A stretch of 64,000 nucleotides of DNA. Source: a virus. A model generated the notes under the pieces. It was not told the DNA's origin. It did not search any database and saw nothing but the letters and a program-made list of their open reading frames with translations. The DNA lies in UHGV virus genome UHGV-0247568; one strand, written 5' to 3'. Below, piece after piece: positions 1 through 64,000 of the stretch (position 1 is the stretch's first letter; every line of letters begins with the position of its first letter). Position numbers and translations under genes: made by a program.

Positions 1-300
1 AATAAGATATTCATTTCTAAAGTTTGGATTAAAAATTCCATTGATTTGATATTCTTTTTTATTATAACGAACCAACATTGCTTTTGTAATTCCTTCACGA
101 TAATAAATTTTAAAAGTTACTCGTTCAACTGTTACTGTTTCTTTTCCATCATTAATTTCAACGGGTTCTTCTGAATTTTTGATTTGAGCCCAAGGTCTTG
201 CAAAAGGTACAAACACTTGTTGTTGAAAACCTTCGTCATCAGTTACCCACTTAATATTCCCAAGTTCGATCCTTCGATCTAATAATCCACTTTGTGTCAT
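1..300 (-). CDS. Head-tail joining (head closure) protein, 5'-partial: gene runs off the window start
   Basis: Open frame on minus strand from ATG at 298-300 to base 1 (100 codons, no stops; I translated it myself). Sequence 'MTQSGLLDRRIELGNIKWVTDDEGFQQQVFVPFARPWAQIKNSEEP...' fits the Phage_H_T_join pattern. ATGA start/stop overlap with upstream connector gene. Confidence 0.6.
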   Translation of the reverse strand, partial: MTQSGLLDRRIELGNIKWVTDDEGFQQQVFVPFARPWAQIKNSEEPVEINDGKETVTVERVTFKIYYREGITKAMLVRYNKKEYQINGIFNPNFRNEYLI

Positions 301-701
301 AAGTAATAACCTCCGCAACCTATATCGCTAAAACCAGAATCTGCTAGAGTTACTTGCCAATTACGATGCATATCTAAAATTCCTTCAAAAACATAAGGCA
401 ATTCTTGTTTTGAAATATCTTCAGTTAAAACTCCACGATTTTTATACCAATGTTCAGAAATTGCTAATGTTGCAATCGTAATTTCTGATGGAATATCTCC
501 ATCAACCCACTCATTGAACTTCCATCCAAGATAGGTTTGTACAAATGATTTTGCGGCAGCTAAAATTGTTCCAATAAATCGATCATTTTCTGGGTCTTCA
601 AAATCGATTCTCATATAATTTTTTAAGTCGTCGACTGTTAAATCTTGAGGCGATGTTGTAGCTACCAAAACTTCTAACTCATTTTTTTCACTATTTTCCA
701 T
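297..701 (-). CDS. Head-tail connector/adaptor protein (gp6-like)
   Basis: 134 aa. N-terminal 'LTVDDLKNYMRIDFEDPENDRFIGTILAAAKSFVQTY' matches gp6-like DNA-packaging/connector family pattern. Position between capsid module and head-closure gene. Confidence 0.55.
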   Translation of the reverse strand: MENSEKNELEVLVATTSPQDLTVDDLKNYMRIDFEDPENDRFIGTILAAAKSFVQTYLGWKFNEWVDGDIPSEITIATLAISEHWYKNRGVLTEDISKQELPYVFEGILDMHRNWQVTLADSGFSDIGCGGYYL

Positions 702-857
702 TTATTTACCACCTCCGCTAATATAAAAATATAATTTTATTCAATTATTATATGTTTATATTAGCGGATGAGATGACCAGTCTCATCGGCTAACGTTAAT
801 GGATATAAGGAAAAATCTCAGCCACAATAAAGTAAGCCTCGATTGTAAAATTTTGTA

Positions 858-1745
858 TTATTTTTTAACTTTTTTAATCGCTTGGATGTACTTATATGAG
901 CAAAAATCTTTAGAAATATGTGAAAAATCATCAAAAAATGGTGTATTTTTAACATATTTTCCTTTAAAAAATAGCTCTTTTCTGTCCTCAGTGACTCCTG
1001 CGTTGTGAAAAATCTTATATTTTTCCCAATTTTCAATTGGATCTGTTGCCCAATTGAAGATAAAATCATCAGAAGTTAGCGGTTTATAATTAAATAGAAC
1101 CATATTCCAGCACTGAGACCACATTTCTGCTGTCCAAATTTGTAAATTTGTATCAATTGTTGCAAAATAACGCCAGAGTTTATTAGAATCGTGATAAACT
1201 TTTTCCCAGAACTCTTTTTTTGGCTTATTTACTAAAACTTGTGCTCCTAGGTGCAGTCCTAGGTGCTCGTTCAGCTGATCTTCTGATATTCCTATAATGT
1301 CTAACATTTTATTTGCAATATGAGGACCATTTTCGCAACCTTTTATATAATCTAAAGAAAGATAACCAGAACAATCTGAACCGATCCATTCATTATCTTT
1401 TAATTGAGGAATATTTGGCATTTCTCTAAAGATAACATCAGAATCAATATAAAGAAATTGTTCTTTTTCCATTTCTGGATTCTCTTCTAAAAATTTCCAC
1501 CATAAATATGGTCGAATAGAAGAGATATATCCTTTATATTCTCTATTATCTTCATATCGATAAATAGAAATGTGAGGATATTTTTGTTTTAACCTTTCAG
1601 AAATTGAAGGGTCAAAACTAGCAAATAATACATAAATATCTTTAATATTATGCTCTAATAAATTTGTGATTGCAACTTCTAATTCCCATTCGAAACGAAC
1701 TATTTCTGGTTGGGCAAATAATACTTTCATTTTTCTAGTTCTCAC
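858..1745 (-). CDS. Hypothetical protein (moron between connector and capsid genes). Has a 'YIDSDVIF' DxD-like motif, so could be a GT-A-like glycosyltransferase.
   Basis: 295-aa ORF, no recognisable structural-protein features. Inserted in otherwise syntenic head module. DxD motif only weak evidence. Confidence 0.4.
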   Translation of the reverse strand: MRTRKMKVLFAQPEIVRFEWELEVAITNLLEHNIKDIYVLFASFDPSISERLKQKYPHISIYRYEDNREYKGYISSIRPYLWWKFLEENPEMEKEQFLYIDSDVIFREMPNIPQLKDNEWIGSDCSGYLSLDYIKGCENGPHIANKMLDIIGISEDQLNEHLGLHLGAQVLVNKPKKEFWEKVYHDSNKLWRYFATIDTNLQIWTAEMWSQCWNMVLFNYKPLTSDDFIFNWATDPIENWEKYKIFHNAGVTEDRKELFFKGKYVKNTPFFDDFSHISKDFCSYKYIQAIKKVKK

Positions 1746-1916
1746 CTTTCAATTTCTAATTTTAACAATAAAAGTGAGCAATATTCTAAATTAACGACCC
1801 GTTGCTCTCGGAGTCTACCATAAATATATATGTAAATTGAAGATGGACGAATTAGCATCCACCTTCAATAGTGAAAAATTATGTTTCATACTCAACCTAC
1901 CAGGACGCCAACACTA

Positions 1917-2053
1917 CCCACCGGGGGTGACGGTGGTAGTTGTTGTAGTCGTCGGTTTAACCGTTGTCGTCGTCGTAGTTGTTGAAGTCGACGTCGTTGT
2001 AGTGGTTGTTGGTTTGACAGTAGTTGTCGTTGTTGTAGTAGGCTGAGTTGTTA
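1917..2053 (-). other. Thr-rich open frame (-1 relative to capsid) directly downstream of capsid stop; candidate programmed -1 frameshift C-terminal extension
   Basis: 46 stop-free codons encoding '...KVTTQPTTTTTTTVKPTTTTTTSTSTTTTTTVKPTTTTTTTVTPGG*'. No start codon. Reached from capsid frame by a -1 slip at the final Lys codon (GCA AAG TAA -> A AAG); two ~30-nt DNA repeats. Confidence 0.4.
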
Positions 2054-3253
2054 CTTTGCTGTTGCCACTACTAAAGCGTTAGGATTGTAAACTTCTCCAT
2101 CCATGTAAGTGTCTAAGATAGATAATTGTCCACCAGCTAAAGCTTGTGTTGTATCTTGTGTTACGTTAATCAAGTTCATACCTTTTTTGATCAACATACC
2201 ATAACCAGCTTGGAAGTTACCAAATACAATTTTATCTGCATTTTCGCCAGTTAAAACATCAGATACGTGTACTGGGCATCCAAATAGAGAATATCCAGGT
2301 TTACCGTCAACTAATCCACGGAAGATTAAGAATGTTCCGTCACCGTCTTTTAATTGCATAACTTTGTTGAACATTGGACGGCTCATTACCCACATAGAAC
2401 CTTCTAAATATCCTGGGTTTAAAGTACCGTAAATGTTCAATAAGTCTGGCACATCGATAGCTTTAGCGACATCAAGAGCTAAAACATTTTTATCGCCAAT
2501 TACTGGACGGAATGCTTCGTCTTCGTTTTCGCCATCTTTAGGTCCAACTAAGATTCCACGTTCAATTGTTTTAGCAACAGAACGAGCTAAGCGACCTTGA
2601 GCATAACTAACAATATCAACACCAGAATCGTTGATCAATTGTTGAGTTAATTGAATTGCTGCACCAACACGTTTTTGGTTAAGTGTTACTGCTTTCAATT
2701 TAGGTTGTAATTTGTTTGCGTCTACAGTTTCACCGATAAAACCTTCGTCAAAGTTACCGTCTTCACGAGCGATTTTCAAATTACCAGTTACAGATGTGAA
2801 TTTACGAGCTGCTTCAAACACAGGTGAAGTTTCGCCTAATAATTCAACAATTTCATTGTGAATTTGTGTAGGTACTAAAAATTCTCCTAATGGATTTGCG
2901 TTGTTCGCAGTTGTATTTTCACTGTTAGAGTAAGCAATATCACGTAATTCTTCCCCTTCACGACGACGTAAGAATTGTTCCATGCCGCGTAATTCGACTT
3001 CTTTTGTAATTTCTTTTTCCATCTTTGTTTCTCCTCCGATTGTTTCGACATCTGCATCAGCTAATGAACGAACTTCTTTAATTTGTTTGATAGACGCATC
3101 TAAATCTGCGACTTCGCTTTTAATTTCTGAAATACGACTTAATTCACTTTCATCAAAAGCACGAGTTTCTGCTTCAACTTTATCAGCAACTTCGCTCATT
3201 TCTTGAACTAATGCGTTGCGTTTTTCCAACATTGCTTTTAAATTAATTTCCAT
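2051..3253 (-). CDS. Major capsid protein (HK97 fold) with N-terminal coiled-coil delta/scaffold-like domain
   Basis: 400 aa. N-terminal ~110 aa highly charged helical region followed by capsid-like body. Gene order protease-capsid. Confidence 0.75.
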   Translation of the reverse strand: MEINLKAMLEKRNALVQEMSEVADKVEAETRAFDESELSRISEIKSEVADLDASIKQIKEVRSLADADVETIGGETKMEKEITKEVELRGMEQFLRRREGEELRDIAYSNSENTTANNANPLGEFLVPTQIHNEIVELLGETSPVFEAARKFTSVTGNLKIAREDGNFDEGFIGETVDANKLQPKLKAVTLNQKRVGAAIQLTQQLINDSGVDIVSYAQGRLARSVAKTIERGILVGPKDGENEDEAFRPVIGDKNVLALDVAKAIDVPDLLNIYGTLNPGYLEGSMWVMSRPMFNKVMQLKDGDGTFLIFRGLVDGKPGYSLFGCPVHVSDVLTGENADKIVFGNFQAGYGMLIKKGMNLINVTQDTTQALAGGQLSILDTYMDGEVYNPNALVVATAK

Positions 3254-4421
3254 TCTCTGGAACCTCCATAATTTTATTATTTTCTAACCAAGCTCTAACT
3301 TCTGCTTGTACATCAGGCTTTTTCGTGGTTGTTGTCGTTGTTTCTGGCTCAGCTGCTGTTTCCGCTTTACCTTCTTCAACTTTCGTTTCGTCAACTGGTG
3401 TTTCTTCCGCTTTTTGTTCAGTTTCGTCAACACGAGTTTCTTCACTCGGTTCTTCAACTTTAGCCTCAGCTTTAGGCTCACCATTTTCGTCCTCAACAAC
3501 GGCTTTTGTACCGTCTTCAGTTTTTTCAACTTTAGCTTTTTCTTCAGTAACAGGTTCTTCAACCTTTTCTTCAGTTACTTTTTCTTCAACAGTTGGTGTT
3601 GGTTCAGTTGGTTGGGCTGGTGCTGCAGCAGCTGCTGTGGGGTCCATTGGTGGAACTTGTGCGCTTGCAACTTGTGAAACTTGTTCCATTACCTGTTTCG
3701 CCATTTCCAATCCATCAAATGCGGACTTATCTACAATTTCTTGTAATAATTTATTTGTGTCAGCTTGATTCATTGCTAAAGTTGAAATAGCATCATACAA
3801 CATTTTTGGTGTTACTTCCATATTGTCTGTATTCAAACCATTTCCTCCTATAAGAGCTCTAAACTCCAAATCATTCGGAATTTCAACGTCAGCTACTTCC
3901 ATACCACGTGCCTCCAATAAAGTAGTTGGATATGCGGGAGTTTTTAGTGCTGAAACTTCAAATAGTTCAATTTCACTAATAGTTCGAAGTGGCATTCCGT
4001 CTGCAGCTAAAGACCAATCTTCATTTAATACTTTCATACCAAAAGAAAGACCTTTAATAATTCCGTCTTTTACTAATACATATAAGTCTCGTCCGTAACT
4101 TGTTGGAGACACAGTTGCTTCAAAATAGAGGCCAACTTCGTCTTCTTCCAATTTTAACGAGCCATTTGCAGTAGATGCTAAAATCTTTTTAGTATCATGA
4201 TCGGCAAGTAAATCGATACTTTCTTTTAAGCGTTTTGCTTTTGCAATTGCATTTCTGAAAGTTCCTGGAGCAATTACTTCTCTCCATTTTTTCTTACCTT
4301 CTTTACCAAGGATGTGACTAGATGCGTCAGTTGCTACATATCCTTGCAATTTCATTTCTTTCGACTCTTCATCAACATCATTGATGTTCAAATCAAGAGC
4401 ACGAACTTCAATTCCATCCAC
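3243..4421 (-). CDS. Prohead maturation protease (HK97 S78 family) with long Glu/Lys/Thr-rich C-terminal (scaffold-like) extension
   Basis: Motifs 'LLADHDTKKILAS' and 'IKGLSFGMKV' match catalytic His/Ser regions of HK97-type prohead proteases. Located between portal and capsid. Confidence 0.7.
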   Translation of the reverse strand: MDGIEVRALDLNINDVDEESKEMKLQGYVATDASSHILGKEGKKKWREVIAPGTFRNAIAKAKRLKESIDLLADHDTKKILASTANGSLKLEEDEVGLYFEATVSPTSYGRDLYVLVKDGIIKGLSFGMKVLNEDWSLAADGMPLRTISEIELFEVSALKTPAYPTTLLEARGMEVADVEIPNDLEFRALIGGNGLNTDNMEVTPKMLYDAISTLAMNQADTNKLLQEIVDKSAFDGLEMAKQVMEQVSQVASAQVPPMDPTAAAAAPAQPTEPTPTVEEKVTEEKVEEPVTEEKAKVEKTEDGTKAVVEDENGEPKAEAKVEEPSEETRVDETEQKAEETPVDETKVEEGKAETAAEPETTTTTTKKPDVQAEVRAWLENNKIMEVPENGN

Positions 4422-4448
4422 TATTTATCACTCTCCTCTGTATTATAT

Positions 4449-5732
4449 TTATTCCAATTGTTGTTGTTGTTCTTGTTCAGCTTTTTGTGTTGCTTTACTC
4501 TGCATTGTATTCGGAATAATGAACTCATCATTTTCAGGACGATATAGAACAGAACCAAGTGACATCTTGAAGAAGTCAGGCTGTTTTGTTTTGTTACGGT
4601 CAATTTCTGCACGAGCTTCGTAGAAACTAATTAAATTTCCATCAAATGCTGCAGCAACCGCTTCAGTTTTTTCTTTCATTGTTAGTTGCACTAACTTAGA
4701 AGTATCCATTTTAAATTGTAGTCCGTCAGATTTTTCTGATTCCAATAACAATTCTTTGTTAACTGCATTTTCAATAGCTGACACAATTGGGTTTATACAT
4801 TGTTGTAAGAAAGCGATATTTCCCTGTTCACCAGAGCCGTACTTATTAGCTTCGGTATTAATCAAAAATTCCGGAATATTTAACATTTGTGCAATAGCTT
4901 TGTTTAAATATTGGCGTAATTCTTTCATTTGCAACTTTTGCGGATCAAGTGAAACAGGATTATATTGCAATCCTTCTTCTAAGATAATTGTTTTACCCGC
5001 ATTTTCAGAACCGGCATATAAGTTTGAGAAAGAATTTTTTAAGTTAGCGAAAGCTTTTTCACTCAGTTTTTTCTCAGTTTGTAAGACTGCAATTGGTGCA
5101 GCACCATTTTTCATTACCGCTTTTGAAAATTGTTGTTCCGCTAAAGCTAGCCGAAGTAAATCTTCATACTGTCTTAAAATACCTTTACCAGTAAGACCAT
5201 CTTTAGAATCACGTAAAATAGTTAGTAATTGATAACCATCAAATTCTTTTGTTCCACCAAAGTCGTTATAAATCGTTTTTGCAAACTTTTTATAAACGTC
5301 AATTGAATAAACTTGAACTGTAATTTTCTTACTCTCCAAGAGATAAAGAGCTTTAATTGTATTTAAATTTCTTTCAATCACAGAATTTGAAACGCCATAT
5401 AATAAGTAGTCTCTCGCCATAGCTCTTTTATAAGTATAAGCATCCATCATATCATTTGGCTGTTTGTTTAACAATACTAATCTAGGATCGTCGTCTTTTC
5501 TTATAACGTCTCCTGACTCGGGATCTTTTTTGACTAGTGAAAATGGAAGTTGACCAATTGAAGATGCAATCATATCTACTGCTGCCGCGATAGCCGGAAT
5601 AGATAAAGCGTCTTCTTCTGAGATAGATGTTGATCCACCAAAAAAAGATTCTAATGCCGTTTGGCCATATGTTACCGAGCCATTAGATACTGGCATGTTA
5701 TTATCTTTTTTGAAAAAATCAAATAGTCCCAT
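4449..5732 (-). CDS. Portal protein
   Basis: 427 aa, immediately downstream of terminase large subunit and upstream of protease; HK97-family portal size and composition. Confidence 0.7.
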   Translation of the reverse strand: MGLFDFFKKDNNMPVSNGSVTYGQTALESFFGGSTSISEEDALSIPAIAAAVDMIASSIGQLPFSLVKKDPESGDVIRKDDDPRLVLLNKQPNDMMDAYTYKRAMARDYLLYGVSNSVIERNLNTIKALYLLESKKITVQVYSIDVYKKFAKTIYNDFGGTKEFDGYQLLTILRDSKDGLTGKGILRQYEDLLRLALAEQQFSKAVMKNGAAPIAVLQTEKKLSEKAFANLKNSFSNLYAGSENAGKTIILEEGLQYNPVSLDPQKLQMKELRQYLNKAIAQMLNIPEFLINTEANKYGSGEQGNIAFLQQCINPIVSAIENAVNKELLLESEKSDGLQFKMDTSKLVQLTMKEKTEAVAAAFDGNLISFYEARAEIDRNKTKQPDFFKMSLGSVLYRPENDEFIIPNTMQSKATQKAEQEQQQQLE

Positions 5733-5748
5733 CTTTTAATCTCCTTCC

Positions 5749-7455
5749 TTATAAAATATAAACACCTCTAGATTCGTAAGAAGATGATCCTTCTTCGATT
5801 TCGGTGTTCCATAATGCGATTGCATCAATTGTTGCTGCTAACATATCGATCTTACCAGTCGATTTTTTCTTGTTTACATAACTATTTAAGTTATTATCGA
5901 AAACTTCTCTAGCGTTTGCAACATTTCGTTCAAAAAGAATATTAGGTTCGTATCCAACTTTTTGTTGAAGAACATATTCTTTTAATAATTTTGTCGGTGC
6001 ATGTAAGGTGTTTGAATGTTGTTTCACTTCAATAACGTCATATCCACCTTCTTCATTCCATCTATTTACAGACGAAATTGCATTCCATTTATCATATCCG
6101 ATACCAAGAATGTTAACTCCATATTCCTTTTCCAATTTTAAAACAAAATCTTCAACGAATCTATAAGAGATAATTCGATCACCACAAGCAAAAGCATATC
6201 CATTTTCAATCATCATTTGATAATCGATTTTTTCTATTTTGCTTTTTTGATCAACACCCCAGGCTGGAATAAATGCCCAACTTTTTAGAATGAACTTATC
6301 TTCATAATGATCATAATGGACCATTGCAACAGAAGTATTATCTCCACTTTGAGCTAAATCGACTCCAATATAAACGTCTTTTCCATACCAATCATACGCA
6401 CCATCGAGTTTGTTTTTACGCAAATCTTCAGTTCTAATATATACTTCACTATCGTCTCCATCGACGAAAATGTTCATATGTTTAGTCTTGAAGTTCTTTT
6501 GTGCGGATGGCATTTCAATAGCTTTTTTCCTTTGTTGGAAAAGATATTCTTTATTGTCTTCAATATCGATCGCTAAAGGATTAGCTTTTAAAAGTTCATC
6601 ATCGTCAGTCCATTTTTTACTATCATCTGGACGATAAAGCATAGCGAATAATTTTTCGTCTTCAATATCTCCGTGGATAACTTTAGTAGCATAATCTACT
6701 TCTTCAGTCATCGGATTATTTAAAGATTCGTAAGCAGTTGAAATTAAAATACCTGTACGATTCACCATGTTCATTTGTGAAGACTTCATTGCATCAATAG
6801 GATAACGAGTCCTTAATGCTCCAACTTCATCGGCAACGAACACATTCGCTTTACGACCATCCATACGGTTTTCTGACGTCGCTAATGGAACAAATTTACT
6901 TTTAGTTAATTTACACCGCACTTCACCACGAACAATTTGGAAATGTTTATTGATTAGTGGGCTTTTTTCAATTTGTTGTTCCATTTCTTTTTTAACGATT
7001 GATGATAATTCTCTATCCGGAGCAACAGAATAAAATTCAGAATATTCTGGCTCTATCAAAAGAAGCAAGATAAACAGAAGAGCTACTAAAAATGTTTTAC
7101 CACTTTTACGTCCAATCAACAATACTGATTGTTCATATCTTCGTTTTTCAGGCTCATCCTTATATTTCCAACATAAAACATTCATAATAAAGAACCACTG
7201 GAAAGGCGCTAATGAATCTCTAACAGGTTGTCCTTGTCTGATTCCTGAAGCCATATTAATTAGTCCAGTTAACATTGTGATTTTTTTAGCAAGATTATAA
7301 TCAAAGAAGAATTTAAAATCTTCATCCTCTTCTTTTGTCAAATCGTTTAAAAATGTTTCACAAATTATTTTAATATCTTTATTAGTTGGAAATTTGTTTT
7401 CCGTAACATCGATGGCATACTTATATGATGGATGGTCTTTAAATGATTCATCCAT
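5749..7455 (-). CDS. Terminase large subunit
   Basis: 568 aa. Walker A 'LLIGRKSGKTF' near the N-terminus and C-terminal nuclease-like region. Synteny with portal. Confidence 0.8.
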   Translation of the reverse strand: MDESFKDHPSYKYAIDVTENKFPTNKDIKIICETFLNDLTKEEDEDFKFFFDYNLAKKITMLTGLINMASGIRQGQPVRDSLAPFQWFFIMNVLCWKYKDEPEKRRYEQSVLLIGRKSGKTFLVALLFILLLLIEPEYSEFYSVAPDRELSSIVKKEMEQQIEKSPLINKHFQIVRGEVRCKLTKSKFVPLATSENRMDGRKANVFVADEVGALRTRYPIDAMKSSQMNMVNRTGILISTAYESLNNPMTEEVDYATKVIHGDIEDEKLFAMLYRPDDSKKWTDDDELLKANPLAIDIEDNKEYLFQQRKKAIEMPSAQKNFKTKHMNIFVDGDDSEVYIRTEDLRKNKLDGAYDWYGKDVYIGVDLAQSGDNTSVAMVHYDHYEDKFILKSWAFIPAWGVDQKSKIEKIDYQMMIENGYAFACGDRIISYRFVEDFVLKLEKEYGVNILGIGYDKWNAISSVNRWNEEGGYDVIEVKQHSNTLHAPTKLLKEYVLQQKVGYEPNILFERNVANAREVFDNNLNSYVNKKKSTGKIDMLAATIDAIALWNTEIEEGSSSYESRGVYIL

Positions 7456-7493
7456 AAGTAAACCTCCAATTAGATAGCTTTTATTAAGCTAAA

Positions 7494-7565
7494 CAGGTCG
7501 TAGAAGATTCGAACTCCTATCACTTGGGTTGGAGCCAAGTATGTTGCCAATTACACCAACAACCT
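7494..7565 (-). tRNA. tRNA-Trp (anticodon CCA)
   Basis: Minus-strand sequence AGGTTGT-TG-GTGT...ACAT-A-CTTGG-CTCCAAC-CCAAG-TGAT-AGGAG-TTCGAAT-CTTCT-ACGACCT folds as a cloverleaf. 7-bp acceptor stem (one GU), anticodon loop CU-CCA-AC, canonical TTCGAAT T-loop. No encoded CCA. Confidence 0.6.
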
Positions 7566-7815
7566 ATGTGAAACTAAAAAGTTTCACTAAAAAAAGAAAA
7601 AAAGGAAGTTATGACTAGAAAAGTAGAAAGTAGAAAGGTGTTCAGAGAACACAATGATAGCCAATCGGAATCGCACCGATTCAAAAAGGCTTGTCAACCT
7701 TAATGTCTACTAAGAAGCTACCGCATTTAATGTTCCACCTTTAAAGGCAGTGGGACACCTATTTTAAAGTTCCACATTTATGGTAGTGGGTTACCATATG
7801 TCTCAATTGCTGATA

Positions 7816-8112
7816 TTATTTATTGGCGCTTGGTTTGTAACCAATTAATTTGCGCAGAGTTTTGCCTTCATCATTCAATAGCCAAACAGCTACAATTTTA
7901 AAGTCTTCATAATAAGCATTGTCTAGCAATTTTATATTCAAACCATTTTCATCATGAGTGAATACCATTGGATGAGATGATTTATTTGAAACAACTGTTT
8001 TGTTAATGTCAGTTCCAGTTGCGGTGATACCTGCAATATAATCAACTCGTAATGTTGCTGCTTTCTTATTATTAATTTCCTCTTTACTGAACTTGTCAAT
8101 TTGTAATAACAT
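7816..8112 (-). CDS. Hypothetical protein
   Basis: 98-aa ORF between terS and the tRNA/terL. Confidence 0.4.
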   Translation of the reverse strand: MLLQIDKFSKEEINNKKAATLRVDYIAGITATGTDINKTVVSNKSSHPMVFTHDENGLNIKLLDNAYYEDFKIVAVWLLNDEGKTLRKLIGYKPSANK

Positions 8113-8255
8113 ATAAAATCTCTCCTATCTTTCTGTCTAATTAATAATATGTTATATATTATGTAGGCAGACTAACAAAAAACCTAAAACATTAGTCTGA
8201 GTTTTTTAAAGGTATCCAGTTTTAAAATCGAAATATAATGCGACCGTTTCGGTCT

Positions 8256-8657
8256 CTATGATTTCAATGCGGCTAACAGCGGATCTTCTTCCTCTTCTTT
8301 TGCCTCGACTTTAAGTTGGCTTAAACTAGCCCTTGCTGAAGGAGATAATCCAAGTTGTCCACACAAAGCTCTATATTGTGTTAAATATGCTAATTTCGTT
8401 TTTACCATTGGATGTTCTTTTGGAATTGTATTTCCAAACTTATCATAAGAATCATATTTGATTCCTTCACGAGCTAAAATTTCATCAGCTTGTTTCATTT
8501 TTGAAAGACAATCAGCTGTTTGTGATAATAACGGTACGTCTAAATTAGACAAAAATCCTGATTCGCTGAATTCATTAATTAGAAATTGATAATATTCTTG
8601 GGCATAATCGTCTATATCGTCTGGAACAATCCACACTAAATCGTCATTTCCTGCCAT
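8256..8657 (-). CDS. Terminase small subunit (P27-like)
   Basis: 133 aa. '...KEHPMVKTKLAYLTQYRALCGQLGLSPSARASL' matches the conserved P27-family terS C-terminal motif. Confidence 0.65.
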   Translation of the reverse strand: MAGNDDLVWIVPDDIDDYAQEYYQFLINEFSESGFLSNLDVPLLSQTADCLSKMKQADEILAREGIKYDSYDKFGNTIPKEHPMVKTKLAYLTQYRALCGQLGLSPSARASLSQLKVEAKEEEEDPLLAALKS

Positions 8658-8747
8658 TTCTTTTTCAACTTCTGCTCGTTCGTTTAAATCTTCTTTTGTT
8701 TCACTTTTACCAGCTTTAACTGTTGCTGGTTTTCTAGGGTCGTGCCA

Positions 8748-9485
8748 TTACAGCATCACCACCTTGCTTAAATATTCTTCTTTTGTAATTGTTTCAAAAA
8801 TCATATCTTTATAAAACTTTTTAGATAGTCCATATTTTACATTTATGTCGCTATATTTCTTTTTAAAATCATTTCTAGAGCTAAAGTATTCGACTCTTCC
8901 ATCTTTAAAAGATACTTTAAGCGGAATTTTACATTTGTTTTTTAAATATAACTCGGTGTTATCTATGATAGTTTCTTTCTTCATTCCTTTATTCCAAGGA
9001 ATATTACCTTTCAAACTATCACTTATTTTGGATCGAGTTTCTTCTGAATGATTTTTACCAAGCATTGGGTGTATTCCTTTTTCTCCAGATTTATACATAG
9101 GATTATTCGGACCAACACCAATGTTCTTTTCTTTTCGTGTTTTAATCATTCTATTATAAATGTCTTTCTTTTCAGAATCTGGAAGGAACTTAATTAAATA
9201 TCCACCTTCTCCTCCTGCAGCTACATTATAAGAATTTTCTCTATATTTATTTATAAAGAAAATTTCTTGAGCGTTTAATTCTTCTTCAGAGAAGCACCAA
9301 CATATAATTTCATTTTTAAAGTTGTTTATTCCATATTTTTTAATAGCGTGTTTTAAGATCTTTCCGCTACCAAAATATTTTTCATCAATATTTTTAGTTT
9401 CTCTTTTGTGTTTTCCAATATATACTTTATTATTAATTAAGTTGGTGGTTTTATAGATATAACCAAATGGATTTGCCATATTCAT
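8748..9485 (-). CDS. GIY-YIG homing endonuclease
   Basis: 'GYIYKTTNLINNKVYIGK' GIY...YIG motif at N-terminus, Arg/Glu catalytic region, C-terminal DNA-binding repeats. Free-standing between terS and HNH genes. Confidence 0.85.
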   Translation of the reverse strand: MNMANPFGYIYKTTNLINNKVYIGKHKRETKNIDEKYFGSGKILKHAIKKYGINNFKNEIICWCFSEEELNAQEIFFINKYRENSYNVAAGGEGGYLIKFLPDSEKKDIYNRMIKTRKEKNIGVGPNNPMYKSGEKGIHPMLGKNHSEETRSKISDSLKGNIPWNKGMKKETIIDNTELYLKNKCKIPLKVSFKDGRVEYFSSRNDFKKKYSDINVKYGLSKKFYKDMIFETITKEEYLSKVVML

Positions 9486-9491
9486 TCCTCC

Positions 9492-9908
9492 TTATAAATT
9501 AAACGAATCGTCAACTGGTGGCTCCCAATCAAAATCGATACCATTTAATCCTAGTTGAATATTGCAAGTCTTACATAAAGTTATAATATTATCTTCTTCA
9601 AATGTTAATTCCGGATAATAAATACGTGGCTTAATGTGGTGAACTTGTAATTGATCACCATTAATAATGTTGTATTTAATATAGCAACGTTGGCAAATAT
9701 GATTATCTCTTGCAATAATTCTTAATCTTAATTTTCTCCATCTTCGAGATTCTAATGGTTTTAAAGTTTCAATATTTTTTCTTCTATATTCTCGACGTCG
9801 AGCATTTGACTCTTGTCTTGCTTTTTCTTTTCCAGGACAATTATGTTTAGAATCTGCTATTTTGCCGCAATATCGACAGATCGTTTTTCTCTCCGGCATT
9901 TTCAGCAA
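9492..9908 (-). CDS. HNH endonuclease (terminase-associated type)
   Basis: Two CxxC pairs flanking 'HHIKP' and 'N' (HNH core). Location upstream of terS typical of HK97-like packaging modules. Confidence 0.75.
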   Translation of the reverse strand: MLKMPERKTICRYCGKIADSKHNCPGKEKARQESNARRREYRRKNIETLKPLESRRWRKLRLRIIARDNHICQRCYIKYNIINGDQLQVHHIKPRIYYPELTFEEDNIITLCKTCNIQLGLNGIDFDWEPPVDDSFNL

Positions 9909-10035
9909 TCAACTCCCATTCTAAATCTAAACTGTCGTCATGGATGTTAATTTCAAATCCGCAATTTGGACATTCACTAACATTAAAATAATCTATTTTA
10001 GACCAACAATTTGGACATTCAATTAAATTTTCCAT
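9847..10035 (-). CDS. Small Zn-ribbon protein (hypothetical)
   Basis: 62 aa with CPNC...CPNC; GGAG RBS upstream of ATG at 10035. Confidence 0.4.
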   Translation of the reverse strand: MENLIECPNCWSKIDYFNVSECPNCGFEINIHDDSLDLEWELIAENAGEKNDLSILRQNSRF

Positions 10036-10117
10036 AGCTAACTCCTAAAGTTAACTCTTTATCTCTTATATTATATATAAGTATTACACATGTTTTTTAT
10101 ATATTTTTTCAAAAAAT

Positions 10118-10160
10118 GTTTACTTTTTTCATGAAACATGATATAATTTAATTATACTAA
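10118..10160 (+). promoter_or_regulatory. First rightward early promoter (TTTACT -35, TATAAT -10) with TCATGAAACATGA palindrome in spacer
   Basis: 'gtttacttttttcatgaaacatgatataat' in divergent intergenic region ahead of first plus-strand ORFs. Confidence 0.5.
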
Positions 10161-10179
10161 AAGAAGTGAGGTTGTTTAG

Positions 10180-10335
10180 ATGGAAGAAAAGATTTTTATC
10201 GTATATGTAAAAACAATTAATGGTAATGATAATTTAATGCCAATATCAGCGATATCAGAAGAAGAAGCAACACAAAAAGCTCTTAAAAGTAGTTTAGTTT
10301 CTGAAGTAATTGGAGTTGATAAAAATGGTAAGTAG
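10180..10335 (+). CDS. Small hypothetical protein (51 aa)
   Basis: ATG at 10180 preceded by GTGAGG RBS; not in ORF track (<60 aa). Confidence 0.4.
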   Translation: MEEKIFIVYVKTINGNDNLMPISAISEEEATQKALKSSLVSEVIGVDKNGK

Positions 10336-11188
10336 AATGGGTAAAAATAAAGTGAAAATTACGACAAGACGAGTCGCAATTACGGAAGATGTTCCACTTG
10401 GAAGATATGTTAAAATCAAAGGCAACGGTTATATTTTTGTTAATAGTTTAAACAAAGCAACTATTTTTGATAATATCGATCGAGCAAAACAAGCTATGGA
10501 AAAATATAATATTGAAGATTTTGGTTTAAATTTTGCTCCAATCGTTGTAGATAATTCTAAACATGGAAAAGGAATTAAAACTGCTTCAAGAAATATTATG
10601 AAAAATATTAGAGAAATTGCTGTTGTAGATGATCTTACAAAAGAATATGTTGAATCACTTATTTTTGGAAAAAGTTTTTCATATTTTTCACTTGATTCAA
10701 AATATATTTTATCTCACCAAAAAGAATTGAAAGATGAAGTGCTAAATAAAATTGGTAAGTTAATTGAGTTCCATAATCATTGCGATAAATATTATGTTGT
10801 ATCAATTCTTCCAAATAAAACTTCAAAAGAAATGATCGCAAAAGAATGTAAAGGCTGCGCAATTTGTGATGTGATTCAAGATTTAGCTTCATTTTTAGAT
10901 GTTCCTGAAATGAGCAAAATTTATAAAGTTTCGACAATGCAAGATACGGATCGTCATAAAAAATATGATATGAATAATTTAGAAGATTTGGCTGAAATGT
11001 ATTTCGATTTTGTCACTCTTCGAAATAGTGGATATTCACCGAAAAATATCGCAAAAATGTATGGCATTTCTTACGAACAACATTGCGAAAATTATGATCG
11101 ACTTCTTGAAAGTGAGTTCCATGAAATTGTTGGTCGCAAAAATCGAGGCATTGAAAAAGTCGAACGACGAACAAGGATAGATATTTAA
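10325..11188 (+). CDS. Hypothetical protein with C-terminal helix-turn-helix (sigma region-4-like); possible early regulator
   Basis: ORF-track frame starts at alternative start 10310. ATG 10325 has GGAG RBS. C-terminal 'NSGYSPKNIAKMYGISYEQ' HTH. Confidence 0.4.
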   Translation: MVSRMGKNKVKITTRRVAITEDVPLGRYVKIKGNGYIFVNSLNKATIFDNIDRAKQAMEKYNIEDFGLNFAPIVVDNSKHGKGIKTASRNIMKNIREIAVVDDLTKEYVESLIFGKSFSYFSLDSKYILSHQKELKDEVLNKIGKLIEFHNHCDKYYVVSILPNKTSKEMIAKECKGCAICDVIQDLASFLDVPEMSKIYKVSTMQDTDRHKKYDMNNLEDLAEMYFDFVTLRNSGYSPKNIAKMYGISYEQHCENYDRLLESEFHEIVGRKNRGIEKVERRTRIDI

Positions 11189-11214
11189 TTTTTTATTAAA
11201 TTTTTAATTTTTAT

Positions 11215-11390
11215 ATTATATAACGCCACACACTGGTTACCCCTAAGAAACGTTTTGGTACCTGGTGTGTGGCGAAAACTCAATAACGTATTACCAGGAA
11301 TTTCGCCTTTTTTCCTGAGGACAGTGCGGGCTATTTCGTCGACCGATGCGGATGGGTTGGTAGCCATTTCACACCCTCAGGACAAAAATA
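11215..11390. other. GC-rich, highly structured non-coding element (long inverted repeats); candidate structured RNA or protein-binding site
   Basis: Inverted repeats gccacacac...gtgtgtggc (11225-11275) and cctgagg...cctcagg (11315-11380). GC content far above flanks. Overlapping 60-aa minus ORF has no RBS. Confidence 0.35.
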
Positions 11391-11399
11391 ATGAATGAC

Positions 11400-12350
11400 T
11401 GAACACACTTTAATGCATTAATGATTGATGTGATGACACAGCACATACGTTGCACACATAAAGTTGAAGCAAGAAGTAAAAGTGTTTCACTGTCAGTCAC
11501 TCTCAAGCTGTCTATACTCACTATAGTAGATATATCCTACACACCCTCAAGACGTCCCTCAGACATACCTCAGACACTACCCCTGTCTACTATAATCTAT
11601 ATAATACACTACTATGATATAATATAACAATAATATGTACTATTATGCTGTATATGTACACTATATAATGTACGTATAATGTACACCCTGAGTACACATA
11701 TAATATATATTATATATTTTGTGGTGCATATATGCTGTTATTATGTAGCTGATATGCAATATATATAAATAATGTGTACACACTATGTACATTATAGTGA
11801 TGCAATATTATAGTGCAACAATATACTGACTTTATATATAATATATAATCTATATACGTGCTATATGGTATAATGGTATACTGTACCATATTTTACCTGA
11901 TATATATGGCATGTTATATACGGCTATCTATATACGGGTATATACATGGGTATATAGGTACTCCATGGTGTATATGTGCCTATCCTTATAGACGATATAT
12001 GGTATATATAATAAAAGGATTATGACCAACTCCATGGAGTAGATAACAGATATTTATTGCATACATTTTTGCGAAGCAAAATGTATGCTCCTTACGTTTT
12101 GCGAAGCAAAAACGTAAGGATTGGTAACTGCTTACTATTCCTCTTAAATATACAAATTCCTCTTATTCTAATATAAAATATCAAATAGTCTAATATATAA
12201 TAATATCTCCCTCTTTGATGTTTACACCTCCATGGTGTATAGTGTAAAATATCAAATATACTAATCTATATATATAGGATTCGGTGTTTTTGTGATTTTA
12301 CAGTTTACAGTTGACAGTTAGTATGATATAATATAATTATCTTAAATATG
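11400..12350. repeat. AT-rich non-coding region with short iterated motifs (GGTATATA, ATGTACAC), the direct repeat TTTTGCGAAGCAAAA x2 and a perfect 11-bp-stem hairpin (12090-12119); candidate origin/regulatory region
   Basis: No credible ORF in ~950 bp; located at the switch between the leftward and rightward gene blocks. Contains 3 CTCCATGG(T/A)G sites. Confidence 0.45.
12286..12335 (+). promoter_or_regulatory. Early promoter with three tandem -35-like boxes (TTTACAG TTTACAG TTGACAG) and extended -10 TGATATAAT
   Basis: 'gtgattttacagtttacagttgacagttagtatgatataatataa'. Confidence 0.5.
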
Positions 12351-12359
12351 AGGAGATGA

Positions 12360-12572
12360 GCTGAATTTGAATTAGTTAAAGGACGTTTTAAAGTTGGAGA
12401 CAGATTTAGACACATTCGTTATGGAAACTTGAATGTATTAAAAATTATAGAAGTCAGAGAATATGAGAGACATTTGCCAAACTATAGAGTGATTAGTGAA
12501 AATAATGGCTATAAATATTTGATTAGTGAAGATGAGTTAGTGAAATATCCAATTATTAGAAATGAGGAATAA
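12360..12572 (+). CDS. Small SH3/KOW-like protein (start codon uncertain), member of a small paralog family
   Basis: 70 stop-free codons '...KVGDRFRHIRYGNLNVLKIIEVREYERHLPNYRVISENNGYKYLISEDELVKYP...'. Similar to N-terminus of 22058 ORF and to 42268 ORF. No in-frame ATG; a TTG at 12429 possible. Confidence 0.35.
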   Translation, partial: AEFELVKGRFKVGDRFRHIRYGNLNVLKIIEVREYERHLPNYRVISENNGYKYLISEDELVKYPIIRNEE

Positions 12573-12575
12573 ATT

Positions 12576-14174
12576 GTGAAAAAGAATACAAAGGGAGAAA
12601 TTGACTTACATTTAATTTTAGGTCAAGCTGGAAGTGGAAAGAGTAGTAAACTATTTAATATGATTGAAACTGAAATGAACGAAGGTAAAATGAGACCGAT
12701 TATCTTATGTAACAAATGGTTATTAGTTCGTTCGACTGAAAAGAAAGTTAGTAAGTTAAATGTCAATCATAATGTTCGTGTGCAAACAGTTCAATCAATT
12801 ACTGAACGAACGATTAATGTGCAGAATCAATTAGCTGGAATTGATACAATTATTTTAGATGAATTTAGTCAAATCGATTATAACACGTTGCTTTCATTAA
12901 CAGATGCTTGTAAAAAAGTTGGAATTACAAGAATCGTTGCAGCAGGTGACTTCTTACAAAATGAACCGATTAAAGGTGGAAGTTATAGTCCAATGCGATT
13001 AATTATTCGTCAATTCTTATTAGGAATTACATCAAACTTCTTCGCTTCATTGAACTTTTATCCGATTTACGAGTGGCTAAAAGATCAATCACAATATAAC
13101 CATGGAGTGTTGGAAGTTCCTAAGGATTTGCGCACTATGCTAAAATCAATTACTTATGAAGCGCTTTTGGACAATTGGAGACAAAATGGTAAAGTAACTA
13201 TTCGTAATAGTCAAGATATGCGACAATTGTTAGCTGATAATTTATATCTATTTCAATATGATGGTGAATATAAAGATAAATTGAAAAAAGCTATTATGCG
13301 AAAAGATTGGCAGATTATAGTTGCAGATTGGAAGCAAATGGCTGTTGTTAATAAATTTGCGTATGATAATGGTTTAAATGGATGTCAAACTGATTATTAT
13401 ATCGACATCCGTGGTTATCAAGATGAAAATTATCGCAACTATTATAAATTGACACAAAAAGGATATAGATTAATTAATGGTCGTGATGATTCAATTAAAG
13501 ACGATTTTGAATTGATGCAATGTATTCGTCCGACATTTGCAATTATTGCTGATAGTGCGCAAGGATTAGAATTTGATAACGTTATGCTTGTTTCATTATT
13601 AGATGAAAGTGTAAATAAAGGAAGCAAATACAAAAGTTGGTCAAATTTTTCATTCAACTCATTATACATGGCAATGACTAGACACAAGATTGAAGTTGAC
13701 TTATGTGTTGATGAACATGGATGGAAAGATATGAATAGAACATTAGACATTGTGCCTTATGCAAAAAAAGATATGATTGAAGAAGAGTGGTTACATTATT
13801 GTGCTCGTGTAAATATGCCAGCATTTGAAGCGTTAGAAATGTATAAGAACAAAAGTCACTATTTTGTAAACAATGGATATTTTGTTTCAAATATCGGTAA
13901 CACTGTTGTTCGGTTCGCAAAAGGTACCAAAACATTTGATATTGGATTAAAACCAGATTATACTCTTTTAAAATTATGGAAACAATATCACCCAAATATT
14001 ATTGATGAAAATGTTGAAAAAACATTGAAAAAAAGTAAAACAAACAATAGTAATACTGTTATTTTAGATTGGATTAATGAAATTGGTAAAGAAAATATTG
14101 ATATGAGTTTATCAGTTCGTAAATTCAAAGCAAAATATGGAAAAACAAAAAGTCAAGTTGAAAAATATTTATAA
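12576..14174 (+). CDS. SF1 DNA helicase (Dda/RecD/Pif1-like)
   Basis: Walker A 'GQAGSGKS', Walker B 'IILDEFSQ', motif III-like 'AAGDFLQNEP'. Confidence 0.6.
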   Translation: MKKNTKGEIDLHLILGQAGSGKSSKLFNMIETEMNEGKMRPIILCNKWLLVRSTEKKVSKLNVNHNVRVQTVQSITERTINVQNQLAGIDTIILDEFSQIDYNTLLSLTDACKKVGITRIVAAGDFLQNEPIKGGSYSPMRLIIRQFLLGITSNFFASLNFYPIYEWLKDQSQYNHGVLEVPKDLRTMLKSITYEALLDNWRQNGKVTIRNSQDMRQLLADNLYLFQYDGEYKDKLKKAIMRKDWQIIVADWKQMAVVNKFAYDNGLNGCQTDYYIDIRGYQDENYRNYYKLTQKGYRLINGRDDSIKDDFELMQCIRPTFAIIADSAQGLEFDNVMLVSLLDESVNKGSKYKSWSNFSFNSLYMAMTRHKIEVDLCVDEHGWKDMNRTLDIVPYAKKDMIEEEWLHYCARVNMPAFEALEMYKNKSHYFVNNGYFVSNIGNTVVRFAKGTKTFDIGLKPDYTLLKLWKQYHPNIIDENVEKTLKKSKTNNSNTVILDWINEIGKENIDMSLSVRKFKAKYGKTKSQVEKYL

Positions 14175-14259
14175 AAAATATAGGAGGAAAGTGTTTACTT
14201 TCTTCCTTTTTCATGATATAATATAAATATAAAATAATAAAAGAAAAAGAGGTAAGAAA

Positions 14260-16224
14260 ATGGACTTTAAAAGATATAATGAAAGAGAGGCAAAGCAGTA
14301 TACAGCTCATTTGTGTTATCAATTAGGAATTGTTTATAATATTGCTAAATTGATTGCAGAAGATGAACCAACGTTTGTGGCTTTAAATAAAGCTTACAAA
14401 AACAAAGATGATGAATCATATGACAAAGCTTTTAATTTATTAAAGCAAATTAATGGAGTTGGACCAAAACGTGCAGCTTTATATTTAGAAAAATATTTTG
14501 AAAACCCATATCGTTCTATTAATTGGGAAATGTTTAATATTTTACAAAAATATCAAAAAGTGACTGGTTGGTCAGATAATCGATTATATGATTTAGCTCG
14601 CCGTATTGATGACCCTTCAAAAATTTGGGACACATTTTTATATGATAGTTCTATCACATTACCAATTGCTGTTGAAATTTATAAAATGACAACTGAAGAT
14701 GATGTGTATTTACAAAACCAAACAATTGAATATTTTTCAAATTTCGTTAAATTGCGCGAAATTCAAAATGGACAAAATCGTCTTACAGTTCCTAAATTCA
14801 ATATTAACAAAGAATTAAATGAGAAGTATGACGTTTTCTTAGAGGTAAAAGATGTTGTTATGTTGAAAAATACCGCCATGGACTATGTTACAATTCTCAA
14901 ATATTTCAATGAAAATAAAGATAGTGAACTAATCTTTGAGTTAAATGAGGATATTGATGTTTCAGATTTTGGATCAGATCAGTTGGTTGCATTTGAGAAA
15001 TTAAGATGTAAAAAGACAATGATGTTGACTGGTTTTGCTGGAACGGGTAAAACTTACATGTTAGACAAATATATCAAAAATTTAATGGGTGCGAAGGTTT
15101 ACGCTTGTGCACTCGCTGGTAAAGCTGTTAAAAACTTTGTAAATGCAATGAGTCCAGATAGTATGAGAAAAGTTACACAATCCACGGTGGCTGGACTTCG
15201 ATATGTTCCAAAGTATCAAAGTGAATTACACGATTCGACTATTGTAATTGTTGATGAAGTCTCCATGGTGTCTATGTCTGATTTAGCATTTATTATTAGA
15301 AACTTAGACGACGAACAAAAGCTCATTTTAATTGGAGATATTAATCAATTACCAGCTATTGAATTGGATGTTATGAATTGGTTAGTAAATGATGGAGAAA
15401 TTGAATTAGTTACTTTAGACATTCCAAAACGTCAAAGTGCAGATTCCGGAATTTTTAAAGACAGTATGTCTATTATTCGTAAAGAAGTTCCTGATTTTAG
15501 CACGGAAGATAGTCAAGTTAGAATTGGTGCTACAACAGTTCAAAAAATTATTTATGAAAATCGTGATGCAGACATTTTTCTAACAACAACGAATCAAGTG
15601 AAGGATATTATTAATGAAGTCAAATCCAATGAGATTCGTCAAATTCCAAATCATGCAGTATTTAAAAATAAATTATACAAGCAAGAAGTCGAATTCCACG
15701 AAGGTTATCAAATTATGATTGGTAAAAATAATGTTGATACTGGTTTAATGAATGGTGATATTTTTGTTATTAATTACGAAGGACATTTAACTGATCCTTA
15801 TACAGGAGAAATCGCAAGAGATTTAGACGGAAAACCTCTTAAAATAGGAGAAAATCGTGATTATGTTGATGCTGGCTTTGGTGGAAAGAGCAATATTATC
15901 GACACCACGGCACATAACGTTCAAATGGCATTTGCTATTACGACACACAAAAGTCAAGGTTCGACTATGATGAAAGGTGTCACTGTTATGGGTAAAGGTC
16001 CATTAGCTAATCGTAATTTATTATATACAGCTTTAACACGTTTTAAAGAAAAACATGTGTTATACTTACCAGATGAAACTTTATTAGATACAATTTTAAA
16101 TACTGATGTAAAATATGAAAAATTATCTAAAGAAGACCAACAATTTTTAACTGAAATTGTTGAATTAGAAAAAAAGAAAGAGGTAGGTACTAATGATGCA
16201 AATGATGCAGCAGAAATTTTTTAA
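14260..16224 (+). CDS. SF1 DNA helicase (RecD/Dda-like), second copy
   Basis: 'GFAGTGKTY', 'IVIVDEVSMVS', 'ILIGDINQLPAI' (GDxxQLPP motif). Confidence 0.7.
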   Translation: MDFKRYNEREAKQYTAHLCYQLGIVYNIAKLIAEDEPTFVALNKAYKNKDDESYDKAFNLLKQINGVGPKRAALYLEKYFENPYRSINWEMFNILQKYQKVTGWSDNRLYDLARRIDDPSKIWDTFLYDSSITLPIAVEIYKMTTEDDVYLQNQTIEYFSNFVKLREIQNGQNRLTVPKFNINKELNEKYDVFLEVKDVVMLKNTAMDYVTILKYFNENKDSELIFELNEDIDVSDFGSDQLVAFEKLRCKKTMMLTGFAGTGKTYMLDKYIKNLMGAKVYACALAGKAVKNFVNAMSPDSMRKVTQSTVAGLRYVPKYQSELHDSTIVIVDEVSMVSMSDLAFIIRNLDDEQKLILIGDINQLPAIELDVMNWLVNDGEIELVTLDIPKRQSADSGIFKDSMSIIRKEVPDFSTEDSQVRIGATTVQKIIYENRDADIFLTTTNQVKDIINEVKSNEIRQIPNHAVFKNKLYKQEVEFHEGYQIMIGKNNVDTGLMNGDIFVINYEGHLTDPYTGEIARDLDGKPLKIGENRDYVDAGFGGKSNIIDTTAHNVQMAFAITTHKSQGSTMMKGVTVMGKGPLANRNLLYTALTRFKEKHVLYLPDETLLDTILNTDVKYEKLSKEDQQFLTEIVELEKKKEVGTNDANDAAEIF

Positions 16225-16729
16225 AGGTCAGACCATGGAGGTAGTTGGTGCTCTCAATGACGAAAATTATAACATTTATCTTTTACACATGGGAGATTTT
16301 TGTCAAATTGTAGAAGAATTAGAATATGATAAATATTTAGTGCAATTTGAAAATGGTAAAAAATATGTTTTACGTGGAAAATGTTTATCACCAAGTTCAT
16401 TTCCTTTTATTGATAAATCAACAATTATCGTAGCTAATAATATAGGAGTTTTTAACAACGTTAAATATGATGCAGATAAAAAAGCTTTCTGTTTTGAATT
16501 AAAACATTTAGTGGATATTGTTTACTCCACGAAGGATATTCAGAAATTACGTTCAGTCGGATATACTAATTTTTCTACAGTGATCAATGAGAAAATATTT
16601 GAAATTTGTAGACAGCATGGATTAGAAAATGCCACCATGGAGGAAGCAGCAGAACTCTTTAGTTATTTTATGAAAAAAGATTATGATCGTGCTATTGAGA
16701 AATATGGTGAACTCCATGGAATTCGATAA
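16193..16729 (+). CDS. Hypothetical protein
   Basis: 178-aa ORF in early array. Confidence 0.4.
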   Translation: MMQMMQQKFFKGQTMEVVGALNDENYNIYLLHMGDFCQIVEELEYDKYLVQFENGKKYVLRGKCLSPSSFPFIDKSTIIVANNIGVFNNVKYDADKKAFCFELKHLVDIVYSTKDIQKLRSVGYTNFSTVINEKIFEICRQHGLENATMEEAAELFSYFMKKDYDRAIEKYGELHGIR

Positions 16730-17009
16730 TAAACTCTTATTGGAAAAATATTTTTTAGATATGTGTGATTATGAGTGGCAGAAACAAATAATTAAGAGAA
16801 TTTTAGTCGACAAAAAGATAAACTCTTTTGTTATTAAAACTCCACGAAATCGTGGAAAAACCTTGTATTTTAATACATTACAACACATTTGCTTGCAAAC
16901 TCAATATAATCTACAAAATCGAAAGGTGGAATATAAGTGGGTACCATTATCACAGACATTATTGCTTCAATACAAATCGACTCGTTTATGGCCACAATTT
17001 CAACAATAG
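16683..17009 (+). CDS. Hypothetical protein (start uncertain, overlaps previous ORF)
   Basis: ORF track; alternative ATGs at 16704/16716. Confidence 0.3.
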   Translation: MIVLLRNMVNSMEFDNKLLLEKYFLDMCDYEWQKQIIKRILVDKKINSFVIKTPRNRGKTLYFNTLQHICLQTQYNLQNRKVEYKWVPLSQTLLLQYKSTRLWPQFQQ

Positions 17010-17166
17010 GTTTTATAGTGCTATTTCTAATATTAGCATATAACGATAAAAAAGATTAAAAAATAGGAATTTTTTCCTATTTTTTTTATTATTATTGAAA
17101 AACTGTTTACAATTGCACCAGTTTATTATATAATATAAATATAAAATAAAGAACGGAGAGAAGTAA

Positions 17167-17478
17167 ATGTACGAAAAATTAATTAAACATGATGATATTG
17201 GAAAATATTATCTAGTGGATAGTGACAAATTTATTTTTAAATTAAATGGAGTTAATAGACTTCAAGCTTATCAATTTTTAATTGATATTGGAGTTGTAAA
17301 TGAATTACAAGCGTGGAGATGTGGAATTGAAAATTATGTCCAAACAATTGATAAAATTTTAGATGGAACAATACGTTTGGGTCGTTTTAAATTTTACAGA
17401 GTTTCACAATATACAGAAAAATTAGATGAGCAATTAGAAATTGAAAGAAGAAGATCATGGGAGGTAAGAGCAAAATGA
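17167..17478 (+). CDS. Hypothetical protein
   Basis: 103 aa, own promoter cassette at 17106-17134, RBS GGAGAG. Confidence 0.45.
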   Translation: MYEKLIKHDDIGKYYLVDSDKFIFKLNGVNRLQAYQFLIDIGVVNELQAWRCGIENYVQTIDKILDGTIRLGRFKFYRVSQYTEKLDEQLEIERRRSWEVRAK

Positions 17479-17912
17479 ATATTATGAAAGTTGCAAATCA
17501 AAAAATACATGTATCTGACCATTGTATTGAGCGTTATAGAGAACGTATTATGGCTCATAGACATTGGAATGAACCAGAAACAAAAAATGAAACAATTAAA
17601 AAAATTAAGCGTGAAATTGACCCACGTAATATTTTGAAAGTTGTTTATTATGGAGATGATTATAAATTTGTATTCACTAAAAAACACACTGAATTTCGCT
17701 TTGAAAAAAGCAATGATAGAAAATTTTGGGTATTAGTAACATGCGTAAGATATACACGTTTATTAGCTAGTGAAGAACCATGTGATATTGAACAAATTCG
17801 TGAAGGACATGTTTATGGAATTAGAACAGCAGTAAAAATTCGTGAGAAAAAGAAAAAAATGTATGAAGAACATAAATTAAAAGAAAAAGACATGAAGGAG
17901 ATTATGGACTAA
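17457..17912 (+). CDS. Hypothetical protein
   Basis: 151-aa ORF. Confidence 0.4.
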   Translation: MGGKSKMNIMKVANQKIHVSDHCIERYRERIMAHRHWNEPETKNETIKKIKREIDPRNILKVVYYGDDYKFVFTKKHTEFRFEKSNDRKFWVLVTCVRYTRLLASEEPCDIEQIREGHVYGIRTAVKIREKKKKMYEEHKLKEKDMKEIMD

Positions 17913-18166
17913 TGAAAAATATTAAAGCAGGAGATATGGTTCGTGTTACAAAAATAACAGATTTTGATATTAAAAGAGGAATTGAATTAGGTATGTTATT
18001 AGTTGTTGAAGATAATTCAACAAAAGATTTAAAAGGACTTTTTGTTCAAAATCCGTTTGACCCACGGTTTAAAGGTGTTCCAACAATTAACTACATGTTT
18101 GGTGACCAAATTGAGTTAGCAATTTCAAAAAGAGATGAAAAAGATTTTAAAGAAGGAGTTAAATAA
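17912..18166 (+). CDS. Hypothetical small protein (SH3-like paralog family?)
   Basis: 84 aa 'AGDMVRVTKI...'. Confidence 0.4.
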   Translation: MKNIKAGDMVRVTKITDFDIKRGIELGMLLVVEDNSTKDLKGLFVQNPFDPRFKGVPTINYMFGDQIELAISKRDEKDFKEGVK

Positions 18167-18168
18167 AT

Positions 18169-18405
18169 ATGCAAGATTTTATGACAGAAAAATTAGAAAA
18201 AGATGCTAAAAAATATGAAGAACAATGCTTTATGAGTGAAGACCAGCGCCTCATAGAAATATATCTAGAAACTGTTAAAATTAGAGCTGAGCGAAAAGTA
18301 AAAATTGCAAAATTGGAAAAAGAAATTAGTGTTGAAAATCGTAAATTAGATGTGCTTAATAATAAAGCAAAAGAAGCATTTAGACAAGTTAAAGATAAAT
18401 TATAA
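18169..18405 (+). CDS. Hypothetical coiled-coil protein
   Basis: 78 aa, Lys/Glu-rich helical. Confidence 0.4.
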   Translation: MQDFMTEKLEKDAKKYEEQCFMSEDQRLIEIYLETVKIRAERKVKIAKLEKEISVENRKLDVLNNKAKEAFRQVKDKL

Positions 18406-18434
18406 AAATATTATAAAATGAAAAGAGGAAATTA

Positions 18435-19724
18435 TTGATGAAATGGTTTGAAATTTTAGAAGAAGTTAGTTTTGCAAAAGGTAAAGAAAAAGTTGAAGTA
18501 TTGAAAAAACATAAAGATGCAGCATTATTACCAGAGATTTTAAATTTTTTATATAATCCACGAATTGTTACTGGAATTAGTAAAAAGAAAATGGGTAAAG
18601 AATTAGAAATTTCAAAAACAGTTGAAATTCCTGATGAGAACCATAGAGTAGCTTCAATAATGGAATATTTACATGAAAATAATACTGGAAAAGATCAAGA
18701 TTTAATTTTTGTAAAATCTATTATTGAATCAACTGACGATATGAAGGAACGTCAATTTTTGGAATCTTTAGTTGTAAAAGATATGCCAATTGGAATTAGT
18801 GCGAATTCAGTTAATAAAGTATGGCCAAAATTAATTCCAGTTTTTAAATTACAAAAAGGACAATTATTTGAAGGCTCATTTGAAGGACCACAAATTGTAT
18901 CATTAAAAATTGATGGCAATAGTGCAACAGTTTTTAATTTAGAAGAGAAAACTTATATGCTTTCAAGAAGTGGCGCTATTATGGAAGGTTTTGACCATAT
19001 TCTCAATTATTATCGTCATATTCTACCTTTTGGATATGTTTATCAAGGTGAATTAATTGCGAAAAATTATAATAATTTAGACCATGGAGAATTATTCCGT
19101 TATTCAAATGGTATTACAAACAGTAAGAAAAACGATGAAAAGACAATGTTACAACACGTAGTATTTGACGTAATTCCCATTGAGGATTTTGAAAAAGGAA
19201 AGAGTGACATGGTTTATATTGATAGAATCTCAATTGCGCAGTCTTGCGTTGAGGAATATCAACCATACGGAGAAACGTATAAAAACGTCTGTGTTGTGCC
19301 TTTCTATTCTCATACGACAAAAATTGAAAATATTATGAATTTAGCAAATGAAGTGATTAAAGATGGATTAGAAGGTTTGATGATTTGTACGTCAGATTCC
19401 AAATATAAAGTTGGTAAACAAAAGTGGCTGCAAAAAGTTAAAGAGTTTAACGCAATGGACTTAGAAGTTATTGACATAAAAGAGCACGTTCGTGGTGGGA
19501 AAGTTGGAGCTCTTATTGTAAATTATAAAAATAATGAAATCGGTGTTGGCGGAATTACTGATGAATTAAGAGAAAAATGGTGGAATAATCCGAATGAAAT
19601 CATTGGTAAGATTATTGAAGTAAAATATTTCCGCTCCACGGCGGATAAAAATGGAAAAGAATCACTCCGTTTTCCTACTTTCGTCCGTGTACGTGATGAT
19701 AAATTTGAAGAAAGTTTTGATTAA
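18435..19724 (+). CDS. ATP-dependent DNA ligase
   Basis: Nucleotidyltransferase motif I 'SLKIDGNSA' (KxDG). Downstream 'EGLMIC' and 'KYKVGKQK' motifs. 429 aa. Confidence 0.7.
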   Translation: MMKWFEILEEVSFAKGKEKVEVLKKHKDAALLPEILNFLYNPRIVTGISKKKMGKELEISKTVEIPDENHRVASIMEYLHENNTGKDQDLIFVKSIIESTDDMKERQFLESLVVKDMPIGISANSVNKVWPKLIPVFKLQKGQLFEGSFEGPQIVSLKIDGNSATVFNLEEKTYMLSRSGAIMEGFDHILNYYRHILPFGYVYQGELIAKNYNNLDHGELFRYSNGITNSKKNDEKTMLQHVVFDVIPIEDFEKGKSDMVYIDRISIAQSCVEEYQPYGETYKNVCVVPFYSHTTKIENIMNLANEVIKDGLEGLMICTSDSKYKVGKQKWLQKVKEFNAMDLEVIDIKEHVRGGKVGALIVNYKNNEIGVGGITDELREKWWNNPNEIIGKIIEVKYFRSTADKNGKESLRFPTFVRVRDDKFEESFD

Positions 19725-19738
19725 GAAAGGAGATTCTT

Positions 19739-19930
19739 ATGCTTAATTGTGATTATGAAATGATCATGAAAAGGGAATTTGATTATTTATTAAAAAATGG
19801 AAAATTAAGTGATTGGGCATTAAAAAATTTACCTCCAAGTAAAAAAGAAACATTATTTAATGCACTTGAAGCAAAAATTGATGGTGAAGCGACTGCAAGT
19901 GGACTATCTGAAATAATTGAACACAAATAA
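19739..19930 (+). CDS. Hypothetical protein
   Basis: 63 aa, RBS AGGAG. Confidence 0.4.
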   Translation: MLNCDYEMIMKREFDYLLKNGKLSDWALKNLPPSKKETLFNALEAKIDGEATASGLSEIIEHK

Positions 19931-19939
19931 TTTTTTAGT

Positions 19940-20085
19940 GTTTTCGAAAGGTTGACCTTATAACCTTTCGGAAGCACTATTTTAAAATAAAAAATAAATT
20001 TTATTCAAAAAGTTGGAAAAACTGTTTACAAATTGGCATTTCTAATGTATAATAAATATATAATAAATAAACAAAAGAAAGTAGG
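19940..20085 (+). repeat. ~145-bp regulatory cassette (hairpin cgaaaggtt...aacctttcg + TTTACA/TGTATAAT promoter + conserved leader), copy 1 of 2
   Basis: Near-identical to 58275-58415; both precede small helical-protein genes. Confidence 0.6.
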
Positions 20086-20087
20086 AA

Positions 20088-20309
20088 ATGACAATGGAAA
20101 ACAAAAAACAAATGATGGAAAACAAAATCAATGAATTAAGAAAAGAAGCTGGTAAATTATATGAAGATTTAGACAAAGCTTTTGCAGCAAATAACATTGA
20201 ATTATATGATGAAATTGGAGATGTTATGAGCGCTAAATATGAAGAATCTCGTAAATTAATCGTTGAATTTAATGCCACATTTGGTGAACCACCACATTTA
20301 AACTGGTAA
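20088..20309 (+). CDS. Hypothetical small protein
   Basis: 73 aa. Confidence 0.4.
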   Translation: MTMENKKQMMENKINELRKEAGKLYEDLDKAFAANNIELYDEIGDVMSAKYEESRKLIVEFNATFGEPPHLNW

Positions 20310-20396
20310 AAAAATGGAACCAACGGTTTACAAATTAGTAAATCGTTGGTATAATATAAATATAAACAATAATAAAAAAAGAAAGAAGAGATAAAA

Positions 20397-20600
20397 ATGT
20401 TTACACTCATTGTAATTTTAACAATTATTTTAAATTTTGTCCAACGTAATAATATTAAAAAATTAATTGAAAAAGATGACGCAGCTGCAAAAATGGAATT
20501 AGTTAAATTAGGTCGTCGTGGATGTTTTATCACTAAAAAGAACAAAAACATGGTATTCAATTATTTAGCAGAAAAAAATTTAGAAGTTAATAATTTTTAA
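20397..20600 (+). CDS. Hypothetical small membrane protein
   Basis: 67 aa, hydrophobic N-terminus; promoter cassette at ~20327-20365. Confidence 0.4.
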   Translation: MFTLIVILTIILNFVQRNNIKKLIEKDDAAAKMELVKLGRRGCFITKKNKNMVFNYLAEKNLEVNNF

Positions 20601-20620
20601 TTATAAGAAAGGAAATAAAT

Positions 20621-20833
20621 ATGACAGAAAAAATGATTGATTGTGAATATGGTGACAAATTTTTCATTGATAAAAGTACGAACTTAGATGGAGAGAATAT
20701 TGTACAATTTCAAATGACGGAAAGTGATGAAATTTGTTACGTAGATAAAGTTAGTTTAAATAAGGAAGCGTGTATTGATTTAATTAAAATTTTAAAAAAG
20801 GATATGGATATAAAAGATGAAGAATTGGTATGA
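20621..20833 (+). CDS. Hypothetical protein
   Basis: 70 aa. Confidence 0.35.
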   Translation: MTEKMIDCEYGDKFFIDKSTNLDGENIVQFQMTESDEICYVDKVSLNKEACIDLIKILKKDMDIKDEELV

Positions 20834-21227
20834 AGAAAATGATATTTTGATGTCTATTGAAAATAGTCAGAAATACATTGTTTCAAAAGCTCCAAATGAT
20901 GATAATACTTTTTATAAGTTAATTCCTTTTAATAATCGATCAGAATTAAATAATAAAGAGGTTATGAACGCAAAATTAAAAATCATTGCTTTGCCTAAAG
21001 TAGTCCATGGCGAAATGATTATGATTGGTAAAAACGACGATTATTGCCGTATTGTTCCGGATCCTCTTAAAGTAATTAACGAAAATGGGAAATTCATTCA
21101 GTTGTCGGTAGATAACGAAGTCCATGGAAAAATCGAAATTAAAATTGGAAAAGAACGTATCCATTTAGATGAAAAAGAACTCAATGATTTAATTGATGAA
21201 ATTGAGGAAATAAAAAAATATCTATAA
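20817..21227 (+). CDS. Hypothetical protein
   Basis: 136 aa. Confidence 0.4.
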   Translation: MKNWYEENDILMSIENSQKYIVSKAPNDDNTFYKLIPFNNRSELNNKEVMNAKLKIIALPKVVHGEMIMIGKNDDYCRIVPDPLKVINENGKFIQLSVDNEVHGKIEIKIGKERIHLDEKELNDLIDEIEEIKKYL

Positions 21228-21256
21228 AAAGTATTTTAATAAAATGGTCCATGGAG

Positions 21257-21285
21257 TTTACAAATATCCTCAAATTTGATATAAT
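21257..21285 (+). promoter_or_regulatory. Sigma-A-type promoter TTTACA-N17-TGATATAAT immediately preceded by CCATGGAG
   Basis: 'ccatggagtttacaaatatcctcaaatttgatataatataa'. Confidence 0.55.
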
Positions 21286-21311
21286 ATAAAAATAAACAAT
21301 AGAAAGAAGAG

Positions 21312-21872
21312 ATGTGTAAAATAATGAATGTAGCAGTTTTTATGGGTTCAAGATTTGGAAAAAATAAAATGCACAAAACTAATGCTAAAAAGTTAGGTAA
21401 AACATTAGCATTAAATGATCATATGTTAATTTATGGTGGTTCTGTTTCAGGATTAATGGGAACAGTTGCAAAATCTGTTAAAAAATATGGTGGAAAAGTA
21501 ACTGGTGTTTATCCAAAGGGACATTTTGAAGATGAGAAACCACTTTACGATATTGACTTTTTTATTGAAGTTGACAATATGGATGATCGTAAGAGAAAAT
21601 TAATTGATTTGGCGGATGCATATGTAATCTTACCTGGCGGCACAGGTACTCTTGAGGAATTCGCACAATTACTTTGTGAAATGATGATTAATATCACTCC
21701 ATGGAGACCAATTTTTATCCTTAATGAAGATGGTTTCTACAATGGATTAGCTTCACAATTATACACTTTCATTCATGAAGGCTTTAGTTATGAAAATAAA
21801 AAATTAGCAAAACATATTTATATTTGTGATACAATTGATATTTTACAAGAGAAAATCGAGGGATTATCATGA
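21312..21872 (+). CDS. LOG-family (TIGR00730) Rossmann-fold nucleotide N-glycosidase-like protein
   Basis: Signature 'IYGGSVSGLMG' and 'LPGGTGTLEE' (PGGxGTxxE). Confidence 0.65.
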   Translation: MCKIMNVAVFMGSRFGKNKMHKTNAKKLGKTLALNDHMLIYGGSVSGLMGTVAKSVKKYGGKVTGVYPKGHFEDEKPLYDIDFFIEVDNMDDRKRKLIDLADAYVILPGGTGTLEEFAQLLCEMMINITPWRPIFILNEDGFYNGLASQLYTFIHEGFSYENKKLAKHIYICDTIDILQEKIEGLS

Positions 21873-22057
21873 AACAAATTTTAAATGATAGAAAAATGCA
21901 CGTTGAAAGATCATTGTCATTTTTAACTAATATCATACAAATTTATAAAAATAAAAATGATGATGAATCTAAAGAAAAATTTAAAATTGTAAAATCTTTA
22001 ATTAAATCATATCAAAAAGAATTAAAAGAAATTGATAGAAAGTTGGAGGATATTTAA
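21869..22057 (+). CDS. Hypothetical protein
   Basis: 62 aa. Confidence 0.35.
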   Translation: MKQILNDRKMHVERSLSFLTNIIQIYKNKNDDESKEKFKIVKSLIKSYQKELKEIDRKLEDI

Positions 22058-22684
22058 ATGGAATTCTTAAAAGAAGGACAGAAAGTAGTAGTAAAATACA
22101 ATGAAAATGAAACAAAAATTGGTCAAATTATCGAAGTTGATGATTTAGATTCAGAAATGCCATATCGTGTACAATATAAAGACGGTAGTAAAATTTGGGT
22201 ATATGCAACAGATGTCAAGCCATATAATCCACGGCGGAAAGTATATTTAGCTGGCCCATTCTTTAGTGATAAACAAATTGAGATTGTTAATGAACTCCAT
22301 GGCGCGTTAAATGAAAACAAATCAATTGAAAGTGTATTCGTTCCAATGGAACACCAAATGAACGATGGAGATTTAGAAGAGTTTACAGCTCCATGGGCTT
22401 ACGCTGTAGCTATGAATGATTATAAAAATGTTCGTGAAGCAGATATTGTGGTCGCAATTGTTGATTTTGATGGTCAAGATATGGATAGTGGAACAGCAGC
22501 AGAAATTGGATATGCATATGCCATTGGAAAACCAGTTTTCTTGTTCCATAAAGAAAACCATGAAATTATGGTTAATTTAATGGTAACAGAAGTTGCTCAA
22601 GCATATTTTACTGATTTACAACAAGTAAAAGATTATAATTTTACTACTCAGGAAAAAATTCCTTTCTCAGGAAATTATCGTTAA
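22058..22684 (+). CDS. Nucleoside 2-deoxyribosyltransferase with N-terminal ~55-aa SH3/KOW-like domain fusion
   Basis: 'KVYLAGPFF' and 'DMDSGTAAEIGYAYAIGKPV' (catalytic Glu region) match the NDT family. N-terminal domain resembles small ORFs at 12360 and 42268. Confidence 0.65.
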   Translation: MEFLKEGQKVVVKYNENETKIGQIIEVDDLDSEMPYRVQYKDGSKIWVYATDVKPYNPRRKVYLAGPFFSDKQIEIVNELHGALNENKSIESVFVPMEHQMNDGDLEEFTAPWAYAVAMNDYKNVREADIVVAIVDFDGQDMDSGTAAEIGYAYAIGKPVFLFHKENHEIMVNLMVTEVAQAYFTDLQQVKDYNFTTQEKIPFSGNYR

Positions 22685-22712
22685 AAATTAAAAAATATTT
22701 GCTCCATGGAGT

Positions 22713-22740
22713 TTACAAAATTCCATGGAGTTGATATAAT
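22713..22740 (+). promoter_or_regulatory. Promoter TTTACA / TGATATAAT with CCATGGAG copies immediately upstream and inside the spacer
   Basis: 'gctccatggagtttacaaaattccatggagttgatataat'. Confidence 0.55.
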
Positions 22741-22756
22741 ATAATTAAATAAATGA

Positions 22757-23611
22757 TTGAAAGAGAGGAAACTAATGTTGATTACAGCAGCTGGGAAAAT
22801 TGGAGCTGGAAAAAGTACAATCACTAAATTATTATCAGATGTACTTGAAACAAAAGCAGTATATGAACCAATTGAAGAAAATCCATTATTAGAAAAATTT
22901 TATGAAGACCGTGGAAAATATGGTTTTGTATTTCAAATCGATATGATTAGTCGCCGATTTGAATTAATTCAACAAGCATTAATGAAAGATAATTCTGTAT
23001 TAGATCGCTCCATTTTAGAAGATTCAATTTTTCTTGACCAATTACATTATGAAGGATATGTAAATGATTTTGAGCATGAAGCATATCATAAATTATTAGA
23101 TAGAATGATGAAAGAATTAGCATGTTTACCTAAAAAATTACCAGATTTATTAGTGTACATTGATGTTGATTTTGAAACAGAAATTGAACATATTAACAAA
23201 AGAGCACGTGAATTTGAAAAAGTAAATAAAGGCGACGAATTGTATGAATATTTCAAATTACATTCCCAGTTTTATGATAAGTGGATTGAAAATTTTGATT
23301 TAACGCCAGTTATTAAAATTGATGCTAAACAATATGATTTTGCTAATAATAAAGAAGATCAACAAGAAGTTTTATCACAAATTGTAGCAAAATTAGTTGA
23401 AATTCGTGCATTAACATTTAATGAAGCAGTTTTAGCATATTGTAATATTTATAAAGCACAACCAAAAGATGTAGCAATTAAATTATATAATAAAGTGCAA
23501 ACCCTAATGAATGGTATGTTAGAATATCATAATTTAGCTTTATTATATGATGAAAAATTAGATACAGTTGAAAAACTGAAAAAACGCATTAAAAACCAAA
23601 ATAAAAAATAG
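22757..23611 (+). CDS. Deoxynucleoside kinase (dCK/dGK/dNK family)
   Basis: P-loop 'AAGKIGAGKST', 'LDRSILEDSIFL' (ERS/DRS-like motif). Likely true start ATG 22775. Confidence 0.6.
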   Translation: MKERKLMLITAAGKIGAGKSTITKLLSDVLETKAVYEPIEENPLLEKFYEDRGKYGFVFQIDMISRRFELIQQALMKDNSVLDRSILEDSIFLDQLHYEGYVNDFEHEAYHKLLDRMMKELACLPKKLPDLLVYIDVDFETEIEHINKRAREFEKVNKGDELYEYFKLHSQFYDKWIENFDLTPVIKIDAKQYDFANNKEDQQEVLSQIVAKLVEIRALTFNEAVLAYCNIYKAQPKDVAIKLYNKVQTLMNGMLEYHNLALLYDEKLDTVEKLKKRIKNQNKK

Positions 23612-23632
23612 AAGAAAGTAGGAAATTATTTT

Positions 23633-24388
23633 ATGTTTGCAGCTTTAAAAGGAATTACGAAAAAAGAAGTTTTAGGAAATATTAAAGAATTATTCACATT
23701 ACAATATTATAAAGAAGGTTTAACTGGTTGGATGCCAATTACAAAAATTGCATGGTTAATTGGTTTTGCGATTATTGTTGGAACAGGTATTCCGCATGGT
23801 TTTGCAATTACAAATATTATTTCAATTGTGTCTGGATTAATTGGATACACATGTGTATTAGCAATTACAAATGGTAAGCGTATTAATGGGTTGCTTGGTT
23901 TTATTTCTGCTGTTGGTATTGGTGGTATGGCAATTCATGCTGGTAACCCAGCCGATGCAGTTATGCAATTAGCATATTTATTAGCATTAGATATTCCAGT
24001 AATTATCTTTGGTCACCGTTGGACAGCAGCAAAAATTAAAACATTTGACTTCAATGCTTTAAAAATTATTTTAGTAATTGGAATCATTGGTTTTGGATTA
24101 ATGTACTCAATGGACGCATTTTGGTTACACACTCCACGGCCTATGTTAGATGCTTTCGGAGCAACAATTGGTTTCATTGGTTCTGGATTAATGCTAGCAA
24201 AATACTCAACTCAATACTTTTTCTGGAATTTCCAAGGTATTATGAGCTTATTATTATGGGGTGTTACTGCATACCATGGAGATGCTAACTGGGTATTATT
24301 TGCAACTTATGCAATGTATTTAATGAATTCAATGATTGGAGCATTCCATTCTCCATGGGCTGAAGCTCGTAAAAATAAACATAAATAA
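23633..24388 (+). CDS. PnuC-family nucleoside/nicotinamide-riboside transporter
   Basis: 251 aa, ~7 TM helices. C-terminal pattern 'LAKY...FFWNFQG...LLLWGVTAY...NWVLF...HSPWAEARKN' resembles PnuC. Confidence 0.55.
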   Translation: MFAALKGITKKEVLGNIKELFTLQYYKEGLTGWMPITKIAWLIGFAIIVGTGIPHGFAITNIISIVSGLIGYTCVLAITNGKRINGLLGFISAVGIGGMAIHAGNPADAVMQLAYLLALDIPVIIFGHRWTAAKIKTFDFNALKIILVIGIIGFGLMYSMDAFWLHTPRPMLDAFGATIGFIGSGLMLAKYSTQYFFWNFQGIMSLLLWGVTAYHGDANWVLFATYAMYLMNSMIGAFHSPWAEARKNKHK

Positions 24389-24413
24389 AAAATATAATAA
24401 TAAGAGAAAATGT

Positions 24414-24443
24414 AAAACTCCACGTAATTGTGGAGTTTTTATT
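24414..24443 (+). terminator. Rho-independent terminator
   Basis: aaaactccac-gtaatt-gtggagttttt then T-run. Confidence 0.6.
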
Positions 24444-24461
24444 GAAAGGAAAATAAAAAAA

Positions 24462-24743
24462 ATGAATTTAAGTGAGGAATTAAGAGATCAAATTATACTT
24501 TTTCTAGAAAGTCACTATTTTATTGAGGTAGTTGACTTAAACAAAACGAGAGCTAAAGAAAGTGCGATGGAAATATTAAATTTCATTAAAGATTTAGGTG
24601 GAGAATATGAATTAGAAGAAATGGAAACAAATGGTTGGGAACATGATATTTTAATCCCATTTGAATATAAAACTAAAAAATATACATTAAATTTTGGTGC
24701 AATGTATAATAATATGTTAATTTATAGAGAGGGCGCTGAATAA
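24462..24743 (+). CDS. Hypothetical protein
   Basis: ATG 24462 with GAAAGGAAA RBS (track ORF begins upstream at 24336 inside the terminator). Confidence 0.4.
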   Translation: MNLSEELRDQIILFLESHYFIEVVDLNKTRAKESAMEILNFIKDLGGEYELEEMETNGWEHDILIPFEYKTKKYTLNFGAMYNNMLIYREGAE

Positions 24744-24992
24744 ATGAATATTAATAGAATCGTGGTTTATGGACGCACTAATTGTCCTCAATGTAAAATG
24801 ACTTGTAAAGTGTTAGAAAAAGAAGGTATTGAATATCGATATATTAACATTGACGAAAATCAACCAGAAAGATTAAGATTAACACTTTTAGGCTTTCAAA
24901 CAGTTCCAGTGACACGCGTTGTTTTTGAAAATGGCGAAAATGATCAATATATCACTGGTTTTAGACCGAATGAATTGAAAAAATTAAAATAA
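24744..24992 (+). CDS. NrdH-like glutaredoxin
   Basis: 82 aa, 'CPQC' redox motif, glutaredoxin-like layout. Confidence 0.65.
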   Translation: MNINRIVVYGRTNCPQCKMTCKVLEKEGIEYRYINIDENQPERLRLTLLGFQTVPVTRVVFENGENDQYITGFRPNELKKLK

Positions 24993-24997
24993 ATAAT

Positions 24998-25035
24998 GTG
25001 AGACGTTTACATAACGTCTCTTTTTTGATATAATA
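24998..25035 (+). promoter_or_regulatory. Terminator-promoter cassette: hairpin gagacgTTTACAtaacgtctc + T6 + TGATATAAT
   Basis: -35 hexamer lies in the terminator loop; T-tract serves as spacer. Confidence 0.6.
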
Positions 25036-25075
25036 TAAACATATATAAGAGAAAGAAAACGTAGGAGAGATTATA

Positions 25076-26107
25076 ATGGCAGGATACGCAGAAAACACAA
25101 TGTTTTTTGGTCAAATTGATGGAAAAACATTGAATAGTTTGGGTAAATTAGATAGAAGTGTAAAAACATTAAAAGACAGATCAAAACAAGTAAACGATAT
25201 TATTGATTCAACTAATTATTTTGTTGAATATTTATCAAAATATTATAAAGTAAGTATTAATGCAAATGAAGCAACAAGTGAAGACGTTGATATTTTTAAA
25301 TACTTAGAAAGAATGGCAACATATTTATTAAATAGTGATGAATCTATTGCTTTAGATAAAGCAGAACAAAAAACATATATTTTCCATAATCAAACAATGC
25401 AAAAATATTTAGATCGTGAAAAAATTAATGTAAATAATAGCAATGGACAAGAAAATATTGTTGATTCTGAAAATGTTGTCCACGCTTTATTAGCTAAAAA
25501 ACAAAACAGTCGAAAATTAAAAGTTCAAACAATTACAGTTGAGGATTTAAAACGCAATGACAAAGTTGGCGAAATTTTAAGAGAATATCAACTAATGCTC
25601 AATGCCATTGACAAAAAGCTTAGTGAACCGCAAGATAAAAAATGGGCAATATACACAAGACAAAAATATTTAGTAAAACAAGATATGGTTGATGCAAAAG
25701 ATATGTTGCTCGGTGTATGGGGCTACAACACTAATTTTAAAGAATCACATATTCCAGATTTAGACATTTTTGATTTTACAGACTTTAAAACAGTTAAATA
25801 TTTACTAACATTTAGTAAGCCAAATGTGTCAGAGAATGAAGATATGTGGTGTGTTTGGCAAGACTTTATTGAAACAGTTAAAAAAGCTAATTTAACTCAA
25901 GAGGAATTGGAAATTTTTAAGTGTTTACAAGATGGGTGGAAATTACAAGAAATTAGTGATGAGTTTGGTATTAAATACCATGGACTTTACCAAACAACAA
26001 TCCCAAGAATCGCTAAAAAGATCATGAAGGTTGGTAACAAATATGATTGTACTGATCCTAAAATAAAAGAGAAAATTAATAACCGAAAAGAAAAAGCCAA
26101 ATCATAA
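25076..26107 (+). CDS. Hypothetical protein with C-terminal sigma-70 region-4/LuxR-type HTH; candidate transcription factor
   Basis: C-terminus 'LTQEELEIFKCLQDGWKLQEISDEFGIKYHGLYQTTIPRIAKKI'. Confidence 0.4.
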   Translation: MAGYAENTMFFGQIDGKTLNSLGKLDRSVKTLKDRSKQVNDIIDSTNYFVEYLSKYYKVSINANEATSEDVDIFKYLERMATYLLNSDESIALDKAEQKTYIFHNQTMQKYLDREKINVNNSNGQENIVDSENVVHALLAKKQNSRKLKVQTITVEDLKRNDKVGEILREYQLMLNAIDKKLSEPQDKKWAIYTRQKYLVKQDMVDAKDMLLGVWGYNTNFKESHIPDLDIFDFTDFKTVKYLLTFSKPNVSENEDMWCVWQDFIETVKKANLTQEELEIFKCLQDGWKLQEISDEFGIKYHGLYQTTIPRIAKKIMKVGNKYDCTDPKIKEKINNRKEKAKS

Positions 26108-26154
26108 GAGTAGTTTACAAAACTACTCTTTTTTGATATAATATAATTATAAAA

Positions 26155-27027
26155 TTGAAAGGAAATGGTTTCATGAAATATAATGAATATATTAACGGTT
26201 CCGAATGGTTAGAAAAGAGTTCTAGATATTTAGAAATGTATCCAATTTGTGAATTATGTCACAAATTTCCGTCAACACAAGTTCACCATACTAGTTATGC
26301 AAGAATTGGGGAAGAATTACGTAAAGATTTAATGGGAGTTTGTGATCGTTGCCACACTCATTTACATTTGTTGCCGCCAATGATTAAAGATGAAGCACGT
26401 TTGAAAAAAGCAAATAAATTAATTCGTGATTTTATCAAATATCCTGAAATTAAAACAATCGCACTAAATGAATTAATGTTAAAATATTATCCGGGTAAAA
26501 TTTACATGAAAGAATTAGCAGAAGAAGCTTGTCCAGAAACAGCATTTTTCATGCAAAACGTTATGGAAATTTTAGATGCAGATAGTAAAAATCTTAAAGT
26601 CGATTTAATTGAAGAATTAACACGTATTGTTTATATGTTAAAAGTTCAAGCAGCAAAAAATGCTAAAAAGAAAAAAGAAGATGAAAAAATTCGAAAAGAA
26701 AAATTTGAAAATGGTGAATTTGATTATCTTTATGATATTGCTGAACAAAGCAAAGCCGAAAAAATTAAAGAAAGTACATTGGATGAAATTTTAGAAAATC
26801 GACGTAAAAATTTCTGCTTAAATGAATTAAAATCGAAACCAATTTTAGGTGAAGCAATGCGCTGGGCTAATATTGAATATTTTAATGGTCAAATGTTTTT
26901 TAAACGTTCTGGAATTGATACTCCAGCTAAATTTTATTTATGCTTATATGAAAAAGGCGCTACAGAAGAATTATTTACACATTTAGGTGGTAAGCCAAAA
27001 GATTTAGTAGGTGAATTCAATGTTTAA
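26155..27027 (+). CDS. Hypothetical protein with N-terminal HNH-like Zn-binding motif (CxxCH...HH...CxxCH)
   Basis: 'CELCH...HHTSY...CDRCH'. Confidence 0.35.
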   Translation: MKGNGFMKYNEYINGSEWLEKSSRYLEMYPICELCHKFPSTQVHHTSYARIGEELRKDLMGVCDRCHTHLHLLPPMIKDEARLKKANKLIRDFIKYPEIKTIALNELMLKYYPGKIYMKELAEEACPETAFFMQNVMEILDADSKNLKVDLIEELTRIVYMLKVQAAKNAKKKKEDEKIRKEKFENGEFDYLYDIAEQSKAEKIKESTLDEILENRRKNFCLNELKSKPILGEAMRWANIEYFNGQMFFKRSGIDTPAKFYLCLYEKGATEELFTHLGGKPKDLVGEFNV

Positions 27028-27664
27028 ATCAATTATTGATTTTTTTGAAAAAATTAGGCCAAAGAATAATGCAGAGTTAATCATGGAAGCGGAAGTGACC
27101 ATGATTAACAATAAAATAAGAGAATTAAAAAACGAGATTCAATCAGCCCGTTTTGACTCTAAAGAACTCAAAAAATCACTTATCGAATTAAAAAACGATA
27201 TTGAAGGTTTTTCAGAAAAAACCTTAAATAGCGATGCAAATCAAGAGAAAAACGATGATGAAGAACAATGTGAAAGTTTTCCTTCGTTTGAAAGAGGATT
27301 TTTGAAAATCTCAATGAGTTTGGACTTCGAATTTATTGAATGCATTAAAAGTGGTCTAAACAATTTAAACGGTAAAACCATTTTATATAGTGGAGATATT
27401 ACTGAAGCAATTTTAAAAAATATTGTACCAAAAGTTGAAGGCTATGATTTATTTGACATAGAATTTGTAGACGATATTTTTGAAGGCTCCATGGTGAAAA
27501 AAGTTAATTTTTATCTAATTAAAGTATTGGATGAATCAGTAATTTATGGTGGAGACGTTGAGTTACAAAGGTATAAAAATTATTATGGTGGAGTAACTAC
27601 AGAAGATATTAAAAAAAATATGCAAAAATTTTCGGAGGCATTCAAAGATGATAAAAACAGGTAA
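27011..27664 (+). CDS. Hypothetical protein
   Basis: 217 aa. Confidence 0.4.
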   Translation: MNSMFKSIIDFFEKIRPKNNAELIMEAEVTMINNKIRELKNEIQSARFDSKELKKSLIELKNDIEGFSEKTLNSDANQEKNDDEEQCESFPSFERGFLKISMSLDFEFIECIKSGLNNLNGKTILYSGDITEAILKNIVPKVEGYDLFDIEFVDDIFEGSMVKKVNFYLIKVLDESVIYGGDVELQRYKNYYGGVTTEDIKKNMQKFSEAFKDDKNR

Positions 27665-27815
27665 AATTGAAAAAGAAAAGTTGAATTTTTCATTGCATAA
27701 AAATGATAAAGGCGAAATTATTCGAGTGCCTTTAAAAAATAAAAAAGTTGTGAGTCGTCAAGAGCGTGTAAAAAATAATAAAATTAAAAAAGCTTTGAAA
27801 AAACGCAAAAAATAA
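27648..27815 (+). CDS. Small basic protein (55 aa), hypothetical
   Basis: ATG 27648 overlapping previous stop; Lys/Arg-rich; not in ORF track. Confidence 0.3.
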   Translation: MIKTGKIEKEKLNFSLHKNDKGEIIRVPLKNKKVVSRQERVKNNKIKKALKKRKK

Positions 27816-27915
27816 GTTTACAAAAATTAAAATAGTTGATATAATATAAATATAAATAATGATTAATGAAAATCATTAAAAATAATATAAAAGAAAAGAA
27901 AGTAGGAATTTAATT

Positions 27916-28884
27916 ATGGCAGCAAATTCATTGCGTGAAGCAGCAAATGCAATCGAGGTAGTAGGAACAGTTAAAAAAGTTGAGCTTGAAGAAAAAACAA
28001 GTCAAAAAACAGGTAAAGAAATGATTATGGGTCACATTTTAGTTGAAGTTAAAGAAAGTGCTGAACGTATTCATAATATTAAAGTGAAAGTATTTTCAAT
28101 GAAACTTAATAAAAAAGGTGAAGTATCAGGACTTTATAAAGGTTATAAAACTGTTAAAGATGAATGGAAATCTGGCGATCGTGTAAAAATTACAGGTTCA
28201 ATCGGGTTGCAAGAATATTACTCACGTTCTGGAAATTTAGTTTCATTTAATGAAATGAAAGCTCTATTTTGTAATCGATTGGATGAAGGTGATCAAACAC
28301 CAGATAAAGCAATTGCAACAGTTGAAATGGTTGTTAAAGGTATGACACCAGAAATTGATGCGGAACAAATTCCAACAGGAAATTTAATTGTTGATGCATT
28401 CACAGTTGGATATAATTCAACAATTATTCCATTACAAAACTTAATTATTAATGGTGAATTAGGTCAACAATTCCAAACTATGTATGCGCCGAATAGTACT
28501 GGTAAAATCACAATGAAAATTAATAATTATTCTACAGTAAGTAAAGAAGAAACACCACAAGTTAGCCATGGTTTTGGTTCAACTGAAGTTGTTGAAGATA
28601 CTATTGTAAAAGATTATACAAATAATTTAGAAATTATCGGTGGCGATTTACCATATCAAGATGGTGTTAATAATTACTCAATGGAAGATATTGCACAAGC
28701 TGATAAAAATCGTGAACTTGTATTACAAGAATTGCAACAAAATGCTTCTGCAGCTCCACAACCAACAGCTTCTGGTTTTGGAACAACAGGTACACAGACA
28801 AGTGACCCAATGGCAAGCGCATTTACAAATGCACCGGTAAATAATGAAGACCCATTTGCAAATGGTGGAACACCAGCATTTTAA
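27916..28884 (+). CDS. Putative single-stranded DNA-binding protein
   Basis: Position ahead of recombination/replication genes; acidic/Gly-rich C-terminal tail ending '...DPFANGGTPAF'. Weak. Confidence 0.35.
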   Translation: MAANSLREAANAIEVVGTVKKVELEEKTSQKTGKEMIMGHILVEVKESAERIHNIKVKVFSMKLNKKGEVSGLYKGYKTVKDEWKSGDRVKITGSIGLQEYYSRSGNLVSFNEMKALFCNRLDEGDQTPDKAIATVEMVVKGMTPEIDAEQIPTGNLIVDAFTVGYNSTIIPLQNLIINGELGQQFQTMYAPNSTGKITMKINNYSTVSKEETPQVSHGFGSTEVVEDTIVKDYTNNLEIIGGDLPYQDGVNNYSMEDIAQADKNRELVLQELQQNASAAPQPTASGFGTTGTQTSDPMASAFTNAPVNNEDPFANGGTPAF

Positions 28885-28916
28885 TAAAATAGACAACACT
28901 TCGGTGCTCATGTCGA

Positions 28917-28952
28917 TCTAGAGGAGATGAGTCTCCTCTAGAATTTTTTAAA
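28917..28952 (+). terminator. Rho-independent terminator
   Basis: Perfect hairpin tctagaggagatgagtctcctctaga followed by ATTTTTT. Confidence 0.7.
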
Positions 28953-28966
28953 AAGGAGAAATATGT

Positions 28967-29449
28967 ATGGAAGAAGAAAAAAAATTAACATTAGAAGAAT
29001 CTTTAAAAAAATTTATTAAAGAATCAAAAATGTCAATTATTGATAAAGTTGAAGATGCACAAACTGATTTAGAAAAAGTTATTATTTTAGAACAAACATA
29101 TAATGTGATGATTGAGCAAGCTGAAGCATTTATGAAAATTTGTGATTTTACTCAAACATTACGTAGTGATATTAATAATAAAAATAAAGCATTAGGTGAA
29201 AGAAACAATTTAATGGGAATGGTTGAAGTTGGGCTATTTACAAAAATGGATGAAAATAATAATATTATTGCTGATCCTGATTCACCTTGTTTTGAACAAA
29301 TTGATTGGGACGCTTTAGAAATTCCTTTTGTAAAACGATTAGCTAATAAATTAATTGAAAAATTACAAGATAAAATTGATAGCGAACAATTATTAAATCG
29401 TGAAATTACAAGTGATGATATTAATTTAATTGATTGGAGCAAATTCTAA
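28967..29449 (+). CDS. Hypothetical protein
   Basis: 160 aa. Confidence 0.4.
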   Translation: MEEEKKLTLEESLKKFIKESKMSIIDKVEDAQTDLEKVIILEQTYNVMIEQAEAFMKICDFTQTLRSDINNKNKALGERNNLMGMVEVGLFTKMDENNNIIADPDSPCFEQIDWDALEIPFVKRLANKLIEKLQDKIDSEQLLNREITSDDINLIDWSKF

Positions 29450-29877
29450 TGGAAAAAAGATTTATTGATAGTTATAAAGCAGGTTTTGAACTATTTCAAA
29501 GCGCAAGTAAAAAAATTGCAATTTTTGAAAAATATTTAAATGAAGAAAAAAATAAAGATTTATTGAAATTATTAAAAAATAATTTCACAGACTATAAAAA
29601 TGATTATTCAAAAATATTGGAATTAGGTTCAGCAGCATATAGTCGTATGGAATTATCTCGAAAATTAAGCGAAGCATATCACCAACAAGCTATCGCGTTA
29701 AAAATGATCATGTATCCCATTGACGAAATGATGGAAATCCATGGTGATAATGATTTAATCCGTTTCCGCGAAACTTTATGTGAGTCCATTGTGGATGAAT
29801 TGCAACTCCATGGAGACGTGTCAGAAACTCGTTTTATGGAATTAGTCGCAGAAGCAATGCGAAAAAATCTGATATAA
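29434..29877 (+). CDS. Hypothetical protein (likely start ATG 29452)
   Basis: ORF track. Confidence 0.4.
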   Translation: MEQILMEKRFIDSYKAGFELFQSASKKIAIFEKYLNEEKNKDLLKLLKNNFTDYKNDYSKILELGSAAYSRMELSRKLSEAYHQQAIALKMIMYPIDEMMEIHGDNDLIRFRETLCESIVDELQLHGDVSETRFMELVAEAMRKNLI

Positions 29878-29948
29878 TAGTTTACAAAATATACTTTAAT
29901 TGATATAATATAAAAGTAAAAAGAAAAAAAGAAAGTAGGAATTTAATT

Positions 29949-31019
29949 ATGATTGATATTTTTAATGTGGAACCTGTAAAAGTGAGTGTTAACCCAGCGG
30001 ATTATTCAACATTTATCTATGGTGTTCCAAAAATTGGTAAAACAACATTGGCGTATGATTTATACAAAGAACGTGGTTTATTTTTAGCAACTGAAGATCG
30101 TCACAAAACTTTAGCTGGTGCTAATGTAATTCGAATTACTTCATGGGTTGATTATTTACAAGTTATGGGACAATTAAAACAACCAAAAGCGAAAGAATTA
30201 TATGATGTTATCATTGTCGACACTGTTGAAAATTTATATAATATGCTAGAAAAATTTGTTGCAGCAAAATATAAAGAAAGTACAGTTGGAGAACGAAATG
30301 ATTTATGGGGTAAAGACTGGACAGATTTGAAAAACATGTGGAAATCTGGTTTAAATATGATTGGTGAAGCGGGTTTCGTTCCATGTTTTATCGCACATGC
30401 TACAGAACAAATGGTACAAATTCCAGCGTCTGGTGTTTTAAAATCAGATTTGGAAGGTGCACAAGTTGAATTAAAAACTGTAAAAGGTGAAGATGGAAAT
30501 ACTTTAGAAGTTTATGAATTCCAAAAATATATGCCAGATTTAAAAGATAAAGTTTTTGCTCCAATTAATCGAATGGTTGATAATATTTTATTTGCAAATA
30601 CAACATTAGATGTTACAACTGGTGAAGAACAACGCGTACTTTATTTACGTGATACATTACAATGGATGGCTGGTTCAACATTTAAAAATATTGTACCAAT
30701 TGTAAAATTAAGTGCTGACAGTTATATGAAAGCAGTCGAAGCAGCTTTAGGAACAGTAGATAAAAAAGATACTAAAAAATCTGAAGAACGTAAAGTTAAA
30801 CAAGAATTAGATTTTAATTCAATTCGAGCAGAAGTGATGAAATATGGTGCAGCATTTAATGAAGCTAAAAAACTAGAAGTATTAAACAAAATTAGTGCAG
30901 ATATTTTCGGTATCGGAAATAAAATTACAGATGCTGATGAAAGTCAGGTTGAATTATTAGCAGCAGCACTTGAGGAAATCAAGAAAAAAGCAAAACAATT
31001 AAATATTACAATTAAATAA
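29949..31019 (+). CDS. Sak4-like / RecA-superfamily AAA ATPase (recombination)
   Basis: Walker A 'GVPKIGKTT' at residues ~25-33, Walker B 'VIIVDTVE'. Size/location typical of phage Sak4. Confidence 0.5.
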   Translation: MIDIFNVEPVKVSVNPADYSTFIYGVPKIGKTTLAYDLYKERGLFLATEDRHKTLAGANVIRITSWVDYLQVMGQLKQPKAKELYDVIIVDTVENLYNMLEKFVAAKYKESTVGERNDLWGKDWTDLKNMWKSGLNMIGEAGFVPCFIAHATEQMVQIPASGVLKSDLEGAQVELKTVKGEDGNTLEVYEFQKYMPDLKDKVFAPINRMVDNILFANTTLDVTTGEEQRVLYLRDTLQWMAGSTFKNIVPIVKLSADSYMKAVEAALGTVDKKDTKKSEERKVKQELDFNSIRAEVMKYGAAFNEAKKLEVLNKISADIFGIGNKITDADESQVELLAAALEEIKKKAKQLNITIK

Positions 31020-31129
31020 ATTCATAAAGATAGATTAATTTCTCTCTTTTTGTTTACAAATTAAAAAGAATTTGATATAATATAAATATAATTAAAAGAA
31101 AAAAAATAAAACGAAAAGAGGAAATTATT

Positions 31130-31792
31130 ATGTTAAGTTTTAATCGAGATGTAGATATTTTATTAGTAAAGGAAATGGCTTTAAAATATTTAAAAGAGTG
31201 CAAAGACTCAACTGAAGAAGCGCGAGTTGTTAAAATTATCCAGGAGGCAAATGGTCAATTAAGGCCATTCGTGCATTTGCATATTGTTGAAAATATTCAG
31301 CTGGCTGAACTTAAGCGCCGCGAATTACTTGAAAAATTAGAAACTTGTGATTATCGGAAGATTGTATCAAACCTAAAAGCAAGTAGGACAATTATTCACC
31401 ACCCCAATTTTGAATACCAAGGCTGTGTACATGAAAATAATTGGCGAACAATTGAAGAAAAATTTGTTTCAATTGACCAAATGCTCGATGGTTTAGTTGC
31501 TGATAAAGTAACAATTGAATTAGAAACATTTAACGGAACAAGCCCACATGGTATCGAACGCTTGCAAAAAGCCTTAGCTTTAAAAGCTGAATTGGATGTT
31601 CGCATCGATCATAAAAAATGTGATGAGTCAAGTCCTGAGCCCGTAAAAGCTGCTGACTTAAAAATGACTGTTAAGGTTGATGGTGAAACATTAATCAAAC
31701 AAATGTTAAAAATCAACGAAGCTTGGGGCAAAAATTTACAACAACAATTGGAAGATATCCAGGAAGCACATTATCGAGGGGAAGGTAAATAA
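31130..31792 (+). CDS. Hypothetical protein
   Basis: 220 aa. Confidence 0.4.
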   Translation: MLSFNRDVDILLVKEMALKYLKECKDSTEEARVVKIIQEANGQLRPFVHLHIVENIQLAELKRRELLEKLETCDYRKIVSNLKASRTIIHHPNFEYQGCVHENNWRTIEEKFVSIDQMLDGLVADKVTIELETFNGTSPHGIERLQKALALKAELDVRIDHKKCDESSPEPVKAADLKMTVKVDGETLIKQMLKINEAWGKNLQQQLEDIQEAHYRGEGK

Positions 31793-31793
31793 T

Positions 31794-32048
31794 ATGGGAC
31801 CAATTGCAGGTGCGTTTTTAACAATTTGTGTATATTTAGGGTTTATTGTATTTTTCTTTTTTGCGTCATATTTATTTGCGGCAATGATTGCCTCAATGTT
31901 TTTCGAATATGATTATAAAATAAATGTACATTTATATATCTGTTTATCTTTTATTGCAATCGCGATTTGTTTAACAATGATTGCATATGTTTTAGGAGGA
32001 GTCGATTGGTTAATTGACTTACGAAATATTGGAGTTGAGAATCTATGA
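31794..32048 (+). CDS. Small membrane protein
   Basis: 84 aa, 2-3 TM segments. Confidence 0.4.
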   Translation: MGPIAGAFLTICVYLGFIVFFFFASYLFAAMIASMFFEYDYKINVHLYICLSFIAIAICLTMIAYVLGGVDWLIDLRNIGVENL

Positions 32049-32254
32049 AAGATTTTTTAATTAGTTTGTTTTTTGTAATTTTACTTTTAGGATATAGGGT
32101 TTTTGTTATGTGGATCGTTGCTGCTGTTTTTGCTTATGGATTCTCATTGGTGTTTGGAGTTTATCTTAATGTTCAAGGACTATTCTTGATCATTTTATCA
32201 TTATATGTTTTGTTAAATACTTTATTAGGAAAAGTAAAAAAGTATGTTGATTAA
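32045..32254 (+). CDS. Small membrane protein
   Basis: 69 aa, 2 TM segments. Confidence 0.4.
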   Translation: MKDFLISLFFVILLLGYRVFVMWIVAAVFAYGFSLVFGVYLNVQGLFLIILSLYVLLNTLLGKVKKYVD

Positions 32255-32984
32255 TGATTATAATTTAAAAAAGTTTAAAGAGAATTTTAATAACAAAAAG
32301 CGCACTAATGCTACGCCACAAGAAAAATTCAAAACAATTAAGAAAGAATTGATTGAATGGTGTCAGTTCGATTCCAATGAGAATTTAAGAGTTTTCAGAG
32401 ATTTAAGTTTCTATATCGAGGGTTATTCTTTAGTAATGGAATTCAGAGAAACTACAAACACACAAATGAAAATTCGATTCACATGGAATTTGTCTGAAAT
32501 TACGCCGTTAGAAGTACAAAACTATGTCACCCATTTTTGTAAAGAAATTCTCAATGTGAAAGAGCCCCGATTGACAATTACAGAACAATTCATGTATGAA
32601 AATTTAGGACTTTATTATCCTGAAGATGAAAATTTAGTTATCTCACTCCACTTAATTTATCAATTAAAAAGGGAGATAGTTTTAGCTATTTTACGCCATG
32701 AATTAATTCACCATTATTGTTCAGTTAATGGATTAGGAGCTAGAGACGTAGACAATGACTTTATTTCATTAATTATCAAATATGATGCATATGTCTCAAT
32801 GGCTCCTAATGCGCAATATGCATATAAGAAATTCGTGGCGAATCTCGTGAAAAATGGCTCTGGTTTTGCCTCAGAGGAATTCTCTGAAGACCGTATGGAA
32901 GTTTTGTATAAAAAATGGTTATTAAAAACCAGGATTGACGAGGACACATATGGCACAACACCACATTTATACAGCTTATTTTAA
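32244..32984 (+). CDS. Putative Zn metalloprotease (HExxH, SprT-like)
   Basis: 'AILRHELIHHYCSVNG' HExxH motif. Confidence 0.4.
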   Translation: MLINDYNLKKFKENFNNKKRTNATPQEKFKTIKKELIEWCQFDSNENLRVFRDLSFYIEGYSLVMEFRETTNTQMKIRFTWNLSEITPLEVQNYVTHFCKEILNVKEPRLTITEQFMYENLGLYYPEDENLVISLHLIYQLKREIVLAILRHELIHHYCSVNGLGARDVDNDFISLIIKYDAYVSMAPNAQYAYKKFVANLVKNGSGFASEEFSEDRMEVLYKKWLLKTRIDEDTYGTTPHLYSLF

Positions 32985-33023
32985 TGTTTAAAATATGAAT
33001 TTTATTTAATAGGAGGACACCTT

Positions 33024-33251
33024 ATGTTAGAAAAAGCAAGAGAATTATTAGATGAATTAAATGGAAATATGTATTATCCAGCTTTCGAAGAACTAAAAGA
33101 TTTAGCTGATAAAGACATGGGAGAAACTTTCGCACTTACCTGGTCATTAGCTTATGATAGTCACGACTGCGATGTTTACACTATATCTTTAGCTTATATC
33201 GGTGAAGATGGTAAAATAGAATTAGAAACGGCAGTTAGTTATTCAGTATAG
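33024..33251 (+). CDS. Hypothetical protein
   Basis: 75 aa, RBS AGGAGGA. Confidence 0.4.
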   Translation: MLEKARELLDELNGNMYYPAFEELKDLADKDMGETFALTWSLAYDSHDCDVYTISLAYIGEDGKIELETAVSYSV

Positions 33252-33262
33252 GAGGAATTTAT

Positions 33263-33505
33263 ATGAAACATGAAACATTTATGATTCGTGCAATTGATAA
33301 AGTAGCAAAAATGATTGGTTGTAGTGAGGATGACGTTTTTGTTGTTTGGTCTGCTAAGACATTGAAAAATAGTAAAGCAATTATGTCCGCTAAAGTAAAG
33401 GGTGCGCCACTAATTGAGGTGACTATGGATGGAACAAATGGCGTAATTTACTTTGATGTTTATAAAAAGATTGAGCAACAAAAAGTGTTTTTCGTTCCTA
33501 AATAG
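33263..33505 (+). CDS. Hypothetical protein
   Basis: 80 aa, RBS AGGAGGA. Confidence 0.4.
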   Translation: MKHETFMIRAIDKVAKMIGCSEDDVFVVWSAKTLKNSKAIMSAKVKGAPLIEVTMDGTNGVIYFDVYKKIEQQKVFFVPK

Positions 33506-33517
33506 GAGATAATAAAT

Positions 33518-33745
33518 ATGAAATATAATGGAAAAGAACAATATTATAGTAATAATATGTTTATTGTATTAATTGTTCTACTTTTCATTTTTCTTGGAGT
33601 AAATATTTTCTTTGGTTCAAGAATGATGTATTATAGAGACGAATATAATAATCAAAAAAATTATAATGATATGAGAGAAAGAGTTTGGAACGAAAAAAAT
33701 CATGAGAAGAATGATATTGAAAATGTTCCAAAAAGTGCAGTTTAA
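33518..33745 (+). CDS. Small membrane protein
   Basis: 75 aa, one TM. Confidence 0.4.
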   Translation: MKYNGKEQYYSNNMFIVLIVLLFIFLGVNIFFGSRMMYYRDEYNNQKNYNDMRERVWNEKNHEKNDIENVPKSAV

Positions 33746-33839
33746 AATAAATGGGTATTTTGTAAAAAAAACTGTTTACAAATACCCATTTTTGGTATAT
33801 AATAAATATATAAATAAATAAAAGAAAGTAGGAATTACA

Positions 33840-34052
33840 ATGAAAAAATTTGAAGATAATCCATTTAACTTTATCGAAGATGGAATTTTTATTGAGCCAA
33901 TTAAAAATCCATTTTCATGTGAAGCAGCATATGAAGAAGCTTGCTCTCACGTATTAGGTATTATTAAAGTAAATGAAGAAGTTGGTAATGATGTGACAGT
34001 TGAAAAACAAATGATGTCATGGTTAGACAAATTATCATATGAATATATTTAA
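33840..34052 (+). CDS. Hypothetical protein
   Basis: 70 aa; promoter cassette 33775-33803 upstream. Confidence 0.4.
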   Translation: MKKFEDNPFNFIEDGIFIEPIKNPFSCEAAYEEACSHVLGIIKVNEEVGNDVTVEKQMMSWLDKLSYEYI

Positions 34053-34066
34053 AGGAGGAAATTATA

Positions 34067-34441
34067 ATGGAATTTATTGGTGGAGAAGAAGTAACACAAG
34101 AGCAGCTTGAAGTATTTTTTAATAAACACAATATTGGAGAACCGGGTGATAGAGCGATTTATTGGAGAGCAAAATCACAAATTAAAGATTTTGATGAACG
34201 AATTGCTGATTATTTATATCAAATTAGTTTTTTAGAAAAGAAATATAGTGAAATGAAACAACGAAAAATTGAACAAGAAAATGATGATAAAATGGCTAAA
34301 ATGAATTGTGAAGATGAGTGTAAACGATTAAATAAACAAATTTATGCTTATAAAAAATTAGTATATGTCACTTCTATGCTTAAAGACACTTATAAAAAAG
34401 ATTTAGACATTAGTTTACATTTAGACGATATAGTGATATAA
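34067..34441 (+). CDS. Hypothetical protein
   Basis: 124 aa. Confidence 0.4.
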   Translation: MEFIGGEEVTQEQLEVFFNKHNIGEPGDRAIYWRAKSQIKDFDERIADYLYQISFLEKKYSEMKQRKIEQENDDKMAKMNCEDECKRLNKQIYAYKKLVYVTSMLKDTYKKDLDISLHLDDIVI

Positions 34442-34474
34442 TATAATTATAAAATTTTATAAGGAGTTGAGTGA

Positions 34475-34978
34475 ATGGCAAGATTAGTCAAATGTTATGG
34501 CGAAGCATGTGAGAGTATTGGAAAAAAATGGGAAAAAGATATGTTAGTAAAATATAAAAATAAAAATTATTGTCCACAATGTGCAGAAATTGAAAAGAAA
34601 AATGATGACGATCGTCAATTGTTATATAGTTTAATTTCTGAATTATATCAAATTCCATTTCCAAATGGTTTGATGCTTCGTCAAATTAAACAATTCAAAG
34701 AACAGAGAAAATATTCATATGAAAATATTCGTAAAGCATTATTATATGCAAACTATGTTCAACATGTAAAATTTAGTCCAAAATATGGATTAGGATTAGT
34801 TCCATATGTTATTGATGAAGCAATTCGTTATCATGATGACCAAGTGAAAAAAGCCAAAGAAATGGAAGGTAAACAAGTGGTCACAACGAAGACAACGGTT
34901 CGTAAAAATTTTAACTCTTATGATAGAGATGAAAAAATGAAAAAGAAAATGATTGATTTGGAGGATATTAAATTATGA
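34475..34978 (+). CDS. Hypothetical Zn-finger protein
   Basis: 167 aa, 'CYGEAC...CPQC'. Confidence 0.4.
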   Translation: MARLVKCYGEACESIGKKWEKDMLVKYKNKNYCPQCAEIEKKNDDDRQLLYSLISELYQIPFPNGLMLRQIKQFKEQRKYSYENIRKALLYANYVQHVKFSPKYGLGLVPYVIDEAIRYHDDQVKKAKEMEGKQVVTTKTTVRKNFNSYDRDEKMKKKMIDLEDIKL

Positions 34979-36555
34979 GCACCATGGAGTTAACATTAAA
35001 TCCGACAAGAGCGATTTACAATTTTTTTGGCTCTGTAATGAAATCACCTGATATTTTGAAAGCGCCTGAAATTATTTTAGGTGATCGTGATTTTGTTCAA
35101 TCATTTCATAAAATTGTATATGCAGCATTAAATAACATTATTTTTAGTAATAGAGATAATATTAGTGATATTAGTCCAATTGATGTAGATAATTATCTTG
35201 CAAAATATCCAAATTATTATCGAGTTTGGGAAGAGAATAATGGTGTTGAATATTTAAATAATGCGAAACAAGTTTCAAACACTCAAATTGCAAATAAAGA
35301 TTATGAAACAATTAAAAAATTTAGTTTATTGAGAAATTATGTTGAAAATGGTATTGATGTTTCAGATATTTATGAATATGATAGCAATGACTTAGGTGCA
35401 TTAACAGAAAGTAATAAAGTATTAGAAAATACAAGCATTAATGAAATTATTGAACATTTTACACAAAAAGCAATTGAAATTCGCAACGAGTGGAATGTTG
35501 ACGATGGAAAAGTTAAAGACTTTAAAGCCGGTGATGATTTAGATGGACTTTTAGATCGTTTAGTTGAGAATCCAGATTTAGGTTTTCCATTTCAAAATTT
35601 AATGTATAATACACTTTTTCGTGGAATGCGTAAAGAGAAGTTTATGTTGAGATCGGGTGCAACGGGAACTGGTAAAACTCGTCAAGCTATAAGAGATATG
35701 GTATCAATTGCTTGTGATAAAATTTGGGTCACAGGATTAGGTTGGAAAAGTCTGGGTCCTTCGTTTCCAGCATTGTTTATATCAACCGAAATTGAACAAG
35801 AAGAATTACAAACAATTATGTTGGCATATTTAACCGGAATTCCGGACTCTGATATTAAAAATGGTAACTATGATTCGGCAACACGTAAGAGATTAGAAGA
35901 GGCAATTGAGATTTTGAAGAAAGCGCCTTTATTCATGACTTACATTGAGGACTTCTCAATCAGCGATATTGAAATGAAAATTGAAGAGTATATTGTTAAA
36001 GAAAACGTACAATATGTTGCATTTGACTACGTTCAAATGACACCAAAATTGAGTAAAACAATGAACGATAATTTTGGAACAACTTTACGTGAAGATCAAA
36101 TTTTAGTTCATTTTTCGTCAGCATTAAAAGGTATTGCTGGTCGTTATGGAATTTTTCTTGAAAGTAGTACACAATTAAATAGAGGTAGTAAAGAAATCGA
36201 AAATCGTGATGCGTCTTCACTTCGTGGAGGTTTAGCGACAGCTGATAAGGTCGATTATGGTATTTTAACATTTAAAGTTTCTCAGAAAGAAAAAGATGGA
36301 TTAAAACATATTTTGCAGCAAGGTTTTGGTGGAGATATTCAAAAAACACCGGATTTTTCACATTGGGTTTATAAAAATCGTGCTGGTTTGGACCATGTTG
36401 TAATTTGGACAAAAATGAATTTGGGAACAATGCGTGAAGAAGTATTATTTGTAACTGATTATGATTTTAATTTAATTGAGATAAATGGAACTGAAATTGA
36501 ATTTGAAAGTGTTGATACAATGCCAGAAGAAATTGAAAATGTTCCAGTGTTTTAG
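34975..36555 (+). CDS. Replicative DNA helicase (DnaB-like)
   Basis: 'RSGATGTGKT' Walker A, 'LFISTEIEQEEL', 'VAFDYVQM', 'ESSTQLNRG' correspond to DnaB H1-H4 motifs. Confidence 0.65.
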   Translation: MSTMELTLNPTRAIYNFFGSVMKSPDILKAPEIILGDRDFVQSFHKIVYAALNNIIFSNRDNISDISPIDVDNYLAKYPNYYRVWEENNGVEYLNNAKQVSNTQIANKDYETIKKFSLLRNYVENGIDVSDIYEYDSNDLGALTESNKVLENTSINEIIEHFTQKAIEIRNEWNVDDGKVKDFKAGDDLDGLLDRLVENPDLGFPFQNLMYNTLFRGMRKEKFMLRSGATGTGKTRQAIRDMVSIACDKIWVTGLGWKSLGPSFPALFISTEIEQEELQTIMLAYLTGIPDSDIKNGNYDSATRKRLEEAIEILKKAPLFMTYIEDFSISDIEMKIEEYIVKENVQYVAFDYVQMTPKLSKTMNDNFGTTLREDQILVHFSSALKGIAGRYGIFLESSTQLNRGSKEIENRDASSLRGGLATADKVDYGILTFKVSQKEKDGLKHILQQGFGGDIQKTPDFSHWVYKNRAGLDHVVIWTKMNLGTMREEVLFVTDYDFNLIEINGTEIEFESVDTMPEEIENVPVF

Positions 36556-36567
36556 AGGTGAAATAAT

Positions 36568-37173
36568 GTGAAATTGAAACAAAATAAATTTTACGTATAT
36601 GAGCACTGGTATAATGGTCAATGTTTTTATGTAGGAAGTGGTAAATATAGAAGAGCATATGATTGGCGAAGAGAAGGAAGAAGAAGCAAGGAATGGTATG
36701 ATTTTTGTAAAAAAGATTATGATAATTTAGTGGTTAAAATAATTGGTGAATTTGACACAAGCGCTGAAGCCATTGAATTTGAAAAAGCTTTAACTATTTA
36801 CAATGATTATATTTTAAAAATGCCACTTGTTAATTTGGGAACTGGAAATTCTTTTTATGGAAAAGCAAATTCAATGTATGGAAAAAATGTAAAAAACTAT
36901 ATGGATTATGATAAATGGTTATTAAAAAATAAAAAACAAGGAGAAAAAATTTCTGGAGAAAAACACCCAAAAGCTAAAAAGATCATTGCAACAAATATTA
37001 TATCAGGCGAAAAAATATGCTTTAACACTAAGAAAAATTGTGCCGAATATTTTAAAGGACAATTTTCATGGCTAAGTATAGAAAAACATGTTCGTGGTGA
37101 AAAAGTGATAAAAATAGATAATAGTGAATGGAGATTCAGTGAAATGGCAGGTGAAAAACACTGTGAATGCTAA
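36568..37173 (+). CDS. GIY-YIG homing endonuclease (GTG start)
   Basis: 'FYVYEHWYNGQCFYVGSGK' GIY-YIG variant; free-standing between helicase and primase genes. Confidence 0.55.
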   Translation: MKLKQNKFYVYEHWYNGQCFYVGSGKYRRAYDWRREGRRSKEWYDFCKKDYDNLVVKIIGEFDTSAEAIEFEKALTIYNDYILKMPLVNLGTGNSFYGKANSMYGKNVKNYMDYDKWLLKNKKQGEKISGEKHPKAKKIIATNIISGEKICFNTKKNCAEYFKGQFSWLSIEKHVRGEKVIKIDNSEWRFSEMAGEKHCEC

Positions 37174-37186
37174 AAAAGTTGTTGAA

Positions 37187-37294
37187 ATGTTAAATGACCG
37201 AGACGTATTTGATTTGTTAGAAGAATTAGAAGCGCAACCAATTGATAGAGGAAATACAATCGATGCATTAACGGTGTGTCATCGGTGGACATAA
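37187..37294 (+). pseudogene. Primase N-terminal zinc-binding-domain segment, encoded out of frame (frame +2) relative to primase body
   Basis: 'MLNDRDVFDLLEELEAQPIDRGNTIDALTVCHRWT*' aligns by pattern with DnaG N-terminus up to the first Cys/His of the Zn ribbon. The remaining Cys residues ('QCWTNCGH') are in frame 0 just upstream of primase ATG. Stop TAA at 37292. Confidence 0.45.
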
Positions 37295-37355
37295 ACATAA
37301 ACTGACTTATTACAAAGAAAGTAAATCATTTCAATGTTGGACAAATTGCGGCCAT

Positions 37356-38213
37356 ATGTCGATATTCGATATGGTCGCAAAAGTTATTGATGGTGAATTT
37401 ATAGATGCTTTAAAATTTATAGTAAAAAAATATAATTTACAAGATAATAATTATCAAGTTGGTTTTACATTTGAAAAAGTAGAAGATCCGGGTAAAAAAT
37501 TATTAGAAAAAATGAAAGGAGTAGAAATGCCAACTTTCATAAAGTTAAACTCGGATATTTTAAAAGACTTTTATCCATTTTATCACCAACTTTGGATAAA
37601 TGATGGAATTTCTATAGAATCAATGAAAAAATATAGAATTAAATATTCCATTGAGAATAATCAAATAATTATTCCGCACTTTGATAAAAATGGAAATTTA
37701 ATTGGAGTTCGTGCTCGTAATTTAAACAAAAAAGAAGTGGATGAAGGTAAAAAATATATGCCAATATTCCATGGTGGTAAAGTTTTAAAACATATGACTG
37801 GAGCAAATTTATACGGTCTTTATGAAAACAGAGAAAATATTGAAAAAGATAAAAAATTAATATTGTTTGAATCAGAAAAAAGTGTTTTACAATTAAACAG
37901 TATGTTACCAGATCATTCAATTGGTGTATGTGTTTCAGGCTCTTCATTAACACAATATCAACTTGAATTAATCAAGGAACTTAATATAGATGAAGTAATT
38001 ATTGGTGTTGATAAAGAATTCAGTGAAGTTGGAACAGAAAAAGAGAAAATATATGCTGAAAAAATATTAAGAGTTTTTAAGAGAAAATTAGCACCATATG
38101 TAAGAGTGTCAGTTTTATGGGATTTGGAAAACGACATTGAGGAAAAAGATAGTCCCACTGATAAAGGAAAAGAAATATTTTTAAAATTATTTAAAAATAG
38201 AATATATATTTAG
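37356..38213 (+). CDS. DNA primase (DnaG-type, TOPRIM domain), body
   Basis: TOPRIM 'ILFESEKSVLQL...VIIGVDKEF'. In-frame upstream codons back to 37272 encode the rest of the Zn ribbon. Confidence 0.65.
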   Translation: MSIFDMVAKVIDGEFIDALKFIVKKYNLQDNNYQVGFTFEKVEDPGKKLLEKMKGVEMPTFIKLNSDILKDFYPFYHQLWINDGISIESMKKYRIKYSIENNQIIIPHFDKNGNLIGVRARNLNKKEVDEGKKYMPIFHGGKVLKHMTGANLYGLYENRENIEKDKKLILFESEKSVLQLNSMLPDHSIGVCVSGSSLTQYQLELIKELNIDEVIIGVDKEFSEVGTEKEKIYAEKILRVFKRKLAPYVRVSVLWDLENDIEEKDSPTDKGKEIFLKLFKNRIYI

Positions 38214-38223
38214 GAGAGATTTG

Positions 38224-40050
38224 ATGGAATTCACAGAGAAAAATTTGTTTAACCCAGGAAAAAATTCGTTCGTTGAGGATGTGTTAGCACTCCATGGAGT
38301 TAATCCAGAAATGTTTTTAAATGGAAAAGACCACGAAGATGAAATTACTTCAAAACCGAGTTTATATTTCAATATGTTTAAAGCTGCTAATCTGGTGCGA
38401 AAACATATTGGAACAAATTCGTCAATTGGAATTTTAGTGGATGATGATGCTGATGGAATGACTTCTGCCGCGGCAATGGCACGTGTGTTATTTAAGAGGG
38501 GACACCATGGAGCGAAATTTATTTTTCATGATGAGAAAGGACATGGACTCCATGGAGAAGTTGAAAAAATCATTGAGCAAAAAATTGACTTCTTAATTGT
38601 GCCCGATGCAGGCTCTAATGATTTTAAAGAACAAGAAGAAATATTAGAAGCTGGGATTGACTTATTAATTTTAGACCACCATGGAGTAGATAATGAAAAA
38701 CCAATTTTAGAATTGGAAGCATTATACAATGGTTATGCATTAGTAAATAATCAATTATCTTATAACACAAAAGGTGTTAATAAACAGCTTGTTGGAGCAG
38801 GAATGGTTTATAAATTTGCTCAAACTTTAGATGCTGAATTTGGAACTGATGAATTTTCAAAAGATATTATTGATTTAGTAGCAGTTGGACAAATTGGTGA
38901 TGCAAGTGATGTATCAGATTTAGAAATTCAATTAATTATTCGTGAAGGATTAGATAATTTAAAAAATCCACTGTTAGTAGAAGCATTAAGAAACCGTATT
39001 GTAAAAGGTCAAAAAATTGCACCTATCAATATGTCGTTTGATATTATTCCATATATTAATGCTGTTACACGTGTTGGAAAAATGGATGAAAAAATCGAAT
39101 TAATGAAAGGACTAATTGGTTTTTGGCCAGCTGATGAAACGGTTATCATTCAAAAGAGAAGAAAAAACAAACTAACAAACAAATTTGAAATTCGTGAAGA
39201 ACCATGGACTCACTATGGAATCTTAATGGATAATTTATCAAAAATTAAAAATAGACAAAACAAAGAAATTGATAAAGTTCTCAAAAAAATTGAGGATCCT
39301 TATAATGAAAATATTGTTATCGCGGCCCTCAATGAAGATGAGATCGAATATCGATCAATCACTGGGTTAATTGCTAATAAATTGGTTTCTCAATATAATA
39401 AACCAGCACTTGTATTAATTTCTGAAGAAAAAGGAACAAAATTTAGTGGTTCAGCTCGTGGACATGAAAAAACTGTTTCTTCATTCAGACAATGGTGTTT
39501 AAGCACTGAACTATTTGAATTGGCGCAAGGACATGATAATGCATTTGGTGTTATTATTGATGAACTAAAATTAGAAGAATTAATGCAAAATGGAACTTTA
39601 GAAACAGAAGTAAATCAAGTGACATATGAAGTTAACAAAATCTATGAAAATGAAACAAACATTGAGGAAATCAAAATGATTAACGACAATGCGTGGATTT
39701 TCGGTGGCTCCATGGCGGCACCGAAATTTGGTTATAAAAACTTAGTGATTGGTCGCAATTGTGTATCACAAAGAGGTTCTGTGGTTACGTTTTTCGACCA
39801 TGGTTTAGAGTTTATTATGTATAAACAACCAGCTGGTTTAGTTGATTCATTTTTAGAAAAAATGGGCTTTGAACAAAAATTAGTAGTAAATTTAGTTGGG
39901 CACGCTAGTAGAAATGAATGGAATGGAAGAGTAAAAGAACAAGTGGTTTTAGATGATTTTGAAATGATGACATTAGCAGAAAGTGGAATTGAAGATAAGG
40001 CACCAACTTTCGATCCTAACTTTGATGATGATGGAAATTTAGTTTTTTAA
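38224..40050 (+). CDS. DHH-family phosphoesterase (RecJ-like exonuclease)
   Basis: DHH motifs 'VDDDADGMTSAA' and 'LILDHHGVD'. GGAG RBS before ATG 38224. Confidence 0.65.
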   Translation: MEFTEKNLFNPGKNSFVEDVLALHGVNPEMFLNGKDHEDEITSKPSLYFNMFKAANLVRKHIGTNSSIGILVDDDADGMTSAAAMARVLFKRGHHGAKFIFHDEKGHGLHGEVEKIIEQKIDFLIVPDAGSNDFKEQEEILEAGIDLLILDHHGVDNEKPILELEALYNGYALVNNQLSYNTKGVNKQLVGAGMVYKFAQTLDAEFGTDEFSKDIIDLVAVGQIGDASDVSDLEIQLIIREGLDNLKNPLLVEALRNRIVKGQKIAPINMSFDIIPYINAVTRVGKMDEKIELMKGLIGFWPADETVIIQKRRKNKLTNKFEIREEPWTHYGILMDNLSKIKNRQNKEIDKVLKKIEDPYNENIVIAALNEDEIEYRSITGLIANKLVSQYNKPALVLISEEKGTKFSGSARGHEKTVSSFRQWCLSTELFELAQGHDNAFGVIIDELKLEELMQNGTLETEVNQVTYEVNKIYENETNIEEIKMINDNAWIFGGSMAAPKFGYKNLVIGRNCVSQRGSVVTFFDHGLEFIMYKQPAGLVDSFLEKMGFEQKLVVNLVGHASRNEWNGRVKEQVVLDDFEMMTLAESGIEDKAPTFDPNFDDDGNLVF

Positions 40051-40137
40051 TAAAAAATGTGGAGAATGTTGTTTACATTCTCCATTTTTATGATATAATA
40101 TAAATATAAATAAAAAAAAAGAAAGTAGGAAATTATT

Positions 40138-40740
40138 ATGGCAAAAGTAAAATATTCAAAATACGATGTGTATGACTTTTTGGATTCTAAGAAAGCAGAA
40201 ATTTTAGAGAAAAAATTGGCTCCACTGTACAAAATTAGAGATGAAATTAAGTATGAAGGAATTAAAACTAAATATTCAAAAATTAATATTGAAAAATTAA
40301 ATGAAAAAATTAGCGAATTAAATGGAATGTTGTCCGATATTGATTTTGAATATTCAGCATATTCTTCAAAATTATATGGCTTATATGTAACAACAGGCAA
40401 TATGAAGGATAAAATTCTCAAAAAAGGATTAGAGAAAGCAGTTGCAGATGATGTATCATGCACAGTACTATTACATGAACTTCCAGATTATAACCAAGCA
40501 GAAGATAATATTCACCAAACTAGAGGTGAAATTGTAGAAGAATTTCAAAAATTAGATAGAATGGTTAAAAGCTGTAAAGATGGAGCTCAAGCTGTTTTAC
40601 AATTAAATAAATTAGGCTTCGACACTTCAACAATTAAACCTTCAAGTGGAAGTAATGAACTATTAGTTTTAAATATTAATAATGATTTATTGGGCTTACC
40701 AGAAGAAAGCTCCGACGTTGCAGAAAACTCAGAGTTCTAA
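40138..40740 (+). CDS. Hypothetical protein
   Basis: 200 aa; promoter cassette 40072-40099. Confidence 0.4.
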   Translation: MAKVKYSKYDVYDFLDSKKAEILEKKLAPLYKIRDEIKYEGIKTKYSKINIEKLNEKISELNGMLSDIDFEYSAYSSKLYGLYVTTGNMKDKILKKGLEKAVADDVSCTVLLHELPDYNQAEDNIHQTRGEIVEEFQKLDRMVKSCKDGAQAVLQLNKLGFDTSTIKPSSGSNELLVLNINNDLLGLPEESSDVAENSEF

Positions 40741-40754
40741 TGGAGGTATCTTAA

Positions 40755-41138
40755 ATGGATAATAATAAAATTGAAGATAGTAAAGTGGAGAAAATAATTG
40801 ATTTAATTGAATCGTTATTAATTGTTAGTGAAATTAATGAAGAAACAGAAGTGTGGATTGAAACACTAACTCCTTCGCATGGGCAGTGCCACTTACCAGT
40901 TACTGGTCTCTCCATGGACGGCGAAAATGATCTCTTTTTACTATTAGATATTGATAAAGACCATGGTGTTAAAGTTCCACAATTACTTGAATATTTACAA
41001 AAATATACTGATGAGAATGAAGTAGAAGAATTATGGTATTGGAGTGGAATTAACGAACCTTTTACAGTTGATTCATATTATATTATGGAAGATAACACTT
41101 TAGTTTTTAGTGATTATAATGGTGAACGCGATGAATAG
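40755..41138 (+). CDS. Hypothetical protein
   Basis: 127 aa. Confidence 0.4.
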   Translation: MDNNKIEDSKVEKIIDLIESLLIVSEINEETEVWIETLTPSHGQCHLPVTGLSMDGENDLFLLLDIDKDHGVKVPQLLEYLQKYTDENEVEELWYWSGINEPFTVDSYYIMEDNTLVFSDYNGERDE

Positions 41139-41601
41139 AAGAATTGAAGGTCCATTAAAACATATTATTGATGATAAAAATAGGTATCTTGCACGAGATG
41201 TAAATTTTGTTCCAAAATTAAAAGATGAATTAACTAAGACATTTAGGTTGCTTTGTGATGGTGATGATAATGTTAGATTAGTTTATGATACTCATTTTAA
41301 ACAATCATATATTTTTCATGCTCGAAAAGATGGGAATTTAATTTTTCCAATATTAGGTTTTTCTTTACAACCAAAGGAAGACGAAGTGTTCCAAACTGTT
41401 TTTGCCCCATATAAAATAAAAGATAATTATAATATATATATCGTTGTCCATATTTTTGGAGAAGAAATATATAATCTATCCATTAATCAAATATCAGTTT
41501 ACTGTAATGAGAAAAATGAAGAAATACCACAAGAAATTACATTCTTAAATGGTAAAACAAGAAAATTTAATCAATATCATAGACTATTAGATTTATTTTA
41601 A
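41110..41601 (+). CDS. Hypothetical protein
   Basis: 163 aa (start probably 41119 or 41137). Confidence 0.35.
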   Translation: MIIMVNAMNRRIEGPLKHIIDDKNRYLARDVNFVPKLKDELTKTFRLLCDGDDNVRLVYDTHFKQSYIFHARKDGNLIFPILGFSLQPKEDEVFQTVFAPYKIKDNYNIYIVVHIFGEEIYNLSINQISVYCNEKNEEIPQEITFLNGKTRKFNQYHRLLDLF

Positions 41602-41697
41602 AAAAATGAGATTTTGTGCAATTTTTTATGTACAAAGTCTCATTTTTTATGTATAATAAATATATAATAAATAAACAAATAGAAAAGAGGTAAGAAA

Positions 41698-41826
41698 ATG
41701 CTGAACGAGCAACAACCTTTAACTATAGAAGAAGAAATTGAATTACAAATTCAATCCGTTGAATTGATAATGGAAATTGAAGAAATAATTGATAAAAATG
41801 GAAAAATTTATGGAAAAACTTTATAA
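41698..41826 (+). CDS. Small acidic protein (42 aa), hypothetical
   Basis: Own promoter cassette and GAGGTAAG RBS; not in ORF track. Confidence 0.3.
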   Translation: MLNEQQPLTIEEEIELQIQSVELIMEIEEIIDKNGKIYGKTL

Positions 41827-41909
41827 AAACTGTTTACAAAATAGAAAAGTTAATGTATAATAAATATATAATAAATAAACAAAACAAAAACAGAAAGTAG
41901 GAAATAACA

Positions 41910-42098
41910 ATGATGAAAAATTTAGAAAAATTCAATTTAAACGCAGGAGATAAAGTATTAATGGACGGCGATGTATATTTAATCTTAGATAGAAATATTA
42001 CGCCGTACAACATTGGAATGTATCAATTACAAAATTCAGAAAATCATAAATTTTGGCAAGCTGCTCAGATTACGGAACAAATTTCAACAAAATTATAA
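41910..42098 (+). CDS. Small SH3-like protein (paralog family)
   Basis: 62 aa 'AGDKVLMDGDVYLILDRN...'. Confidence 0.4.
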   Translation: MMKNLEKFNLNAGDKVLMDGDVYLILDRNITPYNIGMYQLQNSENHKFWQAAQITEQISTKL

Positions 42099-42119
42099 AA
42101 AAGAAAGAGGTAAATAAAA

Positions 42120-42266
42120 ATGAAAAAACAATATCAATCTAAAGAACAAGAAATTTTAAACCAAGCTAAAACAGTATCAAAATTAGAAAGCTTGAGCGAA
42201 AAAGAAAAAATTGCAGTATTAAAATTTTTAGAAAAGAAACATGTAAATATGGGAGGAAATTGGTAA
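42120..42266 (+). CDS. Small hypothetical protein (48 aa)
   Basis: RBS AGAGGTAA + ATG; not in ORF track. Confidence 0.3.
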   Translation: MKKQYQSKEQEILNQAKTVSKLESLSEKEKIAVLKFLEKKHVNMGGNW

Positions 42267-42267
42267 C

Positions 42268-42468
42268 ATGAAAGAAAAATTAGAATCAGGAATGGCAGTA
42301 ATGGTTAATGTGGACGATGGTCAAACTTTAATCAAGGATAAAATTGGAATTATTACAGAAGTTTTTCCTCAAAAATATACAGCGTTAACTGGTTTTCATT
42401 ATGAAGTTTCGCTTTTAAATAGTGGAACAGTCGTTAGATGCAATAAAAAAGAAATTAAGAAAATGTAG
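42268..42468 (+). CDS. Small SH3/KOW-like protein (paralog family)
   Basis: 'GMAVMVNVDDGQTLIKDKIGIITEV...YEVSLLNSGTVVRCNKKEIKK'. Confidence 0.4.
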   Translation: MKEKLESGMAVMVNVDDGQTLIKDKIGIITEVFPQKYTALTGFHYEVSLLNSGTVVRCNKKEIKKM

Positions 42469-42541
42469 GCCTTAAAGGTTTACATTTTCACTATTTATTG
42501 ATATAATATATTTATAAAAATAAATTAAATTGGAGGTATTT

Positions 42542-43057
42542 ATGAATTTAGTTATTGAGGGTCCTAAAGCAAGTGGAAAAAGCACAATTTCTCATTATTT
42601 TATTGAAAAATATTTAACGACATATGATCATATGAGCTCCGATAGTGATAACTCATTAAAAGGACACTTAGATTTATTAAAAGGTAAAAAAGGTGAATCA
42701 TTAAATCATGTTATAGATCGTTTTTCAGTAGGAGAAATGATTTATCCTAATTTATATGGTCGTGAAGGAAAATTAAATTTAGATGAATTTAATGTCACAA
42801 TGAGTTCAGAAAACACATTATACGTTATTCTTTATTCGTCGTCTGATCAATTATTATTTGATCGAATTGAATGGAGAGGAAGAAACACTGATGATGAAGA
42901 TCATGATTTAGTGTCGAAATCAAATTTTGCATTTAAAATGATTGGTGAATCATTGAAATATCGTGAAAATGTATTATTATTTGATGTTGCAAAAGTAGGA
43001 TTAAAAGAAATTATTAAAATAATTGAAGATAAATTGGAGGAGTTAAACAGATGTTAA
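42542..43057 (+). CDS. dNMP kinase (P-loop; thymidylate-kinase-like, T4 gp1 analogue?)
   Basis: 'VIEGPKASGKSTI' Walker A, small size, immediately upstream of and overlapping the dCMP hydroxymethylase gene. Confidence 0.5.
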   Translation: MNLVIEGPKASGKSTISHYFIEKYLTTYDHMSSDSDNSLKGHLDLLKGKKGESLNHVIDRFSVGEMIYPNLYGREGKLNLDEFNVTMSSENTLYVILYSSSDQLLFDRIEWRGRNTDDEDHDLVSKSNFAFKMIGESLKYRENVLLFDVAKVGLKEIIKIIEDKLEELNRC

Positions 43058-43896
43058 AATTTAAAAATGTAAATGATGCATGGATTCATTTGGCAAAAAA
43101 TGTCGTTTATAAAGGTGATGTTGTTGGAAATACAAAAGAATTAACAAATGTATCATTCCAAATTGAAAATCCATTAGATAATATTGTAAAAAGTCGTCAC
43201 AATTTTTCATTAACATATTATTTAGGTGAAACCGTATGGTATGGTGCTGGTAAAGACGATGTTGAATTTATTAGTAAATTTGGTCGTATTTGGAATCATT
43301 TAACGGATAATGGAATTTATAACAATAGTGCTTATGGTTATATCTTAAAAAATAAACATGGTTTTGACCAAATCGAAAAAGCAATTGAATTATTACGTGG
43401 AGATCAATATAGCCGACGAGCAGTGTTAAATATTAATATTCCACGGCGTGATGTTATTGAAACAAAAGATGAAATGTGCACAATTGCATTACAATTTTTA
43501 ATTCGTGATGGAAAATTAGATATGACTGGAATTATGCGTTCAAATGATTTATGGACCGGTACTCCATATGATATTTTTTATTTCACAACATTACAACAAT
43601 ATGTTGCATATATGTTAAATATTGACACTGGAACATATACACATTTTGCAACTTCTTTACACTGCTATTTACGCGATGAAGAAAAATTAATTAAATCTTT
43701 TGAAAATGACGCAAACAATGTTTATGCTGGCGTAGATATTAATGGAATGCGTTTATTATTACAAGCAGAAGATTTATATTATACAACTCGTAAAGAAGAA
43801 AACGCAAAATTAGAATTAGTTAAATTATGCAAAGAACGCAATATTATTAAAGGAAAAGAAGTTGAAAAAACTATTGAAAAACTATCTGCTATTTAG
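43051..43896 (+). CDS. dCMP hydroxymethylase (thymidylate-synthase-fold, T4 gp42-like)
   Basis: 'EMCTIALQFLIRDGKLDMTGIMRSNDLWTGTPYD' parallels T4 gp42 'FMCTNTVQYLIRDKKINAVVNMRSNDVVFGFRND' as I recall it. Catalytic Cys in MCT (not ThyA PCH). Asp at the E. coli ThyA Asn177-equivalent position (R+11), the residue that switches dUMP to dCMP specificity. Confidence 0.6.
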   Translation: MLKFKNVNDAWIHLAKNVVYKGDVVGNTKELTNVSFQIENPLDNIVKSRHNFSLTYYLGETVWYGAGKDDVEFISKFGRIWNHLTDNGIYNNSAYGYILKNKHGFDQIEKAIELLRGDQYSRRAVLNINIPRRDVIETKDEMCTIALQFLIRDGKLDMTGIMRSNDLWTGTPYDIFYFTTLQQYVAYMLNIDTGTYTHFATSLHCYLRDEEKLIKSFENDANNVYAGVDINGMRLLLQAEDLYYTTRKEENAKLELVKLCKERNIIKGKEVEKTIEKLSAI

Positions 43897-43924
43897 CAGA
43901 TAGTTTGTATAAAGGAGAAGAGTT

Positions 43925-44341
43925 ATGAAAATTAAAATTAATATGTTTAGTGATGAAGAAATTTACCAACCAAAAAGAGCACATTATAATGACGCAGGAG
44001 CTGATGTTCGCTCAACTGAAGAAATGTTAATTTGGCCAGGAGAAACTAGAAAAATTCCATTAGGTTTTGGATTAGAATTACCAGATGGATATATGGGAGT
44101 TATGATGAGTCGTTCAGGATTAGCTTCAAAAGGATTAGTTTCACAAAATGCACCGGTTGATTCTGGATATAAAGGTCAAGTTCACGCAATTATGACAAAT
44201 GTATCGGATGAAGTTATTAAAATTGAAAAATATGATAGAATCGCACAATTAGTAATTATTCCAGTTATGGTTGCAGATTTTGTCACAGAAACAGGTAGTG
44301 AAAGAACTAGTGATGGTTTTGGAAGTACAGGTTTAAAATAG
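43925..44341 (+). CDS. dUTPase (trimeric, all five motifs)
   Basis: 'AGADVRS', 'SRSGLASKG', 'VDSGYKGQV', 'RIAQLVI', 'RTSDGFGSTG'. Confidence 0.8.
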   Translation: MKIKINMFSDEEIYQPKRAHYNDAGADVRSTEEMLIWPGETRKIPLGFGLELPDGYMGVMMSRSGLASKGLVSQNAPVDSGYKGQVHAIMTNVSDEVIKIEKYDRIAQLVIIPVMVADFVTETGSERTSDGFGSTGLK

Positions 44342-44350
44342 GAGGATTAT

Positions 44351-45409
44351 ATGGAAATTTTATTATTGAATGTCGCAAATAACATTACGGATTTTCGAAC
44401 AGTGTCAAGTGGGGAAACAGTTTATCTAAAACAAATGTTAGAACAGTTAGGCCATGGAGTTACAATTGCTTCAAATAAAAACGGTGAATATGCAGTTGCA
44501 TTTGAGGAAATTGAGGATATTAACAATTTTGACAAAGTGGTTGTTTTACCTGCTTCACTGAATTTTTTCGGTGGTGTAGAAAACCCAACAATTATTAAAA
44601 ATTATAAATTATTAGCAAAATATAATGGAACTATTAATATTTTGCAAACTGACGCACGTTTGCCATTCAAGCAGTTGTGGCCAGCAATTGAGAAGCGTGG
44701 ATGGGGATATAAAAAAGAAGAAGTTTGGATTAATGCCCCAATTAAAGTAATTGCACAATCAAAAAATTTAGATGAAGTTAAAACACAATATGAAAAAGAA
44801 ATTTTCAATGATATTGAGTTTACACATTTTCCAATTGAGCGCTATGCTGGCATTGTGGCGTTAATGAATCCAATCGATGAAGTCGAAGAAAAAGAACACG
44901 ATTTAGTTTATTATGGTTCATTCCGTGGAGGCAATCGTGCTGCTAAAATGGCAGAATTTTTATGTGGAAACATTGTAGAAAAATTAGATGTCCACGTATT
45001 TGGAACAATTCGAGAAAAACAATTAGCTAAAAGTAGTGAAGGTCCATTTCCTTCGTTTGGTAAAAAGATGAAAATGAATGAAATTAGACAAGAGGTTAGC
45101 AAAAGTTTCTCAACTTTAATTATTGGTGAAAAATTTTATAATAATGCAATGTTGACAGTGAGGGTTTGGGAAACATTAAGTAGCGATGCGGTAGTTCTCA
45201 TTGACAACGATTTTGACTCTTACCATAATTTATTTCCTAATTCGCCATGGCGGTATGTTGAAAAAGAAGAAGATCTTATCGAAGTAGTAAAATCTCTTAA
45301 AGATGACGAAAATAAGAGAAAATTAGCGATTCAAGAGCAAAAAGAAGTGTTAGAAAAAATGATTGATTCTTCTCAATGGTTAAGAGATTTTGAAAATATT
45401 TTAGCTTAA
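44351..45409 (+). CDS. DNA beta-glucosyltransferase (T4 BGT-like)
   Basis: 352 aa; T4 BGT is 351 aa. N-terminus 'LLLNVANNITDFRTVSSGETVYL', 'NFFGG', 'DARLPFKQLWP', 'GSFRGGNRAAKMAEFL', 'LTVRVWETLSSDAVVLIDNDFD' parallel T4 BGT 'AIINMGNNVINFKTVPSSETIYL', 'NFFGG', 'DIRLPFSQSWP', 'LRVWETMASDAVMLIDEEFD'; T4 sequence from memory. Confidence 0.6.
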   Translation: MEILLLNVANNITDFRTVSSGETVYLKQMLEQLGHGVTIASNKNGEYAVAFEEIEDINNFDKVVVLPASLNFFGGVENPTIIKNYKLLAKYNGTINILQTDARLPFKQLWPAIEKRGWGYKKEEVWINAPIKVIAQSKNLDEVKTQYEKEIFNDIEFTHFPIERYAGIVALMNPIDEVEEKEHDLVYYGSFRGGNRAAKMAEFLCGNIVEKLDVHVFGTIREKQLAKSSEGPFPSFGKKMKMNEIRQEVSKSFSTLIIGEKFYNNAMLTVRVWETLSSDAVVLIDNDFDSYHNLFPNSPWRYVEKEEDLIEVVKSLKDDENKRKLAIQEQKEVLEKMIDSSQWLRDFENILA

Positions 45410-45480
45410 CGGTTTACGTTAAGCTTTTTTTATGATATAATATAACTATAAATAAATTAGAAAGAAATGGAGAGAAATTT

Positions 45481-46005
45481 ATGACAGTTCAGTTTAAAGC
45501 GAAAGGACATGAAGATAACATTATTCACTTATATTCAGATGGTGGTTGTCGGTCAACTGCTAAAAAAGGTGAAACTATAAAAGAAACAGATAAAAGTGCT
45601 TATGCATTCTTCTTAAAACAAGGTGGAAATGAAAAATTAGATGGGAAAGCAAGCTATGGAAAAACAAATAACAATCAAGAAATTATGGGATTATTAATGG
45701 GTTTACGTGCTATTAAACGCCCAGAATTTCCAGTTGTTGCATATTTAGATTCGGCTTATGTTGTTAATTGTTTACAAGCTGGTTGGTGGAAGAAGTGGAA
45801 AGCTAATGGATGGACGAAAAAAGGTGGATTAGCAAATGCTAAAGAATGGAAAGAATTAATTGAAGAATTAGAACGTTTTCCATTTTTTAGAATTGAAAAA
45901 GTTAAAGGACACAGTGGTTTCGCAGATTATAACGATTTAGTTGATAAACACTTAAATAAATTAATGGATGAATTACCTGAAATTGGAAAGGGAAATGTTT
46001 TATGA
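45481..46005 (+). CDS. Ribonuclease H (type 1)
   Basis: 'LYSDGGCR', 'NNQEIMGLLMGL', 'AYLDSAYVVN', 'KVKGHSG...YNDLVD' RNase HI catalytic motifs. Confidence 0.75.
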   Translation: MTVQFKAKGHEDNIIHLYSDGGCRSTAKKGETIKETDKSAYAFFLKQGGNEKLDGKASYGKTNNNQEIMGLLMGLRAIKRPEFPVVAYLDSAYVVNCLQAGWWKKWKANGWTKKGGLANAKEWKELIEELERFPFFRIEKVKGHSGFADYNDLVDKHLNKLMDELPEIGKGNVL

Positions 46006-46964
46006 TATATTATGGAGAGCCATATTTTGAATTATTTTCATATGAGGCGACTGATAAAGCAAGAAATGACACTTGTAAAATATTAAACTCCATGGGGTAT
46101 TCACCTTTAAAATTATCTTGTTTTTCAGGCGTGAACATTGAGAAAGCTGATGAAGAATTAGCCAACATTGAGGAAAATGACATAATTCTCTTACAATATC
46201 CAACTTACAGTGGAGCAGATTATGAAAAGAGATTAATTGAAATTTCTCATAAGAAAAAAGCAAAAATTGGCGCAATTGTTCACGATCTAGAATCTATAAG
46301 ATTCTATGGAAATGATAGTGACATTGAGATTTTAAATGGCTTTGATATTATTTCACTTCCCTCCATGGAGATGTATAAAAAACTCTTAAAACAAGGACTA
46401 AAAACAAAAGTAAAGATACAATTGATTTGGGATTTTCTCGCCATGGATAATCAACAGTGGTATGACACAAATTCGGACATTGTCTTTGCAGGTAATTTAA
46501 CAATGGAAAAGAGTAAATGGATAATGGATGTAGATTTTCCTATGTTAGTATATGGAGACAATATCAATAATTTAACTTTTAATGATGGTGTAAAATATTG
46601 TGGTAAAAAACATGACTCAGATTTAGTGAAAGAAATTGGTGGACAAATTGGATTATTATGGGAAGAAGGATTATATAAAAATTATTTAAAATATAATTTA
46701 TCATTTAAGCCTTCTTTATATCTTGCGGCAAATTGTCCAATTATTGTTCCAGCTAAAACACATATCGGAAATATTGTTGAAACATATAAAATAGGTGTAA
46801 CTGTTAAAAATATTGAAAGACAAACAATGTTAGATGCTGTTATTAAATTAAAAGATAATTTGAATTTTTATCAAGAGCGCGTCTCAACATTTGGAGAAAC
46901 AATTAGAAATGGGCAAAATATGAAAACGTTAGTTGAAAGCATGGTGAGAGAAATTGAAAATTGA
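46002..46964 (+). CDS. Hypothetical protein; possible second (GT-B-like) glycosyltransferase in the DNA-modification block
   Basis: 320 aa, no clear motif match; inference from context only. Confidence 0.3.
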   Translation: MIYYGEPYFELFSYEATDKARNDTCKILNSMGYSPLKLSCFSGVNIEKADEELANIEENDIILLQYPTYSGADYEKRLIEISHKKKAKIGAIVHDLESIRFYGNDSDIEILNGFDIISLPSMEMYKKLLKQGLKTKVKIQLIWDFLAMDNQQWYDTNSDIVFAGNLTMEKSKWIMDVDFPMLVYGDNINNLTFNDGVKYCGKKHDSDLVKEIGGQIGLLWEEGLYKNYLKYNLSFKPSLYLAANCPIIVPAKTHIGNIVETYKIGVTVKNIERQTMLDAVIKLKDNLNFYQERVSTFGETIRNGQNMKTLVESMVREIEN

Positions 46965-47211
46965 AATGTATGTTTTTGATAAAGTTGAGGTCGATTATGA
47001 AAATTTCACTAATACTGAATATGGAGAACAATGTAAGATTTATCGATTCTCCCAAGTTGGCTTAAACTCGGAAATAAAATCAAAAATTTATTCAATTAAA
47101 TTTAGAAAATTATTAAAATATCAATGGTATGTTGATTTACAAATTTGGATTATGAAAATGAGAAAGAAAACATTTGTGCAAAATGTATTAGGAAGGGAAT
47201 ACCATGGATGA
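46954..47211 (+). CDS. Hypothetical protein
   Basis: 85 aa. Confidence 0.35.
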   Translation: MKIEMYVFDKVEVDYENFTNTEYGEQCKIYRFSQVGLNSEIKSKIYSIKFRKLLKYQWYVDLQIWIMKMRKKTFVQNVLGREYHG

Positions 47212-47395
47212 AAAAACTAGACTAATTAATAGGCAAGAAGAATTATCAGCACGATTAGAAGGTTTAAAATTTGCGGAAAAATGGATAAAAATTTTTGGGC
47301 CTCTAAATGAAGATAATGTTCAAAAAGAAATTAAAACAACTATGGAGTTAATGGATGATAATTTAGCTAAATTGGAGGAAATTATATATGGTTGA
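47204..47395 (+). CDS. Hypothetical protein
   Basis: 63 aa. Confidence 0.35.
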   Translation: MDEKTRLINRQEELSARLEGLKFAEKWIKIFGPLNEDNVQKEIKTTMELMDDNLAKLEEIIYG

Positions 47396-47483
47396 AATAT
47401 TAATTGATTTTTTATTGGTTTTTCCCGCGATAATTCTTATTATTTTATTTGCGGCTATCTTAGCAATTATTAGTGAAATTTAA
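47388..47483 (+). CDS. 31-aa hydrophobic peptide (putative small membrane protein)
   Basis: GGAGG RBS 9 nt upstream of ATG 47388; single TM helix; not in ORF track. Confidence 0.3.
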   Translation: MVEILIDFLLVFPAIILIILFAAILAIISEI

Positions 47484-47496
47484 AGGAGAATGAAAA

Positions 47497-48105
47497 ATGG
47501 CAAAATTTACATTTATGTATGGAACTATGAAAAGCGGAAAAAGTATGGAGTTAATTAAAACTTATACAAATTATTTAGTAAAAGATCAAAAACCATTGGT
47601 GTTAAAAAGTGCAATTGATACACGTGACTCCAATACAGTTGCTACGCGACTAGGCTCTGCAATTACGTGTCAGTTATTAGGACAAAATCAAAATATTGCG
47701 GATTTTTTACAACAAGATAGCCGTAATAATCCTCCTGTTATTTTGATTGATGAAGCACAATTTTTAACAAAATCACAAGTTATCGAATGTGGTGTTCTAG
47801 TTGATACGCAAAATATTGATGTAATATGCTTTGGTTTGAAAACTGATTTTACTAATCATTTATTCGAAGGAAGTAAAGCTTTAATTGAAGAAGCTGATAA
47901 ATTGGTGGAAATTAAAACATTATGTGCTTTTTGTAATAAAAAAGCAACCCATAATTTATTAACTGAATTAAGAGAAGATGGTTATCGTTATGCTGTTGAT
48001 TCAGAAAATGTTGATGGAAATATTGTGATTGGTGATGAAGACTTTTTCCAATGCTGTAGAAAACATTATTATTTTTATGGAACTCAAACAAGGAAAGTGC
48101 AATAA
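47497..48105 (+). CDS. Thymidine kinase (TK1 family)
   Basis: 'GTMKSGKSMELI' P-loop, 'VILIDEAQF', C-terminal CxxC...CxxC zinc lasso. Confidence 0.8.
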   Translation: MAKFTFMYGTMKSGKSMELIKTYTNYLVKDQKPLVLKSAIDTRDSNTVATRLGSAITCQLLGQNQNIADFLQQDSRNNPPVILIDEAQFLTKSQVIECGVLVDTQNIDVICFGLKTDFTNHLFEGSKALIEEADKLVEIKTLCAFCNKKATHNLLTELREDGYRYAVDSENVDGNIVIGDEDFFQCCRKHYYFYGTQTRKVQ

Positions 48106-48106
48106 T

Positions 48107-48349
48107 ATGAAAATAGAAAAAGAGAAATTACAAAATATTGTTAAAAAATTAGAATATGAAGTTGAGTTTAATTCTCCAATTCCAGGAATAATCAATAATG
48201 AAAATATTATTATTGATTGGGAAGATATAATGGAAGATAACGAAGAAGATTTATGTGAAATTTGTGGTTGTGAACATATTGATTTGTGGGAAGCAGGTGC
48301 TTGTTGGTCTTCACATAATGACCCTGATTATGACCCATTCGACATTTAG
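48107..48349 (+). CDS. Hypothetical Cys-rich acidic protein (80 aa)
   Basis: ATG 48107 overlapping tk stop; 'CEICGCEH...ACW'. Confidence 0.35.
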   Translation: MKIEKEKLQNIVKKLEYEVEFNSPIPGIINNENIIIDWEDIMEDNEEDLCEICGCEHIDLWEAGACWSSHNDPDYDPFDI

Positions 48350-48359
48350 GAGGAATATT

Positions 48360-48575
48360 ATGAAAGCATTAGTAATGCAAGTGCTAGGATTATTAGAAAG
48401 AATTGATGAAGATAATAAATATGTAATTTTTGATGAAATTGGTAGAATTGTTTCAGGAAATGAAAAATATCTATCTTTTAAAGTCGATTATCATATTAAT
48501 TTTCCTGATTATTATTCATTTGTATATGTAGATGATGATGGTAACTTGAAACAAGAAACCGGAATAGTTTATTAA
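48360..48575 (+). CDS. Hypothetical protein (72 aa)
   Basis: AGGAGGAATATT RBS before ATG 48360. Confidence 0.4.
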   Translation: MKALVMQVLGLLERIDEDNKYVIFDEIGRIVSGNEKYLSFKVDYHINFPDYYSFVYVDDDGNLKQETGIVY

Positions 48576-48676
48576 AAAAATGTAAAAAAACTGTTTACAA
48601 ACAGATCTGCTTAGTGTATAATATATTTATAGTTAATAAACAAACTAAAATATTTTAACAAGAAAGAGGTAGTATT

Positions 48677-48865
48677 ATGTTAGAAACAGTTGAAGAGATC
48701 GTAGAATATTTATGGAAAAAGGTTGATCAATACGAAAAAGAAATTGAAGTTATTAAAAAGAAAATTTCTGTTTCGGGTGAAAACGAAAAAGATTTAGCAA
48801 ATCTAAAAGGTTATCAATGGATTTTAGTTGACACGATGGAATTAATTTCGTCAATTAAAAAATAA
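48677..48865 (+). CDS. Hypothetical protein
   Basis: 62 aa; promoter cassette 48586-48625. Confidence 0.4.
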   Translation: MLETVEEIVEYLWKKVDQYEKEIEVIKKKISVSGENEKDLANLKGYQWILVDTMELISSIKK

Positions 48866-48879
48866 TATTTTTAGAAAAA

Positions 48880-48915
48880 AGACTGTTTACAAAACAGTCT
48901 TTTTTTGATATAATA
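48880..48915 (+). promoter_or_regulatory. Terminator-promoter cassette: hairpin agactgTTTACAaaacagtct + T7 + TGATATAAT (DNA polymerase promoter)
   Basis: Perfect 8-bp stem enclosing the -35 hexamer. Confidence 0.65.
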
Positions 48916-48947
48916 TAAATATAAATTAATAGAAAAGAGGTAGATTA

Positions 48948-51900
48948 ATGAGCTGGCACAATGGTTGGTTTAGTATCCATAATCATTCACATTTTAGCAA
49001 TTTTCGTTTAAGAGATGCGACAAACTCACCACAGGATATTTTAAAAGTCGCTAATAACAAAGGGTTGAAAGGAATTGTATTATCAGACCACGAAACGATA
49101 GCTGGTGCACCAGTATTTCTAGACGCTGCGAAAAAAATGAAAGAAAAAGGCGAATTACCAGAAGATTTTGTAGCGGCAATTGGAAATGAAGCATATTTAA
49201 TTGATCGTAAATATGAGGAACCAATGAAAAATCAAGAAAAAGTTAAATATTTTCATTTTTTAATGGTTGCAAAAAATCAACGTGGTTTTGAATTTTTGAA
49301 AAAACAAACAGCTAAAGCGTGGGAAAACAGCACGTATTCAAGAGGTATGGAACGTGTTCCAACGTTTAAAGATGAATTAGCTGAACTAATGAAAGAATAT
49401 AAAGGCGATGTAATTGCGTCAACTGCATGTATTGGTGGAGAATTGCCACAATTAGTTCTTAAATTAGAAAAAGCAGAACAAGAAGCAGATGCAATGCGAA
49501 TTGGAGTAATAAAAATAGAGATTCATTATTTTATTGAATTTTTAGTTAATACTTTTGGACATGATAATGTATTTTTTGAATTACAACCGTCAAAACAAGA
49601 TGAACAATTGATTGTTAATAAATGGTTACCAAAAATTGCAGAAGAATATAACATTAAATGTATTGTTACAACAGATGCGCATTATCTTACATTAGAGCAG
49701 CAAGAATTTCATAAACAATATTTACAAGCTTCAGAAGGTGAACGTGAAGTAGAATCTTTTTATGCAACAACATATATTTTCTCATATGATGAACTGTTAG
49801 AATATTTTGATGAAGAATTATTAAATGAATTGTGTAAAAACACATTGATTATTAGAGATATGGTTAATAACGAATTAAAATATAAACATGAAACAGTTAT
49901 TCCACGATCTCATATTCCACATTTCGAACAAGATGAAAGTGTTATGCAAAAAATTGATGAAGCAAAATATCCGAATATTTATAAAATGATGAGATCTTCA
50001 GTTATTGAAGATAGATATTATCATTTTAAAGTTATGAAAGGATTCGTTGAAAAGGAACAAGAATTTAATGAAGAAAATTTAAGTAGGATTGATTTAGAAT
50101 ATGGTGAGCTTCAAGCAATTAGTGAACAATTAAATCAACCAATGACTTCATATTTCTTAGCAATGACAGAATTTGTTGATATTATGTGGGAATATTCATT
50201 AGTTGGTGTTGGCCGTGGTTCTGCAGTATGTTATTATACAAATTATTTATTAGATATTGTTCAATTAAATCCAATTAAATATGATTTACCATATTGGAGA
50301 TTTTTATCTCGTGAATATGTTGGAGAATTTCCAGATATTGACGTTGATGCTCAAGGTAGTGAACGTGCAAATATTATTGAAGGTGTAAAAGAAAAATTTG
50401 GACATGAAAATGTGTTAAATATTGGAACTTACACAACTGAGGGACCTCGAGCAGCATCATTAACCGCATGTCGTGCATTCGGTTTAGATCCGGATACAGC
50501 ACAAAATATCACAAATGCAATTCCGAGTGACAAGGGGTTCGCTTGGCCATTACAAGACGCATTTTTCGGAAATGAAAAAGAACACAGAAAACCAGATAAG
50601 CAATTTATTTATATGGTAAATGAATATCCAGGACTGCAGGAGTTAATGTTACAATCTCAAGGTTTAGTAAGTGGACGTGGACAACATGCTTCAGGTGTTG
50701 TTGTTTTTCCAGACGGATATACTTCTTTAAACACAATGATGAAGACAAGTAAAGGGTTGCCAATCACTCAGTGGGATGCACATACAACTGAGGTCGCTGG
50801 TGGAATTAAATATGACTTTTTATCAATTAATGCACTAGATAGAATTAGAGCCGCAATTGATATGTTGTTAAAAGATGGTAAAATTGAATGGCAAGGATCA
50901 TTACAAAAAACTTTCAATAAATATTTTCACCCAGACGTTTTAGATATGGAAAGTCAAGAAATGTTTGATATGCTATTTAATGGAGAAATTATTTCAGCTT
51001 TTCAGTTTGAAGCAAAAACAGGTAGACAAGCATTAGAAAAAATTAATGCGCGTACGTTCGATCAATTAGTTGCTGCAAATTCATTAATGCGTTTATCTTC
51101 AGATGGAGAACAGCCAATTGATAAATACATTCGTTATAAAAATGATTTAAACGAATGGGAAAAAGATATGGACGAATATAATTTAACTGAAGATGAAAAA
51201 GCAGTTATGCACGAATTATTAGATAAAAAATTTGGTGTGTGTGAAGTTCAAGAATCAATTATGAAAATTGCAATGCATGAAAAAGTAGCAAAATATAATT
51301 TGAGAGAAGCAAAGGGATTACGTAAAGCTTCAGCGAAAAAAGACCCAACAATTCAAGTTAAACAAAAAGAATTATTCTTTAAAAAAGGTAGAGAAAATGG
51401 AACTAGTGATAATTTATTAAATTATATTTGGAATGAATGTTATGTTCCAACATTTGGTTATTCATTTTCAGAACCTCACGTAGCAGCATATACAATGATT
51501 TTAATGATTGAAATGAATATTGCTTATAGATATGGGGTTCATTATTGGAAAGCAGCATGTTTGAATGTTGATGCGGGAATTATCGGAGAACTTGAAGCGG
51601 GGACAAAATACGGTAAAGTCGCAAAAGCATTATCAAATTTCCGAGAAGATGTTATTCCACCGTCAGTTAATAAAAGCGATATTGGTTTTACACCGGATCA
51701 AAATACAGGCAAAATTATGTATGGATTAAAACCAATTGTTGGTATGAATAGTAAATTAGCAAAACAAATTATTGAAGGTCGTCCATATAAAAATATGCAA
51801 CATTTTATTGATCATAATGTTATAAATGGTGATTTAACAAATACAAAAATGGTAACATTAATTAAAAGTGGATTATTTGATGAATTATATCCAAATAGGA

Positions 51901-52814
51901 AACAATTAATGGTAAATTTTGTTATGTATGCAGAACCATTTAAACAAAAATTGTCAACTTCAGTGATTCCAAAAATTGCACATTTAATTCCAGATAAATA
52001 TAAAGATGCAAAAGAAGCATATTTCTTTTTGAAAGAAATTAAAAGTAAAAAAGTTCATGATGAATATACGGAATATTTCTTTAATAATTTTAAAGAAGAT
52101 TGTGATAAAAAAGTAACTAAAAAATATCCAGAATCATATACCTATAATGATAATGGGAATTTTATAATTGAAATTAAAGTTTTAGAAAAAGTTGTAAAAG
52201 ATAGAATGGAAAAATTAAAAGAATGGTTACAAACAGAAGACGCACTAAAAGCTGAAGCTTCACTAAGAAGAAGTGTATATTGGCAAAAATATTGTTTAGG
52301 AACAATATCTCACTGGGAAATGGAATCAATCACATTCTATATTTCACAACATGAATTAGAAGAATATCCAATTCATTCATTTTTCGAATTATCTAATTTC
52401 AATGAATTACCGAGAGAGCCAGAAGTTGATGGTTGGAATAATGGACGTGGTGGTAAAAAATGGCCAAAATATAAAAGTCATGTAATTGCGGGAACGGTAA
52501 TTGACACACTTCCACAAAAAGGTATAGTTACTTTAATCACCAAAGACGGTGTTGTTGATGTTCGTGTTGGAAAAGGAAAATATCAATATTATAATAAAAA
52601 GATCATGATTGGACAAGGTAAAGAACGTGTTAATATTGATGATACATGGTGGAAACGCGGAAATATGGTAGTTGTTGTTGGTTACCGTAGAGAAAATGAT
52701 TTTTATGCTAATGCAAAAAATAGTGCATATCAACATTCAGTTATGTTAATTAAAGGACATGATGGAGAAAAAATATTTTTACAACAAGAAAAGAAAAAAG
52801 TTGAAGAAGATTAA
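48948..52814 (+). CDS. DNA polymerase III alpha-type (family C, PHP domain) replicative polymerase
   Basis: 1288 aa. N-terminal PHP 'SIHNHSHFSNFRLRDA...IVLSDHETIAG'. Size and layout of DnaE/PolC catalytic subunit. Confidence 0.65.
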   Translation: MSWHNGWFSIHNHSHFSNFRLRDATNSPQDILKVANNKGLKGIVLSDHETIAGAPVFLDAAKKMKEKGELPEDFVAAIGNEAYLIDRKYEEPMKNQEKVKYFHFLMVAKNQRGFEFLKKQTAKAWENSTYSRGMERVPTFKDELAELMKEYKGDVIASTACIGGELPQLVLKLEKAEQEADAMRIGVIKIEIHYFIEFLVNTFGHDNVFFELQPSKQDEQLIVNKWLPKIAEEYNIKCIVTTDAHYLTLEQQEFHKQYLQASEGEREVESFYATTYIFSYDELLEYFDEELLNELCKNTLIIRDMVNNELKYKHETVIPRSHIPHFEQDESVMQKIDEAKYPNIYKMMRSSVIEDRYYHFKVMKGFVEKEQEFNEENLSRIDLEYGELQAISEQLNQPMTSYFLAMTEFVDIMWEYSLVGVGRGSAVCYYTNYLLDIVQLNPIKYDLPYWRFLSREYVGEFPDIDVDAQGSERANIIEGVKEKFGHENVLNIGTYTTEGPRAASLTACRAFGLDPDTAQNITNAIPSDKGFAWPLQDAFFGNEKEHRKPDKQFIYMVNEYPGLQELMLQSQGLVSGRGQHASGVVVFPDGYTSLNTMMKTSKGLPITQWDAHTTEVAGGIKYDFLSINALDRIRAAIDMLLKDGKIEWQGSLQKTFNKYFHPDVLDMESQEMFDMLFNGEIISAFQFEAKTGRQALEKINARTFDQLVAANSLMRLSSDGEQPIDKYIRYKNDLNEWEKDMDEYNLTEDEKAVMHELLDKKFGVCEVQESIMKIAMHEKVAKYNLREAKGLRKASAKKDPTIQVKQKELFFKKGRENGTSDNLLNYIWNECYVPTFGYSFSEPHVAAYTMILMIEMNIAYRYGVHYWKAACLNVDAGIIGELEAGTKYGKVAKALSNFREDVIPPSVNKSDIGFTPDQNTGKIMYGLKPIVGMNSKLAKQIIEGRPYKNMQHFIDHNVINGDLTNTKMVTLIKSGLFDELYPNRKQLMVNFVMYAEPFKQKLSTSVIPKIAHLIPDKYKDAKEAYFFLKEIKSKKVHDEYTEYFFNNFKEDCDKKVTKKYPESYTYNDNGNFIIEIKVLEKVVKDRMEKLKEWLQTEDALKAEASLRRSVYWQKYCLGTISHWEMESITFYISQHELEEYPIHSFFELSNFNELPREPEVDGWNNGRGGKKWPKYKSHVIAGTVIDTLPQKGIVTLITKDGVVDVRVGKGKYQYYNKKIMIGQGKERVNIDDTWWKRGNMVVVVGYRRENDFYANAKNSAYQHSVMLIKGHDGEKIFLQQEKKKVEED

Positions 52815-52851
52815 GAGAAGTGTTTACACTTCTCTTTCTTTTTGATATAAT
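52814..52851 (+). promoter_or_regulatory. Terminator-promoter cassette (agagaagtgTTTACActtctct + T-tract + TGATATAAT)
   Basis: Same architecture as other cassettes. Confidence 0.6.
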
Positions 52852-52883
52852 ATAAATATAAAATTAAAGAAAGAGGTTATGAA

Positions 52884-53138
52884 ATGGATAAATCATTAAA
52901 TGAGCAAGTGTGTAAAGCTAAAGAAGCATATGAGCACGCTTTAAATAATGTTGTCACAAAAGAAAGATTGATTGCTGATATGGAGTTAGAAATGAATAAA
53001 CTAGCGGCACATATGCAGAAGTTAACAATTGAAAAAAGAAAAGAAGAACAATTGTTATTATTGGACTCAGCTGATAGCGAACGTTATAGAAATAAATTAG
53101 AAGAATTAAAAGATAAAATTTTTGAGGAGATGTTTTAA
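52884..53138 (+). CDS. Hypothetical coiled-coil protein
   Basis: 84 aa. Confidence 0.4.
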   Translation: MDKSLNEQVCKAKEAYEHALNNVVTKERLIADMELEMNKLAAHMQKLTIEKRKEEQLLLLDSADSERYRNKLEELKDKIFEEMF

Positions 53139-53410
53139 TGGACAATAAAAAAGTTGCATTAATCTTATTCAAAGCTAAAAATAATTTATCAAAAGATGAA
53201 TTATTTGCTTTAGGATATTTATTAGGACATGTTGATGGCGCTGTTGGAGCCGCAAAATCTATTAATAATTTATCAACAGAAGATGCTCAAGAATTAGCAG
53301 ACGATATTTTTGATTTAGAACGCTTAGAGCGCGATTGGAATACGCTAGTTGAAAAATTAAATATTAAAGCTCGTGGTTTTGATGAAATTGTTATGACATT
53401 TAAACAATAA
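53138..53410 (+). CDS. Hypothetical protein (paralog of 54521..54799)
   Basis: 90 aa; shared pattern 'LS.DELFALGYLLG...S...LSTEDAQEL...W..L'. Confidence 0.4.
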   Translation: MDNKKVALILFKAKNNLSKDELFALGYLLGHVDGAVGAAKSINNLSTEDAQELADDIFDLERLERDWNTLVEKLNIKARGFDEIVMTFKQ

Positions 53411-53411
53411 A

Positions 53412-53439
53412 GAGGTGATTCGTTCACCTTTTTATTTTC
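53412..53439 (+). terminator. Rho-independent terminator
   Basis: aggtgattcgttcacct + TTTTATTTT. Confidence 0.65.
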
Positions 53440-53715
53440 TCAATTAAAAGTAAAAATTTGATAAAAAATGGGAATGATGGTTTACAAACACTTTTTCTCT
53501 TGATATAATATAAATACCCGCGATAAAGAATATAAAAAGAAAATGAACAACTCGGAAACTTCCATGAAGTTTACGAAGGTGCAACGTTCCGTTGCAACCT
53601 TACTTAGCGAAAATTATGCAAACTTTTTGCATTTTACTGTTTACATATTTCTCAATATAGTATATAATAAATATATAATAAATAAACAAAACAAAAACAG
53701 AAAAGAGGAATTTAA

Positions 53716-53907
53716 ATGATTAAAGTAGAAAATTGGACATATGAACGTGGTATGCAACGTATTAAATGGTGGAAAGAAGAAGGACATGAAGTAAAAACAG
53801 TTGTTCACTCGGATCGAATCCACATTTATCGTAATGAAAAATACGTTGGTACGATGGATAAGAAAAATGGCTCACATAGTTATCAACTAAAACAAACATT
53901 GAACTAG
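53716..53907 (+). CDS. Hypothetical protein
   Basis: 63 aa. Confidence 0.4.
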   Translation: MIKVENWTYERGMQRIKWWKEEGHEVKTVVHSDRIHIYRNEKYVGTMDKKNGSHSYQLKQTLN

Positions 53908-53918
53908 GAGGAACTTAG

Positions 53919-54215
53919 ATGTCATATTATGATTATATATATAAACAGAAGGAGATAGACAGAATAGTCGATCAACTACAATTATTAGATTTAACACTTA
54001 GTTGGTCGACTGATAATAAAGATTTAGGTTATGCGACATTAATTATTGAGACAAATGATTTTAGAATGTGCGTGAATGTTGATTATTTTACTTATATTGG
54101 TAAAGATCTTAAAAGCCGTGAAGTAAGAAATAAGATCATTGATTACAGTATTAATAAATTTAAGAAAGCATATGTAAAATATAAATATAATTTAAAAGAA
54201 CTAGGAGGACTATAA
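53919..54215 (+). CDS. Hypothetical protein
   Basis: 98 aa, RBS AGGAGGAA. Confidence 0.4.
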   Translation: MSYYDYIYKQKEIDRIVDQLQLLDLTLSWSTDNKDLGYATLIIETNDFRMCVNVDYFTYIGKDLKSREVRNKIIDYSINKFKKAYVKYKYNLKELGGL

Positions 54216-54216
54216 T

Positions 54217-54504
54217 ATGAAATTTGAAAAAGGTAAGTTATATATTGTTCGTGAAGACGAAAATAATTATATTTTCAAAGTAAAAAATGAACCAAATCCT
54301 GGTCACATTATCGCTGAAAATGCAGTGCGTATTGATAAAGTTTTTGGACAAGAGCAAATTTTAGTGTTTTTACATGATAATGAAATGCTAATGCAGCTTT
54401 TTAACAATAGCGCAGAAGAAGTTACTGATGATTATGAAAAAGAAAAATATTATGATTTAATCAATATGCATACACAAATGTATAATACAAATTTAGGAAG
54501 ATAA
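54217..54504 (+). CDS. Hypothetical protein
   Basis: 95 aa. Confidence 0.4.
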   Translation: MKFEKGKLYIVREDENNYIFKVKNEPNPGHIIAENAVRIDKVFGQEQILVFLHDNEMLMQLFNNSAEEVTDDYEKEKYYDLINMHTQMYNTNLGR

Positions 54505-54520
54505 TATAGGAGGAATTAAA

Positions 54521-54799
54521 ATGGAGCAAAATAATAAAGAAGTAATAGAAGAATTACAGAAAATTATTAATAAATTATATAGTGAAGAAATTTATGCTAT
54601 AGCTTTTTTACAAGGAGCGATTAGTGGATCATTACAATCAATTAAAATATTAGAAAATTTAACAGATGAACAATTAGAAATTACAAGAAATAATATTTTT
54701 ACTGATGAATATTTAGAAAACAAATGGAAAGAACTTAATGATAAATATCAACTTGAATTACGTCCTTTTTCTAAAATAGCTGAAATTATTGGTGAATAA
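54521..54799 (+). CDS. Hypothetical protein (paralog of 53138..53410)
   Basis: 92 aa. Confidence 0.4.
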   Translation: MEQNNKEVIEELQKIINKLYSEEIYAIAFLQGAISGSLQSIKILENLTDEQLEITRNNIFTDEYLENKWKELNDKYQLELRPFSKIAEIIGE

Positions 54800-54862
54800 C
54801 TATTTACAGTTATATAAGTTTATGATATAATATAAACATAAATAAAGAAAGAGAGTGATTAT

Positions 54863-55084
54863 ATGAGATTTGATGAAGCATTTGCAACAGTATCAAAACA
54901 TAAAAATGTTTACATGGCTTTACCAATGTGGAGTGACGACGTAAAAGTATTTTGTCAATTTCCAGATGAAAAAAGTAAAATGTCACATAAATATTTATAT
55001 GTTGAATCGCGTTTTGGCCGCGTGCCTTGGATGCCAACGCAAGTTGAATTATTTAGTAATGATTGGAAAGTGAGAGGTATTTAG
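54863..55084 (+). CDS. Hypothetical protein
   Basis: 73 aa. Confidence 0.4.
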   Translation: MRFDEAFATVSKHKNVYMALPMWSDDVKVFCQFPDEKSKMSHKYLYVESRFGRVPWMPTQVELFSNDWKVRGI

Positions 55085-55780
55085 ATGGAAAGAAAATTTG
55101 AAAAAGTAAGTGGATATGAAGATGTAAATATCCCATTAAGAGCAACACGTTTTTCAGCTGGTTACGATTTTGAAGCGGCTGAAGATATTACAATTCCTTC
55201 GTTAGTGATTGGAATTGATCAATACGCAGAAAATATTAAACGAAAAATTGATGCGACAGATGATGTGCCTATCACTGAAGATCAATATGAAAAACTTAAT
55301 AATATTAATAGTAAATTTGAAGATAATTCAATTTACACTCAAGCTGATGAAAAAAATTATTTAGACGTATTAACAATTATGAATGATATTTTAGATGAAG
55401 ACGTAGATACGGTTTTAGACCATTTGAATCAATTTAAAAATACATTCAAACCAACTTTAGTTCCAACTGGTATTAAAGCAAAAATGCCAAGTGATGAAAT
55501 GTTGTTATTATATAATCGTTCTTCAAATCCATTAAAACGTTTCTTGTTTTTAGCAAATGGTGTTGGAGTTATTGATAGTGATTATTATAATAATGAAGGA
55601 AATGAAGGACATATTATGTTCCAATTTATTAATTTAGGCCCCACACCGATCACTATTAAAAAAGGTGAACGAATTGGCCAAGGAATTTTCCAAAAATTCT
55701 TATTAACGACAGATGTTGAAATTACACAAGATGTTGAACGAACTGGTGGTTTTGGCTCAACTAATAAGGAGGAACAATAA
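55085..55780 (+). CDS. dUTPase-family enzyme with ~80-aa insertion between motifs (candidate dCTPase/dUTPase)
   Basis: 'SAGYDFEA', 'IDSDYYNNEGNEG', 'GERIGQGIF', 'RTGGFGSTN' dUTPase motifs I, III-V; long inserted helical segment. Confidence 0.6.
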   Translation: MERKFEKVSGYEDVNIPLRATRFSAGYDFEAAEDITIPSLVIGIDQYAENIKRKIDATDDVPITEDQYEKLNNINSKFEDNSIYTQADEKNYLDVLTIMNDILDEDVDTVLDHLNQFKNTFKPTLVPTGIKAKMPSDEMLLLYNRSSNPLKRFLFLANGVGVIDSDYYNNEGNEGHIMFQFINLGPTPITIKKGERIGQGIFQKFLLTTDVEITQDVERTGGFGSTNKEEQ

Positions 55781-56073
55781 TGGAACGTAAAGTTATTCAT
55801 GTGTTTTATGATAAAAATCATACGACAGACTTAGCTGTTTTGAATGTTATTGAAGAAATTGAAAGCAAATTTGATTCAAAATTAAATTTAATTATTCAAC
55901 CATTAGAAGTTGAGCAAGATATTGTTATGACGAACGCATATGGTATTCCTTTATCTTTTGAAGGTGTTTATATTATTGTTTTAGATAAAGATAATAATCA
56001 AGAACAATGTATTCATGCAAAAACAAAAATTCAGGCTTTATCAAAATTGAAAGGAACGAGCGTTTATAAATGA
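55780..56073 (+). CDS. Hypothetical protein
   Basis: 97 aa. Confidence 0.35.
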   Translation: MERKVIHVFYDKNHTTDLAVLNVIEEIESKFDSKLNLIIQPLEVEQDIVMTNAYGIPLSFEGVYIIVLDKDNNQEQCIHAKTKIQALSKLKGTSVYK

Positions 56074-56693
56074 AATTAACTAAACCAATATTTGTTCTTG
56101 CTGGAAAAACACTTTCTGGCAAGACAACATTATTAAATTATTTACTTGACTATTGTCGTAAAACCGACCATAATAGAGTTCATAAAGTTGTCACTATCAC
56201 AACTCGCCCTAAGCGACCTGGTGAAATTGATGGTCAAGATTATTTTTTCATCACTAATGAACAATTTGACCAAATGAAAAAAGATGGTAAAATTATTGCT
56301 CCACGAGAATATAATGTTGCAACTGGAGAAGTATGGAAATATGGAATTGAAAAAGGTTTTGAAAATGAATATGAAATTCCAATTGTTGTAACAGATGTTC
56401 AAGGAATTAAAGATTTGAAAAAAGAATTTGGAGCACATAATGTAATTGTATTCTATAAAGAAATTCCACCAATTTTACAATTATCACGAATGATGAGACG
56501 AGAAGAAAATGATTTTCGTGAACAAGTGCGCCGTGTAATTGCAGATGAAAAAGATTTTGAAACAATTTGGGATTGGGCAGATTATATTTTAGACGACAAC
56601 GATAGTTTACAAAACGATGCAGAATTTATGATCGGCCAAATTGACTATGAAATTGACCAATTCAACAGTCCTTATCGAGGCTATTATATTTAA
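56070..56693 (+). CDS. Guanylate-kinase-family nucleoside monophosphate kinase
   Basis: 'LAGKTLSGKTT', 'ITTRPKRPGEIDGQDYFFI' guanylate kinase signature. Confidence 0.65.
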   Translation: MKLTKPIFVLAGKTLSGKTTLLNYLLDYCRKTDHNRVHKVVTITTRPKRPGEIDGQDYFFITNEQFDQMKKDGKIIAPREYNVATGEVWKYGIEKGFENEYEIPIVVTDVQGIKDLKKEFGAHNVIVFYKEIPPILQLSRMMRREENDFREQVRRVIADEKDFETIWDWADYILDDNDSLQNDAEFMIGQIDYEIDQFNSPYRGYYI

Positions 56694-57268
56694 TGACCAA
56701 ATCAATTAAGGTAGTTCTGCCAATTCCACCATCAGTTAATGGATATTTATATGCGAAAATGATTCGTGTTGGAGGAAGAATGATTGGTAGATTGGCAGAA
56801 ACTATCGAGTCTAAAGAATATAAGGCTCATGTGATTAACATTATTAAGAAAAGAATGAAAGAAGAAAATTGGGAAGCTCCAAAATCAGGTAAATTTTTAA
56901 ATGTTAAAGTGGATTATTTTTTCCCACGGAAAAGAATGGACCCTTCAAATTATGTTAAAATTCCATATGATGCATTTACAGCAGCTGGATTATGGAACGA
57001 TGATGATATGGCCAAGCCTCAAACTGGTATGGTTATAATTGATAAATTTGATCCTCGAATGGAATTTACAATTTATGAAAGTGAACAGATTGGTATTTTT
57101 CATTCAGAAAAAGATCGAAATAGATTTATTAATAAATATAGTGAACGAATGCCTAAAAGATCATTTGACGCACTAATGAAAAAATTAGATGAGGGACGCT
57201 TGACAGAAAAAGTTTATCTAAATAAAAATATGAAAGTAGAGATTAAAGATGAATTTCTTAAAAAATAA
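56693..57268 (+). CDS. RusA-like Holliday junction resolvase (N-terminal domain) with C-terminal extension
   Basis: 'PPSVNGYLY', 'MDPSNYVKIPYDAFTAAGLWNDDDM' match RusA catalytic Asp cluster. Confidence 0.55.
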   Translation: MTKSIKVVLPIPPSVNGYLYAKMIRVGGRMIGRLAETIESKEYKAHVINIIKKRMKEENWEAPKSGKFLNVKVDYFFPRKRMDPSNYVKIPYDAFTAAGLWNDDDMAKPQTGMVIIDKFDPRMEFTIYESEQIGIFHSEKDRNRFINKYSERMPKRSFDALMKKLDEGRLTEKVYLNKNMKVEIKDEFLKK

Positions 57269-57578
57269 TTTTAGAGAAGTAATATTAGTCGCTCTTTTAG
57301 CAATGTCTGCTTCTTTAATTATTAAAAATAATGATTTGGAAATGTCTGTTAAAACTTTAAAAGACAAAAATGAAACATATCAAAATGTTATTAAAACGGT
57401 GAATGAAAATAAACGTTTTGTTTCAGATTCAAAATATGGTAACCCAAATTGGCAAATAATTGGGCACGATTATTTTGATAAAAAATCAATGACAATTATA
57501 AAAGATAGTAAGAATAACACTGAATATATTGTTGTTGAAAATGATAAAGGATTGGGTATCACACAACGTATCAAATAG
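57249..57578 (+). CDS. Hypothetical membrane-anchored protein
   Basis: 109 aa, N-terminal TM. Confidence 0.4.
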   Translation: MNFLKNNFREVILVALLAMSASLIIKNNDLEMSVKTLKDKNETYQNVIKTVNENKRFVSDSKYGNPNWQIIGHDYFDKKSMTIIKDSKNNTEYIVVENDKGLGITQRIK

Positions 57579-57658
57579 TATTGTTTTACTATTTGATATA
57601 TCTGTGATATAATATAATTATAGAAGAGTTAGAAATTTATAGAAAGAAGGAAACTATA

Positions 57659-58066
57659 TTGAAAAAATTTTTATTAGGAATTTTATTAGTTTCAGGTTTA
57701 GTTATGGTTGGTTGTCAAAATAAAGATGAAAATAAAAATGATAAATCTTCAGAATCAACTGTTGTTTCAACTACAAAAGAGACATCAAGTGAAACTGAAG
57801 AAACAACTACAGTTGAAAATAGCGCTGAGCCTTCAGTAACAAAAACTTCTAAACAATTGGAAGAAAAACGAAAAGATGAAGCTAAACCAGATTATGAAGG
57901 AAAAATTGATAAAGAAACATATGATCAATTATATCAGTTAAATCAATATTTAACATCATTTAAAGTTTATGTATCTGGTGGAGATATGGATTCATTAATT
58001 GCGGAAGCTGGAGTTTGGAATGATCAATTTTTAAAAGATCCCAAATTGAAAGATATTTATGCATAA
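57659..58066 (+). CDS. Putative lipoprotein (TTG start)
   Basis: Signal peptide with lipobox 'LVMVGC'; Thr/Ser-rich linker. Confidence 0.5.
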   Translation: MKKFLLGILLVSGLVMVGCQNKDENKNDKSSESTVVSTTKETSSETEETTTVENSAEPSVTKTSKQLEEKRKDEAKPDYEGKIDKETYDQLYQLNQYLTSFKVYVSGGDMDSLIAEAGVWNDQFLKDPKLKDIYA

Positions 58067-58274
58067 TTAGTCACTTTAACAGATGAAACAAATGAATTAT
58101 ATTTGAACAAACAATTAACACCAGAAAAACAAAAAGAAGCTTTAGATAAAGTAGATAAAATGATTGAACAAGTTGCGATATGTCGAATGGTTCAATGTAA
58201 AAAAAATAAAAAAATATAGAAAAGGCTGTTTACAAGCAGCCTTTTTTGGTGTATAATATATTTATAGTTAATTA

Positions 58275-58415
58275 ATACATTTGAAAAGGTTAATCTGATA
58301 ACGTTTCGGAGCAACATTTTTAAAATAAAAATTAGATTTTATTTAAAAAACTGTTTACAGATTACAGTTTCTAATGTATAATAAATATATAATAAATAAA
58401 CAAATTAAAGAAAAG
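58275..58415 (+). repeat. ~145-bp regulatory cassette, copy 2 of 2 (paralog of 19940-20085)
   Basis: Hairpin gaaaaggtt...aacgtttcgg + TTTACA/TGTATAAT + conserved AAATAAACAAA leader. Confidence 0.6.
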
Positions 58416-58426
58416 AGGAAATTAAA

Positions 58427-58576
58427 ATGACTAAAGAACAACAAATCAAAATGACAGAAGAAATGTTAAAAACTTTGAGAGACCAATTATTATCAGCAAC
58501 AGATGAAGCAACTAAAACTGGTATTAAAAACATGATTGATATGGCAGTAAAAAATATCGAAGAATTAAAAAAATAA
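58427..58576 (+). CDS. Small helical protein (50 aa); paralog-like to 20088..20309
   Basis: Downstream of cassette copy 2 with AAGAGGAAA RBS; not in ORF track. Confidence 0.35.
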   Translation: MTKEQQIKMTEEMLKTLRDQLLSATDEATKTGIKNMIDMAVKNIEELKK

Positions 58577-58678
58577 TTTTTAAAAAATTTCATAAAGGCT
58601 GTTTACATTTCAGCCTTTATGTATTATAATAAATATATAATAAATAAACAAAACAAAAACAGAAAGTAGGAATTTAAA

Positions 58679-59026
58679 ATGACAAACTTATTAAATGCAA
58701 GCGAAACGAAAGCAGTAAAAATCTTGAAAGATAATTTAATCTATGATTATCAAGGATTAGTAAATGGAATTAATGATGGTGAAATTGAAATGCAAGAATG
58801 GTTAGATAATTTCGACTATGAAATTTTAATTCAGTCAGCAGAACAAGAATTTAATAAAGCATATAAAAATAGATATTTAACAAACAATATGAATGGCACC
58901 ACACTTGAAATCAAACACATTAATTTCTCTGGTAAAGATAAGAAAAAATTAATTTTTGAAACAGCGGCTGCATTAGCATTTGTAAAACTTGATAATGATT
59001 GGAAAACTGGAAATTTATTTTTCTAA
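58679..59026 (+). CDS. Hypothetical protein
   Basis: 115 aa. Confidence 0.4.
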   Translation: MTNLLNASETKAVKILKDNLIYDYQGLVNGINDGEIEMQEWLDNFDYEILIQSAEQEFNKAYKNRYLTNNMNGTTLEIKHINFSGKDKKKLIFETAAALAFVKLDNDWKTGNLFF

Positions 59027-59030
59027 AATG

Positions 59031-59072
59031 TTTACAATCTACTGTGGATATGATATAATATATCCACAGTAG
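59031..59072 (+). promoter_or_regulatory. Promoter of sigma-factor gene with a 12-bp inverted repeat (CTACTGTGGATA / TATCCACAGTAG) bracketing the -10 element: candidate operator
   Basis: 'tttacaatctactgtggatatgatataatatatccacagtag'. Confidence 0.5.
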
Positions 59073-59106
59073 TAATTAATTTAAATGAAATGGAGAGTAT
59101 ATATCA

Positions 59107-59742
59107 ATGAACAAATTATTTTTATTAAACACAGAAAATGGAATTAAAAAAGTTAGCATGTCTTATAACGATCTTTATGATCATTTTTTCAATATGATTC
59201 AAAACGAAACTTGGAAAATCACTAGAGTTTATTCTAACAGTATTGATAGAGATGAAGTAGAGCAACAATTTACAATTGAATTATGGTATGCATTTGAAAA
59301 TTATGATATTGCAACGGGGAACTGTATTTCAACATATATTTTCCATAGATTTAAAAAAGCAAAACGTGATTTATTATATCCTATTCTTCAATCTAAACGC
59401 AATAAATGGAATAATACTAATGTATCTTCATTAAATGCAAAATTGAGTGAAGACGATAAATATGATTCTTCAAATAAAAAATTTGAAAATGATGAAACAT
59501 ATCAGCAAATGGAAAATAGTGGAGCTGAAGTGTTGCTAAAAGATGAAGCATTAGTTGATTTAATTTTATCACATTTTAAATCTGAAGCAGAATTAGATTT
59601 AATTCGAATTTTAATCGATAAGAAAAGTTTCAGTGTTGTGAATTATGCAGAAAAATGGTCAATCTCACGTGTTGCTGCAAATAATCGAGTTAAAAAAATG
59701 AAAGAAAAAATGGCAGAAATTTTAATAAATGAATGGCTATAA
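59107..59742 (+). CDS. Phage-encoded alternative sigma factor (sigma-70 family, regions 2 and 4)
   Basis: 'DEVEQQFTIELWYAFENYD...CISTYIFHRFKKAKRDLL' (region 2) and C-terminal 'SFSVVNYAEKWSISRVAANNRVKKMKEKM' (region 4 HTH). Confidence 0.55.
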   Translation: MNKLFLLNTENGIKKVSMSYNDLYDHFFNMIQNETWKITRVYSNSIDRDEVEQQFTIELWYAFENYDIATGNCISTYIFHRFKKAKRDLLYPILQSKRNKWNNTNVSSLNAKLSEDDKYDSSNKKFENDETYQQMENSGAEVLLKDEALVDLILSHFKSEAELDLIRILIDKKSFSVVNYAEKWSISRVAANNRVKKMKEKMAEILINEWL

Positions 59743-59756
59743 TTGGAGGAATCAAA

Positions 59757-59954
59757 ATGACTGTAGATGAATTATATAAAAAATTAGGTGAAATTTTAAA
59801 AGAAGGTGAAGTAAGGGAAAGTTCTCCAGTTTGGTTTATTGATGGCGATGATGAATTAATAGCTGTCCAAAACTTAGAAATTGACCCTGATGGAGATATA
59901 ATTTTAACAATGTGGGATGAAAATGGATTATATAAAAGTAAACACATATTATAA
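59757..59954 (+). CDS. Hypothetical protein (65 aa)
   Basis: GGAGGAA RBS before ATG 59757 (track ORF starts upstream at an alternative start). Confidence 0.4.
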   Translation: MTVDELYKKLGEILKEGEVRESSPVWFIDGDDELIAVQNLEIDPDGDIILTMWDENGLYKSKHIL

Positions 59955-59967
59955 GGAGGAAAAATAG

Positions 59968-60174
59968 ATGGCCTTAAGTTTTTTAATGACAATTGGTATA
60001 TTTTTATTTGCTGGATTAATTGTTTGTTTTGTGGAAGGATACGACAGATTGGAAAGATATATCAAATGGCGTTGGAATTTTGATATTGGGCCGTGGTTTT
60101 TATTTTTAATACTTTTCTTGGTGCTTTGGCTTTTAATGTATGGAATTGTTAAAAGCGGAGGGTTTACACTTTAA
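59968..60174 (+). CDS. Small membrane protein
   Basis: 68 aa, 2 TM. Confidence 0.4.
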   Translation: MALSFLMTIGIFLFAGLIVCFVEGYDRLERYIKWRWNFDIGPWFLFLILFLVLWLLMYGIVKSGGFTL

Positions 60175-60222
60175 TCATTATATGATATAATATAAAAAAG
60201 ATATAAAGAAAGAGGAATATTA

Positions 60223-62163
60223 ATGACAGATAAAATTAAAAAATTAGACGACCGTGCACAAGCTAGGGAAAAACTGAGCATATGGTATGGGTCACGAGAT
60301 AATTTCTACCACGGTGTAAAAGAGCTAATTGCAAACGCGGCAGATGAATTAAGAAATCACGCTAGTGAGCCTGGTAAAATTGAAGTCACTTTATCAAATG
60401 ATAATAAAAGAATTATGGTTAGTGACAACGGTAGAGGCATTCGAATTGGTGGTGAAACAGATGGTGAAAAAAATTATGATTTATTATTCCGCACTTTATT
60501 TGCTGGGACAAAATATGATGTAACTGAAAATGTAACCACGGGCACAAATGGAGTTGGTACAACCGTATTAAATTACACTTCAAAACTATTTGCAGTTATG
60601 TCTCACTATGATAATAAAGTACATAAAGTACGATTTATCAATGGTGGGGAATTAGATGGCGAATACATGGAAAAAGATTTAAATGAAATTAAAGATGCGC
60701 ATGGTTCAACATTTGTGGTTGAATTAGATGAAGCTATTTATACACATACACAGTTCGATCCTAATCATATTGAAGAAATCGTAAAACATTTTGCTGTAGC
60801 TTCACCTGGAATTGAATATAATTTTTTCCATGACACAGGTGAAGAAACAAGTTTAGTATCATTTAAATATGAAGGAATTCGTGATCGTTTTGATGAATTA
60901 GTTGGTTCCACCACAACATCAGGTATTTTCACACTAGGTGAAGTAGAAAATGTGAGCGATGTGTCTCAGATTGACGGCCAGGTGGTAACTGAGAAAAACA
61001 AATATAATATTATATTAACGACTTCTCCAGATACACACCAGGAATCATATTTAAATATGACTTGGTTAGAAGAAGGCGGAGCGATTAATGATGGTGTACT
61101 AGATGGTGTTCGATTATATATGAATAAATATTGTCGAGCTAAAAAATTATTTCCTAAAAAAGTAACTGCATTTAATAAAGAAGATATTGAAAATTCACTA
61201 TCATTTATCGCTGTAGTTGAATCAAATATTGTTGAATTTAGTAACCAAACTAAATTAAGTACAAATAAGAAAAAATATAAAGATGAAGTAAAAAATTATG
61301 TTGAAAATTTATTAACTGCAATGGAAGCTCAACAACCAAAAGAGTTCAATAAATTTGTTGACCATTTATTAACAGTGCAAAAAGCAAATGGAGCAAATGA
61401 TCGAGCTCGTCAAAAATTGAAAAAGCAATTAACTGAAAAGGTAACAGGTATCGGAAACAAGATTGAAAAATTAATTGATTGTGAAATTCATGGATTAGAT
61501 GCTGAACTATTTTTAACAGAAGGTGATTCAGCAAATGGATCGATTGTGGACAGCCGTGATGATCATTTTCAAGCAGCATTTCCATTACGTGGTAAAGTGT
61601 TAAACGTTTTACGTGCATCACCTGAAGATATTTTCAAAAATAAAGAAATTGTAAATATGATCAAAATTATTGGAACAGGTATTCAATTTGGTAAAAAAGA
61701 TGATTTTGATATTGATAATTTACGATTTGGAAAAATTATTATTACAACAGATGCTGATGCAGATGGTGGACATATCATGTCACTATTAGTTGCTTTTATT
61801 TATCGGTTTATGAAACCATTATTAGAAAAAGGACATGTGTATGTTGCACAAACGCCTTTGTATGAATTGAAATTTAGTGATGATTCTGTAGTTTACTTTT
61901 TAACTGAAGATGAAAAAAATAAAAATATTGGTAAATATGAAGGTCAAAAATATACGATTAATCGCTTAAAAGGATTAGGTGAAGTCGATGCGGAAACAAT
62001 GGAAGCAACGACTATGAATCCAGAAACACGTAATCTTATTCAATTAACAACAGAAAAAGCAGAAGATTTTCTAATGATAGATAAATGGATGAACGATGAT
62101 GTTGAACCAAGAAAAGAAATGATTAACGATCAGCTTGCAAATTATGTGCATGACATTGATTAG
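60223..62163 (+). CDS. Type II DNA topoisomerase ATPase/TOPRIM subunit (GyrB/ParE/T4 gp39-like)
   Basis: GHKL 'ELIANAADE', 'SDNGRGI', TOPRIM 'ELFLTEGDSANGS', 'IITTDADADGGHI'. Confidence 0.8.
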   Translation: MTDKIKKLDDRAQAREKLSIWYGSRDNFYHGVKELIANAADELRNHASEPGKIEVTLSNDNKRIMVSDNGRGIRIGGETDGEKNYDLLFRTLFAGTKYDVTENVTTGTNGVGTTVLNYTSKLFAVMSHYDNKVHKVRFINGGELDGEYMEKDLNEIKDAHGSTFVVELDEAIYTHTQFDPNHIEEIVKHFAVASPGIEYNFFHDTGEETSLVSFKYEGIRDRFDELVGSTTTSGIFTLGEVENVSDVSQIDGQVVTEKNKYNIILTTSPDTHQESYLNMTWLEEGGAINDGVLDGVRLYMNKYCRAKKLFPKKVTAFNKEDIENSLSFIAVVESNIVEFSNQTKLSTNKKKYKDEVKNYVENLLTAMEAQQPKEFNKFVDHLLTVQKANGANDRARQKLKKQLTEKVTGIGNKIEKLIDCEIHGLDAELFLTEGDSANGSIVDSRDDHFQAAFPLRGKVLNVLRASPEDIFKNKEIVNMIKIIGTGIQFGKKDDFDIDNLRFGKIIITTDADADGGHIMSLLVAFIYRFMKPLLEKGHVYVAQTPLYELKFSDDSVVYFLTEDEKNKNIGKYEGQKYTINRLKGLGEVDAETMEATTMNPETRNLIQLTTEKAEDFLMIDKWMNDDVEPRKEMINDQLANYVHDID

Positions 62164-62245
62164 AATTTTGGGAAAAGTAGTTTACTTTTCCCCATTTTCT
62201 TGATATAATATAAACATAGATTAATGGAAATGAGGAATAGGAATT

Positions 62246-62455
62246 ATGTTAGATGTTTTAAATTATCAATCTAGATTAGCAATGATTAAACAACAAATGA
62301 ACGCTAATATGGATATTATTATTTTTTTAAGCTGTAAACAAACATTGGAAAAAGAAGAAATTGATGAGTTACAAAGTAGATTAAAAGCGCATTATAGCTT
62401 AGCTCATAAATTTCAAGCTATTGTTGAAAAACGTATTAAAATGGAGGAAGAATAG
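62246..62455 (+). CDS. Small hypothetical protein between topoisomerase subunit genes
   Basis: 69 aa. Confidence 0.35.
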   Translation: MLDVLNYQSRLAMIKQQMNANMDIIIFLSCKQTLEKEEIDELQSRLKAHYSLAHKFQAIVEKRIKMEEE

Positions 62456-64000
62456 ATGATTAATAAAGTTGGTTTAGGCGAACAATTAAACGATGCAATG
62501 ATGGGTATGAGTGCATACACTATTTTGCAACGTGCAATTCCTGATTTTCGTGATGGTTTTAAACCAGTAAATAGACGTATTATTACTTCAATGCTTTTAA
62601 ATAAGACTTTCAATTTTACTAAAAGCGCAACTGTTGAAGGACGTGTAATGCAACTTCATCCACATGGAGGATCATATGGCTCAATCGTTGGATTAGTTCA
62701 AAAAGATCGAAATAGTCTTCCATTTTTAACTGGAAAAGGAAGTTGGGGACAATATACGTCAAGTGATCAACAACCAGCAGCAGCACGATATACTGAAGTG
62801 AAATTAGGTAAAAATGCATTAGAAGTAACAAAAGAATTAAAAGAAAAAAGCGTTGATTATGTACCAAATTACGACGGAACAATCAGTGTTCCAGAAGTTC
62901 TACCTGTGACATATCCATCAATTTTAACTCAATCACAAAGTGGTATTGCAAATGGTTTTGCAACTTCTATTTTATCATATAATATTCATGAGTTATATGA
63001 TATGATTGATGATATTTTAATGTTGCGTGGGCGAACAAAACCAATTTATCCAGATTTTCCAACTGGAGCAACAATTATAAAAGATGATGAAGAAGCACTT
63101 AATGTAATTAGAACTGGACGTGGTTCATTTACAATGAGAGCGAAAATTGAAATTGATAATAATAAATTGATTGTAACTGAAATTCCGTATGGTGTAAAAC
63201 GTGAACAAATTATTAAAAAAATTATTGAATTAAATAAACGTGGAACACTGAAAGAAGTAACAGATGTTCGTGATGGTACTTCATTTAAAGGTATGAAAAT
63301 CGTAATTACAGCTAAGAAAAATACAGATATGAAAGAATTAATTGTAAAACTATATAAGCTTACTCCACTTCAATCAAAAGTTAGTGCAAATATGAACGTA
63401 TTAATTGATGGAAGATTAGAAGTTTTAGGTGTAGAAGAATTATTATTAAATTGGATTAAATGGCGCGTATCTGTGATTAAACGTGGGCTTAATAATAAAT
63501 TAACAAATATGAAAAAAGAATTGCATATTTTAGAAGGCTTACGTAAAATAGCTTCTGTTGATGAAGTTATTCGTATTGTTCGTTTTGAAGATGATGATAA
63601 AGTCGATCAATTATTAATGGAAGCATTTAATTTAACAAAAGAACAAGCTGAATATATTGGTAAAATGACATTGCGTTCATTGAATGAAAAACGTATCCAA
63701 AACAGATTAAAAGATATTGAAGATTTGGAAAATAGAATTAAAGATTTAGAAGAAACAATTGATAATGATGGACTATTAAAAGTTATTTTACAACGTCGTA
63801 TGATGGAAACAATGAAAGAAATTGATGCTCCAAAACGTAAAACTGAAATTATCACAATTGATGAAGAAAAAGAAAAAGAAGTTCATAAGATTGTGAAAGT
63901 AAAAGAAGTAGATAATGCAAAATATTTTGTGTGCTTCACTAAAAATGGATGGCTATTAAAAGGTAAAAATAAAAATGATATGGAATCACAATTGATTTTA
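62456..64000 (+). CDS. Type II DNA topoisomerase breakage-reunion subunit (GyrA/ParC/T4 gp52-like), 3'-partial
   Basis: I translated from ATG 62456 (GGAGG RBS): '...FRDGFKPVNRRIITSM...HPHGGSYGSIVG...AAARYTEVKL' (active-site Tyr region). Open to window end. Confidence 0.8.
   Translation, partial: MINKVGLGEQLNDAMMGMSAYTILQRAIPDFRDGFKPVNRRIITSMLLNKTFNFTKSATVEGRVMQLHPHGGSYGSIVGLVQKDRNSLPFLTGKGSWGQYTSSDQQPAAARYTEVKLGKNALEVTKELKEKSVDYVPNYDGTISVPEVLPVTYPSILTQSQSGIANGFATSILSYNIHELYDMIDDILMLRGRTKPIYPDFPTGATIIKDDEEALNVIRTGRGSFTMRAKIEIDNNKLIVTEIPYGVKREQIIKKIIELNKRGTLKEVTDVRDGTSFKGMKIVITAKKNTDMKELIVKLYKLTPLQSKVSANMNVLIDGRLEVLGVEELLLNWIKWRVSVIKRGLNNKLTNMKKELHILEGLRKIASVDEVIRIVRFEDDDKVDQLLMEAFNLTKEQAEYIGKMTLRSLNEKRIQNRLKDIEDLENRIKDLEETIDNDGLLKVILQRRMMETMKEIDAPKRKTEIITIDEEKEKEVHKIVKVKEVDNAKYFVCFTKNGWLLKGKNKNDMESQLIL

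Follow-up and report, generated by a model that had tools for sequence, protein, structure and literature searches.

A gene cluster predicted to direct cytosine hydroxymethylation and glucosylation in an Enterococcus siphophage

Gene content and organisation of the locus

The DNA analysed here (the window, 64,000 nucleotides of the virus genome UHGV-0247568) belongs, by nucleotide comparison, to an Enterococcus siphophage of the genus Vipetofemvirus. Over positions 42000-48200 it is 97% identical at the nucleotide level to vB_EfaS_140 and nattely and 93% to VPE25 and VFW. Gene order is identical throughout in VPE25, VFW, nattely, vipetofem, vB_EfaS_140 and vB_EfKM29 (Vipetofemvirus, Andrewesvirinae), the module showing 93-97% nucleotide identity. 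An earlier note, made from the sequence alone, had described a T4-style set of cytosine-hypermodification genes here, in a phage with an HK97-type head module and a PolC polymerase. The six ORFs that it named (a kinase, a hydroxymethylase, two dUTPases and two glycosyltransferases) all lie on the + strand at the positions it gave (Table 1), and a Shine-Dalgarno-like GGAG was found upstream of each. The capsid protein is indeed of the HK97 type (Phage_capsid E=6e-42). The polymerase belongs to family C, with an N-terminal PHP domain followed by pol III alpha, finger and HhH domains, but it is not PolC proper: its architecture is DnaE-like, and no exonuclease domain was detected in it by the domain scan.

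Table 1. Features of the modification locus and of related genes in the window.
Feature	Coordinates	Strand	Evidence or remark
Deoxynucleoside kinase	22757..23611	+	Pfam dNK E=3e-39
Promoter-like site TTTACA-17-TATAAT, extended TG	42479..42507	+	consensus match alone
YorR-like nucleoside/nucleotide kinase, 171 aa	42542..43057	+	P-loop GPKASGKST
Predicted deoxycytidylate 5-hydroxymethylase, TS fold, 281 aa	43051..43896	+	Pfam Thymidylat_synt E=9e-21
Trimeric-fold dUTPase, 138 aa	43925..44341	+	Pfam dUTPase E=1e-22; PDB dUTPases E=3e-21
DNA beta-glucosyltransferase (BGT), T4 BGT family, 352 aa	44351..45409	+	Pfam T4-Gluco-transf E=8e-62; PHROG beta-glucosyltransferase E=1e-98
Terminator-like hairpin, 9-bp stem then T run	45403..45425	+	overlaps BGT stop codon
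Second glycosyltransferase, Gtf3/WbbI family, 320 aa	46002..46964	+	PDB Gtf3 9hu9/3qkw E=2e-19
Thymidine kinase	47497..48105	+	Pfam TK E=6e-38; accessory
Second dUTPase with insert, 231 aa	55085..55780	+	3h6x (S. mutans dUTPase) E=7e-31
Guanylate-kinase-like enzyme	56070..56693	+	Pfam Guanylate_kin E=4e-18; PHROG 1815 E=1e-38

The kinase, hydroxymethylase, dUTPase and BGT genes appear to form one transcription unit. Its likely start is the promoter-like site 35 nt upstream of the kinase ATG, just 3' of a terminator-like hairpin (42459-42489). Promoter-like sites are no commoner in the region than in shuffles, and this one is suggestive because of its intergenic position. The hairpin at the end of the BGT gene likely closes the unit and is followed by another promoter-like site (45413-45441); terminator-like sites in the region number 5 against 1.7 expected. 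In phages of the sister genus Denvervirus and in Lactobacillus phage ATCCB, the kinase-hydroxymethylase pair is followed by glycosyltransferase genes either directly or past a dUTPase gene.

Several genes in the window may play accessory parts. The deoxynucleoside kinase, a possible extra source of dCMP, belongs to a salvage cluster (21312-24388) together with a LOG-like protein, a nucleoside 2-deoxyribosyltransferase and a PnuC-like transporter (Pfam matches Nuc_deoxyrib_tr 3e-23, Lysine_decarbox 7e-28 and NMN_transporter 2e-19). The guanylate-kinase-like enzyme and the YorR-like kinase may split between them the tasks that T4 gp1 performs alone. Because the phage is without a true thymidylate synthase, dTMP must be made by the host or salvaged.

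The hydroxymethylase, its kinase and the dUTPases

The protein encoded at 43051-43896 has the thymidylate-synthase (TS) fold, as had been claimed, and the gp42-type motifs quoted for it are present (DEMCTIALQFLIRD...MRSNDLWTGTPYD). Alignment places its Asp174 opposite Asn177 of E. coli ThyA and Asp179 of T4 gp42, in agreement with the Asp reported at the specificity position. In ThyA numbering, C146, R126, S167, D169, H207 and Y209 are all kept, and L143 and N177 are both replaced by Asp. E58 is also kept, E60 of gp42 aligning to E60 of the enzyme, with this column read by eye in one of two alignments. Position 177 is Asp in T4 gp42, RB69 gp48, MilA and the window enzyme, and Asn in the dUMP hydroxymethylases of SPO1 and SP-10. 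Ser167 and Arg126, the markers of deoxyribose preference, are replaced by Ala and Lys in MilA. The criteria for these diagnostic residues are those of PMC13326640 and PMC5175136; they are empirical rules derived from a limited set of characterised enzymes. Judged from its sequence by these rules, the protein carries every marker residue of a deoxycytidylate 5-hydroxymethylase, and the reaction proposed for it would convert dCMP, methylene-THF and water to 5-hm-dCMP. The best PDB match is the CMP hydroxymethylase MilA (E=7e-26, residues 29-209), compared with E=2e-10 and 30% identity over 93 aa for gp42. The proposed likeness to gp42 thus holds for the functional class and not for close kinship. 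The enzyme is only 76% identical to that of VPE25, with all active-site motifs identical; the insert of the second dUTPase (21%) also sets VPE25 apart from the window.

In every GenBank record of the genus the orthologues are annotated 'thymidylate synthase'. An ordinary thymidylate synthase, or a SPO1-like dUMP hydroxymethylase with the BGT acting on hydroxymethyluracil or some other target, would agree with this annotation, and many of the nearest phage homologues found by tblastn come from SPO1, SP-10, ViI-like phages, M6 and YuA, all of which are known to carry 5-hmdU-derived bases. However, the window enzyme has Asp at ThyA-177, where SPO1 and SP-10 have Asn, and Asp instead of Leu at position 143; for a thymidylate synthase, moreover, the score is far below all NCBIfam ThyA equivalog cut-offs (e.g. 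86.8 vs 174.6 bits). The bisulfite protection seen in VPE25 and VFW (below) shows that cytosine is the modified base, and a dUMP-based reading seems extremely unlikely.

Asp177 and an acidic residue at 143 would also fit a 5-hydroxy-dCMP synthase of the RB69/DLP3 type, in which case the sugar would be carried on 5-hydroxycytosine via an ether. RB69 itself was for a long time wrongly taken to be an hmC phage, and MilA is the top structural match for the RB69 and DLP3 enzymes too (PMC13326640). However, all 5-hydroxy-dCMP synthases tested in that work have Asn at ThyA-169 (RSQN in RB69), whereas the window enzyme keeps Asp169 (RSND, cf. T4 gp42). In addition, the transferase is homologous along its whole length to T4 BGT, whose known acceptor is hmC, and PvuRts1I, which has been described as hmC/glucosyl-hmC-specific, cuts the DNA of VPE25 and VFW. 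We consider a 5-hydroxy-dCMP synthase highly improbable, and the enzyme is treated below as a dCMP 5-hydroxymethylase.

The stop codon of the P-loop protein gene at 42542-43057 overlaps the hydroxymethylase ATG, as described earlier. Its assignment as a T4-style dNMP kinase stands as regards the P-loop kinase but not as regards kinship to T4 gp1, with which the P-loop alone aligns (hhalign probability 24%); the fold is YorR-like. A profile of 10 kinase homologues matches B. subtilis SPbeta YorR (2axp/3kb2, E=1.6e-5), and an AlphaFold model (pLDDT 88) gave 2axp as the top Foldseek match (TM 0.79), followed by thymidylate and deoxynucleoside kinases. The kinase also matches PHROG 761 'thymidylate kinase' (E=1e-6) and is 95% identical to that of VFW/VPE25. 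YorR (3kb2) is likewise listed as a structural match for the DLP3 nucleotide kinase, which is encoded two genes from the TS homologue (PMC13326640). Because the gene overlaps that of the hydroxymethylase, and because the same pairing occurs in phages Planchet, 9183 and ATCCB, we infer that the kinase phosphorylates hm-dCMP to hm-dCDP, as a functional analogue and not a homologue of T4 gp1.

A dUTPase gene follows that of the hydroxymethylase, as the earlier note had it, and its product is certainly a dUTPase-family enzyme. It just passes the NCBIfam dUTP diphosphatase (dut) equivalog (106.6 against a cut-off of 103 bits); with 99% identity to the VPE25 copy and 76% to the Denvervirus orthologue, this is the most conserved gene of the modification module. 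The insert-bearing enzyme at 55085-55780 had been suggested as the dCTPase, a role that is not supported, nor is any tie to the modification pathway. Its core is of the Firmicute type (103 residues align with the solved Streptococcus mutans dUTPase at 53% identity), and its acidic insert of ~82 residues (41-122, pI 4.1) is hypervariable across the genus: when the window is compared with VPE25, identity is 21% in the insert and 85-89% in the core. The protein has probably kept its dUTPase function, with the insert probably serving as an interaction domain. For a putative added dCTPase role the enzyme at 43925-44341 is the better candidate; homology searches of the window found no homologue of the T4 gp56-like dCTPase, an all-alpha pyrophosphatase.

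The two glycosyltransferases

The protein at 44351-45409 had been said to parallel T4 BGT along its whole length. T4 b-gt is 41% identical to it over 343 residues (BLASTP, E=5e-84). The blocks that had been quoted, NFFGG, RLPF.Q.WP and VRVWET..SDAV.LID..FD, are all found. E22, D100, S189, R191, R195, Y261, R269 and E272 of T4 BGT, which we take from the structural literature on that enzyme to be its catalytic and UDP-glucose-binding residues, are conserved without exception (8/8). The enzyme would use UDP-glucose to convert 5-hmC in DNA to beta-glucosyl-5-hmC. It is 98-99% identical to the BGT of VFW.

The further possible glycosyltransferase pointed out at 46002-46964 is borne out by a full-length match to Gtf3 (residues 18-312 to 20-329). 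Pfam and PHROG scans of this protein gave no match, and NCBIfam PRK09814 (beta-1,6-galactofuranosyltransferase/sugar transferase) matches with E=1.5e-37, far below the family cut-offs. The RNase HI gene (45481-46005) ends in a stop codon that overlaps the ATG of this gene, the product of which is 98% identical to that of VFW/VPE25. Denvervirus has a 48% identical orthologue at the same position, and distant homologues lie within Lactobacillus phage replication modules, between helicase-primase and nucleotide kinase genes; a homology search found none in T-even phages.

This enzyme is a candidate for the transfer of a further sugar onto glucosyl-hmC. The final base might then be a di-glycosylated hmC, with glucose or galactofuranose added to the glucose set by the BGT, comparable to the gentiobiosyl-hmC of T2/T6 but formed here by an enzyme unrelated to theirs. 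Such a base would extend the best explanation rather than replace it, and we put it forward tentatively, as somewhat less than an even chance. The relatives of the enzyme, streptococcal glucosyltransferase 3 (Gtf3, which adds glucose onto GlcNAc) and the beta-1,6-galactofuranosyltransferase models, both act sugar-on-sugar. The overlap with the RNase HI gene inside a nucleotide and replication cluster, the conservation in Denvervirus, the setting of the Lactobacillus phage homologues and the pairing in phage ATCCB of a BGT homologue with UDP-galactopyranose mutase point in the same direction. Duerkop et al. (PMC4999554) had already raised the possibility, and described beta-1,6-galactofuranosyltransferases as transferring galactofuranose onto alpha-D-glucopyranosides. 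On the other hand, the family scores are low, as given above, and the sugar could go instead to a cell-wall polymer or to a protein of the host or the phage. Moreover, the first-sugar genes of Denvervirus differ, so that the orthologue there would need to work on another acceptor.

Proposed pathway and comparison with known systems

From sequence, the hydroxymethylase, the BGT and the dUTPases can be assigned to their enzyme classes, and the kinase to its fold. Very probably the phage carries out a pre-replicative replacement of cytosine that ends in glycosylation on the DNA polymer, with glucosyl-5-hydroxymethylcytosine as the predicted product. As sources of dCMP the scheme allows degraded host DNA, deoxycytidine salvaged through the phage deoxynucleoside kinase, or hydrolysed dCTP, and the TS-fold enzyme would turn dCMP, with methylene-tetrahydrofolate and water, into 5-hydroxymethyl-dCMP. 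The adjacent YorR-like kinase would then form the diphosphate and host NDP-kinase activity hm-dCTP, the phage DnaE-like polymerase would put hm-dC in place of dC, and the T4-type BGT would use UDP-glucose to glucosylate the hydroxymethyl groups in the DNA. In this scheme the substrate of the kinase, the exclusion of dCTP from the DNA and whatever the second glycosyltransferase may contribute are inferred. DNA modified in this way escapes ordinary restriction enzymes.

It was shown by published experiments on phages of the same genus that cytosines are modified and that the DNA behaves as glycosylated hmC. In VPE25 and VFW the DNA withstands bisulfite conversion and digestion with EcoRI and MspI; PvuRts1I, for which hmC and glucosyl-hmC are given there as the specific targets, cuts it, although incompletely (Duerkop et al. 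2016, mBio, PMC4999554). Mass spectrometry of the modified nucleoside was not found in the searchable literature. Taken together, the diagnostic TS residues, the full-length BGT homology and these experiments support the T4-style route to glucosylated 5-hydroxymethyl-dC proposed in the earlier note. The finding is confirmed as real and its interpretation is supported, but the novelty implied for it fails, since a 2016 paper had already described both the modification and the BGT gene for VPE25 and VFW.

That paper named only two glycosyltransferases, did not identify the hydroxymethylase or the kinase, and described a post-replicative route, in which cytosine in DNA is methylated, hydroxylated to 5hmC and then glucosylated (PMC4999554). 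Phage TET/5mYOX systems do exist. However, a DNA cytosine methyltransferase and a TET/JBP-like dioxygenase are annotated nowhere in the genus and are absent among the window ORFs scanned, while a complete nucleotide-level route (hydroxymethylase and kinase) is present. The probability of a post-replicative route is next to negligible, and the pre-replicative one is preferred.

Among known systems, Lactobacillus brevis phage ATCCB has the same module, with a YorR-like kinase (25% identity), a TS homologue (49%, motifs DEPCT and MRSNDLWFGTPYD) and a BGT homologue (30%). It differs in having a UDP-galactopyranose mutase gene next and no intervening dUTPase gene; a literature search found no modification data for this phage. 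RB69 gp48 and DLP3 gp80, the 5-hydroxy-dCMP synthases leading to arabinosyl-5-hydroxycytosine (PMC13326640), resemble the window enzyme in TS fold, Asp177, acidic residue 143 and clustering with a YorR-/thymidylate-kinase-like kinase and glycosyltransferases. They differ from it in having Asn instead of Asp at ThyA-169, and sugar-activation genes are absent from the window; Denvervirus has such genes (a HAD phosphatase and a nucleotidyltransferase-kinase fusion). MilA, the mildiomycin CMP 5-hydroxymethylase (5b6d/5jnh), shares Asp at ThyA 143 and 177, but its Ala176 and Lys133 favour ribo-CMP, where the window enzyme has the deoxyribose-type Ser and Arg. The dUMP hydroxymethylases SPO1 gp29 and that of SP-10 (~30-33% identity) share the TS fold, Asp143 and RSND, but their Asn177 confers dUMP specificity. 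Streptococcal Gtf3 (GtfC/Nss; 3qkw, 9hu9) and the WbbI-type galactofuranosyltransferases are similar to the second glycosyltransferase over its full length at ~25% identity, and the acceptors of the known enzymes are glycoproteins or O-antigen units, not DNA.

With T4 the preferred pathway shares both chemistry and logic: hydroxymethylation at the nucleotide level, phosphorylation, polymerisation and glucosylation on DNA. When the T4 components (gp42 dCMP hydroxymethylase, gp1 dNMP kinase, gp56 dCTPase/dUTPase and BGT) are compared, T4 BGT is a true homologue of the window enzyme, and the BGT gene adjoins the hydroxymethylase gene in both phages. The diagnostic residues of gp42 are common to the window hydroxymethylase, their kinship being distant, and instead of the all-alpha gp56 the window has two dUTPases of the trimeric fold. 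Among the annotated genomes of the genus, none was found to encode a homologue of the alpha-glucosyltransferase. Unlike T4, the phage is a siphovirus; its capsid is of the HK97 type, its polymerase DnaE-like and its host Gram-positive.

Class assignment of the thymidylate synthase homologue

The protein encoded at 43051-43896 matches the Pfam family Thymidylat_synt (PF00303, E=9e-21). It was aligned with E. coli ThyA, T4 gp42, RB69 gp48, the dUMP hydroxymethylases of SPO1 and SP-10, the orthologue from the sister genus Denvervirus and two Bacteroides phage homologues, and the gp42 residues were additionally mapped onto it by global alignment. In the ThyA sequence used, C146, R166, D169, N177, L143 and E58 all fall at their expected numbers. 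It can be seen that, first, the catalytic Cys and Glu are present, C143 and E60 aligning with C148 and E60 of gp42 (C146 and E58 of ThyA). Secondly, Asp174, within the motif T-P-Y-D, aligns with N177 of ThyA and D179 of gp42, so that the Asp claimed for this position in the earlier note was recovered. With Asp rather than Asn at ThyA-177 the substrate becomes dCMP in place of dUMP (PMC13326640). Since the same column holds Asn in the SPO1 and SP-10 enzymes, a dUMP hydroxymethylase is very unlikely by sequence. Thirdly, the residue three positions ahead of the catalytic Cys (ThyA-143) is Asp, in D-E-M-C, the corresponding gp42 motif being D-F-M-C. Leu at this site is thought to exclude water, and the acidic residue found there in the T4-like 5hm-dCMP synthases would admit it, giving a hydroxymethyl rather than a methyl group (PMC13326640). 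With Asp at both 143 and 177, and with scores far below every NCBIfam thymidylate-synthase equivalog cut-off, the protein is not a thymidylate synthase either.

Two further activities of this fold were weighed. Asn in place of Asp at ThyA-169 is the mark of the 5-hydroxy-dCMP synthases recently reported from, among others, RB69 and DLP3 (PMC13326640). The window protein keeps Asp169 (RSND, the same as in T4) whereas RB69 has RSQN, with Asn at 169, and a 5-hydroxy-dCMP synthase was rejected on this ground. Ser167 and Arg126 go with deoxyribose preference and are replaced by Ala and Lys in the ribo-specific enzymes MilA and BcmA (PMC5175136). Both are retained here (MRSND, SRRAV), in contrast to MilA (MRAND, SKRAV), which by sequence speaks against a CMP hydroxymethylase. 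By all sequence criteria the protein is predicted to be a deoxycytidylate 5-hydroxymethylase (EC 2.1.2.8), the functional class of T4 gp42, because it carries these diagnostic residues and falls so far below the thymidylate-synthase equivalog cut-offs.

The gp42-type assignment of the earlier note thus stands for the functional class but not for closeness to gp42, with which only 93 residues could be aligned by BLASTP, at 30% identity (E=2e-10). Among solved structures MilA comes closest (E=7e-26), and gp42 does not figure in the 60 top-scoring PDB sequences listed; the phage neighbours found by tblastn include hydroxymethylases of both the dUMP and the dCMP type. Compared with its VPE25 counterpart (L001:13058-13903), the hydroxymethylase is just 76% identical, whereas the flanking genes reach 95-99%; the active-site motifs are unchanged. 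The gene is a local mosaic patch inside a region otherwise 93-94% identical to VPE25. It is annotated "thymidylate synthase" in all GenBank records of the genus (L001, the VPE25 record, and L003/L004), most of the module is hypothetical in the nattely and vipetofem records, and the label "pyrimidine hydroxymethylase" is found in the record of the Denvervirus phage Planchet only.

A separate observation concerns the Bacteroides phage BF486P3, which carries two thymidylate synthase homologues within 3 kb (L006:2162-2923 and L006:4995-5675) with a dUTPase gene between them. Both have Asp at ThyA-177 and at 143, i.e. they are of the dCMP type.

Features of the putative modification module and of its genomic surroundings in the window
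Feature	Coordinates	Strand	Remarks
Terminase large-subunit ORF	5749-7455	-	structural/packaging gene block
tRNA-Trp (CCA)	7493-7566	-	single; just upstream of terminase large-subunit ORF
Nucleoside-salvage cluster	21312-24388		LOG/"lysine decarboxylase"-family protein, nucleoside 2-deoxyribosyltransferase, deoxynucleoside kinase, PnuC-like transporter
Terminator-like hairpin	42459-42489		5' of kinase
Promoter-like site	42479-42507		extended -10, near-consensus; just before kinase
YorR-like kinase (putative)	42542-43057	+	171 aa
dCMP hydroxymethylase (predicted)	43051-43896	+	
Short dUTPase	43925-44341	+	
DNA beta-glucosyltransferase (BGT) homologue	44351-45409	+	
Terminator-like hairpin	45403-45425		overlaps BGT stop; promoter-like site then follows
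RNase HI	45481-46005	+	
Gtf3-like glycosyltransferase	46002-46964	+	320 aa
Thymidine kinase	47497-48105	+	
DnaE-like pol III alpha	48948-52814	+	1288 aa; N-terminal PHP, then pol III alpha, finger, HhH
Insert-bearing dUTPase	55085-55780	+	
Insert of this dUTPase	55205-55450	+	residues 41-122
Guanylate-kinase-like gene	56070-56693	+	

Kinase, glucosyltransferase and the route of modification

The P-loop protein encoded just before the hydroxymethylase gave a weak match to the PHROG "thymidylate kinase", no PDB match as a single sequence, and just 9 relatives in a large protein database. Its link to YorR of the B. subtilis phage SPbeta emerged only from profile search and structure prediction: the profile built from the protein and its relatives matched YorR in the PDB (E=1.6e-5), and its AlphaFold model (pLDDT 88) had YorR (2axp) as best Foldseek match (TM 0.79, rmsd 2.9), followed by thymidylate kinases and deoxynucleoside kinases. 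The profile and the model place it, as a prediction, in the YorR-like/thymidylate-kinase-like P-loop NMP-kinase fold (2axp/3kb2). YorR (3kb2) is also a listed structural match of the nucleotide kinase two genes from the DLP3 thymidylate synthase homologue (PMC13326640).

A T4-like dNMP kinase had been proposed here; the P-loop kinase overlapping the hydroxymethylase is real, but its family is not that of gp1. Against gp1 (family PF21448), hhalign gave a probability of 24% over 43 columns, with the P-loop alone aligning. The probability against RB69 gp45 was 59%, from a shallow alignment of four sequences which was also used for gp1. PF21448 itself did not match the window kinase, and its match to the Planchet orthologue (E=0.004) was under the cut-off. 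Because the fold is YorR-like and the P-loop alone aligns with gp1, the kinase falls outside the gp1 family, although it is a plausible functional analogue of gp1. The substrate we infer from the neighbouring gene: the kinase reading frame runs into the start of the hydroxymethylase, and the pairing recurs in Planchet, in a second Denvervirus phage, 9183, and in Lactobacillus phage ATCCB. The kinase is 95% identical to its orthologue in VFW or VPE25.

The homology of 44351-45409 to T4 DNA beta-glucosyltransferase, noticed earlier from sequence blocks, was fully borne out, and those blocks are present in the BLASTP alignment with T4 b-gt (41% identity over 343 residues, E=5e-84). The protein matches Pfam PF09198 (T4 beta-glucosyltransferase; E=8e-62, profile positions 1-166 of 167), a family corresponding to CAZy GT63, and PHROG 7922 (E=1e-98, positions 1-354 of 358). 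Glu22, Asp100, Ser189, Arg191, Arg195, Tyr261, Arg269 and Glu272 of T4 BGT are all conserved (8 of 8, global alignment); in the crystal-structure literature these are the catalytic base (Asp100) and the UDP-glucose contacts. As judged from these matches, the protein is a full-length homologue of the T4 family, including its family-specific N-terminal domain. Among phage records, BGT homologues were found in T4-like Straboviridae, these Enterococcus phages, Lactobacillus phage ATCCB and one Ralstonia jumbo phage. The VFW and vipetofem proteins are 98-99% identical to that of the window.

The terminator-like hairpin and the promoter-like site ahead of the kinase, together with the hairpin at the BGT stop, suggest that the kinase, hydroxymethylase, dUTPase and BGT genes are transcribed as a single unit. 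The overlapping reading frames of RNase HI and the second glycosyltransferase would open the next one. Promoter-like sites were as numerous as in shuffled sequence; only the intergenic placement of the two best sites was used, and solely as a suggestion.

The modification itself can be compared with published experiments. VPE25 and VFW DNA is bisulfite-protected and EcoRI-resistant (Duerkop et al. 2016, PMC4999554). It also resists MspI, an enzyme described as cleaving DNA that is unmethylated or carries 5mC or 5hmC and as failing on glucosyl-hmC DNA, and it is cut, incompletely, by PvuRts1I (PMC4999554). The MspI and PvuRts1I results indirectly favour transfer of glucose by the BGT homologue, in beta linkage, to the 5-hmC of duplex DNA. 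Duerkop et al. credited the modification to the BGT homologue, about 40% identical to that of T4, and pointed to a second, "nucleotide sugar synthetase-like" gene that might add a further modification (PMC4999554). The BGT, dUTPase, kinase and second transferase of the window are nearly identical to those of VPE25, VFW and vipetofem; thus the glycosylated-cytosine modification predicted in the earlier note is already documented for the genus (Duerkop et al. 2016).

The hydroxymethylase and the kinase were not identified in that study, in which the route was given as methylation followed by hydroxylation (PMC4999554). Such a post-replicative 5mC-to-5hmC route does not fit the gene content, because neither a methyltransferase nor a dioxygenase is annotated in the genus or was found among the ORFs scanned. 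Gene content instead indicates that the route is pre-replicative, not methylation-then-oxidation. The T4-like glucosyl-5-hydroxymethyl-dC pathway of the earlier note is essentially correct, supported by the hydroxymethylase residues, the BGT homology and the experiments in PMC4999554; four points need correcting, namely the family of the kinase, the enzyme proposed as dCTPase, the type of polymerase and how close the hydroxymethylase is to gp42. What is added here is the corrected gene-level pathway, in which the "thymidylate synthase" gene would encode a dCMP hydroxymethylase paired with a YorR-like kinase and acting before replication.

Apart from Duerkop 2016, neither mass spectrometry nor any later study of the modification was found in the searchable literature, be it for Andrewesvirinae or for the Lactobacillus phages, and neither VPE25 nor 5hmC is mentioned in a 2024 Nat Commun article whose subject is an enterococcal inhibitor of type IV restriction. 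The question has practical weight: Vipetofemvirus phages such as VPE25 are under study for therapy of drug-resistant enterococci, and their DNA modification decides which restriction systems of the host they evade (types I-III) and which are able to target them (type IV, e.g. GmrSD-like nucleases).

Two dUTPases and the genomic setting

Both dUTPase-family ORFs of the earlier note match PF00692 over the whole domain, 43925-44341 with E=1e-22 and the C-terminal end DGFGSTG, 55085-55780 with E=2e-14 and the end GGFGSTN. The latter has an insert of about 82 residues past the first motif. By these features both proteins look like regular dUTPases. The insert-bearing enzyme had been put forward as the dCTPase, which did not hold, since its core is dUTPase-like and the insert hypervariable. 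The core is 53% identical to the solved Streptococcus mutans dUTPase over 103 aligned residues. The insert is acidic (pI 4.1, net charge about -11) and only 21% identical to that of VPE25, while the flanking core is 85-89% identical. Such divergence beside a conserved core would be expected if the insert were an interaction surface, but not if it altered catalytic specificity, and suggests that the insert may be a fast-evolving interaction domain. It is reminiscent of the variable insert in staphylococcal phage dUTPases.

Neither dUTPase-fold protein has similarity to gp56, the T4 dCTPase/dUTPase, an all-alpha pyrophosphatase of a different fold. No gp56-type family was present among the ORFs scanned or in the genus annotations, and PHROG and Pfam scans of thirteen larger uncharacterised ORFs gave no MazG-like or HD-type pyrophosphatase. 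Prediction of dUTP versus dCTP from the residues ahead of motif III was dropped: the position considered, E. coli Asn84, varies even among the bona fide dUTPases aligned. Should one of the two dUTPases act on dCTP as well, the short one is the likelier candidate, because it shares the apparent transcription unit of the hydroxymethylase and its gene is better conserved than any other in the module (99% identical to the VPE25 dUTPase).

Searched by megablast against 50,697 phage records, the region 42000-48200 matched none but Enterococcus phages. vB_EfaS_140 and nattely are 97% identical, and VPE25, VFW, vipetofem and vB_EfKM29 93%, each over the entire query. These relatives are siphophages of about 86 kb, genus Vipetofemvirus, subfamily Andrewesvirinae. 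The GC content of the window is 26-32% for the most part and up to 38% in the capsid region; genes from about 10 kb on lie on the + strand. All ORFs named in the earlier note were found in place, with a GGAG-type ribosome-binding site 5' of each of the six checked, and the HK97-type capsid was likewise recovered. The polymerase does belong to family C, but domain scanning detected no exonuclease domain in it and its domain order is DnaE-like; therefore the name PolC is imprecise. In vB_EfKM29 a GIY-YIG homing endonuclease gene lies immediately 5' of the polymerase gene; the window lacks it. Besides its salvage genes the phage shows no true thymidylate synthase, and a ribonucleotide reductase is missing from the genus annotation.

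Second glycosyltransferase and possibly exchangeable sugar genes

The protein encoded at 46002-46964 matches the streptococcal Gtf3 structure 9hu9 (E=1.6e-19, residues 18-312 against 20-329) and NCBIfam NF007323 (PRK09814, beta-1,6-galactofuranosyltransferase; E=1.5e-37, 129.5 bits against a cut-off of 529), in both cases along its whole length, which places it in the Gtf3/WbbI glycosyltransferase family, as a family-level member and not an equivalog. Gtf3 adds glucose onto GlcNAc. The beta-1,6-galactofuranosyltransferase class puts galactofuranose onto alpha-D-glucopyranosides (PMC4999554); therefore both relatives add sugar onto sugar. The acceptors of the solved or named relatives are glycoproteins or O-antigen units. 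The orthologue in VFW or VPE25 is 98% identical, and the Denvervirus orthologue, at the equivalent position, 48%. Distant homologues in Lactobacillus myophages lie between helicase-primase and nucleotide kinase genes. In SAC12B (Herelleviridae; L012:6992-8754), for its part, a 27% identical Gtf3-like homologue overlaps the helicase-primase end, a "thymidylate kinase" gene coming next, within the replication module.

Searched by tblastn against the 50,697 phage records, the protein matched Enterococcus and Lactobacillus phages, three unclassified records and nothing else. No homology to any T-even glycosyltransferase was found in this search, and a homologue of the T2/T6-type beta-glucosyl-HMC-alpha-glucosyltransferase was accordingly rejected. 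The isoelectric points (5.1 for the phage BGT, 5.2 for the second transferase, 5.0 for streptococcal Gtf3) are all acidic and give no hint of DNA binding. It is possible, though we put it forward with some doubt, that the virion base is a di-glycosylated 5-hydroxymethylcytosine, the second transferase having been recruited to a DNA-borne sugar and extending glucosyl-hmC to a disaccharide. The proposal is reasonable because the relatives add sugar onto sugar, the position is conserved and the Lactobacillus homologues sit amid replication genes. As a corollary, dCTP exclusion, if it occurs, would be carried out by a trimeric-fold dUTPase rather than by a gp56-type enzyme. If the base is di-glycosylated, the system would be a non-homologous counterpart of the gentiobiosyl system of T2/T6. 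Apart from the corrected annotation, the value of the analysis lies in this testable second-sugar hypothesis and in that of a cassette swap.

The latter comes from Denvervirus. Like the window, Planchet and 9183 have kinase, hydroxymethylase, dUTPase, RNase H, Gtf3-like transferase and thymidine kinase genes, and the diagnostic residues of the Planchet hydroxymethylase are identical to those of the window enzyme. Unlike the window, they hold three other genes in the BGT slot (L005:7234-10431 in Planchet, L011:9747-12947 in 9183): a HAD phosphatase (114 aa, 35% identity to RB69p051), a nucleotidyltransferase-kinase fusion (544 aa, with 27% identity between its kinase part and RB69p052) and a different glycosyltransferase (406 aa). 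The first two resemble the sugar-activation proteins of RB69. The slot between the dUTPase and RNase H genes looks like an exchangeable first-sugar cassette; if so, the hmC of Denvervirus would carry a different sugar.

In the Lactobacillus brevis siphophage ATCCB (L013:5658-9222) a YorR-like kinase and a thymidylate synthase homologue, which is 49% identical to that of the window and shares its Asp143, RSND and Asp177, are accompanied by a BGT homologue, after which comes a UDP-galactopyranose mutase. Such a gene set suggests a modification that may contain galactofuranose on hmC; the paper describing ATCCB does not mention DNA modification. From the Denvervirus and ATCCB modules it therefore seems that hmC-based glycosylation modules with exchangeable sugar genes, a distribution which appears to be undescribed in the searchable literature, are spread among the siphophages of lactic acid bacteria.
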